A DNA stretch of 64,000 bases. Source: Podarcis muralis. Lineage: Eukaryota. Position 1 is the stretch's first letter; each line of letters starts with the position of its first letter. The stretch is taken from NCBI RefSeq assembly GCF_964188315.1, contig NC_135668.1, positions 54,560,001-54,624,000 of the forward strand. The letters are read 5' to 3'. The position numbers were made by a program, and so were the translations under genes. Positions 1 to 64,000 of the stretch are shown here, one piece after another. The notes under the pieces are model-generated. The model made no database searches. It saw only the letters and a program-made list of their open reading frames with translations, and had not been told where the DNA came from.

Positions 1-650
1 GGGCACCTCCCTGGGAGGGTGAGGAAGGGGGCCAAGGCCTGGCATGATTGCTTTCTTGACCTCTCCTTGGAGTGGCAGGCAAGGTACTGCAGACCTCCAT
101 TGTCCCCACAGGCACGGCATGAATCATGGGGCACGTTGGGTGGTTTTCTTTTAGGGCAAAACCTCGGCCGTTGTGCTTGGGGGGCTGCTGCTGCCCCCCA
201 CTTTTCCTTTTGCACCCTGCCAAAAGCTGCTCTACTTCTTTGGTCTGGGGCGGCAGAGGAGAGGGCAACAGGAGCCAGGGTGTCTCCTGCCTGCTGCTGC
301 TGCTGCGTGACCCGTGCCAGGCTGCCCAGGGGCAGCTGGGGGGAGGCAGCTTGGGCCCCTGAGGAAGTAGTCCCTTCCTCTCCTCATTCCCCCGTGAGCT
401 TCGCTGCCTCCGCAAGGCTCTTCTGCACCCCTTGCCCAGCTCCCTTCCCCGTCATTGGTGGTGGGGGGCTGTGCCCTGGGCCATGTCCTTACGCCAGTCT
501 TCTTTGCCTCTCCTTGGCATATCGAGGCCAAGAGGCGGCCCGGGAGGCCCCTGTATCCAGACCCCTCTCCCCACATGTAAATACCTTGTCTAATCGGAGT
601 CTGCTTGTCAGAGTTCTGTTCTGTGATGTGGTTTGTTTCCCCCCGTTTGT

Positions 651-656
651 ATTAAA
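651..656 (+). other. Possible polyadenylation signal (ATTAAA) of an upstream + strand gene whose 3' UTR fills the window start; CDIP1 is expected here by synteny
   Basis: ATTAAA at 651-656 follows UTR-like sequence. CDIP1 is tail-to-tail with HMOX2 in human. No coding exon is visible, so the identity is inference only. Confidence 0.25.
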
Positions 657-1508
657 GCTCTTAACTGTGACTTAACAGAAATGTGAAGGCCCTGTGCACA
701 CCTCCGTCCCCCCCACCCCCTTGGTTTTGCACTATTTCCTCCAGAAAAGCCACGGCGTTGCATGGGTGAGCAGCAGGACAAAGCAGGGCCAAGAGGGCTT
801 GTCCTGAGACTCCACACAGAGGGGGCTCGTCCATTGCCAAATGCTCCGTTTCGATGGCGGGTATCACCTTAGTTTGGCATGTGCCCCCCCCTTCCTGATG
901 CTGTGGCCTCCCACCCCCTTAAGACACAAGTCCACGCCCTCTGGCGCCCTGCCCTGGGTGCCTCGTCCGTCCCAAGGGCTGCTGCATAGGAAGACATGAG
1001 GAATGCAAAAAGGCTCTTGGCTCTGAACACTACGGATGCATCTGTGAAGTATTTTGACCCAGCAGGGAGTTTCATGCTCTTTCTCAGAGGCAACCTGTTG
1101 ATGCTTTTCCATGTTTCTATATAATTAAAATACAGACCCACAAGACTCTCTGTGTTTTTGTGTGAGAGACCGGTTGTGATTACAGGTGGGGCACCAGGCA
1201 GAGGTCATTGGGTGGGTATACTTCCTGGTTTTAGCAGGAAGAACGAGACACGAGATGTATTTGGCGGAGGTGGGGAGGGAAAGGAAGGCAAGCTGGAACC
1301 CCCTCGGGCCTTCCCTGGGCCACACTGACCATTCCCAAGACACGCAGAGAGAGGGAGGCTCCCTCTTCTCCCCTGTATGTGCCAATGCACATGCACAAGC
1401 ATGAGATCGCACTTCTGAGTGTACCTGCAACCAGACACGAATGTGCTTGCATACATGCTGGGGAAGGTTCTGCCTGCTTTTGGAAGATAAGAATCTGCCT
1501 TAGACTAA

Positions 1509-1703
1509 ATAAAAAAAATTCCTTCCAGTAGCACCTTAGAGACCAACTAAGTTTGTTATTGGTATGAGCTTCTGTGTGCATGCACACTTCTTCAGAAAGC
1601 TCATACCAATAACAAACTTAGTTGGTCTCTAAGGTGCTACTGGAAGGAATTTTTTTTTATTTTGTTTCGACTACGGCAGACCAACACGGCTACCTACCTG
1701 TAA
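1509..1703. mobile_element. Penelope-like element terminal fragment forming a fold-back hairpin
   Basis: Arms of about 65 bp (1507-1571 and 1597-1662) are near-perfect reverse complements. The insertion is flanked by the 14-bp direct repeat CTGCCTTAGACTAA (1495-1508, 1704-1717). The same ccagtagcaccttagagaccaactaagtttgtt core recurs at about 8400 and 36465. Confidence 0.7.
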
Positions 1704-2742
1704 CTGCCTTAGACTAAGACCACTGGTCCATCTAGCTCAGGAGTGTTGACACCAATTGGCAGCTCCTCTCCCAGCCCTGCTTGGAGACGCTGAGGAATGG
1801 ACCTGAGACCACTTGCATCGAGGCAACGGGGCATCGGCCCTTCCCTGCACACTTGCTGCTGGCACATTCATTTTGCCCCCTTACTCCGACTTTCCTGAAC
1901 TTTGGGAAGGCTGGCGTCTGCTCATCAGTTTTACTCTGCCCTGTTGAAATTCTCTAGCAGGAGTCTCCACAGCCAAAGCGACTTTCATTAATGCATCCCT
2001 CGAATTATGATTCATTTTACCACGACAGCCCCCCCATCTTCCCACCTCCATCTACTTGGGAGGCTTTTGGCTGGAACTGCTGGTAGGAAGGGGAAACCTC
2101 GTGAAGGGACATCTCTGTCACCCAGGGGCCCCCTCCCAAAAGGAAAAGGACGGCTCAGCTGCTGAAATGCCACTGCTGTGGGACAGCTATGAATTCAGGG
2201 GGATTAAACGAATGGTGAGCATTTGGAGAGGGGGAGGGAAATCTGGCAATGGCTAAAGGGTGGTCGTTTCCAGGCAGCCATCATGGGAGGGGAGGGGCCC
2301 TGCTTGTGATCTTCTTCAGCATCTGCTTGGAAAGCAGCAAGTTAGATTAAATGGGCTGACTTAATAGAGCTGTCCTTAATCCTCCGCTGGATAGGAGAGT
2401 TCAGTGTTCTGCTGCCTCCTCAAGGAGGCGGGGGGAGGGAAATGGCCAGAAAGACTGCCCTCGGCAGACCTCCAAATCTTGAGAAAGCTGCTACTCCAAG
2501 CCCCAACGTAAATAAGCCACCAAACCTTGAATGGGCCAGGACAAATCTGAGCTGGCAAGTTGGCCCGACTGTTGACTTTAAAGGTCTCCGTTTCCCCAGC
2601 AGTGAAAGCCAGCCACTTGCCAAGGAGTTAGCCAAAAAGAGGACTTGAAAAACCAAGTCCGGCAAGGAGAGCTGCCTGCAGTCAGGCTGTTTCCCCTTCA
2701 TCCCCAAGTCACACAGTAGTTTTAAGACACCGAAATATAAAT

Positions 2743-2748
2743 TTTATT
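2743..2748 (-). other. HMOX2: HMOX2 polyadenylation signal AATAAA
   Basis: tttatt on + at 2743-2748, about 575 nt downstream of the HMOX2 stop codon. Confidence 0.55.
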
Positions 2749-3321
2749 ATTTCCGAGTCGTTAACACAGTCCATAAGTTACAGGGAAACTAAACCGTTAG
2801 CGTTTCTCTTATGTACAAGAGGGTAACTGAAAGTATGCAGTTCGTCTACTACGTACCTGGAATGCCACAAAGTCGGAGACCACCATGAGCGGAAGCGGAA
2901 GGGGCAGGGCGCTTCCTGCCCCCTCCCTGCCCCCCCTTGCAAGGAGGCAAACTGTTTGGTCCCGCCCATGGTAGTGCCCAGACCTCCCTCTCCACCAGGC
3001 AAAGGCGGGCAGGGAGTTGTGGGTCTGGGAACGAGCTGCCAGGCTCCACCCAGGGCTTTGGTATTCAACAAAGCGCAGTGCCAAGCAAGCAGCCCGGGTG
3101 TGTGTGTGTGTCTCTAGTGCCATCTTGCTAGCTAACCCACCGAAACACCGCTCGTGTACAGACAGGCAGGAGGGCATCTCCCCCATTCTCTCATTCCTTG
3201 TGCATTTGGGTTTAATGGTTTCTTAATTAAATCGTTCCACCTGAGTCGGTGGGAAACAGTCAGAGTCCCGCCAAGTAAGTGCCACTGTCACCAGGAAGCA
3301 GCAGCAGAGTGCGCTGCCTCC

Positions 3322-3988
3322 TCACATCACGTACCAGGCCACAACTCCTGCGGCGACAGCAACGCAGGCCGCCAGGACCAGCTGGACGGTGGGCAGTTTC
3401 AGCAGAGCCAAGGCCACGTGGCAGGGGCAGCTGGAGACTTCGGCAGCGCCTGGGGAGAGGGAGCAGGGAGAGAAGGGTGGAATCAGAGACCGGCAGGGGC
3501 ACAGGCCAGGCACCCAAAGAGGGAGGGAGGGAGGGAGGTGTAAGAAGGAGACCCACCTAGCTTGGTGGCGTAGTAGGGGCACTTGCGCAGGTCTCCTTTC
3601 CCATCGTGCACAGGGAGGCCCCCCTCTTGGGTTTCTTCTGCTAACAAAGCCCCGATCTTGTCCAGTTCCTCAAACACCTGCAGAGAAGGGGCAGGGAGAA
3701 GCCATGAGCCATGAGAATAAAAACAAAGAGGGAAAGGATTTGCTGAACCAACTAATTGAACTGGATACAAAAAAGGGAGGTGTGAGGAGGTCCGGGGAAC
3801 AAGCGAATGAAAGATAAGACACGGAAAGATTGAATTGTTTTTAACTGTTTTTACTTTGTATTTTTTCTTTTTTTCTTTTTGGAATATTTTGAAAACTTTA
3901 ATAAAAAATTTTCTAAAAAAAAAAGGAGGAGCCAGAGCAACCCCCCCCCCGGAGTCCTGGTGCACTCTAATAATAATTTATTATTATA

Positions 3989-4021
<33 letters not shown>

Positions 4022-7000
4022 CATTTATACCCGCTGCCCGGATTTTGGGTGAGAGTCTAATAATAATAATAATAATACAGTAGTACCTCGGGTTACATAC
4101 ACTTCAGGTTACAGACTCTGCTAACCCAGAAATAGTGCTTCAGGTTAAGAACTTTGCTTCAGGATGAGAACAGAAATCACGCAGCGGCAGCGGGATGCCC
4201 CATTAGCTACAATGGTACTTCAGGTTAAGAACAGTTTCAGGTTAAGAATGGACCTCCAGAACGAATTAAGTACTTAACCTGATGTACCATTGTAATAATA
4301 ATTTATTATTTGTACCCTACCCATCTGGCTGGGTTTCCCCAGCCACTCTGGGCGGCTTCCAACAGAACACTAAAATACAATAACCTATTAAACATTAAAA
4401 GCTTCCCTAAACAGGGCTGCCTTCAGATGCCTTCTAAAAGTCTGGTAGTTGTTTTTCTCTTTGACATCTGGTGGGAGGGCGTTCCACTGGGCGGGTGCCA
4501 CTACCGAGGAGGCCCTCAGCGCTGGACCCCAGTGTCTGGGCAGAACGATGGGGGTGGAGATGCTTGCCGGTCAAGGGCTGGCCTGAGTTTCTAGTCAAAG
4601 GAGGTCCAACAGTGGCGAGCAGCAGGCAAATCCCAGCCCAGGGCCTGGCACCAACCAAGCCAAGGCCTTGGCAGGCTGCAGTTGCCTGGGTGGTCCAGAG
4701 ATTTCAGCAAGGCCTGCTCATCCCTTAGTGGGACCTCTTCAGCGGGAAGACACATTTTGCCTCTGGGTCTGCCCCTTTGGGCAACGCTTTACTGAGACTC
4801 TGTGTGTGTGTGCACATGCTGCCGACAGGGGGCTAGAAACTTGTTTCACAACAACACTCAACCTCCTGTGCCAGGTGGCTGTTCAGTCGCAACCCTGGCA
4901 ACGGATGCCACAGATTTGTGACCTTTGTACACAGCGCAGGAGCCGGTGCTGCTGACTGCTCCCTCGAGGATGTGGGCCAAGGAGGGCAAAAGGTAGGGGG
5001 AGGGAGGTGTCAGGCAACCCGGTCCAGAGCAGAGGCCGGAGGCACAACCCTGCCCGGGAGAAAGCACCAAGGGGCCAGCCTCAAAGCCAGGCTGAGAACT
5101 ACAGGGAGGGCAAAGGCTGGCTAACTGACAGGGGGATTCCCGCAAGCACCCCCCACCCCAGCAGGCAGCAGGTCCGGGTTTGTAGCCCCTCCTGTCAGCA
5201 GAAGCTGCTTCTTCCTCCTGAGCTCCAGGTGGGGTCTTCTCTGCAGCCGAAACAGCCTCCCCCGGCTCCGTACCTGCATGTTGAATTCAAAGGCCTTGTT
5301 GGCCTCTTCGACGATCCTCTCCTTGGTCCCCTTGTCCAAGTCCAGGGCGTTGAGCCGGGCTCTGTAGAACTGCTTGAACTGCTGGGGGTTGGAAATGTTG
5401 TCGAAGATGTAGAACTGGACCCCCTCGCCGGTGCTGGGCAGCTTCAGCGCCCGCTGGGCCACCTTCTTCAGCACCTGCCCCCCTGACAGGTCCCCCATGT
5501 AGCGGGTGTAGGCATGAGCCACCAGCAGCTCCGGCTCGTGCTGTCCCACATGCCGGATGCGGTCGATGTAGCGCTGGGTGGCCTCTGAGCACTGGACCTT
5601 CTCCTGCCAGCCTTCCCCGTAGAAATACTCCAGGTCTTTCATCAGGGCCTCCTTCCGGTGCAGCTCCAGGGGGAAGTAGAGAGGGGTGAAGCCCGGCTGG
5701 TCCTTGTTGCGCTCCATCTCCTCCTCCAGGGCAGAGTACGTGAAGTACAGGGCCACGGTGCCCAGCTGCGAGAGAGAAGAGGAGCCATGTGGGGAAAGGA
5801 GACAGCACGCAACCCCGGCTTCCCCTCCAGAGAGCCTCACCTGGTCAGGAATTATGGGGCCTGGCAGAGGTGAGGGGGCACAGCTTGCCCACCTCTAGCC
5901 TACAATGCCTGACTGGCAGAAGCTCTCCTGGGTCCCAGGCAGAGAAGAGTCTTCCCAGGCGCTGTTGCTCGAACCATTTTCATGCCGAGATGCGGAGGGC
6001 ATGGAAGCAGGGGCTCTGCTAGGGCACTTGGCTGCACTCTCAGGCTGGCCTCCTTTGCCCCAGGCCATGCTGCTTGGGAACCCTCCTAACTGCCTGGGCA
6101 ACATGTCAGCAACTCCTTTCAAATGAGGGGTTTGGAGCCCATCGGGTGGCTGCTTGAATTTCACTGATCTGCCCCCACGATCTGATGAGTTCACGGTGGA
6201 CTATGGAGGGCAGCAGGTTTGAGGCAAAAGACTAGAGACTGGAACAGTCCTGGGTGATGTGGGCTAAAACATTGCCTCCCTGGATGGTCCCCCCGAAGGA
6301 GTTGCTTCTGGATCCAGTGCTGTCTCTGGGGGCTCACACAGCCTCAGTGGCTAGAAGGGCCTTTTACCAGCTACGACTGGTTCTACAGTTACAGCTGTTC
6401 CTGACACAGGAAAGCCTGGCCCCTATAGTTCATGCATTAAGTGACTTCAAGGCTAGATTATGGCAATGCGCTGCCTGTGGGTCTTCCTTTGTGCTTGATC
6501 TGGAAGCTGCAGTTAGTGCAAAATGCTGCGGGGCCATTGCTGCCAGCAGTGGGGCCATGTCAGTCTATAACCCCTGTGCTTGGAGATCTGCACCGGTTGC
6601 TACTGAGCCAGGTTAGTATATAAAGCCCTTAACAACCAGGGACCAGTTTACCTATGAAATCACCTTATCACACTCAACCGCTTCGGTCGGCAGAACTGTC
6701 ACTACGACAGCTGCTACATAATACCATTCTGCATTTATAAGAACTTCATTGTTTGGCAGCACCTAGACTTGGGGACTCCCTGCGCAGGTGCACAGCCTGG
6801 GAGTCATTTGGGACTCACAGCTGTCCATGGAGTTGCAGGTCAATTGTGTCCAGGCCAATACGGTATCTTATAAACACTTTGAGTTTTTAAAACAAATAAT
6901 CAAGTGGTGTATAAGTGTTATGAAATAACATATAAGTAAGATCTCCAGCCCCTGACTAGTGAACAGGGAAGGCTGAGCAGCTGCCACTAAGCCCACTTCT

Positions 7001-8698
7001 GACCAGTCACAGGGGGACTATTCAACAGAGCCAGAAGCACCTGCGCCCAACAGCTGGGCTAAGTTCTTTGCTGGGGGAGAGAGCTCCCCACAGGCCACAC
7101 AGCACATATGAATCGCATCCCCCATCTGCTAAAACGGGGTGGGGCAACCTCTGCTGCCGCCCCCCCCCAGCTGATGCTCAACTACAACTCCCATCAGCCA
7201 ATGGTCAATGGCCAGGGCTGATGGGAGGTGCAGTTCAGCAACACCTGGAGGACTAAAGGTTGCCTACACCTGTTCTAAAGAGGGATCATAGCCAGCACAC
7301 TGCAAGACGCACCTTGAAGAGCTCCCTCTTGATGCGCCCTTTCAGGAAATCCTTGACAAACTGAGTGTTTTCAGCCCGATCATGTGATTCCTTGGTCCCT
7401 TCCTTGAGCAGCTCAGACAAGTCTGTGGCGCTGTGGAGAGACAGAAGTGCCCAAAGGGAAGAGGTCTTACATGCGCAGCCCGAGATCGGAAGCAGCTGGC
7501 ACGTGCTTGATTCAGCCTCCCAGCACCCAAAAACAACCAGCCCAGAACTCTCAGGCCCCATGAAACCACCACAAACACTGCTGTGCCTTTCTGCACTCCA
7601 GGGCAAGAGAAGGCATTACACTCACCCACTCCATGCAATGTGCCGTCAGCACCCCAAGCCTCACCAACCTGTCCTCCGAGAGCCTTGTACATGCCTGGAA
7701 AACAGCCCAGGACGCCTCCTGCTGCCTACAGGCTGCCTGTGCCCTTGCTTTTCCCCACCTTGGCCAGAGTTATTGGCCTTACCTGGATGAGTGCTCTAAT
7801 CTGGGAGACTCCCCCCAGCCCACCTGCTTCCATTTGGTTCCGTCAATGAGCTCCATAACACCTTCAGAGAGAGCTGAGCTAGGTGCCATTTTCCCAGAGG
7901 GGCTTCTTGGCAGCACAGATACTGAACTCTGAAAGCACTCTCTGGATATGGCAGGCTGAGGACTCTGAAGACCCCCAGCTAAGAATCTCTCAGGGAGGAG
8001 TGGGTTTCATTACCAAACAAACTTCCCTTCATTCAGCACCTGGCTTAGCAGGGAAGAGGTTTCACCCAGCATGACAAACACCCCAGGCTGAAACACCAGC
8101 GTCCCTTCTTCAAGTTCCCACATCTGAGGCAGCAGCAGGAACATCAATATGCAGAAAGTTAATTGTGTCGAACCTGTATTTTTGATCACTGTATTCTGTC
8201 TACTTGTTCTTAAAGTGTGTTGCTTTTTTTTCAGTTGATAACCAGTATTTTATGTAGATCACTTAACAGATTTTATTTTATTAAGCCGCCTATAAATTGT
8301 GTTACGATGAACCAAATAAGTCTCCTTTTGGGGCATTTTCACTTCATTTTCTTGCTCCAGGCCTACTCACATTCATGCAGTTGAAATAAATAAAAAAATT
8401 GTCCAGTAGCACCTTAGAGACCAACTAAGTTTGTTCTGGGTATAAGCTTTCGTGTGCATGCACATGATTTTTTTATTTATTTCGACTGCGTCAGACCAAC
8501 ACGGCTATCTACCTGAATCTAGAACCACATTCACACAGTAATATTGCATCAAACCACAAGGAGAAGATCTCCCAGCCTGCCACTGCGGCCTCTGCCAATA
8601 TTTCCTTCTCCTCCTCACCTCACATTGTCATCCTCCTCCAACTCCTCATAGGAGAGATTTTCAGGCTCCTCCAGTGCCTCTGTTACATCAGACGACAT
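3322..8698 (-). CDS. HMOX2: Heme oxygenase 2 (312 aa, 5 coding exons)
   Basis: Coding exons 8698-8619 ([13 protein letters not shown]...), 7430-7313 ([31 protein letters not shown]), 5765-5274 ([16 protein letters not shown]...[19 protein letters not shown]...FEFNMQ), 3677-3557 (VFEELD...RKCPYY) and 3449-3322 (SSCPC...hydrophobic tail WYVM*). All introns are GT-AG with compatible phases; the total is 939 nt. Confidence 0.97.
4078..4292. mobile_element. Tigger/pogo-like (Tc1-mariner) MITE
   Basis: TIRs CAGTAGTACCTCGGGTTA / TAACCTGATGTACCATTG with TA on both sides; inserted in a (TAA)n tract. Confidence 0.8.
4300..4570 (-). mobile_element. L2-clade LINE 3' fragment
   Basis: The minus strand encodes [17 protein letters not shown] and has a (TAA)n-rich tail; same family as the copies at 34.3, 50.2, 51.2 and 63.4 kb. 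Confidence 0.7.
6240..6830 (+). mobile_element. Degenerate L2 LINE ORF2 fragment
   Basis: Frame fragments [16 protein letters not shown]...KLQLVQNAA...ITPVLGDLH, typical of the L2 ORF2 C-terminal region. Confidence 0.7.
8388..8520. mobile_element. Penelope-like terminal fragment (second copy)
   Basis: Shares ccagtagcaccttagagaccaactaagtttgtt...gctttcgtgtgcatgcac and cagaccaacacggcta with the 1.5 kb element. Confidence 0.65.
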
Positions 8699-11614
8699 TC
8701 TGCAACCAGTGGATCTTGGCTGGGCTGCAGGACACTTTGCTCAATCCTCAATTACCTGTTCAGAAAGAGAAAGAGTCATTTACACAGCCACAAGTCTGCA
8801 GCATCCTTAACAGTCAAATAAGATTCATGCAGCTGGAGCTGAAAACCAAGCTTTGCAGATCAAAGGCTAACAACGTGGTGGTGCAAAGCATTAATCTGAT
8901 CCGTTTGTGACCAAGCCAACTTAGAAGTGCAGGATTTTAAGCCTACCACCCCAAATGTAAGTCCTTGTCACCAGGAACTTTCACTGTGCGGTCCAATAAA
9001 CTGCCCACTCTTCAGTAAGAACAGCCTCCGACTAAGCTCCATGGTCAGCCTGAGAACTGAGGAGAGCAAAGAGCCCAGTTTGATGTGTAATTGCTGAGCA
9101 AACCATTGTTTGGGCTGCAGCTGCCCCGGCAGCAGAAAGAGTAGCAAAGAAGTCCTTCAATGCCTGCCTTTCATTTCTAGGATTTGGGCTGCAGCAGCAG
9201 CAACTTGGTGAGCCATTGAAACTGCTCCAGGGGAACAAAGGGAGGGAGCAGCCAAAGCTGAATGCGAGCCAGCTCTGCCAGCCATGCCATGAAGGACATG
9301 CAGGGGACAGGACAGATGATACCTATGGCCAGGAACAACAAGATAGGCAGAAACACTGCAGGGCTTGCAGGCAGGTATGGGAAAGAGAGATAGAGAGACA
9401 GACAGGCAAATACAGCAAGACACAGGGAGACACGTCGAAAGAGAGAGATGGGATGTGGGAACTGCATCTCCTCAAGTTAGTGGGGACAAAGTAACAGGAG
9501 GTACAGTGCCAGTGCTTTAAAAGGGTGCCACAAGCTACCCATCAGCACCATTACACCCTGTCGAGCTGCAGCAGCCCCTGCCTTGCGCCACCTCACCCAG
9601 CCCCCTCAGGGAAATCCTGGTCTTAACTAATGCATTTCTGATTTGGTGCCTTGGTGGAAAAGTGCAAATGAGCAACTCAGCCAGGATTTAAAAGAGTCTG
9701 CCCTCAACACCTAATCAGGTCTGGGCCTTGAGATTTTGCAATACATTATAACCCTATTTCAATTTGGCTACACAAGCCTGGTGATGCATCAAGTACCAGC
9801 CACAGACATCATGCCCTCCATCGAAATGCCATCAGAGGACACTGGTTGCTCAGAAACCTGCTCCAAATCATGCACCCTGCTGCCAGTTCCTTTCCTAGAC
9901 CACAGGGAACATGGAGACGTTTTGCAAATCACTGCTAGTTAGCTCTTCAGTTCCTTTCTGAGTGGCCATTGCCCAAAAGGACACCACATACCAGTCACAA
10001 AGGCACCTTATTATAAGCAAGTGATGGATAGGGGCAAAAGTTATTCCCATCCCAGAGCACAGGAACCAGCTGAGTGCTGCTACAGATGTGCACACTTCAA
10101 GGCAATCCATCAGCCAAATTACAGTTCGAGAGACAAAACTTCCTTCTCTAAAATGTCCCAGGAGGAGGCCGCACCCCAGCCACCTCCTGCCACAGGATTC
10201 GAGTCGCCACCATGCCAACTAGGCAAGGACTTGACGTCAGGAGGCTGTTGATACCAGGAAACCTCCCACTGCCTTTGCCTTCGTTTCAGGAAAACCTATG
10301 CATCATACCACCAGAGGGCTGGCAGAATGATCCACTTACAAGCTGCTCAGGCACAGCTCACTTCCAGAGACTAGGAATTTCTTCTTTCTTTCTCAGAGGC
10401 CAACAGTTCCAAAGGAACTTGAGAAAGGATCCGTTAGGAACTTATATGAGTGCCCCCCCCCAGACGAATTCCCTCTAACACTGCTTCTAATATTTTCAGC
10501 TAGACCAGTACAGTTCCAAAGGAAAATCACAAGTTGCCTACTCAAAAAATGCAAATGAAGTATACAGGACAATGAAATGTTAATAAGTTAACACAGTTAG
10601 CAGCTTAACTATATTTCCAGCACTTTTGACACTCAGTTTCCAAGCTGACTGAGTCTTGGACCCAAGGGGCTAGCACTCTGATACAGGAGTGGGATGCTCA
10701 GGATAGTGCCAGGCCCCATTCAAGAGGGAGCAGCAACAGCACGACCTTCAGATGCTCAGGCAGGACAGCTAAGCATCCTCCACTTCACCACATGGAAGAA
10801 GCCATGGCAGGTAGTGGAACCTCCAAGTCCAGAAGCAGCAGGCTGCAGATTACCAACCGCTTGGGCTGGGAGAGGTGGTGGTAAAATGACGGAGGGCTGC
10901 AATCTTCACGCACCACATGGATGCTTGCAGGCAGCATCCTGCTGGCTGCTGTTGGAACCAGGATGCCAGAACAGTTGGGCTGCCTGGTCTGACCCACTAG
11001 GACTCTTCCGCGGTATTAGCTGTGGTAGCTAAACTACAGGCTCCACATCCAGAGGCAGCTTGCCTGTGGGTAAATCCCAGAACCATAGTTAAAGAACAGG
11101 AAGCTGAGAGTCGGAATAGATAATACACACCCCCCCCCGAATGGAGGGGTGCAAGAAGTGGGATCCCCCAGGAAACTTGTTCATAAATCAGGTAATTTAA
11201 ATGGACCCTCTTCACAAGGGAGGGAGGGAAGAACGAAGTCCAGATATAGTTCTTGCATCCCTCCACGGTGGAGTCTGTCTGCTTCTTCCTACTCTCAGCC
11301 TCCTGCTTTTTAACCAATAAATAACACGTGGGGCTTTTTAGTTGGGTGCGAGTAGTGAGTAAAGTGATGCAGGGGCAAAAACCTATTCACATTTGTGAAG
11401 AAAGTCCTTCCTTTTCTCCTAATCCAGTGAGGCTGAATAGTAGAAATTGGGGGTGGGCAGAAGCAAAAACCCCCTCCATGCAGGTAAGCGACTGAAATTA
11501 AGTGCGTGTCAGACTAGAAGGTGGTTTCCGATCCCCTCCTTGGCCACAGAGCTCATTGGGGGTGACACTGGGAGCCAAGCACTGCGTCCCTGAGCCTCCC
11601 TCGCAGGGTTATTG

Positions 11615-11770
11615 TGGGGATCAGAGGAGGACCAGGGCCCAGCAGAGACCAGGGTTCAAATCCCCCCTCAACTCAGCCGTCATGAGCCTCACTGGACATG
11701 ACCTTCAGCCACTTGCCATCTCTCTCATCCGACCTACCTCACAGGGTTGTTGTGGTGGTGGGAGTCTGAC
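11615..11770 (+). mobile_element. tRNA-derived SINE (degenerate)
   Basis: B-box-like ggttcaaatccc followed by a MIR-like core (acctcacagggttgttgtgg). Confidence 0.5.
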
Positions 11771-11798
11771 TTAGTTATGTACTGTCATTGTACCCCCA

Positions 11799-11834
<36 letters not shown>

Positions 11835-12029
11835 CAGGCACCTCAAGGGGGGTGGGGTGAGTGGTTCTTCTCCCTCCTCCTCTCTGAATCCCCAACAACA
11901 CCCCTGCGAGGCAGGCCAGGCCTGAGGGAGGCGCTTCCAAGATGGGGAGGGGGGTGCAAGAGAGATTAAACGAGCCCTGATCCCCCCAAGTTTCTAGTCC
12001 TCACTAGGAACCCCCCCCCCCCACACAAC

Positions 12030-12800
12030 GCCCCTGCGAGGTGGGCACGGCGGCAGCTGGCCGGCCTGGCGCTCCTGGGGAAAGGGGCTCGGAGGCGGCC
12101 CTCTGCGCATGCCCAGGGGAAGCCCGGCCAACGGCCGCCGCGGAACCGTTACCTCAGCCGGCCGTCGCTCCTGCCGCTTCCTCCGGGTCTCCTCACGGTC
12201 TAGAGGCACTTCCGGTCAGCGCCTCCGCCGGACGGAGCTCCGCCCCCTCGCGCTTGTCACGCGCACAAAGGGCCGCTTCCTAGGCGCGGCGGGCGGCCTA
12301 TCGGCGGGCGAGCTGCGCGTTTGTGACGGCGGCGGGGCCCGCCCCCTCGGGGGAGGGGCCGAGGCTGGCCCGGAAATAGGCGGGGAATAAACCTCACTGC
12401 GCCACGCCCCCTCCCCTGCTCGGCCAGAGAGATGAGAGCGGCGGGAAGGGAGGGCGGGAGGCGCGCCTCTCCTCTGCCCCCGCGCGGCGCCTGCGTGGCA
12501 CTGCAGGGAGAGAGGCGGAGAGGGACTTTGTTGTACAGTGTTATCTTTATTGCCACAAAGCCAGTAAAATAAAATAAAAAAATAGCAAAGCCATGCCGCT
12601 GCTGCAGTGAAGCCCCTGCGGGGGAGAGAGTGCCTCCGAGCATGTGCAGAGTTCCTTTCCCCTTTCCCTCCCGCGGGCTGGACTGCGTGACGACATCGCC
12701 GTGCCTTTCGGAGTCACGCGCTGCTCACGAGGCTCCCTCGCACCAGGACGCCTTTTTCCTGCGGATTATCGTGATCACCAAGAGTCGTGAGTCTCTAGCC
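12030..12800. promoter_or_regulatory. CpG-island bidirectional promoter of HMOX2 (-) and NMRAL1 (+), including the non-coding first exons
   Basis: Very GC- and CpG-rich. ETS/GABP-type CACTTCCGGT at 12207-12216 and several GC boxes. A minus-strand donor (G|GTAAC) would end HMOX2 exon 1 at 12153; a candidate plus-strand donor GTGAGT lies at about 12787. Confidence 0.75.
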
Positions 12801-13140
12801 ATGTGCATTCAGGGCGTTACCCTTAACACGTGTATTGACCAGGGGATGAAGAAATCCCAGCCCCCGTCATTCCAGATTGTGCCAAGTGGGGTCTCCAGTC
12901 CCTTCCAGGGACTAACTGGTGGCTCAGCCCGAGTGAAACGGGCATCCGATCTGCGATCCTTCCGTTGCAATTCCTGCATTGCAGGGGGGTTGGGCTGGAT
13001 GACCTTTGGGTACCCCCCTCCAAGTCCTGCCTGGTGTCAGGAAAGCAGCGCCAAGGCGGGAGCAATCTCCCTCGAGACCTTTGCAAAAGTTCTTTCTTCC
13101 TTTCTCCAAGGTAGCCAAAGTACCCTCAGCTCCTCCGAGG

Positions 13141-18671
<5,531 letters not shown>

Positions 18672-19584
18672 CAGGGGAGGGGCCTCCCTGGGATCACCTG
18701 CTTTGTTCTCCCCTCTTAAATAAAAAAAGATGGCTTGGACCGTTACTCCATTCTCTTTGTAGGGCTGAGTTCATGGGAGGGGCGGCGGTTTTGAGGCTCA
18801 CTTGCTTCAAGTCAAACCACAAAGGGGGGAGACCTGGCAGCTCCAACCACAGATCACTCAAGTCTTGGGCAGTTATTTGCCTTGGACAAAGCTACAAAGC
18901 CCAAGGCTGTCAGTCATCCAAGCATAACATCTGCTTGCATGACCCAAAGGAGGGGAGAAGTCATACTTGGGAATTGGCCTGGGCCAGGAAGTGATTTTGA
19001 GCCTGTGTCCTGGTGGAACCCTGTAGCAATGTAGCCTACCTTCTACTCCAGGGGCTGCTGGCCAGCTCTGCCCCACCCCTTCAGGAACCCTGAAGAATGG
19101 GAGGTGACCAGCGTAGTAGCAAAGCCTCAGGCTCTCTTGCCAGATAAGGTCATAGGGCTGACAGCCTGGGGTATGACTACAGAACCAGGAAATGGGGACT
19201 TGCCTTGTTGCTTTGGATCTAACAGCTGGATGTAGGAAGCCACATCCTAGTATGTGGGGTCAAGCAGGCAAACTAGGGAAAGGTGCTAGTTCAATAGGAC
19301 GGCTTTCCTTTCTGAATCACCCCCTAGCAGCAGGGTTCAAGGATACAATTTCCCCTCCCCTCCCTCACCCAAGTAAAAGCTCAAGAATATTCTTCCACTT
19401 CTTGCATCCTTCCAGGTTGCTGTGACCTTTGAAAGGGAGAACAACAAATGGATGGATTCTAAAGATCTTTTTTACAGAGTGTATTTTACATTGATACAGA
19501 ATCACCTTGCAGGCCAAATGGCTCAGGAGGCTGCACGTGCCGTCTGTTAGCAAGTGAAGGGAGAGAGCTCCAGTCCGGGTGGAT

Positions 19585-19590
19585 TTTATT
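19585..19590 (-). other. DNAJA3: DNAJA3 polyadenylation signal AATAAA
   Basis: tttatt on +, about 960 nt downstream of the short-isoform stop codon. Confidence 0.5.
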
Positions 19591-20549
19591 GCAGGGTGGG
19601 GTAGGAATCTTAAAGCGGCCAAATAAGTAACAGCGACTGGATGCAGCAGCCACCTTCACACCCCCAGCAGTCCTGACTGCTTTGTGGCTCAGCTGTGCCC
19701 AGCCTCATGGCCAGCTCTTTCAGAGGCCAACGGGGCGCATTCTGCTCTCGCTTCCCCGCCATCTGTCCTCTTAGGCCAAAAGTGCAGAGGGATGCTTCAC
19801 ACACAGCAAATGCTATGGGACACGCCTTCTGAGCGCAGGTAAATGGGAAGAGGCACGTTGTTGTATTTGACTGCTGCTGTCCTACAAAAAAATGTTGCTG
19901 CGCGAAGCAGCTGCTCCCAGCACTGCAACCTCACGAGCTAGCAGCAGAGCAAAGGGGCAACTAATTCAGATGCGTTTCAGATGCAACAGATCTCCCTGCC
20001 TGCCCATGTGCAATGGAGGAATCCCCAACTGTTTACTTACAGCTGCTGCAGTCGAGAGAAGCCGCTCTCCTGAGGCCAGGCTGTGCCACAAAACTCCGAA
20101 GCCAAATTCCCCTGGCAGCCAAAAGAACTCGGGGTGCAGGGAACTCGTGGGCTCTCCACTGCCTCTCCGCTTTTTGGAGCGGGCTGGTGATCTCAGGAGC
20201 TCTCTGCGGGGCTTGTCAAAACCTCGGGAGAGCAGGACTGTTTGCTAAACAAGACGGGTGCCTGATTTTTGCTGTCCAGGTTCCCACTCGGTGGTCTGCA
20301 TCTGTCTGGAAAAGGAGGAGGGTCTTGTCCTCTCCAGGGAACCTGGAACCTTTTGCAGCTCCCGTAGGCGACATGGCAGAGGCCGCCCCTCCCAAGTCCT
20401 GCTTCCAGAGGCGAAAGCCTTCCACCTGCGCAGACGTCCTGCCAAGCAAGTTCCAGTGTCTCTGTCTAGGATTCTTCTTGCCAGGCTCCTGCGGTCGCTT
20501 CATTTCCAAGGAGGACGACACAGCCGCTCGACCGCTGCCACACATCACC

Positions 20550-20572
20550 CTAGTTTCCGGTAGAACGTTTCC
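20550..20572 (-). CDS. DNAJA3: DNAJA3 terminal exon coding the short-isoform (Tid1-S) end GKRSTGN*
   Basis: Polypyrimidine acceptor ttttggctccag|GG AAA CGT TCT ACC GGA AAC TAG. The phase matches the exon ending at 22654, and the peptide matches the known Tid1-S C-terminus KRSTGN. Confidence 0.9.
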
Positions 20573-21304
20573 CTGGAGCCAAAAGAAAAAGGGAAGTCTT
20601 ATTGCACTACAACTACAAGGAGCAGCTTGCTGGCAAGGGCTGCCCTCTCCCCATGGAAGTCAACAACCAGCTGTAGCCACAGAGAAGCCTCATCTCCCTG
20701 TGACTAGTGGCAGCTGTGGGCCTGCAGGTCAACCCCTCCAACCCTGACATCCTGGGTGCAGAGTGGGCCTCTGCCTGGTCGCAGTTTAAATGTGGGCTCC
20801 AGTCTTTTGAGACGCTTTGCCAGCATCCAGTGGCAGGCAGTTCCAAGGGTTCAGGGCCTCAAGTGGCAATCCTTTCCAGAAGGACTGCACCTATGCAATT
20901 CACAAATGAATCTTATGCATTCTACCGACACCCAAAGCCTTATGCCCTCGCGCAGCACCGTCACATGTGGCTTGCAGTAGTAGATGCAGCATCCAGTCTC
21001 TTGCGCCCCCACCATTTATTTGTGTGGCTGTTGGGTCGCCGTTGCAACCAAAATCTGGTGGGGTGGGACAGCAGAGAGGAGAGGAAGGCCCAGTTGGTCA
21101 AGGAAGGAAGCAGTGCAACAGGCAGAGCTGGCACCAGACCAGCTGCTGCTCTTTACGGGATTCTAGGGAGGGAAGAAGGGTCTCTGCTACCTTGTCCCCC
21201 TCAGCCAGAAAGGCTGCCCCACCCAGCTGCAAACACTTCTGTATCTGCTCAGCAGCAGTGAGCACAGAAGAACACAAGAGGCCTCCTACCTCTGGCGGGG
21301 CAAA

Positions 21305-24300
21305 TCAGGAGCTAAACATTTTCTTAAGTTTAGCTAGGAATCCCTCCTTGTCGTCCCCCTGGGCCTCGGGCCTCTCCTCGCCTGCCCCCGATCTAGTCGT
21401 CCCCCTGCCACCTAGACACAAACAGCAGAGAGCTGCGTCAGGATATGCAATTGTGAGATGGCGGTGCTGCTGCTGCCACCCATTGGCTCACCACACCTGG
21501 AAACATTTCCTGGCCCCTTGCCCAAGGAGGAGAGGCAAGGCCGGGGGAGGCATGCTCGTGCTGGAAGGCCTAACAAACTCATTTCGCTTCAGCCTGTGTT
21601 CCATGTATTGGAAGTGCCCTGGGATCAACCGAGAGGGACTTTTCCATTATACTGCTTTGCCAATGATGCTTCTTGGCCTCTGGCTTCTTGTTCTCGTGCC
21701 TAACTCTCATCTCCAGGCAGTATCTTTGCTGCTTCTCACAGCATCTGTTTGCAATTCCAATTCTATCTCTTAGATGCCAACTCTGCCAACCTGGTGCCCC
21801 TCCAGCCATTCTGGACTGCCAACCCCATGAACTCCAGGGTCCTGTGGCTGTGCTCCCAGGGGCCGATGGACAATGCAGACCAAAGCATCTGGGGGCCACC
21901 TGCGTGGTAACGGCTGCCTGGCTCTTTGGTCTCCTTTCTGTCACTCAGCTGCGTCAGGAAAGACAGTCCAGCTCCTTTAAACCCAGACATGAGGAACTCG
22001 TGGTCCCCTAAATCTTGCTGGACTATGGCTTCTATCATCCCTGACCGCTGGCTATGCTGGCTCCTAGGGCTGATGGGAACTGAAGTCCAACATCTGGAGG
22101 CCAGATCTTTACAAGGCAGTTGTGCAAGGAAGGGCATAAACAGCCTCTCCAAGGGCCCCACCCCTTTCCTTTATAGCCTAGGCCTTCAAATCCAAATCAT
22201 ACTGTACCCCCTATCAGGGAAAATGTCACAAGGAGACCAAGAATGTGAAGATAACTACTTTAAAAAAATCCAGGCTGTCTGAAATGCCTCTTACTACATC
22301 CTGTGTCCTCTGGTCCCAAAATCAATACCCGCCTCTTCCTTTTTAAGGGAGAATCGCAATCCTTTAGCTTAAGATGAGAGCTGGCAGGTAAGGAGATGCT
22401 AAGAGATGCCACCTGATCCCTCCCCCAAGTGAGGACCACAACACAACCAGACTCGTTCCTTGTGGCATCCAGCAATGCAAAGAGACCCCCATTCCAGCAG
22501 GAGCGCAGGTCACACCACTGCCATTGCAGCTAGGCCACGTAAGTCCCATGTTGCCCAGCTCAATAACATCGTAAGCACCACATTGCATTTAATGAGGTGG
22601 CGGGAGGGTCCCCTGCCGCCTCCAAGCGCCCCACCTTGCAGGGCTCCACTTACCAGTGGCTGTATTGGTGACGCCATTCACGGTCCCTTCCACTTCGGTT
22701 TCGTCTTCTGCATAGCTCAGCATCAAGGCTCGCTGGCGGTCTGTCAGCCTCCTGCAGCACAAAGGGGGGAAAGGGCTACCTTGGAGGCATCCACTCGGCA
22801 GGAAGGCTCACGATCCTGGGAAAAACTTGAACCGCCTAATGAACACGCCTACAAGCTAAAGGCAGCCTCTTCCCCTGGTGTCTGCCAGGCTTCCCAAAGC
22901 CACCTTCCTGCAGCGCTGGATCCTCTCTTTAAAACCCAGGTGCCTCTTCCCAATGAGGGCTCACTAATAACCCATTATATACTGCTTAAGACAAAAAGGG
23001 GTGTGGCCGGAGGAGAGGTGGACTTCCTCCCCTGTATCCATCATTCCCTGCTACATCTCCCAAAACAAAGGCCACTTTGCATTTTGCACCGTTGCATGTC
23101 TAACATGCTCCTGCTGAACGCCACCATCCCCCAAAAGCCTCCCCCCACTTACTTGGGAACTTTGATCTTTATGTGAATATAGTGGTCGCCGTAACCGTAA
23201 CTGTTAACTCTGGGAATGCCTTTCCCACTCATCCGAATCTTCTGGTCAGCTTGAATGCCTGGGGGGATCTGGCAGAGAGGTGGAGGAGCAGGGTTTATTC
23301 AGCATTTTGCATACAACCATGTGTCTGGTTCTATTTATTTCTCCAGGGAGCCCCCCCCTCCAACCAGACAAAGAGAATTCAATTTAAAATAAGCACGGCT
23401 CCCACAGGAGTGTGTAGGCAGCCAGTCAAGAGACAGGAGAGGCAAAGGAGAAAGGATAACAGCCGACACAGATCCAGGATGCAATTCTAAATATGCTTAT
23501 TAGGGAGCAAGCACAAGTGATCACAGTGGGATTTACGGAGTAACATGTGCAGGATTGTGCTGTGCAAGTCAGAGGAGGGACACTGTGGCAACATGCTCAC
23601 CACATGCAGAGTCCTGCAGCAGAAGACCAGGGCAGTGAGAGCATACAGTGCTTGACACAGACTTCCATTTGGATGCAGTAAACATAGTAAGATGAACAGG
23701 GCGCCCTACTCCATAGGCTGGGAGATCCCGGCCATCCAGGCTGAGCTCTCTGGAGCGAGACACCTGAGCCGTATCACCAACTGACAAGGACCAGAAGGCG
23801 CAGCCATACAGACCACCCGCGTGCTCCCCGTCATCAAGGGACCTGCTGCTACATACCGCAATGCTGATTGTCTCGTACAGACCAGGAGACCTGGCTGTGC
23901 CGCCGAGGACAGCTTGTGCTATGGAGACATAGAGGTCCGAGTGGATGTCTGCACCGTCCCTCCGGAACGTAGAGCTCTTCTGAACCTGAATCCAGAAAGA
24001 GGGTACAGTTCATGGAGGAGGCGGCAGCAGACGGGTGCAGTCTTCAAACAGGGCAGAGAATCATGGGAACCCAGACAAATACGCACCCGGAAGGTAATGA
24101 AGATTTCCCTCTTTCCTACAGGCATCCGAACTGTCTGTCCATCCTCCACACCTGAAGCCAGAGCAAGAGTGTAGTAAACAAGGGCATTCCCCTGGTACTT
24201 CGTGCTTGTTTCTCATCCGCTATAGGATTCTTAAATCCTCAGCAGCCCACCTTTGCAAAGGCCCACTCCACCCCAGCCCTCCCTTGATCCATTCTGCAGG

Positions 24301-27300
24301 AAGCAGCTGTTGTTCCTCTGCTCTGACCCAACCAAGCTTCAGGAAAGCATGGCAGCAGCCACCCCATCTAATGAAGAACCCAAACAAGGCAGAGCATGCT
24401 GACCTGCGGGAACTGGGACCATCACCACCTTCTTCTGCTTGGTCTGCCCAGAGCCGCGACACATCACACAGGGGGTCGTCATAACTGAGCCACGCCCGCC
24501 ACATCGCCGGCATGTAGAACGCATGACAAAGGGACCTGTGTTGATTGTCTCCTATGGGGGGGGGGGGAGAGAAGATGCAGAGAGAGGTGATGCCTTTCTG
24601 GGCATTTTTGCAAGCGGGGATTCTTTCTTCGGCATTTTCTAGGTGTGGGAGTCTCCAGTGGCTGATGACTCCCAATGAATCTATATCAAGCAAGCGAAGG
24701 AGGAAAGCTCTCTGCCCTCCTCCGAAAAGCAAAGTTGTCCAGTTGGCACAGGCAGGAGGCTCCGCACAGCAGCGAGGTGAGCAGAGCCTGCTTTCCTCTG
24801 CGTTGTGACCTATCAGTACACTTACCATGCCAGTGCCATTGCAGTAGTGGCAGTGTTGCACTTTGGTGCCCGGCTCGTGCCCTTTGCCATCACAGCGCTG
24901 GCAGGTGTCGTTGATGTTCACTTGAATCTCCTTGTTGACACCCTTGGCAGCCTGGTTGAATGTCAGTTCCATGATATACTAAAGAGAGAGAGGGAGCAAA
25001 GGCAGCCATCACTCAATGCCCAGGCAAAGATCAGGGCCAGCTATTTTGACTCGTCATTTTGCACACAGCAGAAGACAGTGATGTGGGGCGAAATGTTTCC
25101 CTGTTTTAGGAATGGCCCTGTCTCATAAATAGTGCAATTGTAAATATTAAATCAGGCATTTAATGAATTACTACTTACAAATCAAATTGGACAACTGGGT
25201 AGTCAAAACTAGAATCCCAGTTATAATGAACTTTTTCCAAGTAACTTTCCCTTAAAAGCTACACATGCAGACAGATTGTTATGCTCACTTCCTGGGGCTG
25301 GTCAAAGGCAGTGTGGAAGTCTCCAAAAGGGGACCCTGAAAACTCCCCAAAGATCTTCCTGAACAGCTCCTCTGGATCCACAGACGGGCCGCCACGCCAA
25401 TATTGTTGCCCGGATCCTGCTGAGCTTGCATCGAAACCGGCTGTCCCGTAAGTATCAAACTGTTTCCGTTTCACTTCATCGCCTAAGACCTACAAGGAAG
25501 GAAGATGAGGGCTTTATTTTTGCCTCACAGAGCTAACATGGCTAGATTGTGAAGCCGTGATGCCATTCTGAGCAATGGGACCACTCCTAAAGGAGCCCAC
25601 CATCACCCCCCTTGAAAAAACAGCCCCCACGTTACCTCGTAGGCTTCAGCCAGTTGCGAGAACTTCTCCTTCGCTTTAGGGTCATCTTTGTTCGTGTCCG
25701 GGTGGTATTTCTTGGCAAGCTAAGCAAAAAGACCCAAATGTGAAGATGAAGCACAAGGGAATCACTGTCATCGCTGCTTCTTTTTGTTACTGATTACAAG
25801 ATTGTATCTCAAGTCAACTGCATTATGCTCAAGTTAGAAGAGTATGGCATCACTCAAATTTTATACCATGCGACAAGGAGGGTTTAAGAGTAACAAATAA
25901 CAAGAGCATCATAAATCCAAACTAATTCCCAAAATAATATGGTAACACATATGGTGTTAAAGGTAAAAACTTTCAAAATAAGCTGGTTGATGTAAAGGAA
26001 AATAATTTTTTTGGCTTCTATTGTAACATGGAAACACAGTGGCCTTTCAAAAATAATCACTATTTCTAGCTATGGTCAGATGATGCAATCTGATGAAATA
26101 TCTGTGAAAATGGGAGGTTATAGGTCTATTACCACTATGGCTTAAATCTCAAAAGCATACATAGGATAAATAGGACTCCAGCTGCATTAGAAAAATATTT
26201 ACAATTTCACTGGAAGCAAAGAATTACTACCCAAAATCAATATCAATTAATGAAAGGTGGTGCCCTCCCTCTTGAGATACAATTGGTACTGATCAGTGAG
26301 CTTTCAGTACCAAATGAAAAAGAAAAACCCTATTCCAGCAGGTCTTTATGGTTTAGGTTTTGCCTGCAGGTCTGTTGCTACTGATGCTCTTGTTGCAGTT
26401 TTATCTACTCTTTTCACTTTTCAGAGTTATTGGTACATTTAGAAGAGCTCATCAGCCTGACTGCCCACCTGTCCACATGCTGAGACACATGGTCCACAGC
26501 TGAAGTGTATATGAAGCCTTTCTTTAACCTTGAGGTGTCAGGATGCCACCAATCTCAAGTGTGCAGAGGTTCTGTCCCCCCCCCCCCCCGGGAATGGATA
26601 TGCCCACAGAATTTCTTTTAAACAAAAGCTGAGAAAGAGCTGTTCATAAAAGATGTGCCCTTACTAGGAAGAATCTGTTTCCTAGGCATCAAAACACAAA
26701 GCTATCCTCAGCCAGTTCTTTTTACATAAAATAATTCAGATACTAATCATTCTCTTTCCTTTTTCGCTTAGTAAGGCCTTCGAAAGTGGACTTCCTTTGT
26801 CTATTCTAATCAAGACGAAAACCAAAAGCAGCAGTTAAGAAAGCAGATGCCTGTGGCAGACAAGTTGAAAAAGTAATTGGGGAACAGATGCTGCAGACAA
26901 AAGGCTGGAAATATCCTGATAAGAGTGTGACACAGAGTGCTGTGTAGGCAAAGCTCTACCATTTCCATTCCGAGAAATACATACCTGCAGGTGGACTTCT
27001 AATAAGAAGGGACCCTTGATTTTTAAAAAATAGAAAAACCTGGGACCCTTTACTTCAAAGCAACAAACATGGTTGCTCTTTCAACCACTATGGACCAGTT
27101 TGCTTCTCTCAAACTGGTCAATCACGTTAGAATGTCCTTCTCCACCATTTCCTAATACTTTAAAAAACCTCCTCTCCACTAGCCTATCCCTTCCTAAAGG
27201 CCACTCAAAAATTATCATGATTATTATATGCTTATTTGTACCCCACCTTTTCCCCTGAGGGGGCTCAGAAAGCATAAGGCACTGCAGTTAAACATTTGTA

Positions 27301-28559
27301 CGCTGATGCCCTGCAGAAGAGGACAAATGGAACATGCCGGCACCCTGTAACTCCAATGCTACCTTCCTGTTTCGAGAAACATATTTTCTCAAAGACATTT
27401 CTTTTCAGCAAACATGCCTGGTAATAGGCCTTCTTGATCTCCTTCTGGCTGGCATTTCGAGGCACCCCCAGGATCTGGTAATAGTCCTCTTTGGCACAGC
27501 TTGCAGGGCTGGTATGAAACGAGGCAGCGCAGGCAAGAGGATGATGTATCACGCCTGCAAAAGAACAAAATGGGGTTTTAGGACAACAGACTGTCTCGTT
27601 CTTAGCTGTGTGGTCTGTGCAAAAAGCGCCACGAGTCCTTTGGAATTCAGGACACCAATCGGAACAATCCCCCTATCCTAGTCAGCCGGAACTTGGGCAC
27701 CGTACCTGCCTAACCAAAGTCCATAGGTAAATGAGTAATGGATGTGTTTAAAACCTGCCTTTTCTCCTTCAGCCAACCCAACAAGCACGGATACCGGCCT
27801 CATGTCCATTTAAAACTGCACAGCAATAATTACATGCCAAGGATCCTAGGACCCGTAAGGCACCGGTGCTGCCACAAGTCACACAGTTGGCTGTGTCCTT
27901 GGAGATAAAGGTCTGATTTCTCTAGGAGAGCTGCATTCCCACAACACCTGGAGGACACGGGGGTTGCAGAAGGGTGTCCTAGAGCAGTGATGGCCAAACT
28001 TGGCCCTCCAGCTGTTTGGGGACTACAATTCCCATCATCCCTGACCACTGGTCCTGTTAACTAGGGAAGATGGGAGTTGTAGTCCAAAAACAGCTGGAGA
28101 GCCAATTTTGGCCATCACTGTCCTAGAGGGAAAGGGTCGCTGGCCAGGAGCTTGCAGAATAGGGCCAAAAGGGCCCGATCTCGTCCTGCTCTCACCGCGG
28201 CCGACCAGTGCCCCTTGTGCGGAGCCAAGAAGCGGAAGCCCAAGAGCTCCGGCAACCCCCATGCGGAAGCACCGAATGCCTCCTCCGTGAATCTCTCCCC
28301 CCTTCTAAAGCCACCCCCCCATGCTGCCGCTTCTCTCCAGTGGCAGGGAGTTCCACCGGCGGTGCCCCGTGACGTCACGCGCGCCCTCACCGGCGCCTCC
28401 TCCGAGCCGCCGGGTCGCGGGGGGCCAGGCGGGGCCCGCGCTCAGCCAGCGCGCCACGCGCAGCGCCAGCAGCCTCCGCCGGGCCTCGGCGCTGCCCAGC
28501 CGGCTTCCCCCGCCAACGGTCGCCGACAGCCGCAGCGAGGCGCGCACCGCCGCCGCCAT
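21305..28559 (-). CDS. DNAJA3: DnaJ homolog subfamily A member 3 (Tid1), long isoform 468 aa, 11 coding exons
   Basis: Exons 28559-28391, 27554-27418, 25719-25636 (KKYHPD), 25489-25289, 24978-24826, 24551-24404, 24151-24087, 23985-23857, 23268-23153, 22751-22654 and 21411-21305 (...[13 protein letters not shown]). J domain with HPD and four CxxCxGxG motifs; the total is 1407 nt. Intron 2 needs a GC donor. Confidence 0.96.
27985..28120. mobile_element. hAT (Charlie-like) MITE
   Basis: TIRs CAGTGATGGCCAAA / TTTTGGCCATCACTG with 8-bp TSD TCCTAGAG (27977-27984, 28121-28128). Confidence 0.85.
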
Positions 28560-28910
28560 CTTGGGCCGCCGGGAGACACCGCGCAGGCGCAGGAGAGGCC
28601 GCCGGGCACGAGAGCGCCGTTTGCGCAGGCGCAGGGGGGCGGGAGGCGGGGCGGCCCTACTGCGCGTGCGCCCGCTCGCTCGCCCGCCGCCCCGAGACCT
28701 TCCTTAGCGGTCACTCTACGCCGCGGCGCCCTGGTCTCCGGGTTGCTCCTGGGTCCTAGCGCCGCCCCGCTCCAGGCTTCGCTGTGCAAGCGCAAAGGGC
28801 ACGAAGAGCTCTGTGGCGTCGGGAAGACGAGCGCGTTGGTGCCGGCGGGAAGAGCTTTCGTGGGCGGTTCTTTCCTTTGCAGCTTAGGAGAAAGAGCCAG
28901 CGGCTACGCG
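28150..28910 (-). promoter_or_regulatory. DNAJA3: DNAJA3 CpG-island promoter
   Basis: CpG-dense with GC boxes. NRF1-like GCGCAGGCGCA at 28581-28591 and TGCGCAGGCGCA at 28622-28633. Confidence 0.7.
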
Positions 28911-28939
28911 GATACATACATACATACATACATACATAC

Positions 28940-29445
28940 ATGTTGTTGTTGTTGTTGTTGTTGTTGTTTAGTCGTGTCCAACTCTTCATGACCCCCTGGA
29001 CCAGAGCACGCCAGGCACTCCTGTCTTCCACTGCCTCCCACAGTTTGGTCAAACTCATGCTGGTAGCTTCAAGAACACTGTCCCACCATCTCGTCCTCTG
29101 TCGCCCCTTCTCCTTGTGCCCTCCATCTTTCCCAACATCAGGGTCTTTTCCAGGGAGTCTTCTCTTCTCATGAGGTGGCCAAAGGACTGGAGCCTCAGCT
29201 TCACGATCTGTCCTTCCAGTGAGCACTCAGGGCTGATTTCCTTAAGAATGGATGCGTTTGATCTTCTTGCAGTCCATGGGACTCTCAAGAGTCTCCTCCA
29301 GCACCATAATTCAAAAGCATCAATTCTTTGGCGATCAGCCTTCGTTATGGTCCAGCTCTCACTTCCATACATCACTACTGGGAAAACCATGGCTTTAACT
29401 ATACGGACCTTTGTCGGCAAGGATGTCTCTGCTTTTTAAGATGCA
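28940..29445 (-). mobile_element. RTE-BovB LINE 3' fragment
   Basis: Encodes MVFPVVMYGSESWTITKADRQRIDAFELWCWRRLLRVPWTARRSN, has a (CAA)n tail and is flanked by CATA repeats. Confidence 0.92.
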
Positions 29446-29889
29446 TGCATACATACATATCTGGCCGAGGGAAGCTGCAGGAAGAGGAACCGGCGAGATC
29501 AGGCGCGTGTGTCTCCACTGGGTCTGGATCTCGCCTCGTCCCCCTTGGAGCTACCAGTCGGGAGGGCCCGGGTGCCCGGCGGACACGTCGGAAGGGAGTC
29601 GGGGCGGCTGACTTTTGCGCGCGATGAGCGCCGTCTGGCGGGGACGCCTGCCCGGGCAGAGGCTCTCTGAAGGCGAGGGAAGGGGTGGGGGGCGTGCCGT
29701 GGCTCCAACGGAGGCCGCCCTGCTGGGTCTGCGATGGGGACGGAACTGGGGCATTTGGGGAGGGGACGGAGGTGCGAGGAAGAGGGAGCAGGCAGCTGCG
29801 CTAGGCTGTGTCCTGCCCGCCCCGTCTAAGATTACTGGCCACGGCTTCAGAATCGCCCCGTTCCGCTACTAGTGTTTCTCAAACTTGAG

Positions 29890-30290
29890 TCCCCACTACG
29901 CTATTCCGAATGGAAAGCGTAATGCTGGTGGTCAGTAAAAGAGGTTTAAAGACTCTCTCAAGGCAAATCTAAAAAAAAGAGTAGCATAAACACCGACAAC
30001 TGGGAAAATACTGGTCTGCGAGCGCTCTAGTTGGAGAACAGCTTTGACCAAAGGTGTTGAAGACACTCGAACTCAGGACGCAAGGGAGAAAGGTGCTAAG
30101 AGGAAGGCATGCTTGGCAAATCCACACCGTGAGCGACCCCCGCCCAGAAACCAATGTCCCCACTGTGGAAGGACGTGTGGGTCCAGAATTGGCCTCCACA
30201 GTCACTTACGGACTCATTGTTAAGACCGTGTTGATGGAAGAGTCTTCCAGGAAGACCATCTTCCTCGGCTACGAGGTGTCGCCAAGGAAG
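29890..30290 (+). mobile_element. RTE-clade LINE 3' end with C2H2 finger remnant
   Basis: Frame fragments GKRNAGGQ*KRFKDSLKANL and CPHCGRTCGSRIGLHSHLRTHC*. Confidence 0.7.
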
Positions 30291-31239
30291 CAGGACTACA
30301 ACTCCCATCAACCCTAGCTAGCAGGACCAGAGTTCAGGGATGATGGGAATTGTAGTCCGACGGCAGCTGGAAGCCCCAGTTTGACCGACGGTTTGGCCTT
30401 CAGACGGAGGCGATCGCGGGTTGCTGTTGTGGGGCGAGAGGAGCTGCCCCTCGGCTTTCCGACGCCCTCCTTGCTTCCATCTCCAAGCTCTGACCTCCGG
30501 ACCCAGCAGCAGCCCGCACAAGACCCTCCTGTCTCGCCCAGCGCCCTCTCGTGGGGTGAGGGGCAGAGGGGGACTCTTCCCCCCCAACTGATTTCGGGGA
30601 AGAAGTTCTGCGCCCCAAGGAGCCCCACTCCATGCCCTGGCGGGGACGGGGGTGTATATTCGCTTAGTGGAAGGACCCCGCCCTTCTGTCAGCGGCTGTA
30701 TTTCCATATGTTGCTCAGTTCCAGGGATCCCTCAGTGGTCATCATTCCCACCCCACCTGGGTTCACTTTCCGCTGGGGCAACAGTCCTATGGGGTGGGGA
30801 GAGACGACGACGCAGACAGGCCAGGTCTCCCGTCACCCTCCCTCCCTACGGTCAGGAGAGTCGTTGGTGGGAGCCTTATACCCAGGGGAGAAAAAAGGAT
30901 CTTACTGAAGGCCTGGCCGCCCCTCACTAAAGCCCCCCTCGCTCGAGGAACAACGCTCGCTGCCCCATTTGAAGAGAAGGTCTGAAGGCTCCTGCGCGCC
31001 CCCTTCCCGATCTCCAAGGGAATACAGCGAAGAGGCTGCTCCAAGGCTTATTAGGAAGGAGCCCGAGGCTCGCGCCCTGAAGATGGTCAGCAAGAGGGCT
31101 TTCATCCCTTCTTTGGACTCCCTCATCACCTTTGAGCTCTTCTCCAGAATAGAAGTTCACAGTGCTGAGTCCAGAGCCTCCCCCCCCAACCCTGCCCTCC
31201 CCCAAAAAAGTGAGGCGCAGCAGAGAGTGGTTCATGCGT

Positions 31240-31245
31240 TTTATT
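31240..31245 (-). other. HBAD: Globin polyadenylation signal AATAAA
   Basis: tttatt on +, about 80 nt downstream of the globin stop codon. Confidence 0.85.
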
Positions 31246-31323
31246 GCTCAATAACACAGCGGAAGCGGAGCGCTCTAGATCCAGAGCCAAATGGCAGCTC
31301 CGAGGGGGCGGGCGGCGGGGGGC

Positions 31324-31971
31324 TCATCTGTACTTCTCGGTCAGCACCTGGGCCACCAGGCAGAAGAACTTGTCAAAGGCCATGTAGACCAGGGCGTTGT
31401 AGTCTCCGCGGAGGCTGGAAGCCAGTGTCACGTGGAGGCACCTGGTCAGAAACTGCAAAGGAGAGAGAGAGAGAGAGAGAGACGGGGGTCAGGAGGGGGG
31501 GTCGGTCAGGTGGGGGAGGGTCGAGGGAAGACCCAAGGCGCGCCCCTCCTGGCCCTCGTCCGCCCCGTCGGCGCGCTTGCCTTGAAGTTGACGGGGTCCA
31601 CGCGGAGGTTGTAGGCGTGCAGGTCGCTGAGGTCGGACAGGCAGGCGCGGATGTTGTCGATGTTCTTGATGGCGCTGTCGAGGGCCTTGATGATCTTCTG
31701 GCCTTGGTGGTGAATGTCGTTGGAGCCGGGGCACAGGTCGTAGTGCGGGAAGTAGATCTTGGACTGCATGTAGACCTGGAAAAGCCTGCGGGGAGGGAAG
31801 GGGGCCGTCAGGAAAAGGGACGGGGCGGGAGGAACCAGACTGGGCTTCTCTCCCTTGGCCGCCCCCTCGAGCCTACCTGGTCAGCGCTTCGCCGCCCATA
31901 TCCTCGTGCTCGGGGGCCAGTTTGGCCCAGCAGCTCTTGATCACCTTGCACTCGTCAGCAGTCAGCCCCAT
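31324..31971 (-). CDS. HBAD: Hemoglobin alphaD-type chain (142 aa including Met), 3 exons
   Basis: Exons 31971-31877 (95 nt), 31785-31581 (205 nt) and 31452-31324 (129 nt) have the canonical alpha-globin sizes. Protein: MGLTADECKVIKSCWAKLAPEHEDMGGEALTRLFQVYMQSKIYFPHYDLCPGSNDIHHQGQKIIKALDSAIKNIDNIRACLSDLSDLHAYNLRVDPVNFKFLTRCLHVTLASSLRGDYNALVYMAFDKFFCLVAQVLTEKYR. LHAYNLRVDPVNFK, terminal EKYR and the GC donor of intron 2 point to alphaD. Confidence 0.93.
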
Positions 31972-32039
31972 CTTGGCAGCAGGCAGCAGGTCGAGTTACT
32001 CTGTAAGTTCCAGGAGGTAGCGGAGCAGGGAGTCCTGCA

Positions 32040-32110
32040 GGGGCCGCCGCTTTTATAGCCTCCGCCCGCCCCTTCGAGCCGAGGCTGCAGCCGCCGCCCT
32101 CTTATCGCGC
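32040..32110 (-). promoter_or_regulatory. HBAD: Globin proximal promoter (TATA, GC boxes, GATA-like site)
   Basis: TATAAAA on - at 32051-32057, GGGGCGGGCGG just upstream, and GATAAG on - at 32101-32106. Confidence 0.75.
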
Positions 32111-32382
32111 AGAGCCGGGTTGCGGGAGAGGTCGCCTGCGCTCGGGCGGAGAGCTAAACTCTCCCCATGCGCTCCTGGAGGGGCTCCGGGCTCTGGCTGC
32201 TCCGGGAGGGAGGGGTGCTTACCCTTTTACCACGACACTCCGTTCCAAAGAGCCCCCTCCCTCCAGGCTGCCCCCTACACTCCCCCTTCCGAAACCATCT
32301 GGGACATGCAATGACACATGTGATGGCTTATTTTTGTAAAAGAATGTATTTTATCGTTTCCCCCCCACATATAGTGGACATA

Positions 32383-32824
32383 TGGAAGTGAGAGCTGGAA
32401 GTGAGTATGGAAGTGACAGCTGGACCATACAGAAGGCTGATCACCGAAGAATTGATGCTTTTGAATTCTGGTGCTGGAGGAGACTCTTGAAAGTCCCATG
32501 GACTGCAAGAAGATCAAACCTCTCCACTCTTAAGCAAATCAGCCCAGAGTGCTCACTGGAAGGACAGATCCTGAAGCTGAGGCTCCAATACTTTGGCCAC
32601 CTCATGAGAAGAGAAGACTCCCTGGAAAAGACCCTGATGTTGGGAAAGATGGAGGGCACAAGGAGAAGGGGATGACAGAGGACGAGATGGTGGGACAGTG
32701 TTCTTGAAGCTACAAACATGAGTCTGACCAATCTGTGGGTGGCAGTGGAAGACAGGAGTGCCTGGCGTGCTCTGGTCCAGGGGGTCACAAAGAGGCGGAC
32801 ACTACTAAACGACAACAACAACAA
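32383..32824 (+). mobile_element. RTE-BovB LINE 3' fragment
   Basis: Encodes SWTIQKADHRRIDAFEFWCWRRLLKVPW, has a (CAA)n tail and 12-bp TSD ATAGTGGACATA (32371-32382, 32825-32836). Confidence 0.93.
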
Positions 32825-33160
32825 ATAGTGGACATAATTTTAAGCATACCATAGGCAGCAAAAGCTAGTCTGTCATTTCTAGGGAAAAGGTGTAACAGCA
32901 GCTTAAAGTTGGAAGCATTGCTTAGAACCAGTTTCTAATGCCTATCTAAGTCTCTAGTCCAATGCGTCTCTCCAGATGTTTTGGTCAGTCTGGGGAACTT
33001 GTCTCAGCTGATGGTCCCATCTCATGTGAGGGATAGATGCCAAGTGTTTGGTATGGATGTGTTTTGATAATCAAGCTGTAAATTAAATGAAATAATTTAA
33101 TTAAACCTCAAAAACTGTCTTCAAACCTCCTGACTCGACCTCACATGGCCTGGTCTAGAG

Positions 33161-33296
33161 CAGGCTTCCTCAACCTCGGCCCTCCAGATGTTTTGAGACT
33201 ACAATGCCCATCATCCCTGACCACTGGTCCTGCTAGCTAGGGATCATGGGAGTTGTAGGCCAACAACATCTGGAGGGCCGAGTTTGAGGAAGCCTG
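33161..33296. mobile_element. hAT (Charlie-like) MITE
   Basis: TIRs CAGGCTTCCTCAA / TTGAGGAAGCCTG with 8-bp TSD GTCTAGAG / ATCTAGAG. Confidence 0.85.
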
Positions 33297-34253
33297 ATCT
33301 AGAGGGAGAGTGACTGCCTTCCTGACCCCACTGGGGCCCTCTCCCCAGTCTCCTTCATCCTTGACTTCCCTTCCCTCACTCTATCCATCTATCCATCCTA
33401 AGTCACAAACAACCACCACAACTCCCCTTGGTTTGCCAGTCGCAATGCACACCTAGGGACGGGTGCTGCAAGTGTGCAAATGATTAAGAGCTCCTTGTTT
33501 ATTTTTGCGTGGCCGAGAGGGAATCTTGCAAGCCTGAGCTTGAAGCGTAGGTTGGAAAGTCCCCCCCAAACAGCACAGAAATGCCTGGATGTTTCTTGTC
33601 CTCCAAACCTCCCTGATCCCCCTCTGCACGACCCCTTTAGACAGCAGGCCTGGGGGCAAGGAAGGGCCCTTCCTTTCCCCCCTCTAGGGCAGTCCCTTTA
33701 GGAGTCCTCATCCCCATCCATTCTGCTGCTGCTGCTGATTTCCTTCCCAGTGAAGAATTGGACTCTTTGGCCGGCAGAAAGAGCCAGAGTCGCTGGAGGC
33801 CTGAAGGAGGGAGCTGCCCCAAAAGTCCCCTCCCCTCAGCTATCTCCTCAGAGACACAGCCTGCCTTATCCTCCAGCTTGCAGGGGGTGGCCAGGCTGAT
33901 AGGAGGAGGAGGAGGAGGAGCCTGGGCTCTCAGCTCACCCCAATCTCTGCGCAGAAAGCCACCCTGGCCTCATCCTGAGGGATGCTCCTGCCTTCTCACC
34001 CAACTGGCAGGCACGGACTCTGCACTCCCTGCTGCTTTGGGTGCAGAGAGATGTCTTTTCGGGGAGGCAGCGGAGCTCTGCTTCAGGGCAGAACCCAGGA
34101 GGGCAGGATCCGTACCTCAATCTGTCCAGTGCTGCTCTGACTGCCTCTTAAGCAGACAGGAGAATACATCGCAGTGAAAGAATTAATTAAAAATCCACCC
34201 AAGTCCATTTTTGCTGACTGTGCATTGCAGTTCCTTGTTTTTCTGGCCACACT

Positions 34254-34259
<6 letters not shown>

Positions 34260-34289
<30 letters not shown>

Positions 34290-34810
34290 TTATTTATTAT
34301 TTATACCCCGTCCACCTGGCTGGGTTTCCCCAGCCCCTCTGGGTGGCTTCCAACAGAATATTAAAATACAATAACCTATTAAACATTAAAAGCTTCCCTA
34401 AACAGGGCTGCCTTCAGATGTCTTCTAAAAGTCTGGTACAGTGGTACCTCGGGTTACATACGCTTCAGTTACAGATTCCGCTAACCCAGAAATATTACCT
34501 CGGGTTAAGAACTTTGCTTCAGGATGAGAACATAAACCGCATGCCGGTGGCACAGCGGCAGCGGGAGGCCCCATTAGCTAAAGTGGTGCTTCAGGTTAAG
34601 AACAGACCTCCGGAACGAATTAAGTTCTTAACCTGAGGTACCACTGTAGTTGTTTTTCTCTTTGACATCTGGTGGGAGGGTGTTCTACAGGGCGGGTGCC
34701 ACCACCGAGAAGGCCCTCTGCCTGGTTCCCTGTAACTTGGCTTCTCGCAGCGAGGGAACCGCCAGAAGGCCCTCGGCGCTGGACCTCAGTGTCCGGGCAG
34801 AATGAGTCCC
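34260..34810 (-). mobile_element. L2 LINE 3' fragment interrupted by a MITE
   Basis: Encodes HSARTLRSSAEGLLAVPSLREAKLQGTRQRAFSVVAPAL and has a (TAA)n tail. Confidence 0.8.
34439..34646. mobile_element. Tigger/pogo-like MITE nested in L2
   Basis: TIRs CAGTGGTACCTCGGGTTA / TAACCTGAGGTACCACTG with TA duplicated. The empty site gtctggTAgttg is seen in the L2 copy at about 4440. Confidence 0.9.
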
Positions 34811-35439
34811 AGACCTCTCTGAGGATCTCAGAGGGGAATTTCTCTTCTGGGGGGGGGGGCTCTGCAGTTGGGGATTCTCTCCCTCCCTCACACCCCTTAA
34901 CACTTGCATAAGAATCACTGCTCCCTCCTGCAAACTGACTTCTCCCTTCATTACAATATTCCAGTTTCTTTAGCCTGGGGAGCTGAGCTTGGGCAGCCTC
35001 CTCACACCCCCCTTGGGACCTCTTGAGCTGATACTTTCAAGGATAACTTCCCAGACCTGGCTTGCTGATGGGGCCCTTATTCCTGAGCCAGAAGATGACA
35101 TTTGGGGTTCAGAGCAAGCAGGCAGAGCCCAGGGGCAGAGTGAGTCCCCTGCCAGGGCCAGGAGGTGGAGCAGGGGAATATATGAGGTGTCCCTCTGTCC
35201 AGAGTGGAGACAAACACTGCAGGTGTCAAGATGGACCCCGCCTCTTCCAGTGTCCTGTTCTCAAAGAGGCAATCAAAGGCTTCAGGGGGAAGCTTACAAG
35301 CAGGACCTGAATACCAGACTCTCTGCTCTTATGATTCTCAGCAACTGGAATAATTATTATCATGGGAATTGGGGTTGCTTGTGTGTAACCTCCGCCTGCT
35401 CCAAACTGCTGGATGCGGTTGCTTCCCCCCCCCCCCCCG

Positions 35440-35800
35440 GCTGAGCAGCTCCCCTTGGGCACGACTGCTTCAGTCGATGGCAGAATCCGTCAGTGGGCGT
35501 TTCCTAAACTTCCTCCAGCATAAAAATTCCTTGACGGACCGCCTTCTTCTCGCCTCTCTGCGCGGCAGCCTTCTGCGCAGAGTGGGCGTGCCTATCGGTG
35601 GTCCTCCACTCTCCTCACTGACTTCGCTAGAAGAGTCTCGGAGCCTCCCCTCCGAAAGGCTCTCAATGCCTTCTTTCTTCCTTGTGTCCCCTTGCCTTTC
35701 TTCCCCAGCGGAAGTGCTCTCTACCCCTGTGCTGGTTCCCTCTCCAGCAGCATTGGGGAGCCTAGGCTCTCCACTCTGTTCCGATGTCAGTTTCCTGACA
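35440..35800 (-). mobile_element. Partial LTR-like element related in organisation to 55219-55975
   Basis: The minus strand begins TGTCAG and carries an acidic/Ser-rich then basic ORF (35470-35808). Confidence 0.5.
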
Positions 35801-35812
35801 ATTATCATTATT

Positions 35813-36253
35813 CATTTTTCCAGTAATGATGTATGGAAGTGAGAGCTGGACCATAAAGAAGGCTGGTCGCCAAATAATGGATGCTTTTAAATTGTGGTGC
35901 TGGAGGAGACTCTTGAGAGTCCCATGGACTGCGAGAAGATCAAACCTCTCCATTCTGAAGGAAATCAGCCCTGAGTGCTCCCTGGAAGGACAGATCCTGA
36001 AGCTGAGGCTCCAATACTTTGGCCACCTCATGAGAAGAGAAGACTCCCTGGAAAAGACCCTGATGTTGGGAAAGATGGAGGGCACAAGGAGAAGGGGACG
36101 GCAGAGGACGAGTTGGTTGGACAGTGTTCTTGAAGCTACAAACATGAGTCTGACCAAACTGCGGGAGGCAGTGGAAGACAGAAGTGCCTGGCGTGCTCTG
36201 GTCCAGGGAGTCATGAAGAGGCGGACACGACTAAACGACTAAACAACAACAAC
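35813..36253 (+). mobile_element. RTE-BovB LINE 3' fragment
   Basis: Encodes MYGSESWTIKKAG...CWRRLLRVPW, has a (CAA)n tail and 9-bp TSD ATCATTATT (35804-35812, 36254-36262). Confidence 0.92.
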
Positions 36254-36399
36254 ATCATTATTAAATAAATGTCATGCTCCCCCCCCTTTTTAAACCAAGT
36301 TACTTCCAATATATGAACGATCACTTACAGTGAAACCTGCATGAAGCGGGGGGGGGGGGGGGGAAGGGGGAGGCATCTGAAACAGAGTTTTTAAAATTC

Positions 36400-36548
36400 A
36401 GGTAGGTAGCCGTGTTGCTTTGATGCAGTAGAAATATATTTTTTTAAAAATAAAAAATTGCCCAGTAGCACCTTAGAGACCAACTAAGTTTGTTCTTGGT
36501 ATGAGCTTTCGTGTGCATGCATCTTCTTATCTGAAGAAGTGTGCATAC
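36400..36548. mobile_element. Penelope-like terminal fragment (third copy)
   Basis: caggtaggtagccgtgttg...ccagtagcaccttagagaccaactaag...gagctttcgtgtgcatgc...ctgaagaagtgtgcat. Confidence 0.65.
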
Positions 36549-37625
36549 TTTTATTAATTAAGCTGATTTTATGTTGCATTTTGTGTGTATTCACGATGTC
36601 ATTTGTAGACCCAGTAGGTGGCGCTGTGGTGCTTGAAGGTATTTTGACAGTAGCTGCCCTCCCTTCCCCACAGGTGGGCGGGGCTTGCGGCACCGAGCGG
36701 GGCTCACCTGGGCAGGTGCCACCCACCTGCTTGGGCCGACCTTTGACCCGCCCTCGGCCAGGGGTGGGCCTAAGGCCAAAAGAAAAGAGTCTGACTCCAT
36801 TGCCCAAGCCTCTTTTGCTGTTCTTCCTTCCAGTTTGTGAAGGGCAGAATATTGACAGATCAAGTATACGCCAATGGAAAGTAACACAGAATATAAAATC
36901 TTTGGCTACATTCTTCCAGTTACATTTTTCTATTCCAGTTACATTTTCTAGTGTAAGAAAACACTTTTTAGAAAGATAAAAAAGGCGATACATTTGATAA
37001 GTCAACAGTTGCATTCCTCAGCTACATTCTTTGGTGGCATTACAGCGATACAGAAGTAAAAGATACAGGTAAAAATATACATTCTTTTGTTAGCATAGAA
37101 ATACGTAACACTGAGAGGTTAATTTATTAAGTCCCCTCTCTGATCATGGTTTCTCTTGTGACTCTACACAACACAAAGCACAGTTGCTGTGTGGAGGTTT
37201 TATTTTATTTGTTTTTTTATCTTATATTTTGTAAATGTACATCCAGTTTTTTCCCTTTAATTTTTTGGGGGGCCCCCAAGAGAGTGGGGCCCCAAGTTAT
37301 AGCTTCTTTAGCTTATACGTAAATCCGGCACTGCCTGTATCTTCTTGCATGCCGCTTTGAAATGTTCTATGTATGATGATGACATGGTCTGTAATTACTG
37401 TAAATAATAGAGACTGCAGTTTACCATTTTATTCCTCGTGTGTGTGCATGCAATCTGTCCATTGGACCCACCACAGTGGTTTTTAATCTAGGAAAGTCCC
37501 TCTCACAATAAATCAATTAACCTTAAAAGTACTCTTCCATAGTTTTATTTTCAGGATCGATCCCTTTTCCCAATATAGCTTTAACTTGCGTGTGTGTAGT
37601 TTTACTGCTAGGTATGGGCTGGGGT

Positions 37626-37988
37626 GGGATGTGGGTGGCGCTGTGGGTAAAAGCCTCAGTGCCTAGGGCTTGCCGATCGAAAGGTCGGCAGTTCGAATCC
37701 CCGTGGCGGGGTGCGCTCCCGTCGTTCAGTCCCAGCACCTGCCAACCTAGCAGTTCGAAAGCACCCCCGGGTGCAAGTAGATAAATAGGGACTGCTTACT
37801 AGCGGGAAGGTAAACGGTGTTTCTGTGTGCAGCTCTGGCTCGCCAGATGCAGCTTGTCACGCTGGCCACGTGACCTGGAAATGTCTGTGGACAGCGCTGG
37901 CTCCCGGCCTATAGAGTGAGATGAGCGCACAACCCTAGAGTCTGGCAAGACTGGCCCGTATGGGCAGGGGTACCTTTACCTTTACCTT
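37626..37988 (+). mobile_element. Sauria-type SINE, full length
   Basis: tRNA-like head (GGTGGCGCTGTGG...GTTCGAATCCC), (ACCTTT)n tail and 13-bp TSD TATGGGCTGGGGT (37613-37625, 37989-38001). Confidence 0.9.
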
Positions 37989-38109
37989 TATGGGCTGGGG
38001 TACCATGGAGACAGGCACCATAGCAACACTTGCAGCAAAACCAAACCAAACTTTTACTGGGATGGGGGCAGAAAGAAGTTCCAGCACCAAGAAACTGCTG
38101 CAGATGTTA

Positions 38110-38240
38110 TACATAGAATCACAGAACTGCAGAGTTGGAAGGGACCCCAAGGATCATCTAGTCCCACCCCTGCAATTCAGGACACCTTTGCCCAACATGG
38201 GACTTGAACCCACAACTCTGAGATTAAGAGTTTCATGCTC
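38110..38240 (-). mobile_element. CR1 3'-tail-derived short repeat
   Basis: catagaatcacagaactgcagagttggaagggacccc...; similar tails lie at about 12960, 13495, 14860, 40895, 48460 and 48600. Confidence 0.6.
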
Positions 38241-38319
38241 TCTGCCCATAAAGGGGGAATAGTTTACATCCAGCCTTACCCTTTCAGTTTCACAAGAAAT
38301 CCTTGATAGCTTTACCATC

Positions 38320-39060
38320 ATTGCATACATGGATTATATAGTTTTTATTAAATTTTTCTAATTTGCATTTCAAGATACTGACAGCCTTAAATCAATGACT
38401 TCCCTTCTTCTCTTTCAGTTGTTCATTTTGCATACCATACATCCCTGCATATTTTGCATGAACTAAACCATTCAGTAATCCATTGCTACACCATCAGAGT
38501 TTATTTAGTGTTGAATTTAATGCTACCAGTGTTTTTAAAGGTACACAATTTTCACCCAAATAATCAGTAAACATTTTCCAGTCTTCTTTAAACGTATGTT
38601 CTACTATCTACTTGTTCTCTTATTCTGTATGTTAAATCTGCAAGCTGCACGTATTCCATCAGTTTAAGTTGCCATTCTTCTTTGGCTGGGACATTGCTCG
38701 TTTTCCATTTGGGGGCTAACAAAACACGGGCCGCAGTTGGGCATACATAAATAACCTTTCTTTGACACCTGGAAATTTCCCTCTGAATTATCCCCAACAG
38801 AACAGAACTCTGTTTTTGGGGGGGAAAGGTACTTTAAAACATTTTTTTTTCAGTTCATGATATATCATTTCCCAATACCCTTTTACCCTTTTACAAGTCT
38901 ACTACATACAATAAAACGTGCCCTCTAACTCATCACATCTCTAGCACTTGTCTGATTCGGACTTATACATTTTTGCAAGTCGGCTTGGGGTTAGATACCA
39001 TCTATAAATCATTTTCAGATAGCTCAAAGGAGAACCTTGGAAGGTTTGGTTCACAATCTA
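38320..39060 (-). mobile_element. L1-clade LINE ORF2 3' fragment
   Basis: TAARVLLAPKWKTSNVPAKEEWQLKLMEY, typical of the reptile L1 ORF2 C-terminus; T-rich tail on +. Confidence 0.7.
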
Positions 39061-39832
39061 GTGCCTGGATGGAATAATTGAATTGAGAAGTGGCTCTGAC
39101 ATTCTGTACTAAAACTCAAACTTTTCCATTCATCACATTGTGCCCAATTGATTGTGTGCGTGTCACATTATGCCTGCTTGCCTGCTTTTTGGCCTCTAGG
39201 GAGATCAGCCGACACAGTCAGGCTTCACCTCTGCAGTTGAGATCTAGAAACCTGGGGCGTTCTCCAACGAAGCAGTTCTGCTAGCCCTAGGACTTTTGAC
39301 AGCGCAGTGGAACTTCCCTTCCCCGCTTCCTCCACTGGACGGTGCAGGGAGAGGAAGTTCTGTTGTGCAAGCAGAAATCCTTGCGCCAGCAGCCTTGAGT
39401 CCAAAGCGGTCAGGAGATGTTGCTGAGCCCTGCGTTGCACGGCGCTGTCACAGCCGTTCAGTCTCTGGGCATAACACTCTCTTTGGAACTGTGCCAATAC
39501 CAACAAATATTTTTCCTCCCTGAAGTGCACAGGAGAGGCGAGGTCACGCCTGGGTGTTGCAGAGACTTGCACCACAGCTGCTCGTTACAAAGTGCAAGTC
39601 AGAGGCGAGGATCGTGGGGCGCAGCCTCCACGGTCCTTGGTCCTTCCTTAATAAAATGTTGCAAGCGTGGGGACAAAACTGCTGCACAAAAGCTTCCAGT
39701 CTGCTAATGGCATGTTTTTGCTATGCGCCATCTTAATTGGAATTCTAACGTCTCATATATATAAATCCTATGCTCATAAATTTACAGGGCAAACATATAC
39801 ATAAGTATACAAACCACGTGTCTGAAATAGTA

Positions 39833-40195
39833 AAGGTAAAGGTAAAGGTACCCCTGCCCGTACGGGCCAGTCTTGCCAGACTCTAGGGTTGTGCGCTCAT
39901 CTCACTCTATAGGCCGGGAGCCAGTGCTGTCCGCAGACACTTCCGGGTCACGTGGCCAGCGTGACATTGCTGCTCTGGCGAGCCAGAGCCGCACACGGAA
40001 ACACCGTTTACCTTCCCGCCAGTAAGCGGTCCCTATTTATCTACTTGCACCCGGGGGTGCTTTCGAACTGCTAGGTTGGCAGGCGCTGGGACCGAACGAC
40101 AGGAGCGCACCCCGCCGCAGGGATTCGAACCGCCGACCTTTCGATCGGCAAGTCCTAGGTGCTGAGGCTTTAACCCACAGCGCCACCTGCGTCCC
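39833..40195 (-). mobile_element. Sauria-type SINE, full length
   Basis: Near-identical reverse complement of the 37.6 kb copy, with 13-bp TSD GTCTGAAATAGTA (39820-39832, 40196-40208). Confidence 0.9.
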
Positions 40196-40309
40196 GTCTG
40201 AAATAGTACAGGAGAGCAACCCTGAAGCCATTTTGACTCTTCCAGTGGCCTCAAATATTCTCTGCAATGAGGAAGGAAATGGGGAAAACTCCCCATGGTC
40301 TCTTTGCTC

Positions 40310-40759
40310 ACAACTCCTGCCTTAAGGGCGTATTTGTGTATGAATAGAGTGAGCCTGTGACCTGGATTCAGGAACTGTGTATTTAGCATCGCAAAAGGAA
40401 TGGCCAGGCTGCCCAGGTAAAGCAATCAGTGACCATGGTCAGGTATCCTGACAGACAGGTTTTCTGCTGTAGACCGCCCCCCCCCCCATGTATTTCTCCT
40501 GGGGACCACCTCTTTCTGTAATGTATGTAAGATGTTCACACCATTGTTTTGGGTTCCTCTCCTCCCTCCCTGAGTGGGGTGAGCGCGGGACCCTGTTGCA
40601 ACAGTTTAATAAAGATCAGGCTTACTAGCTGCTTTGCTTCTCAATATTCTCTGCTTGGCCTCTGTTGTTTTCTCCTATCGATAGGGAACCCACTTAAGGA
40701 CTCTATATGGGCTCATGGATACCCCATATGGGATATAGGAGCAATTTTGTCTTATAACA
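40310..40759 (+). mobile_element. Possible ERV-type LTR fragment
   Basis: AATAAA at 40608-40613 followed by a U5-like stretch ending ...TTATAACA; the 5' TG end was not found. Confidence 0.35.
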
Positions 40760-41340
40760 CTCCACCTGAACAAATGCCTCCTGGCTTGCTACCAGACTTC
40801 TCCCCTGAGAAGAGGCAGTGGCAGCGTAACAGCCTGAGCAACCTGAACAACATTTTGTTTCCTCCCTTCCAGAAACTCAACTGTGTGAACTGAGTTTCCT
40901 GCATTGCAGGGGGTTGGGCTAGATGACCACTGGAGATCCCTTCCACCTCTACAATTCTGACTTTCTGAAGCGTGTTATGACGACCACGGGATCGCCCTGC
41001 CCAACGGCACGAGGATGAGTGGTTTTTAAACCCAACTAATCTCCATGTTCACCTTCCACAAAATACAGAGCACCTTGAATCGACAACAGACAAAACCATA
41101 ACAAACCTGTGGTCAGGAGTCGAGGAAATACAGGAAGAGATGTGGCTAGGCTGTCGGAATGACAGCTTGCACCCGTATGATCCTGATCAGCTCCAGACGC
41201 CCTGTGTGTCTGCTCACTCCTGGTAAGTTCAAGCAGGTTGGCGAGCGCAAAAGACGGTACCTTCTTATTACTGGCCCCAGGGTTGTGGAAAACCCATACA
41301 GCTGGGCTACGCATGACCCCTGCAGTGCAGGCCACCTTTG

Positions 41341-43703
41341 TTGTTGATGTTTAGTCGTTTAGTCGTGTCCGCCTCTTTGTGACCCCATGGACCAGAGCAC
41401 GCCAGGCACTCCTGTCTTCCACTGCCTCCCGCAGTTTGGTCAGACTCATGTTGGTAGTCCAACTTCATGATCTGTCCTTCCAGTGAGCACTCAGGTCTGA
41501 TTTCCTTAAGAATGGATGTGTTTGATCTTCTTGCAGTCCATGGGACTCTCAAGAGTCTCCTCCAGCACCATAATTCAAAAGCATCAATTCTTCGGCGATC
41601 AGCCTTCTTTATGGTCCAGCTCTCACTTCCATACATCACTACTGGGAAAACCATAGCTTTAACTATACGGACCTTTGTTGGTAAGGTGATGTCTCTGCTT
41701 TTTAAGATGCTGTCTAGGTTTGCCATCGCCTTTCTCCCAAGGAGCAGGCATCTTTTAATTTCGTGACTGCTGTCACCATCTGCAGTGATCATGGAGCCCA
41801 AGAAAGTAAAATCTCTCACTGCCCCCATTTCTTCCCCTTCTATTTGCCAGGTGGTGATGGGACCAGTGGCCATGATCTTCGTTTTTTTGATGTTGAGTTT
41901 CAGACCATATTTTGCGCTCTCCTCTTTCACCCTCATTAAAAGGTTCTTTAATTCCTCCTCACTTTCTGCCATCAAGGTTGTGTCATCTGCATATATGAGG
42001 TTGTTGATATTTCTTCCGGCGATCTTAATTCCGACTTGGGATTCATCCAGCCCAGCCTTTCGCATGATGAATTCTGCATATAAATTAAATAAGCAGGGAG
42101 ACAAAATACAGCCTTGCCGTACTCCTTTCCCAATTTTTAACCAATCAGTTGTTCCATATCCAGTTCTAACTGTAGCTTCTTGTCCCACATAGAGATTTCT
42201 CAGGAGACAGATGAGGTGATCAGGCACTCCAATTTCTTTAAGAACTTGCCATAGTTTGCTGTGGTCAACACAGTCAAAGGCTTTTGCATAGTCAATGAAG
42301 CAGAAGTAGATGTCTTTCTGGAACTCTCTAGCTTTCTCCATAATCCAGCGCATGTTTGCAATTTGGTCTCTGGTTCCTCTGCCTCTTCTAAATCCAGCTT
42401 GCACTTCTGGGAGTTCTCGGTCCACATACTGCTTGAGCCTTCCTTGTAGAATTTTAAGCATAACCTTGCTAGTGTGTGAAATGAGTGCAATTGTGTGGTA
42501 GTTGGAGCATTCTTTGGCACTGCCCTTCTTTGGGACTGGGATGTAGACTGATATTCTCCAATCCTCTGGCCACTGCTGAGTTTTCCAAATCTGCTGGCAT
42601 ATTGAGTGTAGCACCTTAACAGCATCATCTTTTAAAATTTTAAATAGTTCAGCTGGAATACCATCACTTCCACTGGCCTTGTTATTTGCAGTGCTTTCTA
42701 AGGCCCATTTGACTTCACTTTCCAGGATGTCTGGCTCAAGGTCAGCAACCACACTACCTGGGGTATACGAGACATCCATTTCTTTCTGGTATAATTCCTC
42801 TGTGTATTCTTGCCACCTCTTCTTGATGTCTTCTGCTTTTGTTAGGTCCTTTCCACTTTTGTCTTTTATTATGGAAATCTTTGTACTAAATGTTCCTTTC
42901 ATATCTCCAATTTTCTTGAACAGATCTCTGGTTCTTCCCATTCTATTGTTTTCCTCTATTTCTTTGCATTGCTCGTTTAAGAAGGCCTTCTTGTCTCTCC
43001 TTGCTATTTTTTGGAAATCTGCATTCAATTTCCGGTATCTCTCACTATCTCCCTCGCATTTTGCTTGCCTTCTCTCCCCCGCTATTTGTAAGGCCTCGTT
43101 GGACAGCCACTTTGCTTTCTTGCATTTCCTTTTCTTTGGGATGGTTTTCGTTGCTGCCTCCTGTATAATGTTACGAGCCTCCATCCATAGTTCTTCAGGC
43201 ACTCTGTCCACCAAATCTAAATCCTTAAACCTGTTCCTCACTTCCACTGTGTATTCATAAGGGATTTGACTTAGATTGTATTTTGCCGGCCTAGTGGTTT
43301 TTCCTACTTTCTTCAGTCTAAGCTTGAATTTTGCTATGAGAAGCTGATGATCTGAGCCACAGTCAGCTCCAGGTCTTGTTTTTGCTGACTGTATAGAGCT
43401 TCTCCATCTTTGGCTGCAGAGAATATAATCAATCTGATTTCGATGCTGCCCATCTGGTGATGTCCATGTGTAGAGTCGTCTCTTGTGTTGTTGGAAAAGA
43501 GTGTTTGTGATGACCAGCTTGTTCTCTTGACAGAACTCTATTAGCCTTTGCCCTGCTTCATTTTGATCTCCAAGGCCAAACTTGCCAGTTGTTCCTTTTA
43601 TCTCTTGATTCCCTACTTTAGCATTCCAATCCCCTATAATGAGAAGAACATCCTTCTTTGGTGTCACTTCTATAAGGTGTTGTAAGTCTTCATAGAATTG
43701 GTC
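41341..43703 (-). mobile_element. RTE-BovB LINE, 5'-truncated, about 2.36 kb, with endonuclease C-terminus and full reverse transcriptase domain
   Basis: 786-codon ORF (41307-43667): IIGDWNAKVG...NQIDYIL...GSDH (APE endonuclease), FIDYAKAFD, GVRQGCILSP, IYADD; (CAA) tail at 41341. Confidence 0.95.
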
Positions 43704-43719
43704 CGGTGTGTGTGTGTGA

Positions 43720-44290
43720 AACTTCAGCTCCCAAAATTAATCTTATTATCCTCCAGCAAAAATTCTTATGATGTCAAAACCGTGAAATTGAAGTATTTTA
43801 CTAAAAAGGAAAAAAAAGATTCTCTCGACCTTAGCTAGCAGGTCCTTTGCTTTAAATTGTTTACAAAGGGGGGGGTGGACTTCCTTTTTAACCCTTCCCC
43901 GCTCGTTCCTGATCCAGCAAATTTTTCTTTAAAATTCAAATTTCCGTATTACTCACGGGTTGATGTTTTAAAGTCCGAATGTTCCAAGGAAAAAGTCAGC
44001 GCTCTCCGATAATGGCTTGCGGCTTCACTCTGCAGATGAAGGAGTACTCTCAGCACCGCGCCGCACCCCGTCCCCGTTCTGAAGCCTTTAGAAAGGCTCC
44101 TTCACGGATTGGGGGGGCGCAAATGGTGCCTGCCGAGTCACTACGCTCACAGGCTTCTGCGCCTGTGATTTTAAGGGTCCCCGCGTCCTCGTCGCGGCAA
44201 GACCCAGCTCTGCAGAGCCGATTCCCTCCGGAGCTCGGAGGGAATCCGCCATTAATCGATGGCGCCAACCCGGAAGTCCCAATTTCAGTT
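43720..44290 (-). mobile_element. CpG-rich L1 5'UTR-like segment
   Basis: The minus strand starts GGGACTTCCGGGTTGGCGCCATCG, resembling vertebrate L1 internal-promoter heads, and is CpG-rich; recognition only. Confidence 0.45.
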
Positions 44291-44344
44291 TCTTCAGCAC
44301 CAGTGGTTGGTGCATGCACCTTAAAACTTATTTGTTGTAGGCTG

Positions 44345-45130
44345 CTTTTCCATTACATTATTTTTATTTTGCTTTTACTGCAAGTTTTATTGTCTTCCCT
44401 CCTAAAAAAATAAACATGTTTAATAACCAAAAATTAAAAAAAAATACAGATACAAAATTCAATGATCAGCATATAAAATGATCAAAGGAAAAAATAAATC
44501 TAAATCAATCAACACCCAGGAGGCTCCTTGAACATAGTTACATCGTTTCCCCCTCTATCTTGTGGCAGATGGGTTTTCAGGATACCGGGAGTTGTGTCTA
44601 CGCCCTGTTCCATTTTACCTAAGTTAAATATGCCATCCTTTTGCAAGGCCTCACTGTGAAATCAGGTCGTTTCCCGGCTTGATAGCTGCTGGCACCTGTG
44701 TTCTTGGTTGCGCAATGAATGGAATTGTGCCCAGTCACATAAAGATTGGATGCCCCTTGCTTTGCCCTTTGCCAGGTTTATCCGATATCTCAACTTTTTA
44801 GCCACTGCTATACACCACAGTTCTGAACACCAGAAGCCCCAATGGAGATCGTTTTGTCTGCAGGCTTCCAGTTCCTAGTGATCAACCTTCTAGCTCTCAT
44901 CAACAAAGATGTAATAATCTTTTATAATCTTTTATATCTTCCTGATGCTCCTGCTCTCCCGATTGCCAGAAAAGCTAACAGAGGTTAGCTTTCATTTTTT
45001 CCCCTATTACATTGGGCATTTCTGTAAATACCGATGCCCAATTAAAAAACAAACAAACATTTTTGCTGCTTTAAACAGCAACGTTAGCATTGCGGAATAC
45101 ATCCCCATTCCAACTCACTTTAGGTAAAAA
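44345..45130 (-). mobile_element. Degenerate L1/Tx1 ORF2 3' fragment
   Basis: Minus frame IITSLLMRARRLITRNWK; T-rich tail near 44345-44400 on +. Confidence 0.55.
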
Positions 45131-45152
45131 ATCCCCTTCCATGTCAAGGATA

Positions 45153-45431
45153 AAGGTAAAGGTAAAGGGACCTTTGACCATTAGGTCCAATTGCGACCAA
45201 CTCTGGGGTTGTGGCGCTCATCTCGCTTTATTGGCTGAGGGAGCCGGTGTACAGCTTCCAGGTCATGTGGCCAGCAGGACTCAGCCTCTTCTGGCGAACC
45301 AGAGCAGTGCACAGAAATGCCGTTTACCTCTCCGCCGGAGCAGTACCTATTTATCTACTTGCACTTTGACGTGCTTTCGAACTGCTAGGTTGGCAGGAGC
45401 AGGAACGGGAGCTCACCCCGTTGCGGGGATT
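45153..45431 (-). mobile_element. Sauria-type SINE, 5'-truncated
   Basis: (AAAGGT)n end and 13-bp TSD CATGTCAAGGATA (45140-45152, 45432-45444). Confidence 0.85.
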
Positions 45432-45859
45432 CATGTCAAGGATACAGAATGACATTTTCCATCTATCCCAGCAAGTCCTCCCAGAGCATACCGTGAGGGG
45501 CAGGGGCAAGGAAAATGGTTTTTGTGCCCATTGCAAAACTTGTACCACTGAGTTGCCAAGTCGTATTCATATCCAATGTGCCTTATCTTGTTGATCTGTT
45601 TAGTTACCCTCTTCAATAAAGCGATTTGACAACTTTTATCTGGTTGGAGCCAGTGTAGTGAAGGAGTTAGTGTGTCCTGGGAGACGCAGGTTCAAATCCT
45701 CACTCAGCCCTGAAGCTCCTTGGGGGGAAAATGTTGCATATAAATGCAATAAATAACAAAATAAAACTTAATTGCTGTATAGCATATTGCTGGCTGCCAT
45801 TGATAAACATTTCTTTGAAAGGTAGTGTTGTGTTTTGATTAAAGAATTGAGGGGGTGCT

Positions 45860-46115
45860 CATCAAATGTGCAGATGATGCCAAACTGGGAGGAGTAGCTA
45901 ATACCACAGAAGACAGAATCTGGGGGCAATGGGGTCTAGACTAACAAAATGAATTTCAATAGGGAAAATTGTCAGGTTAGTACAGGGGAACAAGATCTAG
46001 GGGTCTCGGTGGATCACAAGCTTAACAGGAGTCAACAGTGCGATGCCGGGGGGGGGGGGGGAGCTAATTCTTTCCTAGGCTGCATCAACAGAAGTCTAGT
46101 GTCCAGATCATGGGA
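45860..46115 (+). mobile_element. Degenerate CR1 ORF2 fragment
   Basis: ADDAKLGG, MNFNREN, DLGVSVDHKLNRSQQCD and LGCINRSLVSRS motifs. Confidence 0.7.
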
Positions 46116-46119
46116 AGTA

Positions 46120-46630
46120 ATGTTGTTGTGGTGGTGGTGGTGGTGGTGGTGGTGTCATTTAGTCGTCTCTGCCTCTTCGTGACCCCATGGACCAGAGCAC
46201 GCCAGGCACTCCTGTCTTCTACTGCCTCCCGCAGTTTGGTCAAACTCATGTTTGTAGCTTCGAGAACACTGTCAGCCATCTTGTCCTCTGTCGTCCCCTT
46301 CTCCTTGTGCCCTCCATCTTTCCCAACATCAGGGTCTTTTCCAGGGAGACTTCTCTTCTCATGAGGTGGCCAAAGTCTTGGAGCCTCAGCTTCGGGATCT
46401 GTCCTTCCAGTGAGCACTCAGGGCTGATTTCCTCCAGAATGGATGCGTTTGATCTTCTTGCAGTCCATGGGACTCTCAAGAGTCTCCTCCAGCACCATAA
46501 TTCAAAAGCATCAATTCTTCGGCGATCAGCCTTCTTGATGGTCCAGCTCTCACTTCCATACATCACTACTGGGAAAACCATGGCTTGAACTATATGGACC
46601 TTTGTCGGCAAGGTGATGTCTCTGCTTTAG
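46120..46630 (-). mobile_element. RTE-BovB LINE 3' fragment
   Basis: MVFPVVMYGSESWTIKKADRRRIDAFELWCWRRLL; the tail has expanded into (GGT)n. Confidence 0.9.
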
Positions 46631-47035
46631 AAGATGCTGTCTGTGCCACACTATTCTGCTTGGTCTCCCAGCGGTCATTCCTCCTCTGGTCACTGATGTG
46701 GGTGCATGACCTGACCGCCTGTCTCCAAGCACTGCCATTGTCTGCCGTCTTCCATTCTGTGGACATGACCAAGCCAGAGTAGGACGTCACTGAGGCTTGA
46801 GAGAGCACATCTTTCTTTGAGACTCTGTCCTGCCACACGTGATGCCCAAAATATTCCTGATGCACCACGTGTGGAAAGTGTTGAGCCAGTCGCTGCTGAT
46901 GGCTGCCAGCGGCCCACAACTTGCTTCCGTAAAGCACCCTCCTCAACACGCCAGTCTGGGAGACCACCACCCTCAGGGCTCGCCTCCTATTTGAATGGAG
47001 GACTTTCCAGTCCACCCACCTCAGATCCTTAAGAA
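46631..47035 (-). mobile_element. Degenerate RTE-clade LINE fragment
   Basis: VLYGSKLW, WQDRVSKKDVL and WLGHVHRMEDGR motifs in shifted frames. Confidence 0.65.
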
Positions 47036-47044
47036 ACTCTTGCT

Positions 47045-47283
47045 CATGGGTAGGCAAACTAAGGCCCGGGGGCTGGATCCGGCCCAATCGCCTTCTAAAT
47101 CTGGCCCGCAGATGGTCTGGGAATCAGCGTGTTTTTACATGAGTAGATTTTAAAATGCACCTCTGGGTTATTTGTGGGGCATAGGAATTCGTTCACCCCC
47201 CCCCCCCAAATATAGTCCAGCCCCTCACAAGGTCTGAGGGACAGTGGACCGGCCCCCTGCTGAAAAAGCTTGCTGACCTCTGC
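47045..47283. mobile_element. hAT-like MITE (degenerate)
   Basis: ggtaggcaaactaaggcccgggg...aaaagcttgctgacctctg termini. Confidence 0.5.
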
Positions 47284-47429
47284 TCTTGCTGCAAGACAGC
47301 CTGTGTTCCACAGAGGGAGAGCGGTATCTAAAATTTAATAAGTAAATAAAATGTTGTTTAAATGATGGCTTTAAAATCGAGCGTCAGGTTCTAGGACACA
47401 AAGGCGGTGCCTAATCTTTTCGGTCATAA

Positions 47430-48450
47430 ACAAATCCCCTCTGGGCTGTAAAGCTCGCCAGGGCATCCTCTCGCGGGTGAGTTGGTTTCTTTTGCCTCGC
47501 CTACCTCGCAAGGTTCTTGTCGGGATAAAACTGGGGCGCGTGGGAAGGGCGAGAGCCCCGTGGGCTGGACTGGGCGGCAGGACTTTCTCCCCAAACCTTC
47601 CAGGTGGAAGCGCCACCGTCGTACCTGCGCGGCGCCTCCCGGGCGAAGGCGCCCCTCCGCCCGGCTCCTCCTTCCTCCTGGGCGCCGGATGGTGCTCAGT
47701 CCCCGGAGCGGCGGCAGAGGAGGAGGAGGCGGCGGCGGCGGAGGAGGAGGCGGGGACGGCCGGGCGGGGCTTGGCGGCGATTCGGATCGGAGCCCGGGCG
47801 GCGGCGGCGGCGGCGGCGGCGGGAGGCTGAGCATGAATCGCTTCAAGGTGTCCAAGTTCCGCCACGCGGAGGCCAGGGTGGCCCGCAAGGAGGTGGGTGC
47901 CGCCGCCCCGACGGGAAGGGCCCCGATCCCCTCCCGGAGAGTAACCCCAGGCGCCCTCCCTGCCCGCCGCCCGCACCTGTCTCCGGGGTGGGGGTCTTGG
48001 CTCCGCTGCCCCCGATCTCCCCACCCACCCCCGGGATGCCCTGCTCCCGATTGGCACCCTCTGCCCGGGGGCGCCCCCGGGGATTCCCGCTGCCCACCAG
48101 CCGGCGCGCCCCCGGGGGCCCGGGCACTCCTTCCTTCCCCTGCCCAGGGCGGCGGCGGCAGCAGCAGCAGCAGCGGGGGCGCCTTCGGGGTTAACCCCTT
48201 CGGAGCCGCGGCCGCCGAGGAGGTGGGGCGCCTTCGGGGCGTCGGCAGCCGCGCTCCGGGCGTGGGTCACAAGACGCGGCTTCCGCGGCTTCCGCTCTCC
48301 CTTCCCCATCCTGTGCACAGCGCAGCTGCTCTCCGGGCTTGCAGCCGGCTTCCTCCTCGGGGAGCCAAGGGGGGAAGGTGGCGCCTGCAGAATCGGGGGG
48401 CGGGGGAGGAGCTTGCCTTGGACTGAAGCCCCGCCTCCTTTCCCTCCGAT
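47430..48450 (+). promoter_or_regulatory. CORO7: CORO7 CpG island with GGA/GGC repeats in the 5' leader
   Basis: CpG-dense; GGA/GGC runs at about 47716-47755 and (GGC)8 at about 47797-47821. Confidence 0.75.
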
Positions 48451-51400
48451 GGGATGGTGATCATAGCATTGTAGAGTTGGGAGGGACCCCCCGGGGTCAT
48501 CTAGTCTGACCCCCGGCAAAGCAGGAATCTCAGCGGAAGCATCCGTGGCAGACGCCCACGCAACCTCTGCTTCAAAACCTCCCAGGACGGAGAGTCCCAT
48601 AGATCATGGAATTGTGCAGTTGGAAGGGACCACCAGAGTCATCTAGTCTAACCCCTTGTAATGCAGGATGGGGGGGCAGGAAACCCCCCCAGGAGCTGCT
48701 ACTTTGCCTGCGATCTGGGGAGTGCCGCAGCCTTGCGCCCTCTCTCATCTGCTTTGGGCGACCCTGGGCAACCCGTTTCCATTTGCCCTCATCCTGAGTG
48801 GAGGGGGGGGGTCTGGATCCTGAGCCTCAGGCCTTGGCCCAGCTAGTCCAGGAGGGTCTCTAAGACAGGCGGTCGTCTTGGGCTTCTTTCCCCGTCCCCT
48901 GCTGCTCTTAGACAGGAGCTTAGAGGCTGGGAAAGTGGACGTGAAAAGGCTCAAACAGCTTTGAAATTCTGTGCTTATTTTAATAGGAAGTGGTGTTCCT
49001 GCAACAGGGTGCTGAGCCCAGGATCTTCTGCATGCAGTGCAGGTGTCCTCCCACTGGGCTGTGCCCCCTCCTTAAGGGGAAGCATTTTGGGGTGGCCTCC
49101 AGGGCACTGCCCACAAACCAGACAGATGTTTGGGTGTCCAGGAGGCCTCCAAAATTGTGTCACTTTTTAGTTTGCGCAGAGCAAAGTGGCTGGCTGTGAA
49201 GAGCACAGGCCTTGGGAGGGAGCCCCCTTACAGTCTAGGGGGCAGCTTGAGCCCCCTGCCCCCTTCCCTCTGCCCCCTCTTGCGGGTCTGAGCGGCGACC
49301 CTCTTGCATTTGATGCCTCATGCGGTTCGGACTGTGAGCTCTCTGCAGGGCCTCCTGTGTGGTGGCACCACCAATGCAGCATGGATGACTTCTCAGGCCT
49401 AAAGGCCAGAATCGGATGAATGCCCTGAAATTTCAATGATTGCAGGAATTATTATTATTAATATAATATAATATAATATAATATTGCAGAACCAGGGAAA
49501 TGTCAGGCTTTCTGTTGCCTGGGCAACCTCCTCTGCCTGCTGAAAGTGTGAGCACTCCTTTGCTGGTGTGTGTAGCAGAAGTTGCATGAAAGAGCCTATT
49601 TTTAAGCGGAATAAAACCAGGCAGCCAACAAGCCTCCCTTTGTGTTGCCGCTGTGCAGTTTTTGAGGGCTGCTGCTGGAGAGTGAGAGCCAAAGGGCAGG
49701 TGGGCAGAGCTGGGGCATGCGGAGAATTCCCGTGCATAATCTCAGTGTCATTTTTTAAACCCACTTTTCGTCTTGAAGCAGCCACCCCCCCCAAGTGTCG
49801 CTATGGTGCAGAGCGCATGACGCCTTCTCAAGCAGCTCCCACAGGTCTTCCTAGTCCTTTCTTCATAGGAAGGGAGAATTCTGGGAGCTGCAGCTTCTCC
49901 CACCACTCAGATCCAGTGATGGGAGAAGCTGCGTTTGCTACAATTCTTCCACGTCAAAGTTTGAGGCTTTGGAATTTGGCCACAGAAGCTGCGCACACGT
50001 CAACCTTGACTTGGTTCCCCTCTGCTCTAGGAACATATAATGTAAGGCTTTAGTCCTCCCTTTTGAGCATCTGCCTGGAGCACCATCCACCAGGGAGCTG
50101 CAGGGAGGGATGTGGACGGAGGAAGAAGAAGTTCTGGGAGCTCCGTTGCCTGGCAGTTTGTCTTCCTCTCGTGCGGTTTGGGGTGGAAGAGACCACAGGC
50201 AAAGGGGAGGGAGGGCTACCTTCAGATGTCTTCTAAAAGTCAGATAGTTGTTTATTTCCTTGACATCTGATGGGAGGCTGTTCTACAGGGTGGGTGCCAC
50301 CACCGAAAAGGTCCTCTCCCTGGTTCCCTGTAGCCTCACTTCTCTTAGGGAGGGAACCGCCAGAAGGCCCTTGGAGCTGGACCTCAGTGTCCGGGCAGAA
50401 CGATGGGGGTGGAGTCGCTCCTTCAGGTATACTGCGCCGAGGCCGTTTAGGGCTTTCAAGGTCAGCACCAACAATTTGAATTGTGCTCGGAAATGTACTG
50501 GGAGCCAATGTAGGTCTTTCAGGACCGGTCTTGGCGGCCACTCCCAGTCACCAGTCTAGCTGCTGCATTCTGGATTAGTTGTAGTTTCTGAGTCACCTTC
50601 AAAGGTAGCCCCATGGAGAGTGCATGGCAGTAGTCTAAGCAGGAGATAACCAGAGAATGCACCACTCTGGCGAGACACTGCGCAGGCAGGTAGGGTCTCA
50701 TCCTGCGTACCAGATGGAGCTGGTAGACAGCTGCCCTGGACACAGAATTGACCTGTGCCTCCATGGACAGCTGTGAGTCCAGAATGACTCGCAGGCTGCG
50801 CACCTGGTCCTTCAGGGGCACAGTTGCCCCATTCAGGACCGGGGAGTCCCCCACACCCGCCCACCTCCTGTCCCTCAAAAACAGTACTTCTGTCTTGTCA
50901 GGATTCAACCTCAACCTGTTAGCCCCCACCCATCCTCCCAAAATGGGCCGCACACTGCACACTTGTGTTGGAATGTACACACTGGCTCTCTTCCCGGCTG
51001 GGATAAGGACAGAAGGACTCACGGATTGCGCTAAGCACATGGGGAGGTGCATTGCTCCGTTGGGCATATCCTTTCCACTTTCGGGTGCCCGGTAATAGTT
51101 TGCAACCCCTTTGCAAAAGCTCACAGTCTTTCCTCTACTTCCCTGTGGGGGGCGGCCCTCTGCTTTGTAATAATAATCATCATAATAATAATAACACTAT
51201 TAATAATATATTTATACCCTGCCCATCTGGCTGTGTTTCCCCAGCCTCTCTGGGCAGCCCCCAACAGAATATTAAAAACACGATAAAACATCAAAAATTA
51301 AAAGCTCCCCTATACAGGGCTACCTTCAGATGTCTTCTAAAAGTCGGATAGTTGTTCATTTCCATGACATCTGATGGGAGGGCGTTCCACTGGGCGGGTG

Positions 51401-53526
51401 CTACCACCGAGAAGGCCCTCTGCCTGGTTCCCTGTAGCCTCACTACTCTCAGGGAGGGAACTGCCAGAAGGCCCTCGGAGCTGGACTTCAGTGTCTGGGC
51501 TGAACGATGGGAGTGGAGACGCTCCTTTGGGTCTTTGATTTGGGATGGGCGCAGGACCCCTCTCTGGCCCCTGGGCTTGGGGTGCAGATGCTTCTCCTCC
51601 TCTGACTCTGCAAGAAGATCCCTGCTGCTCTGCAGGAACCAGAGAGGAAGCTGCAGTGTCTCTTTCCCTCTCTCACTCCCAGCTTTGGTCTGGGGGAGAA
51701 GGATGTGTCAAAGCTGTAGGTGGTTCCCTTTCCCCGCTGAGCTGTGGGGCAGGGAATGGCTCTCCCCCTCCCTTCAGCTGGGCCTTCTCTCTCTCCTGTG
51801 TTGCAGGCCTGGATTGGAGACCTCCGAGCTGGCTTCCCGGCTGCTTCGGCGAACCACATCAAGGCTGGCGGCCGCTGGATCGCCTTCCACACAGACTCGG
51901 CAGGTAAGCTGTGGGCGAGGCCAGGCCCTGCCCTGCCCTGGGGTGGGTGGCTCTGCTGCTCTCCATGGGGCACGCTTGCACAGTGCACTTCGACCGGGCA
52001 GAGAGGTTGTGCCAACCTGTGCAGGCATGTGGGAACTGTTGGGAACTGGCACCTGGCAGCAGGGAGAGTCCCAGTTGCACGAGGATGGGAAACTCCTTGG
52101 GAGTTCCAGTTGCCAGGGGAGGAGGCATCCCCAGGAGGCTCGTGAAAAGGAGGGAGGAGGAAGGGATGGGTGTGCCATCTTGCCATTTGTGCTTCCTGCC
52201 GCTGCTGGTGGGCTTGGGCTTCCCTCGTGCACTACCCTCTCCCAAAGGTTCCTGCTTGCACCTCCCGGCTTTTCCAGGCCTTAGAAACTCTTGGGAAGAG
52301 CAGGGGAGATGCCTGCCTCCTTCGCCTGAGGGGCAGGGGTTGGAGAACGCTTGTCCCAAGGGGACTCACCTGGACTGGGCACCGTTGTAAGGCAGGGGTG
52401 CAGAACCTCTTTCAGGGCTGCTGAATGCGGCCTTGCCGGCCTCTCATTCTGGAGCTCATGGCCCCTCCCTTGCCAGCCCTGCTGTACCCTCAACCCCCAA
52501 GAACACAGCCTTGAATTGAGATAGTTCCTCTTCCTTGCCTGGGTGCAGCAGGTATGTAGAAACCTCTGGCTTTCTCTGCAGCCAGAGGTTACACACAGGT
52601 CTGATTTGCGCCAGTTGCTTTGCCCAGTGCTTTCCCCCCTAGGGGTAGGCATACCCCTAAACATTTTGTGAATCTAAGTTTGGCCTCATTGAGGGGAGGT
52701 ATTTCAATACAGTGGTACCTCGAGTTAAGTACTTAATTCGTTCTGGAAGTCTGTACTTAACCTGAAACTGTTCTTAACCTGAAGCACCACTTTAGCTAAT
52801 GGGGCCTCCTGCTGCTGCCGTGCCGCTGGAGCACGTTTTCTGTTCTCATCCTGAAGCAAAGTTCTTAACCTGAAGCACAATTTCTGGGTTAGTGGAGTCT
52901 GTAACCTGAAGCGTATGCAACCCGAGGTACCACTGCATGAATAGGAAAATGAGAGTACCCCTAAACATTTTTTTTAGAAAAAATGCACTGGCTCTGCCCT
53001 CTTTGGCCTCTGGCCTCAACTGCCCTTGGTGTGTGGCCCTCAGAAGTCTGTCCTTAAGGGAATGCGGCCCTCTTGCTGAAGAAAGGCTCTCCTTAGCACC
53101 ACCAGTCACCCTGCTACCTGGGGCTGGATGCTCCTTCCAGGCACTGGCTGTGCAGAATCCAGAGGTCCCTTCTGGGACAGGGTCCGCGGTGCCCTTTGTG
53201 GGCTCCTTCAGTCGCTGGCAGAGGCCCGCAAGGGGCTGCCTGCGGTGTTAGAAATGAACCGGGCGCGTTTTGCGACTGCTGTGGGTCCCACTGCGACCAC
53301 ATGGAGATCTCCGCATGCCAGGTTGGCAGCTGGGGAATGCAAAATGTCACTTAGAGAAGGATCTGAAATATTTACCTTGTTTTATTCTGGGTTGTTTGAT
53401 TGGATGTTTTAATGTGTTGTAAACCACTATGAGATTTGTTCTTTAAAATACAAAGAAGTAAAGAAGCAACCACTAACACCTAGGCCTAAGGTGCCAATTG
53501 GCGATTAGATTATATATATTGAGTTT

Positions 53527-53582
<56 letters not shown>

Positions 53583-56500
53583 TATTATTATACAGCAGTA
53601 CCCTGGTTTAAGAACAGCCCTGTTTACAAATGATTCGGTTTACAAACTCTGCAAAACCCGAAGTAGTGTCCCGGTTTGCGAACTTTACCTCGGTCTAAGG
53701 GCACCGGCAGTGGAAGGCTTCATCAGGGAAAGCGCACCTCAGTTTAAGAACAGTTTCAGTGTAAGAACAGCCTTCCAGAATGGATTAAGTTTGTAAACCG
53801 AGGTACCGCTGTACCGCCCTATACCTGGGGGTCTCAGGGCGGTTCGCAGAATATGTGCGAGAAAGAAAATTCAGTGTAAACACAATACATAGCTTTACAC
53901 TGTTGATACTGTTGTGTTGACACAGATATAGCCATATGCCTTACCAAGATGAACAAGACAGGAGTCTAGCTAAGTTGCCTGTGAGTTGCAATGTGCCAAC
54001 ACAGTGTGTGTGTTTGTGTGTTTTTCTAGAACATCGGGTTGGAGAACTTCCCCATGGTCATGCCTTGAATCTTCCCAGTTGTGTCCCATACAATGACTTT
54101 GTTTCTGGGGACGGTGGCTGTTTCCTGCAGGACATTTGTGCCGCTTCTAGCACAGGCTTCCTCAACCTCAGCCCTCCAGATGTTTTTGGCCTACAACTCC
54201 CATGATCCCTAGCTAGCAGGGCCAGTGGTCAGGGATGATGGGAATTGTAGTCTCAAAACATCTGGAGGGCCGAGGTTGAGGAAGCCTGTTCTAGTATCAT
54301 GCCAAAGGTTATTAGTGAAACCAAAAAAGAACTAAAAGGTGTTGAATGTTCTCTTTAAATTTGAAGGTTCATTACTGTTCCACAAGATGTGTATTTCTTT
54401 AAAGGCCAGAGCAAATAACGTGACCTAGTTTTACAGCTGTGCAGCAGTATAGCAGGTGCTGTTAAGTTATGTTAATTAATCTGTTGGATATAGTATATAA
54501 AGAGCAGCACCTAGCTCTCTCAGTACCCTGGTGGATGGGTCAGGCTTACTGATATTTTGTAAAAGGAGTTTTTGTTTTTGTTATGCAAACCTAGCAAAAG
54601 TTATTTTAGCATTCCTTGTAATGTGTGGTCTCCCCAGCACGCCTTCTCTAGCGCAACTAATCTGCAAATTGCCAACAAAAGTGAAATTCTGCTTATTGGG
54701 GATGCGTTAAAACCCAGTTTACTGCAGTCTTACCCCGCATAGAAAAAACTAGCAATGTTTGTTGCCTCAACGTCTCCCATTAGGACTGGGAGAGTTCCCT
54801 GTTTGAAACCCCCCCCTCATATATTGCACCCATCTGCCCCCCCCCCCAATGCATGTATCTGGTCTCCCTGTGACTTGTCTCGTTCCTTCCCCTTCCAGGT
54901 GTGCTGGGCCTTGTGCCCTTGGAGAGCCAGAAGAGATCCCAGAGGGTCGTTTCGCAGCTGGGCTGCCACTCAGGTGAGCTTGGCACCTGGGCAGGGCTGG
55001 AGCCTGCCTAGGTGGGACGATGGGGTGAAGTTGGGGTAGGCGAGGCACCAGCTTCCTTTTCAGAAACTTCGTTAAATTCACGCCGCCATTACAAAACGGA
55101 AACGCCAAGGTGCCGCCGGAGATTTACAGCAAACGTAAATAGTTTACCAAATGTTACGCTTGTGATGATAAATATACAATGGATTTGACTGTATTTCTGT
55201 GCCGCTTCCGTTTCACACTGTCAGAGACTGCCTCCAGGTCCCAGCTCACAGAGGACCAACGCTAGCCAGTAGTAATGTACAAAAGTCTTTATTGCAGTAC
55301 AGTTTCCATTTTCAAGCCCTAGCGTGCGTCTCTACGTCTAGAGACTAGACCGGCGAAGCTCCGTCTGAATCTCCGCCCCCTGTACACCAGCTTAAGACTC
55401 TAACCTTACTCCACCTCTTCCGTCTCTCCTTCCGCCTCTGGGTCCTACTACCCCCCGGGGTCCCTTCCTTCCTGGACGCTTCGGACGCGGACCCCTCTGA
55501 CTCTTCCCCCTCCCTTCGGCGGGCTTTAGGACCTGGCTCCCTTTCCGGGCTGCTCACTGCGCCACCCTCTTGTACGTTTGAACTTGGCGCGCGCGCCCAG
55601 TCTCCGACCTTCCTTTTGACCGTTTCCTCGCTCTCTGATGCAGGCGTGGCCAATCCTGACTCATGTCCTTCCGCTGACGGAGAGCTGCCTGATGTCGATA
55701 CCTGGGACTCTTCCCCCCTACTGCTCTTTGGTGGGGAAGCTGGTCCCGATTTCCAACTGCTGCTCTCTGAGTCCCCTCTGGCCCCTCCTTCCTGGGGTGT
55801 TCCCCTTGGCAACCCCTTTGCTCTGACCACGGGAGCCCCCTTCTGTGAATCCTCCGATTCACTGGAAAGACTTAGAGACCTAGGGCGGCTGTCATCGCTA
55901 ACCTCTCCCTCGGATTCCTCCCCCTCGGTCTCTATCTCCTCCCTTTCCTGTGCCTCTGCTCCTGAACCCCTGACACACGCGAATCCCAAAGCGGCTTAAT
56001 AAATAACAGCGACAAAACATCACAGGCGTAAATCATATAATATAAATAATGATACATTGGTGAAACAATTACGATCTGCTATCAGCAAACCAGCAACTAA
56101 AAGAACAGGCTGAACGTCACAAATACAGCAAAAGTCATAGATTCATAGCCCCCTGCAATGATATTGTAAATTCTGCCAGTTTATAGGCACCTGAGATTCA
56201 TATTTCCTGCCCTGAAATCCCCACCACCTCCTGGCTCGTGTGTCTCCAGCTTCCCCTTGTTCCCGGCTTCTCCAATTCCCTCCTTTAAGCCTGGCTGTTG
56301 TTTTGAGATGGTTCAGTCCCATTAAGCCCCAGTCGAGAGAGGGGCACAAGCAGGGAAGAGGCTCTTGGTCCCTGCCTGGGCACAGGATGAGCCCTGCTCT
56401 CCCGAGGCAGCTGCCACGAGTCTCCCGCTGCCGGCTTGCATCTGCTGCAGGCCTGTGGAAACGGAAAATGACGCAGCGACCTACTTTTCCCAGGCAGGCC

Positions 56501-58008
56501 AGATGCCTCAGCCAGGCGGCCGATTTCTGTGCCAGGTCCACCCCCCCCAATACCACTTGCCCTTGAGATGGAGGTGGTTATGATTATTGTTATTGTTATT
56601 ATTATTTTATACCCTGCCTTTCCCCTGACGGTCGGCTTACAGATAAAAATGAGAACAGCTCAAAACATTGGAATAAAATGTTTTTAGAAAATTAAATATT
56701 GAGAGAAGTAAAATTACGCTTGCATTTCTGGGGTGTGAGCCTGGGCAGTGTGCCTGGAGGTCCTGGGCTGGCCAGACGACAAGGCCCTGCTCCCAGCTGC
56801 GCAGAGCAGGACTCTTGGCTGCAGGAGTTGCCAGAAGGAGGTGTAAAGGGCATCATCCAACTGTCTTGGGGACTCCAGATTTGTGTAGGGTTTAATCCTG
56901 AGCCTTTTGTTTTCCCAAATATGCCACATATGTTTATTTATCTGTAAATCTCCCTCAGCCAATAAAGTGAGATGAGTGTCGCACCCCCAGAGTCACCCGT
57001 GACTAGACCTAATGGTCAGGGGTCCCTTTCTCTTTACCTTTAATTCTATGAAAAGCATGCCAATAATTACAATAAAAGCAGCACGGCACTAGCCCTTGCG
57101 GTAAGAGCAGTCAGTTCCCAAAAGCCTGTTGGAACAAGAAGGCTTTCACCTGCCGGCAGAAGGACAAGGAGGGAGCCAGTCTGGCTTCCCTGGGCAGGGA
57201 ATTCCAACGTTGCCTGGGAGCAGCCACCGAGAAGGCCATGTCCTGCATCACTACCAGGCAGGCCTGGAAGGGGAGAGGGATGGAGACAAGGTTCTTCCTC
57301 AAAGGTCTCGCAGCCTGGGCAGATATGTATGATGGAATATGGTCTTTCAGGTCACTTGGACTTCAGCCATGGAAGGTTTTATAGGTCATAAACCAATACA
57401 GCCGTACCTTGGTTTTCAAACAGCTTAGTTCTCGAACGTTTTAGCTCCTGGACACCACAACCCTGGAAGTGACTGTTCCGGTTTGCGACTATTTTTGGAA
57501 GCTGAACATCCGGTGGGGCTTCCGCCGCTTCCTGCAGCCAATCAGAAGCCGCGCTTTGGTTTCTGAACGTTTTGGAAGTCGAACAGACTTCCAGAACGGA
57601 TTCTGCTTGACTTCCAAGGTACGACTGTACTTTGAATTGTGCCTGGAAACAGACCGGTAGCGAGTGCAGCTGTTGCAACAGGGGGGCTGGCTGTTTGTTC
57701 CCTAAAAGGCAGCTCTGCTGTGGGGACACCATATTGCAGAAAGTAAAAAGCAGGGCACCCCAAAAGTTGTTGACAAAGTGCTGCCTTTTGGAAATTCCCC
57801 CCTTTGAAATCCCTATAATGTCTGGGAAAATCCAGGTGTGTGGCAACCCTATTATATGATAGGGCACCCGAAAAGGTGGGGGGGTTTTGTCTGTTTTTTT
57901 AATACCTGTGTTTCTGGTTGTAGTCCTGAGAGTGTGCCTGCGGCTTCTTGCAGAAGTGGGCCTGAGCTGTGCTCTGCAGATGCAAGATTAATAATAATAA
58001 TAATAATG

Positions 58009-58059
<51 letters not shown>

Positions 58060-61000
58060 TTAATTTATACCCCGCCCTCCCCGGCCAGAGCCGGGCTCAG
58101 GACAGCTAACACCAGTAAAATTACAGTAAAAACATAATAGGAAAAAAACCGCCCCAGTTTAAAATGCAATTTAAAATGCAGCCTCATTTTAAAAGTAGCC
58201 GATAAATCAAGACCATAAGGGGAGGGAAACATAAGGGTCAGACCGAGTCCAAACCAAAGGCCAGGCGGAACAGCTCTGTCTTGCAGGCCCTGCGGAAAGA
58301 TGTCAAGTCCTGCAGGGCCCTAGTCTCTTGAGACAGAGCGTTCCACCAAGTCGGGGCCAGTGCTGAAAAGGCCCTGGCCCTAGTTGAGACCAATCTAACC
58401 ACCTTGCGGCTTGGGACCTCCAAAGTGTTGTCATTTGTGGTCCTCCACGGGGCATACCAGGAGAAGCTGTCCTGTAAGTACATGGGTCCTAGGCTGGGTC
58501 TTATCGCCTCCTCCTGCAAAATAATGTGCCCTCCTTGGGAGGGATAAAGAGGCTTGCATACAGTTCATCTTCTTAAATTTCTCCTTCCGCTCTGGCATAA
58601 AACGTTGACCTGCAAACAGGGAGCTTTTGCCCTCGATGCCCAGAAGCCTCTAGAGAGGGAACTTTCCCACCCCCCACCATTTATTTGCTGGGCATAAACC
58701 CTCCCACCTCGCGTGGCTCTGTCCTGCATGCCAGTGTGGTCTAGTGGTTAGAGTGTCGGACTTGGGTTCGAATCCCTGTTCAGCCACGAAGCGCAGCTGG
58801 GCGACCTTTGACCAGTCGCTGCCTCTCAGCCTAACCTACCTGGCAGGGTTGGGATAAAATGAGGAGGGAGAGATCCGTGTGTGCCGCCTTGAACTCCTTG
58901 GAGAAAGAGGCGGGAGGTGCATTCTCTAATTAAATGAATGCTGCGTGGCATGGAGTCTTGAACCTTGTTGTTGCAGGCTGCTTTCTTCAATTGACCATTT
59001 CAGCCGGGATATTTAGGGCCACTTTTAATGCTTCAGAACATCTGCAGCTGCCGGAGAACCCACAGGCCCATCCGTTACACAGGTTTATACAGAGGCATCC
59101 CCTCTCCTCAGCTTTACACCTCCGTAGAAATTAAGTGACGTTCTCAGAGGCAAAGCAGGCCTCCGTTATCAGAGCTGTCTCAGCAAGGGCAGAAGGTCTA
59201 CTTTCTATCAGTGTGGCCCAAGGCTGAATTCTTCCCGCGCAAACGTCCTTGGCGCATTCTTAATGCAGTCGGAGGAAGCAGAGTCTCCTAACAATGTCCT
59301 CTCAAATTCTTTCCACATCTCTTCTTCATTTGTAGGGATCGCAGTGTGTATGCGTCAATACGTTGACCCACTCAACGTATTGTCTTAGAAGAAACACGAT
59401 TTTAAATGGTTTCCCTGGCCTGATTTATCTCCGTTGTCTCCCACTTGTAATAAAGTTTTGCTAAAATTGTATTCTGCAGGATGAACTGTGTGTGGATTAT
59501 ATATATATATAGAGAGAGAGAGAGAGGGAGAGTGTTGTAAATATTTATTTATTTATTAAATTTATATACCACCTTATACCTGGGGGTCTCAGGTTCACAG
59601 AATAAAATCAAGATATAAAACCACAAAATATGGTACATAATAAAAATAAAAACAAAAACAGCAACCCAATAAGTGGACCCCTGACCATTAGGTCCTGTCG
59701 TGACCGACTCTGGGGTTGCGGCGTTCATCTCGCTTTATTGGCCGAGGGAGCCGGCGTACAGCTTCCGGGTCATGTGGCCAGCATGACTAAGCCGCTTCTG
59801 GCGAACCAGAGCAGTGCGCGGAAATGCCGTTTAGCTTCCCACCGGAGCAGTACCTATTTATCTACTTGCACTTTGACATGCTTTTGAACTGCTAGGTTGG
59901 CAGGAGCTGGGACCGAGCAACGGGAGCTCACCCCAGCACGGGGATTCGAACCGCCGACCTTCTGATCGGCAAGTCTTAGGGTCTGTGGTTTAACCCACAG
60001 CGCCACCTGTGTCCCAACAACCCAATAGCCCCCCAAATACATTATGTTGTGTTGTGTTACTTGATGTGTTGCATTCATCAACCTTTGCAAGGTTGCTGAC
60101 CAACATCTGTATTACTGAAGACCTTTTTCTTATTCTGTACCTAGATGCTATTCTGAAAATAGTTAACAATATACAAAGAAGAAGAAGAAACATGATCTCT
60201 CTCTCTCTCTCTCTCTCTCTCTTGCCCAGATGTGGTGACGGATTTTGACTTCTCTCCCTTTGATGAGCAGCTCTTGGCCACATGTTCGGCCGATGAAGTG
60301 GTGAGTACTAAGTGAAGGGGTCCTCCTTTGGCAGACCCCCCCCCCAAGAGGTCCTCCCTGGGAGGTTGTAGAGGAGACCCTGCCAGGCTCCATCTGTGAG
60401 TGGGGGGCTGAGAGAGGAAATAGCCCCCAAGACCTTTGCCCCATTGCTGCTGCTTCTGGAGAGAGCTGTGGGCCTGGAACTGTGGGCTCACTTGGGGGCA
60501 TGTCTGGATTAAGGGGACCTTGGCACAATTCCCACAGTAGGACCCCTCCCCAGCTTCCCCAGAAAAGGAATGCATGGAGTCAGGTGCCAGTAAATACACC
60601 TCGAGGTTGTATTATTACCATTTTGTTAAATATAGAGTTCCCTGGGACATACGACTGGCTGTTAAACCACTCTGGGAATTGTAGCTCCTAACAACTCCCA
60701 GAAACCATAACAAACTAAAGTTCCCAGGATTCAAGCCAGGGCCAGATTTAGGTTTGATGCGGTCCTAAGCTGCTGAAAGTCATGGGGCCCTTTTTCTGTC
60801 CAGCTGTCCTTTGTCAACAACAAATTGCCGCTGTTTTTTTTGTGTTGAATATATGCTAGATGGTAATTCATAGGAGCCTACACAACACAAAACACTGTTG
60901 CTGGATGTAGGTTTTATTTTATTTCTTTTTGATCTTCTATTTTGGAAATGTCCAGGTTTTTTTCCTTTAAATTTTTTGGGGCCCCTCAAGAGAGGGGGCC

Positions 61001-63586
61001 CTAAGCTATAGCTTGTTTAGCTTATATGTAAATCCGGCACTGATTCAAGCCATGACTGTTTAGAGGAGTATTAATATCACTTTATAAGTGAAGATGGGGC
61101 GTTTCTTTTCTCCATCCCTTGCCTGGAGGGGTCTGCTTGGCTTTGCTGTGGTTCCCTCATATTCCTGTCCTCCCCCCTTGTGGGTCGGAGTTCATCTTCC
61201 AGGGTGACAGACGGACCTTTGCTCCTGGCCTTTTTCTCTGCAGGTGAAGGTGTGGCGCCTCCTGGACTCTGGACAGGACCTCTCGTCTTCCCCCCACATT
61301 GCCCTGGGGCCGGAGGGCCGGCCGGTGGATGTTCTCCTCTTCCACCCCACAGCAGACAGCATCCTGGCCAGTGGGGCCCAGAAGGCAGTGAAGGTTTGGG
61401 ATGTGGGGCATCGGCAGACTCTGGCAGGTGAGCTCCGTGGTGGGGCACTTTCAGGTTGGGGGTGTTATAAGAAAAAACTGCTCCTTTTCCCCTTATGGGA
61501 TACCCAGGCGCTGCATTCTGGATTAGTTGTAGTTTCCGGGTCACCTTCAAAGGTAGCCCTATGTAGAGCGCATTGCAGTAGTCCAAGTGGGAGATAACCA
61601 GAGCATGCACCACTCTGGCAAGGCAGTCCACAGGCAGATAGGGTCTCAGCCTGCGTAGCAGATGGAGCTGGTAAACAGCTGCCCTGGACACAGATTTGAC
61701 CTGTGCCTCCATGGACAGGTGTGAGTCCAAAATGACTCCCAGGCTGTGCACCTGGTCCTTCAGGGGACACGGTTCCCCCATTCAGGACCAGGGAATCCTC
61801 CACACCTGCCCAGTGGCGTAGCGTGGGTTGTCAGCACCCGGGGCAAGGCAAGTAATTTGCGCCCCCTAACCCGTGGATTTGCGCCCCCTAACCCGTGGAG
61901 TTGCGCCCCCTAACCTGTGGATTTGCCCTAACCCCAGATGTTGCACCCAGTGCGGCCGGCCCCCCCTGCACCCCCCACGCTACGCCACTGCACCTGCCCA
62001 TTCCTTGTCCCCCCAAAACGGTACTTTTGCCTTGTCAGGATTCAACCTCAATCTGTTAGCCGCCATCCATCCTCCAACCGCCTCCAGACACTCACACAGG
62101 ACCTTCACTGGTTCTGATTTGAAAGATACTTAGTTCCTGAATCTCTTGTGCATATTGATAACTTTGCTCAGCTTAACAGATACTTGCCAGACTGTATTTA
62201 CAGGGAGGTGTAAGCAGTCCCTACAGCCCAAAGACCATTGTAAAGCTTCTCCCATTTCCTTCCTCCTTGCAGAGAAATATTTGAGGTCAATTTGGGAGAG
62301 TCAAAATGGCTTCAGGATTGTTCTCCTGTACTATTTCAGAGAAGTGGTTTATATTCTGACGTATATGTTTGCCTTGTACGTTTATGAACATTATATATAT
62401 ATATATATCACCTTAGAATTCCTATAACGGGACTGGGAAGGGCAGGAGGGGAAATGGCCCGAGTTCCCCCCTCTGCCAGGGACTGCTTGTCTCCAGCGGT
62501 TGCTTTGCGCCAACTCGGGCTGTTTGCCCCTCTAGCCCAAGACTGCCCACCTAAGCTGGCAGTGGTGGCTCTCTGGGGTTGCCTCAGGCCGCCTTTCGCA
62601 CCCGCTCCCACTGGTCTCTTTCAGCTGAAGCAGGGCACTCTGCGCTTCCCAACAAGTCTTCTGCTAAATATTCTGAATTTATTCCAAATATTCTGTCAGG
62701 GATTGTGGAGGGGTGGGCTCGATGACCTCTGGAGGTCCCTTCTAACTCTGCTTGGAAGCAGAATAAAGGTAAAGGGAGCTACAGTGTACAGGTGCATCGT
62801 GGCAAGCTAGCTGAGCACTGCCCTTTGCTTTCCTGGCAAAAGGGGGTGGTGTGGGGTGTCACAGTGAGCTCTGGGGTGGGATTAAAAACCCCTTGTGCCC
62901 CCCTTTCCCCTTTGTTTCTCTGAGCACACAGATATTGGGAGAAGAGGTCAAGGACGAGCCTTTTCCAATGGTTGCCTTCCAGCTGTTTGGAACTACAACT
63001 CCCATCAGCCTCAGCAAGCCCTGGTTGGGGCTTGTGGGAGTTGTAGTTCCAAAACAGCTGGCAGGCACCACATTTGCATTTCCGGTGAGATGCTGGGAGG
63101 AAGGGCAGAAGGTGTTTGTCCCCCCCCCCCCAGGCCAGGAATGTTGTGTGAACAGGAAACGGGAACCGCAAGGAGGCCCTGTTGCCTAGCAACCGGCCAC
63201 AAGGTCTGCAAGCTCCAAGCGGAGGCTGCCTGACTCTGGGATGGAATTACTGTTCCTGAGTAGCAATTCCTCCTTCTCAGCACAATGCAAAGCCTTGTCC
63301 TCCTCTCCTTGCAGCCCTGGGACAGAAAAGGATCCCACAGGAGGAGATGGCCTCTGACTGGATAATAATAATAATAATATTATTATTATTTATACCCCGC
63401 CTATCTGGCTGAGTTTCCCCCATCGAGTGTTAAAAACAATACAGCACTAAATATTGAAAACTGCCCTAAACAGTTGTCTTTTAAAGTTAAGATAGCTGCT
63501 TATTTCCTTCACATCTGAAGGGAGGGCATTCCACAGGGCGGGCACCACTACTGAGAAGGCCCTCTGTCTGACTAACTGAAACATGC

Positions 63587-63623
<37 letters not shown>

Positions 63624-64000
63624 TTTTATTCAAACAATTCTTTATTGCACAACAGCATTTTATGCTGTTTTTTGTTGCATCAATTAAATGTTTTAAATTT
63701 GTTCTTAGCCGCCCTGAGCTCGGTTTTCTGAACCGGGAAGGGCGGGGTCTAAGTAAAAATTTATTATTATTTATTATTACTCCAGAGGAGGCTGACAGCA
63801 GCAAAAGGCAGATGTTGGGGAGGGCAGTGATGGCCTGTGTCTTCCTCAGCCTCCTGGAAGCATCATCTGCGGGTGCAGGTCGTATTGCACTTTGCTGCCC
63901 TGTTATTCTGCCCACTCTGAGGCCGGGCGATCAGGTTGCTCCACGAGTGGCGCCTGCCAGGAACTTTATCTCATCTCTTCTCTTTCCCTGCAGAGCTGGA
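47833..64000 (+). CDS. CORO7: Coronin-7, 5' part (exons 1-5 and start of exon 6; the gene continues past the window)
   Basis: Exons 47833-47892 (MNRFKVSKFRHAEARVARKE), 51807-51903 (AWIGDLRAG...NHIKA), 54899-54973 (GVLGLVPL...GCHS), 60230-60300 (DVVTDFDFSPFDEQLLATCSADEV), 61244-61427 (VKVWRL...FHPTADSILAS...VKVWDV) and 63994 onward. Introns are GT-AG with consistent phases. Confidence 0.95.
50215..51010 (-). mobile_element. L2 LINE ORF2 3' fragment
   Basis: LRLNPDKTEVL...LGVILDS-like...LDYCHAL...KLQLIQNAAARLVTG and LVLTLKALNGLGAVYLKERL. Confidence 0.85.
51175..51530 (-). mobile_element. L2 LINE 3' fragment
   Basis: Same 3' end family as 4300 and 34260; (TAA)n tail. Confidence 0.75.
52710..52935. 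mobile_element. Tigger/pogo-like MITE nested in another MITE-like repeat (about 52625-52990)
   Basis: TIRs CAGTGGTACCTCG / CGAGGTACCACTG; left TA intact, right CA. Confidence 0.8.
53593..53811. mobile_element. Tigger/pogo-like MITE
   Basis: TA-CAGCAGTACC...GGTACCGCTG-TA, inserted next to a long (TAT)n tract. Confidence 0.75.
54153..54288. mobile_element. hAT (Charlie-like) MITE
   Basis: Same family as 33161 in opposite orientation; TSD TTCTAGCA / TTCTAGTA. Confidence 0.85.
55219..55975 (-). mobile_element. Solo LTR (757 bp), probably Gypsy/ERV type
   Basis: Inverted termini TGTCAG...CTGACA, 5-bp TSD CACAC / CACGC (one CpG-type change), and AATAAA on - at 55289-55294, 70 nt from the 3' end. 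Confidence 0.75.
57399..57627. mobile_element. Tigger/pogo-like MITE nested in an old L2 (about 57110-57680)
   Basis: TA-CAGCCGTACCTTGG...CCAAGGTACGACTG-TA. Confidence 0.8.
58000..58490 (-). mobile_element. L2-clade LINE 3' fragment (second subfamily) with (TAA)n tail
   Basis: LEVPSRKVVRLVSTRARAFSALAPTWWNAL...FRRACKTELFRLAF. Confidence 0.75.
58730..58925 (+). mobile_element. tRNA-derived SINE
   Basis: A box TGGTCTAGTGG and B box GGTTCGAATCC followed by a MIR-like core; no complete cloverleaf. Confidence 0.6.
59672..60017 (-). mobile_element. Sauria-type SINE
   Basis: tRNA-like head at about 59940-60015 and 10-bp TSD CAACCCAATA (59662-59671, 60018-60027). Confidence 0.8.
60737..61042. mobile_element. 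hAT MITE
   Basis: TIRs CAGGGCCAGATTTA / TAAATCCGGCACTG with 8-bp TSD ATTCAAGC (60729-60736, 61043-61050). A matching right end also occurs at about 37260-37333. Confidence 0.85.
61500..62095 (-). mobile_element. L2 LINE ORF2 fragment interrupted by a hAT MITE
   Basis: LGVILDSHLSMEAQV...HLDYCNALYIGLPLKVTRKLQLIQNAA. Confidence 0.85.
61811..61990. mobile_element. hAT MITE with internal 22-bp tandem array
   Basis: Perfect 17-bp TIRs CAGTGGCGTAGCGTGGG / CCCACGCTACGCCACTG, 8-bp TSD CACCTGCC, and about 3.5 copies of TTGCGCCCCCTAACCCGTGGA(T/G) at 61857-61935. Confidence 0.9.
63360..63570 (-). mobile_element. L2 LINE 3' fragment
   Basis: Same 3' end family as 4300, 34260 and 51175. Confidence 0.7.

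What the first reader, a model, noticed from the sequence alone, without database searches (positions are those of the whole stretch)
31240..32110. A solitary, intact alphaD-type globin gene inside the HMOX2-NMRAL1-DNAJA3-CORO7 block
Seen: a complete globin gene (TATA box, exons of 95/205/129 nt, AATAAA, open frame) lies 3 kb upstream of DNAJA3 and 16 kb upstream of CORO7, and I found no second globin in 64 kb. Established: in mammals and birds alphaD (HBM/mu) sits between alphaE/zeta and alphaA in the NPRL3-linked cluster, and in human DNAJA3 and CORO7 are neighbours with no globin between them. Inference: this lineage has moved alphaD (or a duplicate) out of the cluster to another site in the same ancestral linkage group, so alphaA and alphaD may be unlinked or separately regulated. 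I cannot tell whether this placement is already described for squamates.
Basis: partly seen in the sequence, partly recalled or inferred. Interest (0 to 1): 0.88.

Follow-up and report, generated by a model that had tools for sequence, protein, structure and literature searches.

The report
Second alpha-D haemoglobin gene beside DNAJA3
This wall lizard has a working, expressed second copy of the alpha-D haemoglobin gene about 0.45 Mb from the usual globin cluster; the copy is old, shared with other lizard families, kept similar to the cluster gene by gene conversion, and contradicts published statements that reptiles have one alpha-D gene.

Summary
An intact three-exon alpha-D globin gene lies on the minus strand at 31324-31971. 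It sits 2.7 kb upstream of DNAJA3 and 15.8 kb from CORO7 exon 1, and the window has no other globin. RNA reads show it is transcribed, spliced (including a GC-AG intron 2) and polyadenylated. Contigs from three independent runs bridge both edges of the block.

The gene is a duplicate, not a relocation. Close relatives (P. lilfordi, Zootoca) keep an alpha-D beside NPRL3, and transcripts with the NPRL3-side 3'UTR are co-expressed in this species.

It is not lineage-specific. Lacerta, Zootoca, the amphisbaenian Rhineura and the agamid Pogona carry an alpha-D at the same CORO7-DNAJA3 site, inverted and 0.4 Mb from the cluster where both loci were seen. Sceloporus has the segment between its two copies inverted. 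A skink lacks the copy.

In lacertids, flanks group by position but gene bodies group by species, which indicates gene conversion. A conserved upstream GATA/CACCC module was duplicated with the gene. Lacertid alpha-D genes show dN/dS of 2-5.

No paper found describes this locus, and a 2025 paper states reptiles have a single HBAD. This scan had only noted the same gene's altered haem pocket.

The parts
31877..31971 (-). alpha-D globin exon 1 (ATG at 31971; 95 nt)
   Evidence: Frame and GT donor. RNA joint 31784/31876 is seen in about 10,000 reads of X23 and 3,333 reads of X24.
31581..31785 (-). exon 2 (205 nt); encodes E7 Gln and proximal His F8
   Evidence: Pfam Globin E=4.5e-15. PDB haemoglobin D alpha chains E=1e-23.
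31453..31580 (-). intron 2, a GC-AG intron (donor GCAAGC) containing a (GA)n run
   Evidence: Spliced RNA contigs of X17 and X19 join about 31450 to 31581 (table 8). All 11 alpha-D genes modelled have a GC donor; the two alphaA genes have GT.
31324..31452 (-). exon 3 (129 nt including the TGA stop)
31228..31323 (-). 3'UTR with AATAAA at 31245-31240; poly(A) site near 31228
   Evidence: Molecules begin at 31228 in X23 and X24. Stranded coverage at 31229-31275 is 464 versus 1. Past 31301 this part differs from the NPRL3-side 3'UTR, so it is diagnostic of this copy.
31972..32106 (-). 5'UTR and core promoter: GATAAG (32106-32101), GC boxes, TATAAAA (32057-), transcription start about 32013-32017
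   Evidence: Read ends at 32017 and 32013. The GATAAG - GC box - TATA layout recurs in most squamate alpha-D promoters examined, at both positions.
31195..32159 (-). gene block of the duplication, homologous to the NPRL3-side alpha-D
   Evidence: 87.1% identity to P. lilfordi L002 9824-10778 and 85.7% to Zootoca L001 9824-10760.
33396..34252 (-). upstream block of the duplication (single copy in the window; not transcribed)
   Evidence: 91.7% identity to L002 4957-5780 and 88.8% to L001 4809-5667, collinear with the gene. RNA depth is 0.
33839..33902 (-). conserved module: CTATCA, CCACCC, CTGCAAG, GATAAG, GCTGTGTCTC, GATAG. Putative erythroid enhancer.
   Evidence: Nearly identical (at most 1 substitution in 64 bp) at both positions in the lacertids. 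Conserved in both Rhineura loci and upstream of the Pogona DNAJA3-side gene. Degenerate in Sceloporus L007. An enhancer function is inferred from the motifs only.
32400..32824 (.). SINE-like repeat inserted between the two duplicated blocks
   Evidence: Four further copies in the window at 91-93% identity; very high contig depth.
21308..28559 (-). DNAJA3 coding exons
   Evidence: tblastn with P. muralis DNAJA3 (P0340) gives 11 collinear exons. Pfam DnaJ and DnaJ_CXXCXGXG.
47768..61594 (+). CORO7, 5' part (exon 1 at about 47768-47899)
   Evidence: Collinear tblastx matches to the 5' part of Tiliqua CORO7. N-terminal MNRFKVSKFRH motif.
16675..17175 (+). NMRAL1 exon
   Evidence: Pfam NmrA E=2e-11.
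5124..5894 (-). HMOX2 exon
   Evidence: Pfam Heme_oxygenase E=8e-68.

Best explanation
This is a functional second alpha-D haemoglobin gene, here called the DNAJA3-side alpha-D.

Origin. A block of at least 3 kb was copied in inverted orientation from the NPRL3-linked cluster into the CORO7-DNAJA3 intergenic region, about 0.4 Mb away on the same chromosome. The block held the alpha-D gene, its GATA/GC-box/TATA promoter and an upstream GATA/CACCC module. The copying most likely happened once, before lacertoid and iguanian lizards split and after skinks branched off.

Maintenance. Both copies have been kept since. Gene conversion between the inverted copies repeatedly homogenises the stretch from the TATA box to the stop codon, so the copies look young inside each species. 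Their flanks keep the old positional identity. In the Sceloporus lineage, recombination between the two inverted copies flipped the segment between them.

Expression. In this wall lizard both copies are transcribed at high level. The DNAJA3-side copy gives roughly a quarter to a third of alpha-D-type mRNA in the one run where a diagnostic site was listed.

Protein evolution. In lacertids both copies are changing amino acids faster than silent and intron sites. Changes include the haem pocket (E7 Gln) and the alpha1-beta2 contact (C2 Pro to Met).

Shown here: the gene's anatomy, its expression and splicing, synteny in eight species, the contrast between flanks and gene body, and the dN/dS values. 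Inferred: a single origin, enhancer function for the module, the recombination mechanism behind the Sceloporus inversion, and adaptive rather than relaxed evolution.
For: Anatomy.

Expression:
- Stranded RNA depth reaches 18,000.
- About 10,000 reads cross the intron-1 joint.
- Spliced contigs use the GC donor of intron 2.
- The poly(A) site is at 31228 and the transcription start at about 32017.
- Reads cover this copy's own 3'UTR.
- Reads that run loose at 31301 carry exactly the NPRL3-side 3'UTR of P. lilfordi. Diagnostic site 31314 is 72% NPRL3-type and 28% window-type.

Assembly: contigs from X1, X2 and X7 bridge both block edges.

Identity: the protein tree places the gene in the squamate alpha-D clade at 100/99, and the two copies of each species pair at 100/97-99. 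The GC donor is present in every alpha-D modelled.

Synteny:
- Zootoca: NPRL3-aD-aA-GbY, and aD-DNAJA3 425 kb away and inverted.
- Rhineura: the same layout, 400 kb apart.
- Lacerta: two tandem copies before DNAJA3.
- Pogona: CORO7-aD-DNAJA3-NMRAL1.
- Sceloporus: NPRL3-aD-DNAJA3 and CORO7-aD-GbY-TMEM8.
- Tiliqua: a 3.3 kb CORO7-DNAJA3 spacer with no globin.

Conversion: lacertid flanks group by position (95/93 and 88/96), but the Zootoca gene bodies group by species (97/98). The 5' edge of the converted tract lies at the TATA box.

Module.

Selection: dN/dS is 2.2-5.5 with bootstrap 96-100%. Exon divergence is 9.1% against 3.3% for introns, p=0.004.
Against: - A single origin rests on shared position, orientation and block content, not on sequence. 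In Rhineura even 1.9 kb upstream is 98% identical between the two copies, so a recent re-duplication there cannot be excluded by sequence.
- Only one alpha-D is annotated in Thamnophis, Varanus, Anolis and Hemicordylus. Their DNAJA3 loci were not inspected, so losses are assumed rather than shown.
- Geckos, tuatara and turtles were not inspected.
- This genome's own NPRL3-side gene was not read. Its presence rests on RNA loose ends, on relatives, and on an unchecked scan note.
- The expression share comes from variant frequencies in one run of unknown tissue, and allelic variation blurs it.
- dN/dS above 1 in short, conversion-prone genes can be inflated. No codon-model test was run.
Confidence: 0.74

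Rival explanations
1. Independent, recurrent duplications: alpha-D was copied into the CORO7-DNAJA3 spacer separately in lacertids, amphisbaenians and iguanians. On this view the within-species similarity reflects young copies rather than gene conversion.
For: In every species with both copies sampled, the copies pair by species. In Rhineura the similarity (97-98%) runs over about 3 kb, including upstream DNA. Lacerta shows that new tandem copies do arise at this site.
Against: The same spacer, the same orientation and a position 2-3 kb from DNAJA3 recur in four families. Within lacertids, flanks group by position and are 18-22% diverged between positions, while the gene bodies are 96-99% identical in Zootoca. 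That contrast requires conversion of old copies. The same upstream module accompanies the DNAJA3-side copy in Pogona, Rhineura and the lacertids.
Confidence: 0.15
2. One reading: this lineage moved its only alpha-D out of the cluster, leaving alphaA behind.
For: There is only one globin in the 64 kb window.
Against: P. lilfordi and Zootoca keep NPRL3-aD-aA. RNA from this species contains a second alpha-D transcript with the NPRL3-side 3'UTR. The copy is shared with other families.
Confidence: 0.02
3. The copy is older than inferred: present in the ancestor of all squamates, or of sauropsids, and later lost in skinks and other lineages.
For: The macro-arrangement, with NPRL3 and CORO7 facing each other across about 0.4 Mb, is already present in the skink. 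Geckos, tuatara and turtles were not examined.
Against: The Tiliqua CORO7-DNAJA3 spacer is 3.3 kb, has no gaps and shows no trace of a globin. Hoffmann et al. 2018 report a single alpha-D, within the cluster, in birds, turtles, gecko and cobra, and an alpha-D processed pseudogene elsewhere in crocodilians.
Confidence: 0.08
4. Assembly artefact: a cluster gene was misplaced beside DNAJA3.
For: Contig depth over the gene body and the module is about 2-3 times that of the flanks. That is what collapsed paralogous sequence words would produce.
Against: Contigs from three runs and samples cross both block edges into unique flank. Five other assemblies show the same placement. The flanks and the 3'UTR differ from the NPRL3-side copy and are themselves transcribed.
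Confidence: 0.01

Closest known systems
Alpha-D globin (HBAD of birds and reptiles; orthologue of mammalian HBM/mu) in the NPRL3-linked alpha-globin cluster
   Same: Three exons of 95/205/129 nt and 142 aa. GC donor in intron 2. Placement in the alpha-D clade. GATA/GC-box/TATA promoter. Proximal His present. Expressed at high level.
   Different: It lies between CORO7 and DNAJA3, inverted and roughly 0.4-0.45 Mb from the cluster (0.4 Mb measured in relatives), not between NPRL3 and alphaA. E7 is Gln, E11 is Ile and C2 is Met. It has six cysteines.
Eremias multiocellata alpha-D2 transcript (PMC11117339, 2024)
   Same: A second, distinct alpha-D-type mRNA in a lacertid. It groups with the alpha-D1 of the same genus, as conversion-homogenised copies would.
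   Different: It is known only as cDNA. No locus, origin or wider distribution was given. Whether it comes from the DNAJA3-side gene was not tested.
Crocodilian alpha-D processed pseudogene between CFDP1 and BCAR1 (Hoffmann et al. 2018, PMC5786229)
   Same: An alpha-D copy outside the cluster in a sauropsid.
   Different: That copy is intronless, retroposed and dead. This one keeps its introns, promoter and upstream DNA (a DNA-level duplication) and is expressed.
Transposition of a beta-type globin to the olfactory-receptor region in amniotes (Patel et al. 2008, PMC2529266)
   Same: A globin copy leaves the ancestral cluster and persists as an expressed locus at a new site.
   Different: That locus lies on another chromosome and evolves independently. 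Here the copy stays within about 0.4 Mb of the cluster and is homogenised with the parent gene.
Inverted-repeat pairs that undergo gene conversion and flip the segment between them (for example the human FLNA-EMD region and sex-chromosome palindromes; from my own knowledge, not checked here)
   Same: Inverted copies are kept alike by conversion. The intervening segment is found in both orientations among lineages (Sceloporus versus the others).
   Different: The arms here are very short (0.7-3 kb) relative to the spacer (0.2-0.45 Mb). No within-species flipping was shown.

Membership tests
alpha-D globin (HBAD/HBM orthology group) | Globin fold of the alpha-haemoglobin type | tested here: met
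   Pfam PF00042 E=4.5e-15 on exon 2. The nearest single-chain PDB matches are haemoglobin D alpha chains 1hbr and 1v75.
alpha-D globin (HBAD/HBM orthology group) | Groups with alpha-D, not with alphaA or alphaE/zeta, in a phylogeny | tested here: met
   The alpha-D clade has support 100/96 and the squamate alpha-D clade 100/99. AlphaA sequences form a separate clade (98/92). No amniote alphaE sequence was in the tree; only amphibian zeta-like outgroups were.
alpha-D globin (HBAD/HBM orthology group) | GC (not GT) donor at intron 2 | tested here: met
   GCAAGC here, and a GC donor in all 11 squamate alpha-D genes modelled; GT in the two alphaA genes. The donor is used in mRNA. Bird HBAD predictions that read through as 'FKAS' fit the same donor. 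That chicken alpha-D has this donor is from my memory of Dodgson and Engel 1983, not checked.
alpha-D globin (HBAD/HBM orthology group) | Position between NPRL3 (or alphaE) and alphaA in the cluster | tested here: not met
   It lies between CORO7 and DNAJA3. It is therefore a positional paralogue, not the cluster gene.
functional haemoglobin subunit | Proximal His F8, Phe CD1 and distal His E7 | tested here: inconclusive
   F8 His and CD1 Phe are present. E7 is Gln, with His at E6. Gln at E7 also occurs in the alpha-D of Zootoca, Tiliqua, Varanus and Thamnophis. Oxygen binding was not assayed.
functional haemoglobin subunit | Transcribed, correctly spliced and polyadenylated | tested here: met
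   The tissue is unknown and protein was not examined.
processed (retroposed) globin copy | No introns, poly(A) tract, no parental promoter | tested here: not met
   Both introns, 190 bp of promoter and an upstream block are shared with the parent locus.
paralogues under concerted evolution (gene conversion) | Gene body groups by species while flanks group by locus | tested here: met
   Zootoca gene bodies are 96-99% identical against 79-82% for their flanks. No formal GENECONV-type test was run.
erythroid enhancer (GATA1/KLF1 type) | Clustered conserved GATA and CACCC motifs, open chromatin and factor binding in erythroid cells, reporter activity | tested here: inconclusive
   The motifs and their conservation are met. 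Chromatin state, factor binding and activity are not testable with these tools.

The most novel reading that the evidence does not exclude
Many squamates carry a two-site alpha-D system that published surveys missed because conversion makes the copies look like one gene.

The DNAJA3-side copy would be an autonomous mini-locus. It took its own GATA/CACCC enhancer with it, so it no longer depends on the NPRL3-embedded enhancers.

The two inverted copies bracket a 0.2-0.45 Mb segment that has flipped at least once. They act as a conversion pair that, in lacertids, spreads adaptive amino-acid changes between loci. Those changes include the haem pocket and the alpha1-beta2 contact, and they would yield haemoglobin D isoforms with new oxygen-binding properties.
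Probability: 0.35. Interest if true: 0.78.

Novelty: new variant of a known kind. Interest (0 to 1): 0.62.

Why it matters
The alpha-globin cluster is a textbook model for gene-family evolution and long-range regulation. Current accounts say squamates have exactly one alpha-D, in the cluster, with no duplication or conversion (PMC5786229; PMC12504858).

A conserved, expressed second alpha-D about 0.4 Mb away has four consequences:
- It changes the gene count used in comparative and selection studies. Transcriptome-derived 'HBAD' sequences may be mixtures of two loci.
- It offers a natural experiment on how a globin gene is expressed away from the NPRL3 enhancers.
- It gives a dated example of conversion and inversion between short, distant inverted repeats.
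- It flags lacertid alpha-D as a candidate for adaptive haemoglobin evolution.

Tried and rejected
- The window's own spliced protein could not be used as a query because a spliced sequence has no reference. I searched instead with an 87-aa open frame running from exon 2 into intron 2.
- No open frame of 275 aa or more overlaps a DNAJA3 exon in any locus. I therefore reached DNAJA3 proteins through a representative search with one exon, followed by a homologue search.
- The gecko DNAJA3 look-up (P0335, isoform X2) was not on record. Look-ups were then exhausted, so Gekkota, snakes, Varanus, Anolis, turtles and the second Pogona locus were not inspected.
- Pfam gave nothing useful for the CORO7 exons. 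CORO7 was confirmed by collinear tblastx against the skink gene.
- I tested whether the upstream block 33396-34252 is a globin relic. It has no protein similarity to globins and is not transcribed.
- I considered that the excess contig depth over the gene reflects a collapsed tandem copy, as in Lacerta. I rejected this because the downstream flank is at single depth. Words shared with the NPRL3-side copy explain the excess better.
- The Varanus 'second alpha-D' (P0121) turned out to be alphaA, drawn into the cluster by a fused gene model.
- The chicken CRE-2 paper describes a 3' element and gave no link to the lizard module.
Full report
**What is there.** The minus strand of the window carries a complete alpha-type globin gene.
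- Exon 1 is 31971-31877 (95 nt), exon 2 is 31785-31581 (205 nt) and exon 3 is 31452-31324 (129 nt with the stop). The product is 142 aa.
- TATAAA lies at 32057-32052 and AATAAA at 31245-31240.
- Intron 1 has a GT donor.
- tblastn with 29 alpha-type globins finds no other globin in the 64 kb; the best hit elsewhere has E=0.26.
- The DNAJA3 exons are mostly 98-100% identical to Podarcis muralis DNAJA3, so the genome is a wall lizard or a very close relative.

**The gene is active and the assembly is sound.** In two stranded RNA-seq runs the gene body is covered up to 18,000-fold, almost entirely in the orientation expected for a minus-strand RNA.
- The intron-1 joint 31784/31876 is crossed by about 10,000 reads in X23 and 3,333 in X24.
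- Assembled transcripts in two further runs join exon 2 to exon 3 at the GC donor.
- Molecules start at 31228, about 12 nt past the end of AATAAA, and end at 32013-32017, about 35-40 nt below the TATA box.
- Low-level intron coverage, and coverage of the part of the 3'UTR that differs from the paralogue, show that this locus itself is transcribed.
- Contigs from three other runs and samples cross both edges of the globin block into unique flank: 30329-31344, 31957-32442 and equivalents.

**A second alpha-D transcript is co-expressed.** Thousands of reads match exon 3 but diverge at 31301. Their loose ends spell exactly the 3'UTR of the NPRL3-side alpha-D of P. lilfordi.
- At the diagnostic site 31314, 72% of X23 reads carry the NPRL3-side base and 28% the window's base.
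- I infer that both copies are expressed together, with the window's copy giving roughly a quarter to a third of the mRNA. This is an estimate from variant frequencies in a run of unknown tissue.
- Several other sites are polymorphic and mostly non-synonymous: V10L, L110M, V122A, A134G and Q135E.

**It is alpha-D.**
- The closest proteins are lacertid and other squamate alpha-D chains.
- The nearest single-chain solved structures are the haemoglobin D alpha chains of chicken and tortoise.
- A maximum-likelihood tree puts the gene inside the squamate alpha-D clade (100/99), itself inside an alpha-D clade with birds and turtles (100/96) and apart from alphaA.
- All 11 squamate alpha-D genes I modelled have the GC donor in intron 2. 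The two alphaA genes have GT.

**It is a duplicate, and an old one.** The surroundings of related proteins in other assemblies are:
- Zootoca: NPRL3-aD-aA-GbY at 54.06 Mb. A second alpha-D lies 2.4 kb before DNAJA3 at 53.63 Mb on the same chromosome, in inverted orientation.
- P. lilfordi: NPRL3-aD followed by two further globins.
- Lacerta agilis: two tandem alpha-D-like genes before DNAJA3, collinear with the window. The second lacks exon 1.
- Rhineura (Amphisbaenia): NPRL3-aD, and CORO7-aD-DNAJA3, 0.4 Mb apart and inverted.
- Pogona: CORO7-aD-DNAJA3-NMRAL1, with a second alpha-D on the same contig.
- Sceloporus: two genes encoding identical proteins, arranged as NPRL3-aD-DNAJA3 and CORO7-aD-GbY-TMEM8, 0.23 Mb apart. 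This is what results if the segment between two inverted alpha-D copies is turned round.
- Tiliqua (skink): the same large-scale layout, with the cluster and CORO7-DNAJA3 0.39 Mb apart. Its CORO7-DNAJA3 spacer is 3.3 kb, free of gaps and free of any globin trace.

So the copy exists in Lacertidae, Rhineuridae, Agamidae and Phrynosomatidae, and is absent in one skink. The simplest history is one duplication in the stem of the group uniting lacertoids and toxicoferans. This rests on shared position, orientation and content, not on sequence age. Snakes, Varanus and Anolis have one annotated alpha-D each, but their DNAJA3 loci were not inspected.

**Why the copies look young: gene conversion.** In the protein tree the two copies of each species pair with each other at 100/97-99. 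Cutting the lacertid genes into pieces resolves this.
- The 190 bp upstream and 130 bp downstream group by position. The NPRL3 sides of Zootoca and P. lilfordi are 95-96% alike. The DNAJA3 sides of the window, Lacerta and Zootoca are 88-93% alike. Between positions the identity is only 78-86%. In the flank tree the two groups have support 95/93 and 88/96.
- From ATG to stop, the two Zootoca copies are 96-99% identical (97/98 in the tree).
- The window's introns are closer to the P. lilfordi NPRL3-side gene (96-98%) than to its positional orthologues (90-95%).
- The 5' limit of the homogenised tract lies at the TATA box.

The two positions therefore predate the lacertid radiation, and the gene bodies have been overwritten since.

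**What was copied.** Besides the gene block (31195-32159), a second single-copy block (33396-34252) matches DNA 4-5 kb upstream of the NPRL3-side gene in the same order and orientation. Transposable elements have since spread the two blocks apart.
- In Rhineura the duplicated stretch is nearly contiguous, about 3.1 kb at 97-98% identity.
- The core (33839-33902) reads CTATCA, CCACCC, CTGCAAG, GATAAG, GCTGTGTCTC, GATAG.
- The core is nearly invariant (at most one substitution) at both positions in the lacertids. It is conserved in both Rhineura loci and 2.2 kb upstream of the Pogona DNAJA3-side gene. It is recognisable in degenerate form upstream of the Sceloporus CORO7-side gene.
- It is not transcribed.
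- Three GATA motifs and a CACCC box are the usual make-up of erythroid regulatory elements. I infer that it is an enhancer copied along with the gene. This would explain high expression far from the NPRL3-embedded enhancers, but it is untested.
- The proximal promoter (GATAAG, GC box, TATAAAA) is retained as well.

**Fast protein evolution in lacertids.**
- Pairwise dN/dS is 5.5 between the window's gene and the P. lilfordi NPRL3-side gene (32 amino-acid differences from 39 nucleotide changes).
- It is 2.2 against Lacerta, 2.4 against Zootoca NPRL3-side, and 3.1 between the two NPRL3-side genes. dN exceeds dS in 96-100% of codon bootstraps.
- An iguanian pair gives 0.38.
- Exons are more diverged than introns: 9.1% against 3.3%, p=0.004, for the window against P. 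lilfordi.
- The window's protein has Gln at E7 (shared with several squamate alpha-D chains), Ile at E11, Met at C2 in the alpha1-beta2 contact, and six cysteines.
- I read this as positive selection. Relaxed constraint combined with conversion artefacts is not excluded without codon-model tests.

**Mechanism of the rearrangements (inference).** The copy keeps its introns and promoter, so it arose at the DNA level. Two routes fit the data:
- An inverted insertional duplication, followed in the Sceloporus lineage by recombination between the inverted copies.
- An inversion with staggered breaks that duplicated alpha-D at both ends. This would give the Sceloporus layout first, followed by re-inversion elsewhere.

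Counting events on the species tree favours the first route.

**Literature.**
- Hoffmann et al. 2018 place one alpha-D in the squamate cluster, using gecko and cobra scaffolds.
- Carvajal-Castro et al. [quoted passage not shown]
- A 2024 paper on Eremias reports, as a surprise, a second alpha-D cDNA, with no locus given.
- No paper in the library mentions DNAJA3, CORO7 and globin together.
- Public annotations do list the two genes, so the data are not new. I found no description of the system. The library lacks most subscription journals.

**Earlier notes of this scan (unchecked).**
- One note places this genome's alphaA 414 kb beyond the window's end, which fits the spacing seen in relatives.
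- Another, on this same gene, notes the altered haem pocket.
- Others report alpha-globin-derived haem-less mini-genes on another chromosome piece. A P. raffonei 125-aa protein of that kind appeared in my searches.

Noticed in passing
window 31453-31580; L001-L011 alpha-D genes: The GC donor of intron 2 is present in every squamate alpha-D examined. It probably explains why many automatic bird and reptile HBAD models read through the exon end ('...VNFKAS...') or are truncated. The Ensembl P. muralis model P0001 is one such case.
   Followed up: partly
L007 and L008 (Sceloporus undulatus CM032826.1, 23.34 and 23.57 Mb): The segment between the two alpha-D copies is inverted relative to other squamates (NPRL3-aD-DNAJA3 and CORO7-aD-GbY-TMEM8). 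Homology between the copies is confined to 689 bp at 98.7%. No alphaA gene is called between alpha-D and GbY.
   Followed up: partly
L003 9479-12413 (Lacerta agilis): A second tandem copy of the DNAJA3-side block lacks the exon-1 region and is annotated as a 119-aa protein (P0003). It is probably a truncated or dead copy.
   Followed up: partly
window 31581 (loose ends in run X24): 381 reads join the end of exon 2 to a different exon-3 start, encoding FLTRCLLLI instead of FLTRCLHVT. This points to a third alpha-D-like transcript, perhaps from the globin-derived mini-gene family noted elsewhere in this genome.
   Followed up: no
P0071 (Podarcis raffonei, 92.5 Mb contig): A 125-aa 'alpha-D-like' protein lacks the E-helix segment that holds the distal His. 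Its C-terminus (CVVAQVLTQKYR) resembles this window's gene. It lies on a different chromosome.
   Followed up: no
window 31314-31998: Coding polymorphism in this gene is high and mostly non-synonymous among public runs of the same species (V10L, A16T, L110M, V122A, A134G, Q135E). Some of these sites may instead mark the co-expressed paralogue.
   Followed up: partly
window 32400-32824, 28952-29376, 35831-36252, 46144-46567, 41341-41640: A roughly 425-bp SINE-like repeat is present in five copies at 91-93% identity. A further copy lies in the Zootoca NPRL3 locus.
   Followed up: no
L011 (Thamnophis elegans) 10001-17374: In this snake, alpha-D is followed directly by a weak globin model on the opposite strand and then by TMEM8. 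No alphaA is called within 10 kb.
   Followed up: no
P0030, P0014: A 142-aa protein labelled as from the nematode Acrobeloides nanus is 61% identical to lizard alpha-D. A Colinus entry is flagged UNVERIFIED_CONTAM. Both are likely vertebrate contamination in those records.
   Followed up: no
window 33734-33930 and 31345-32442 (DNA contig depth): Contig word depth is about 2-3 times that of the flanks over the module and the gene body in three runs. This is as expected if long stretches are identical between the two alpha-D loci of this species.
   Followed up: partly
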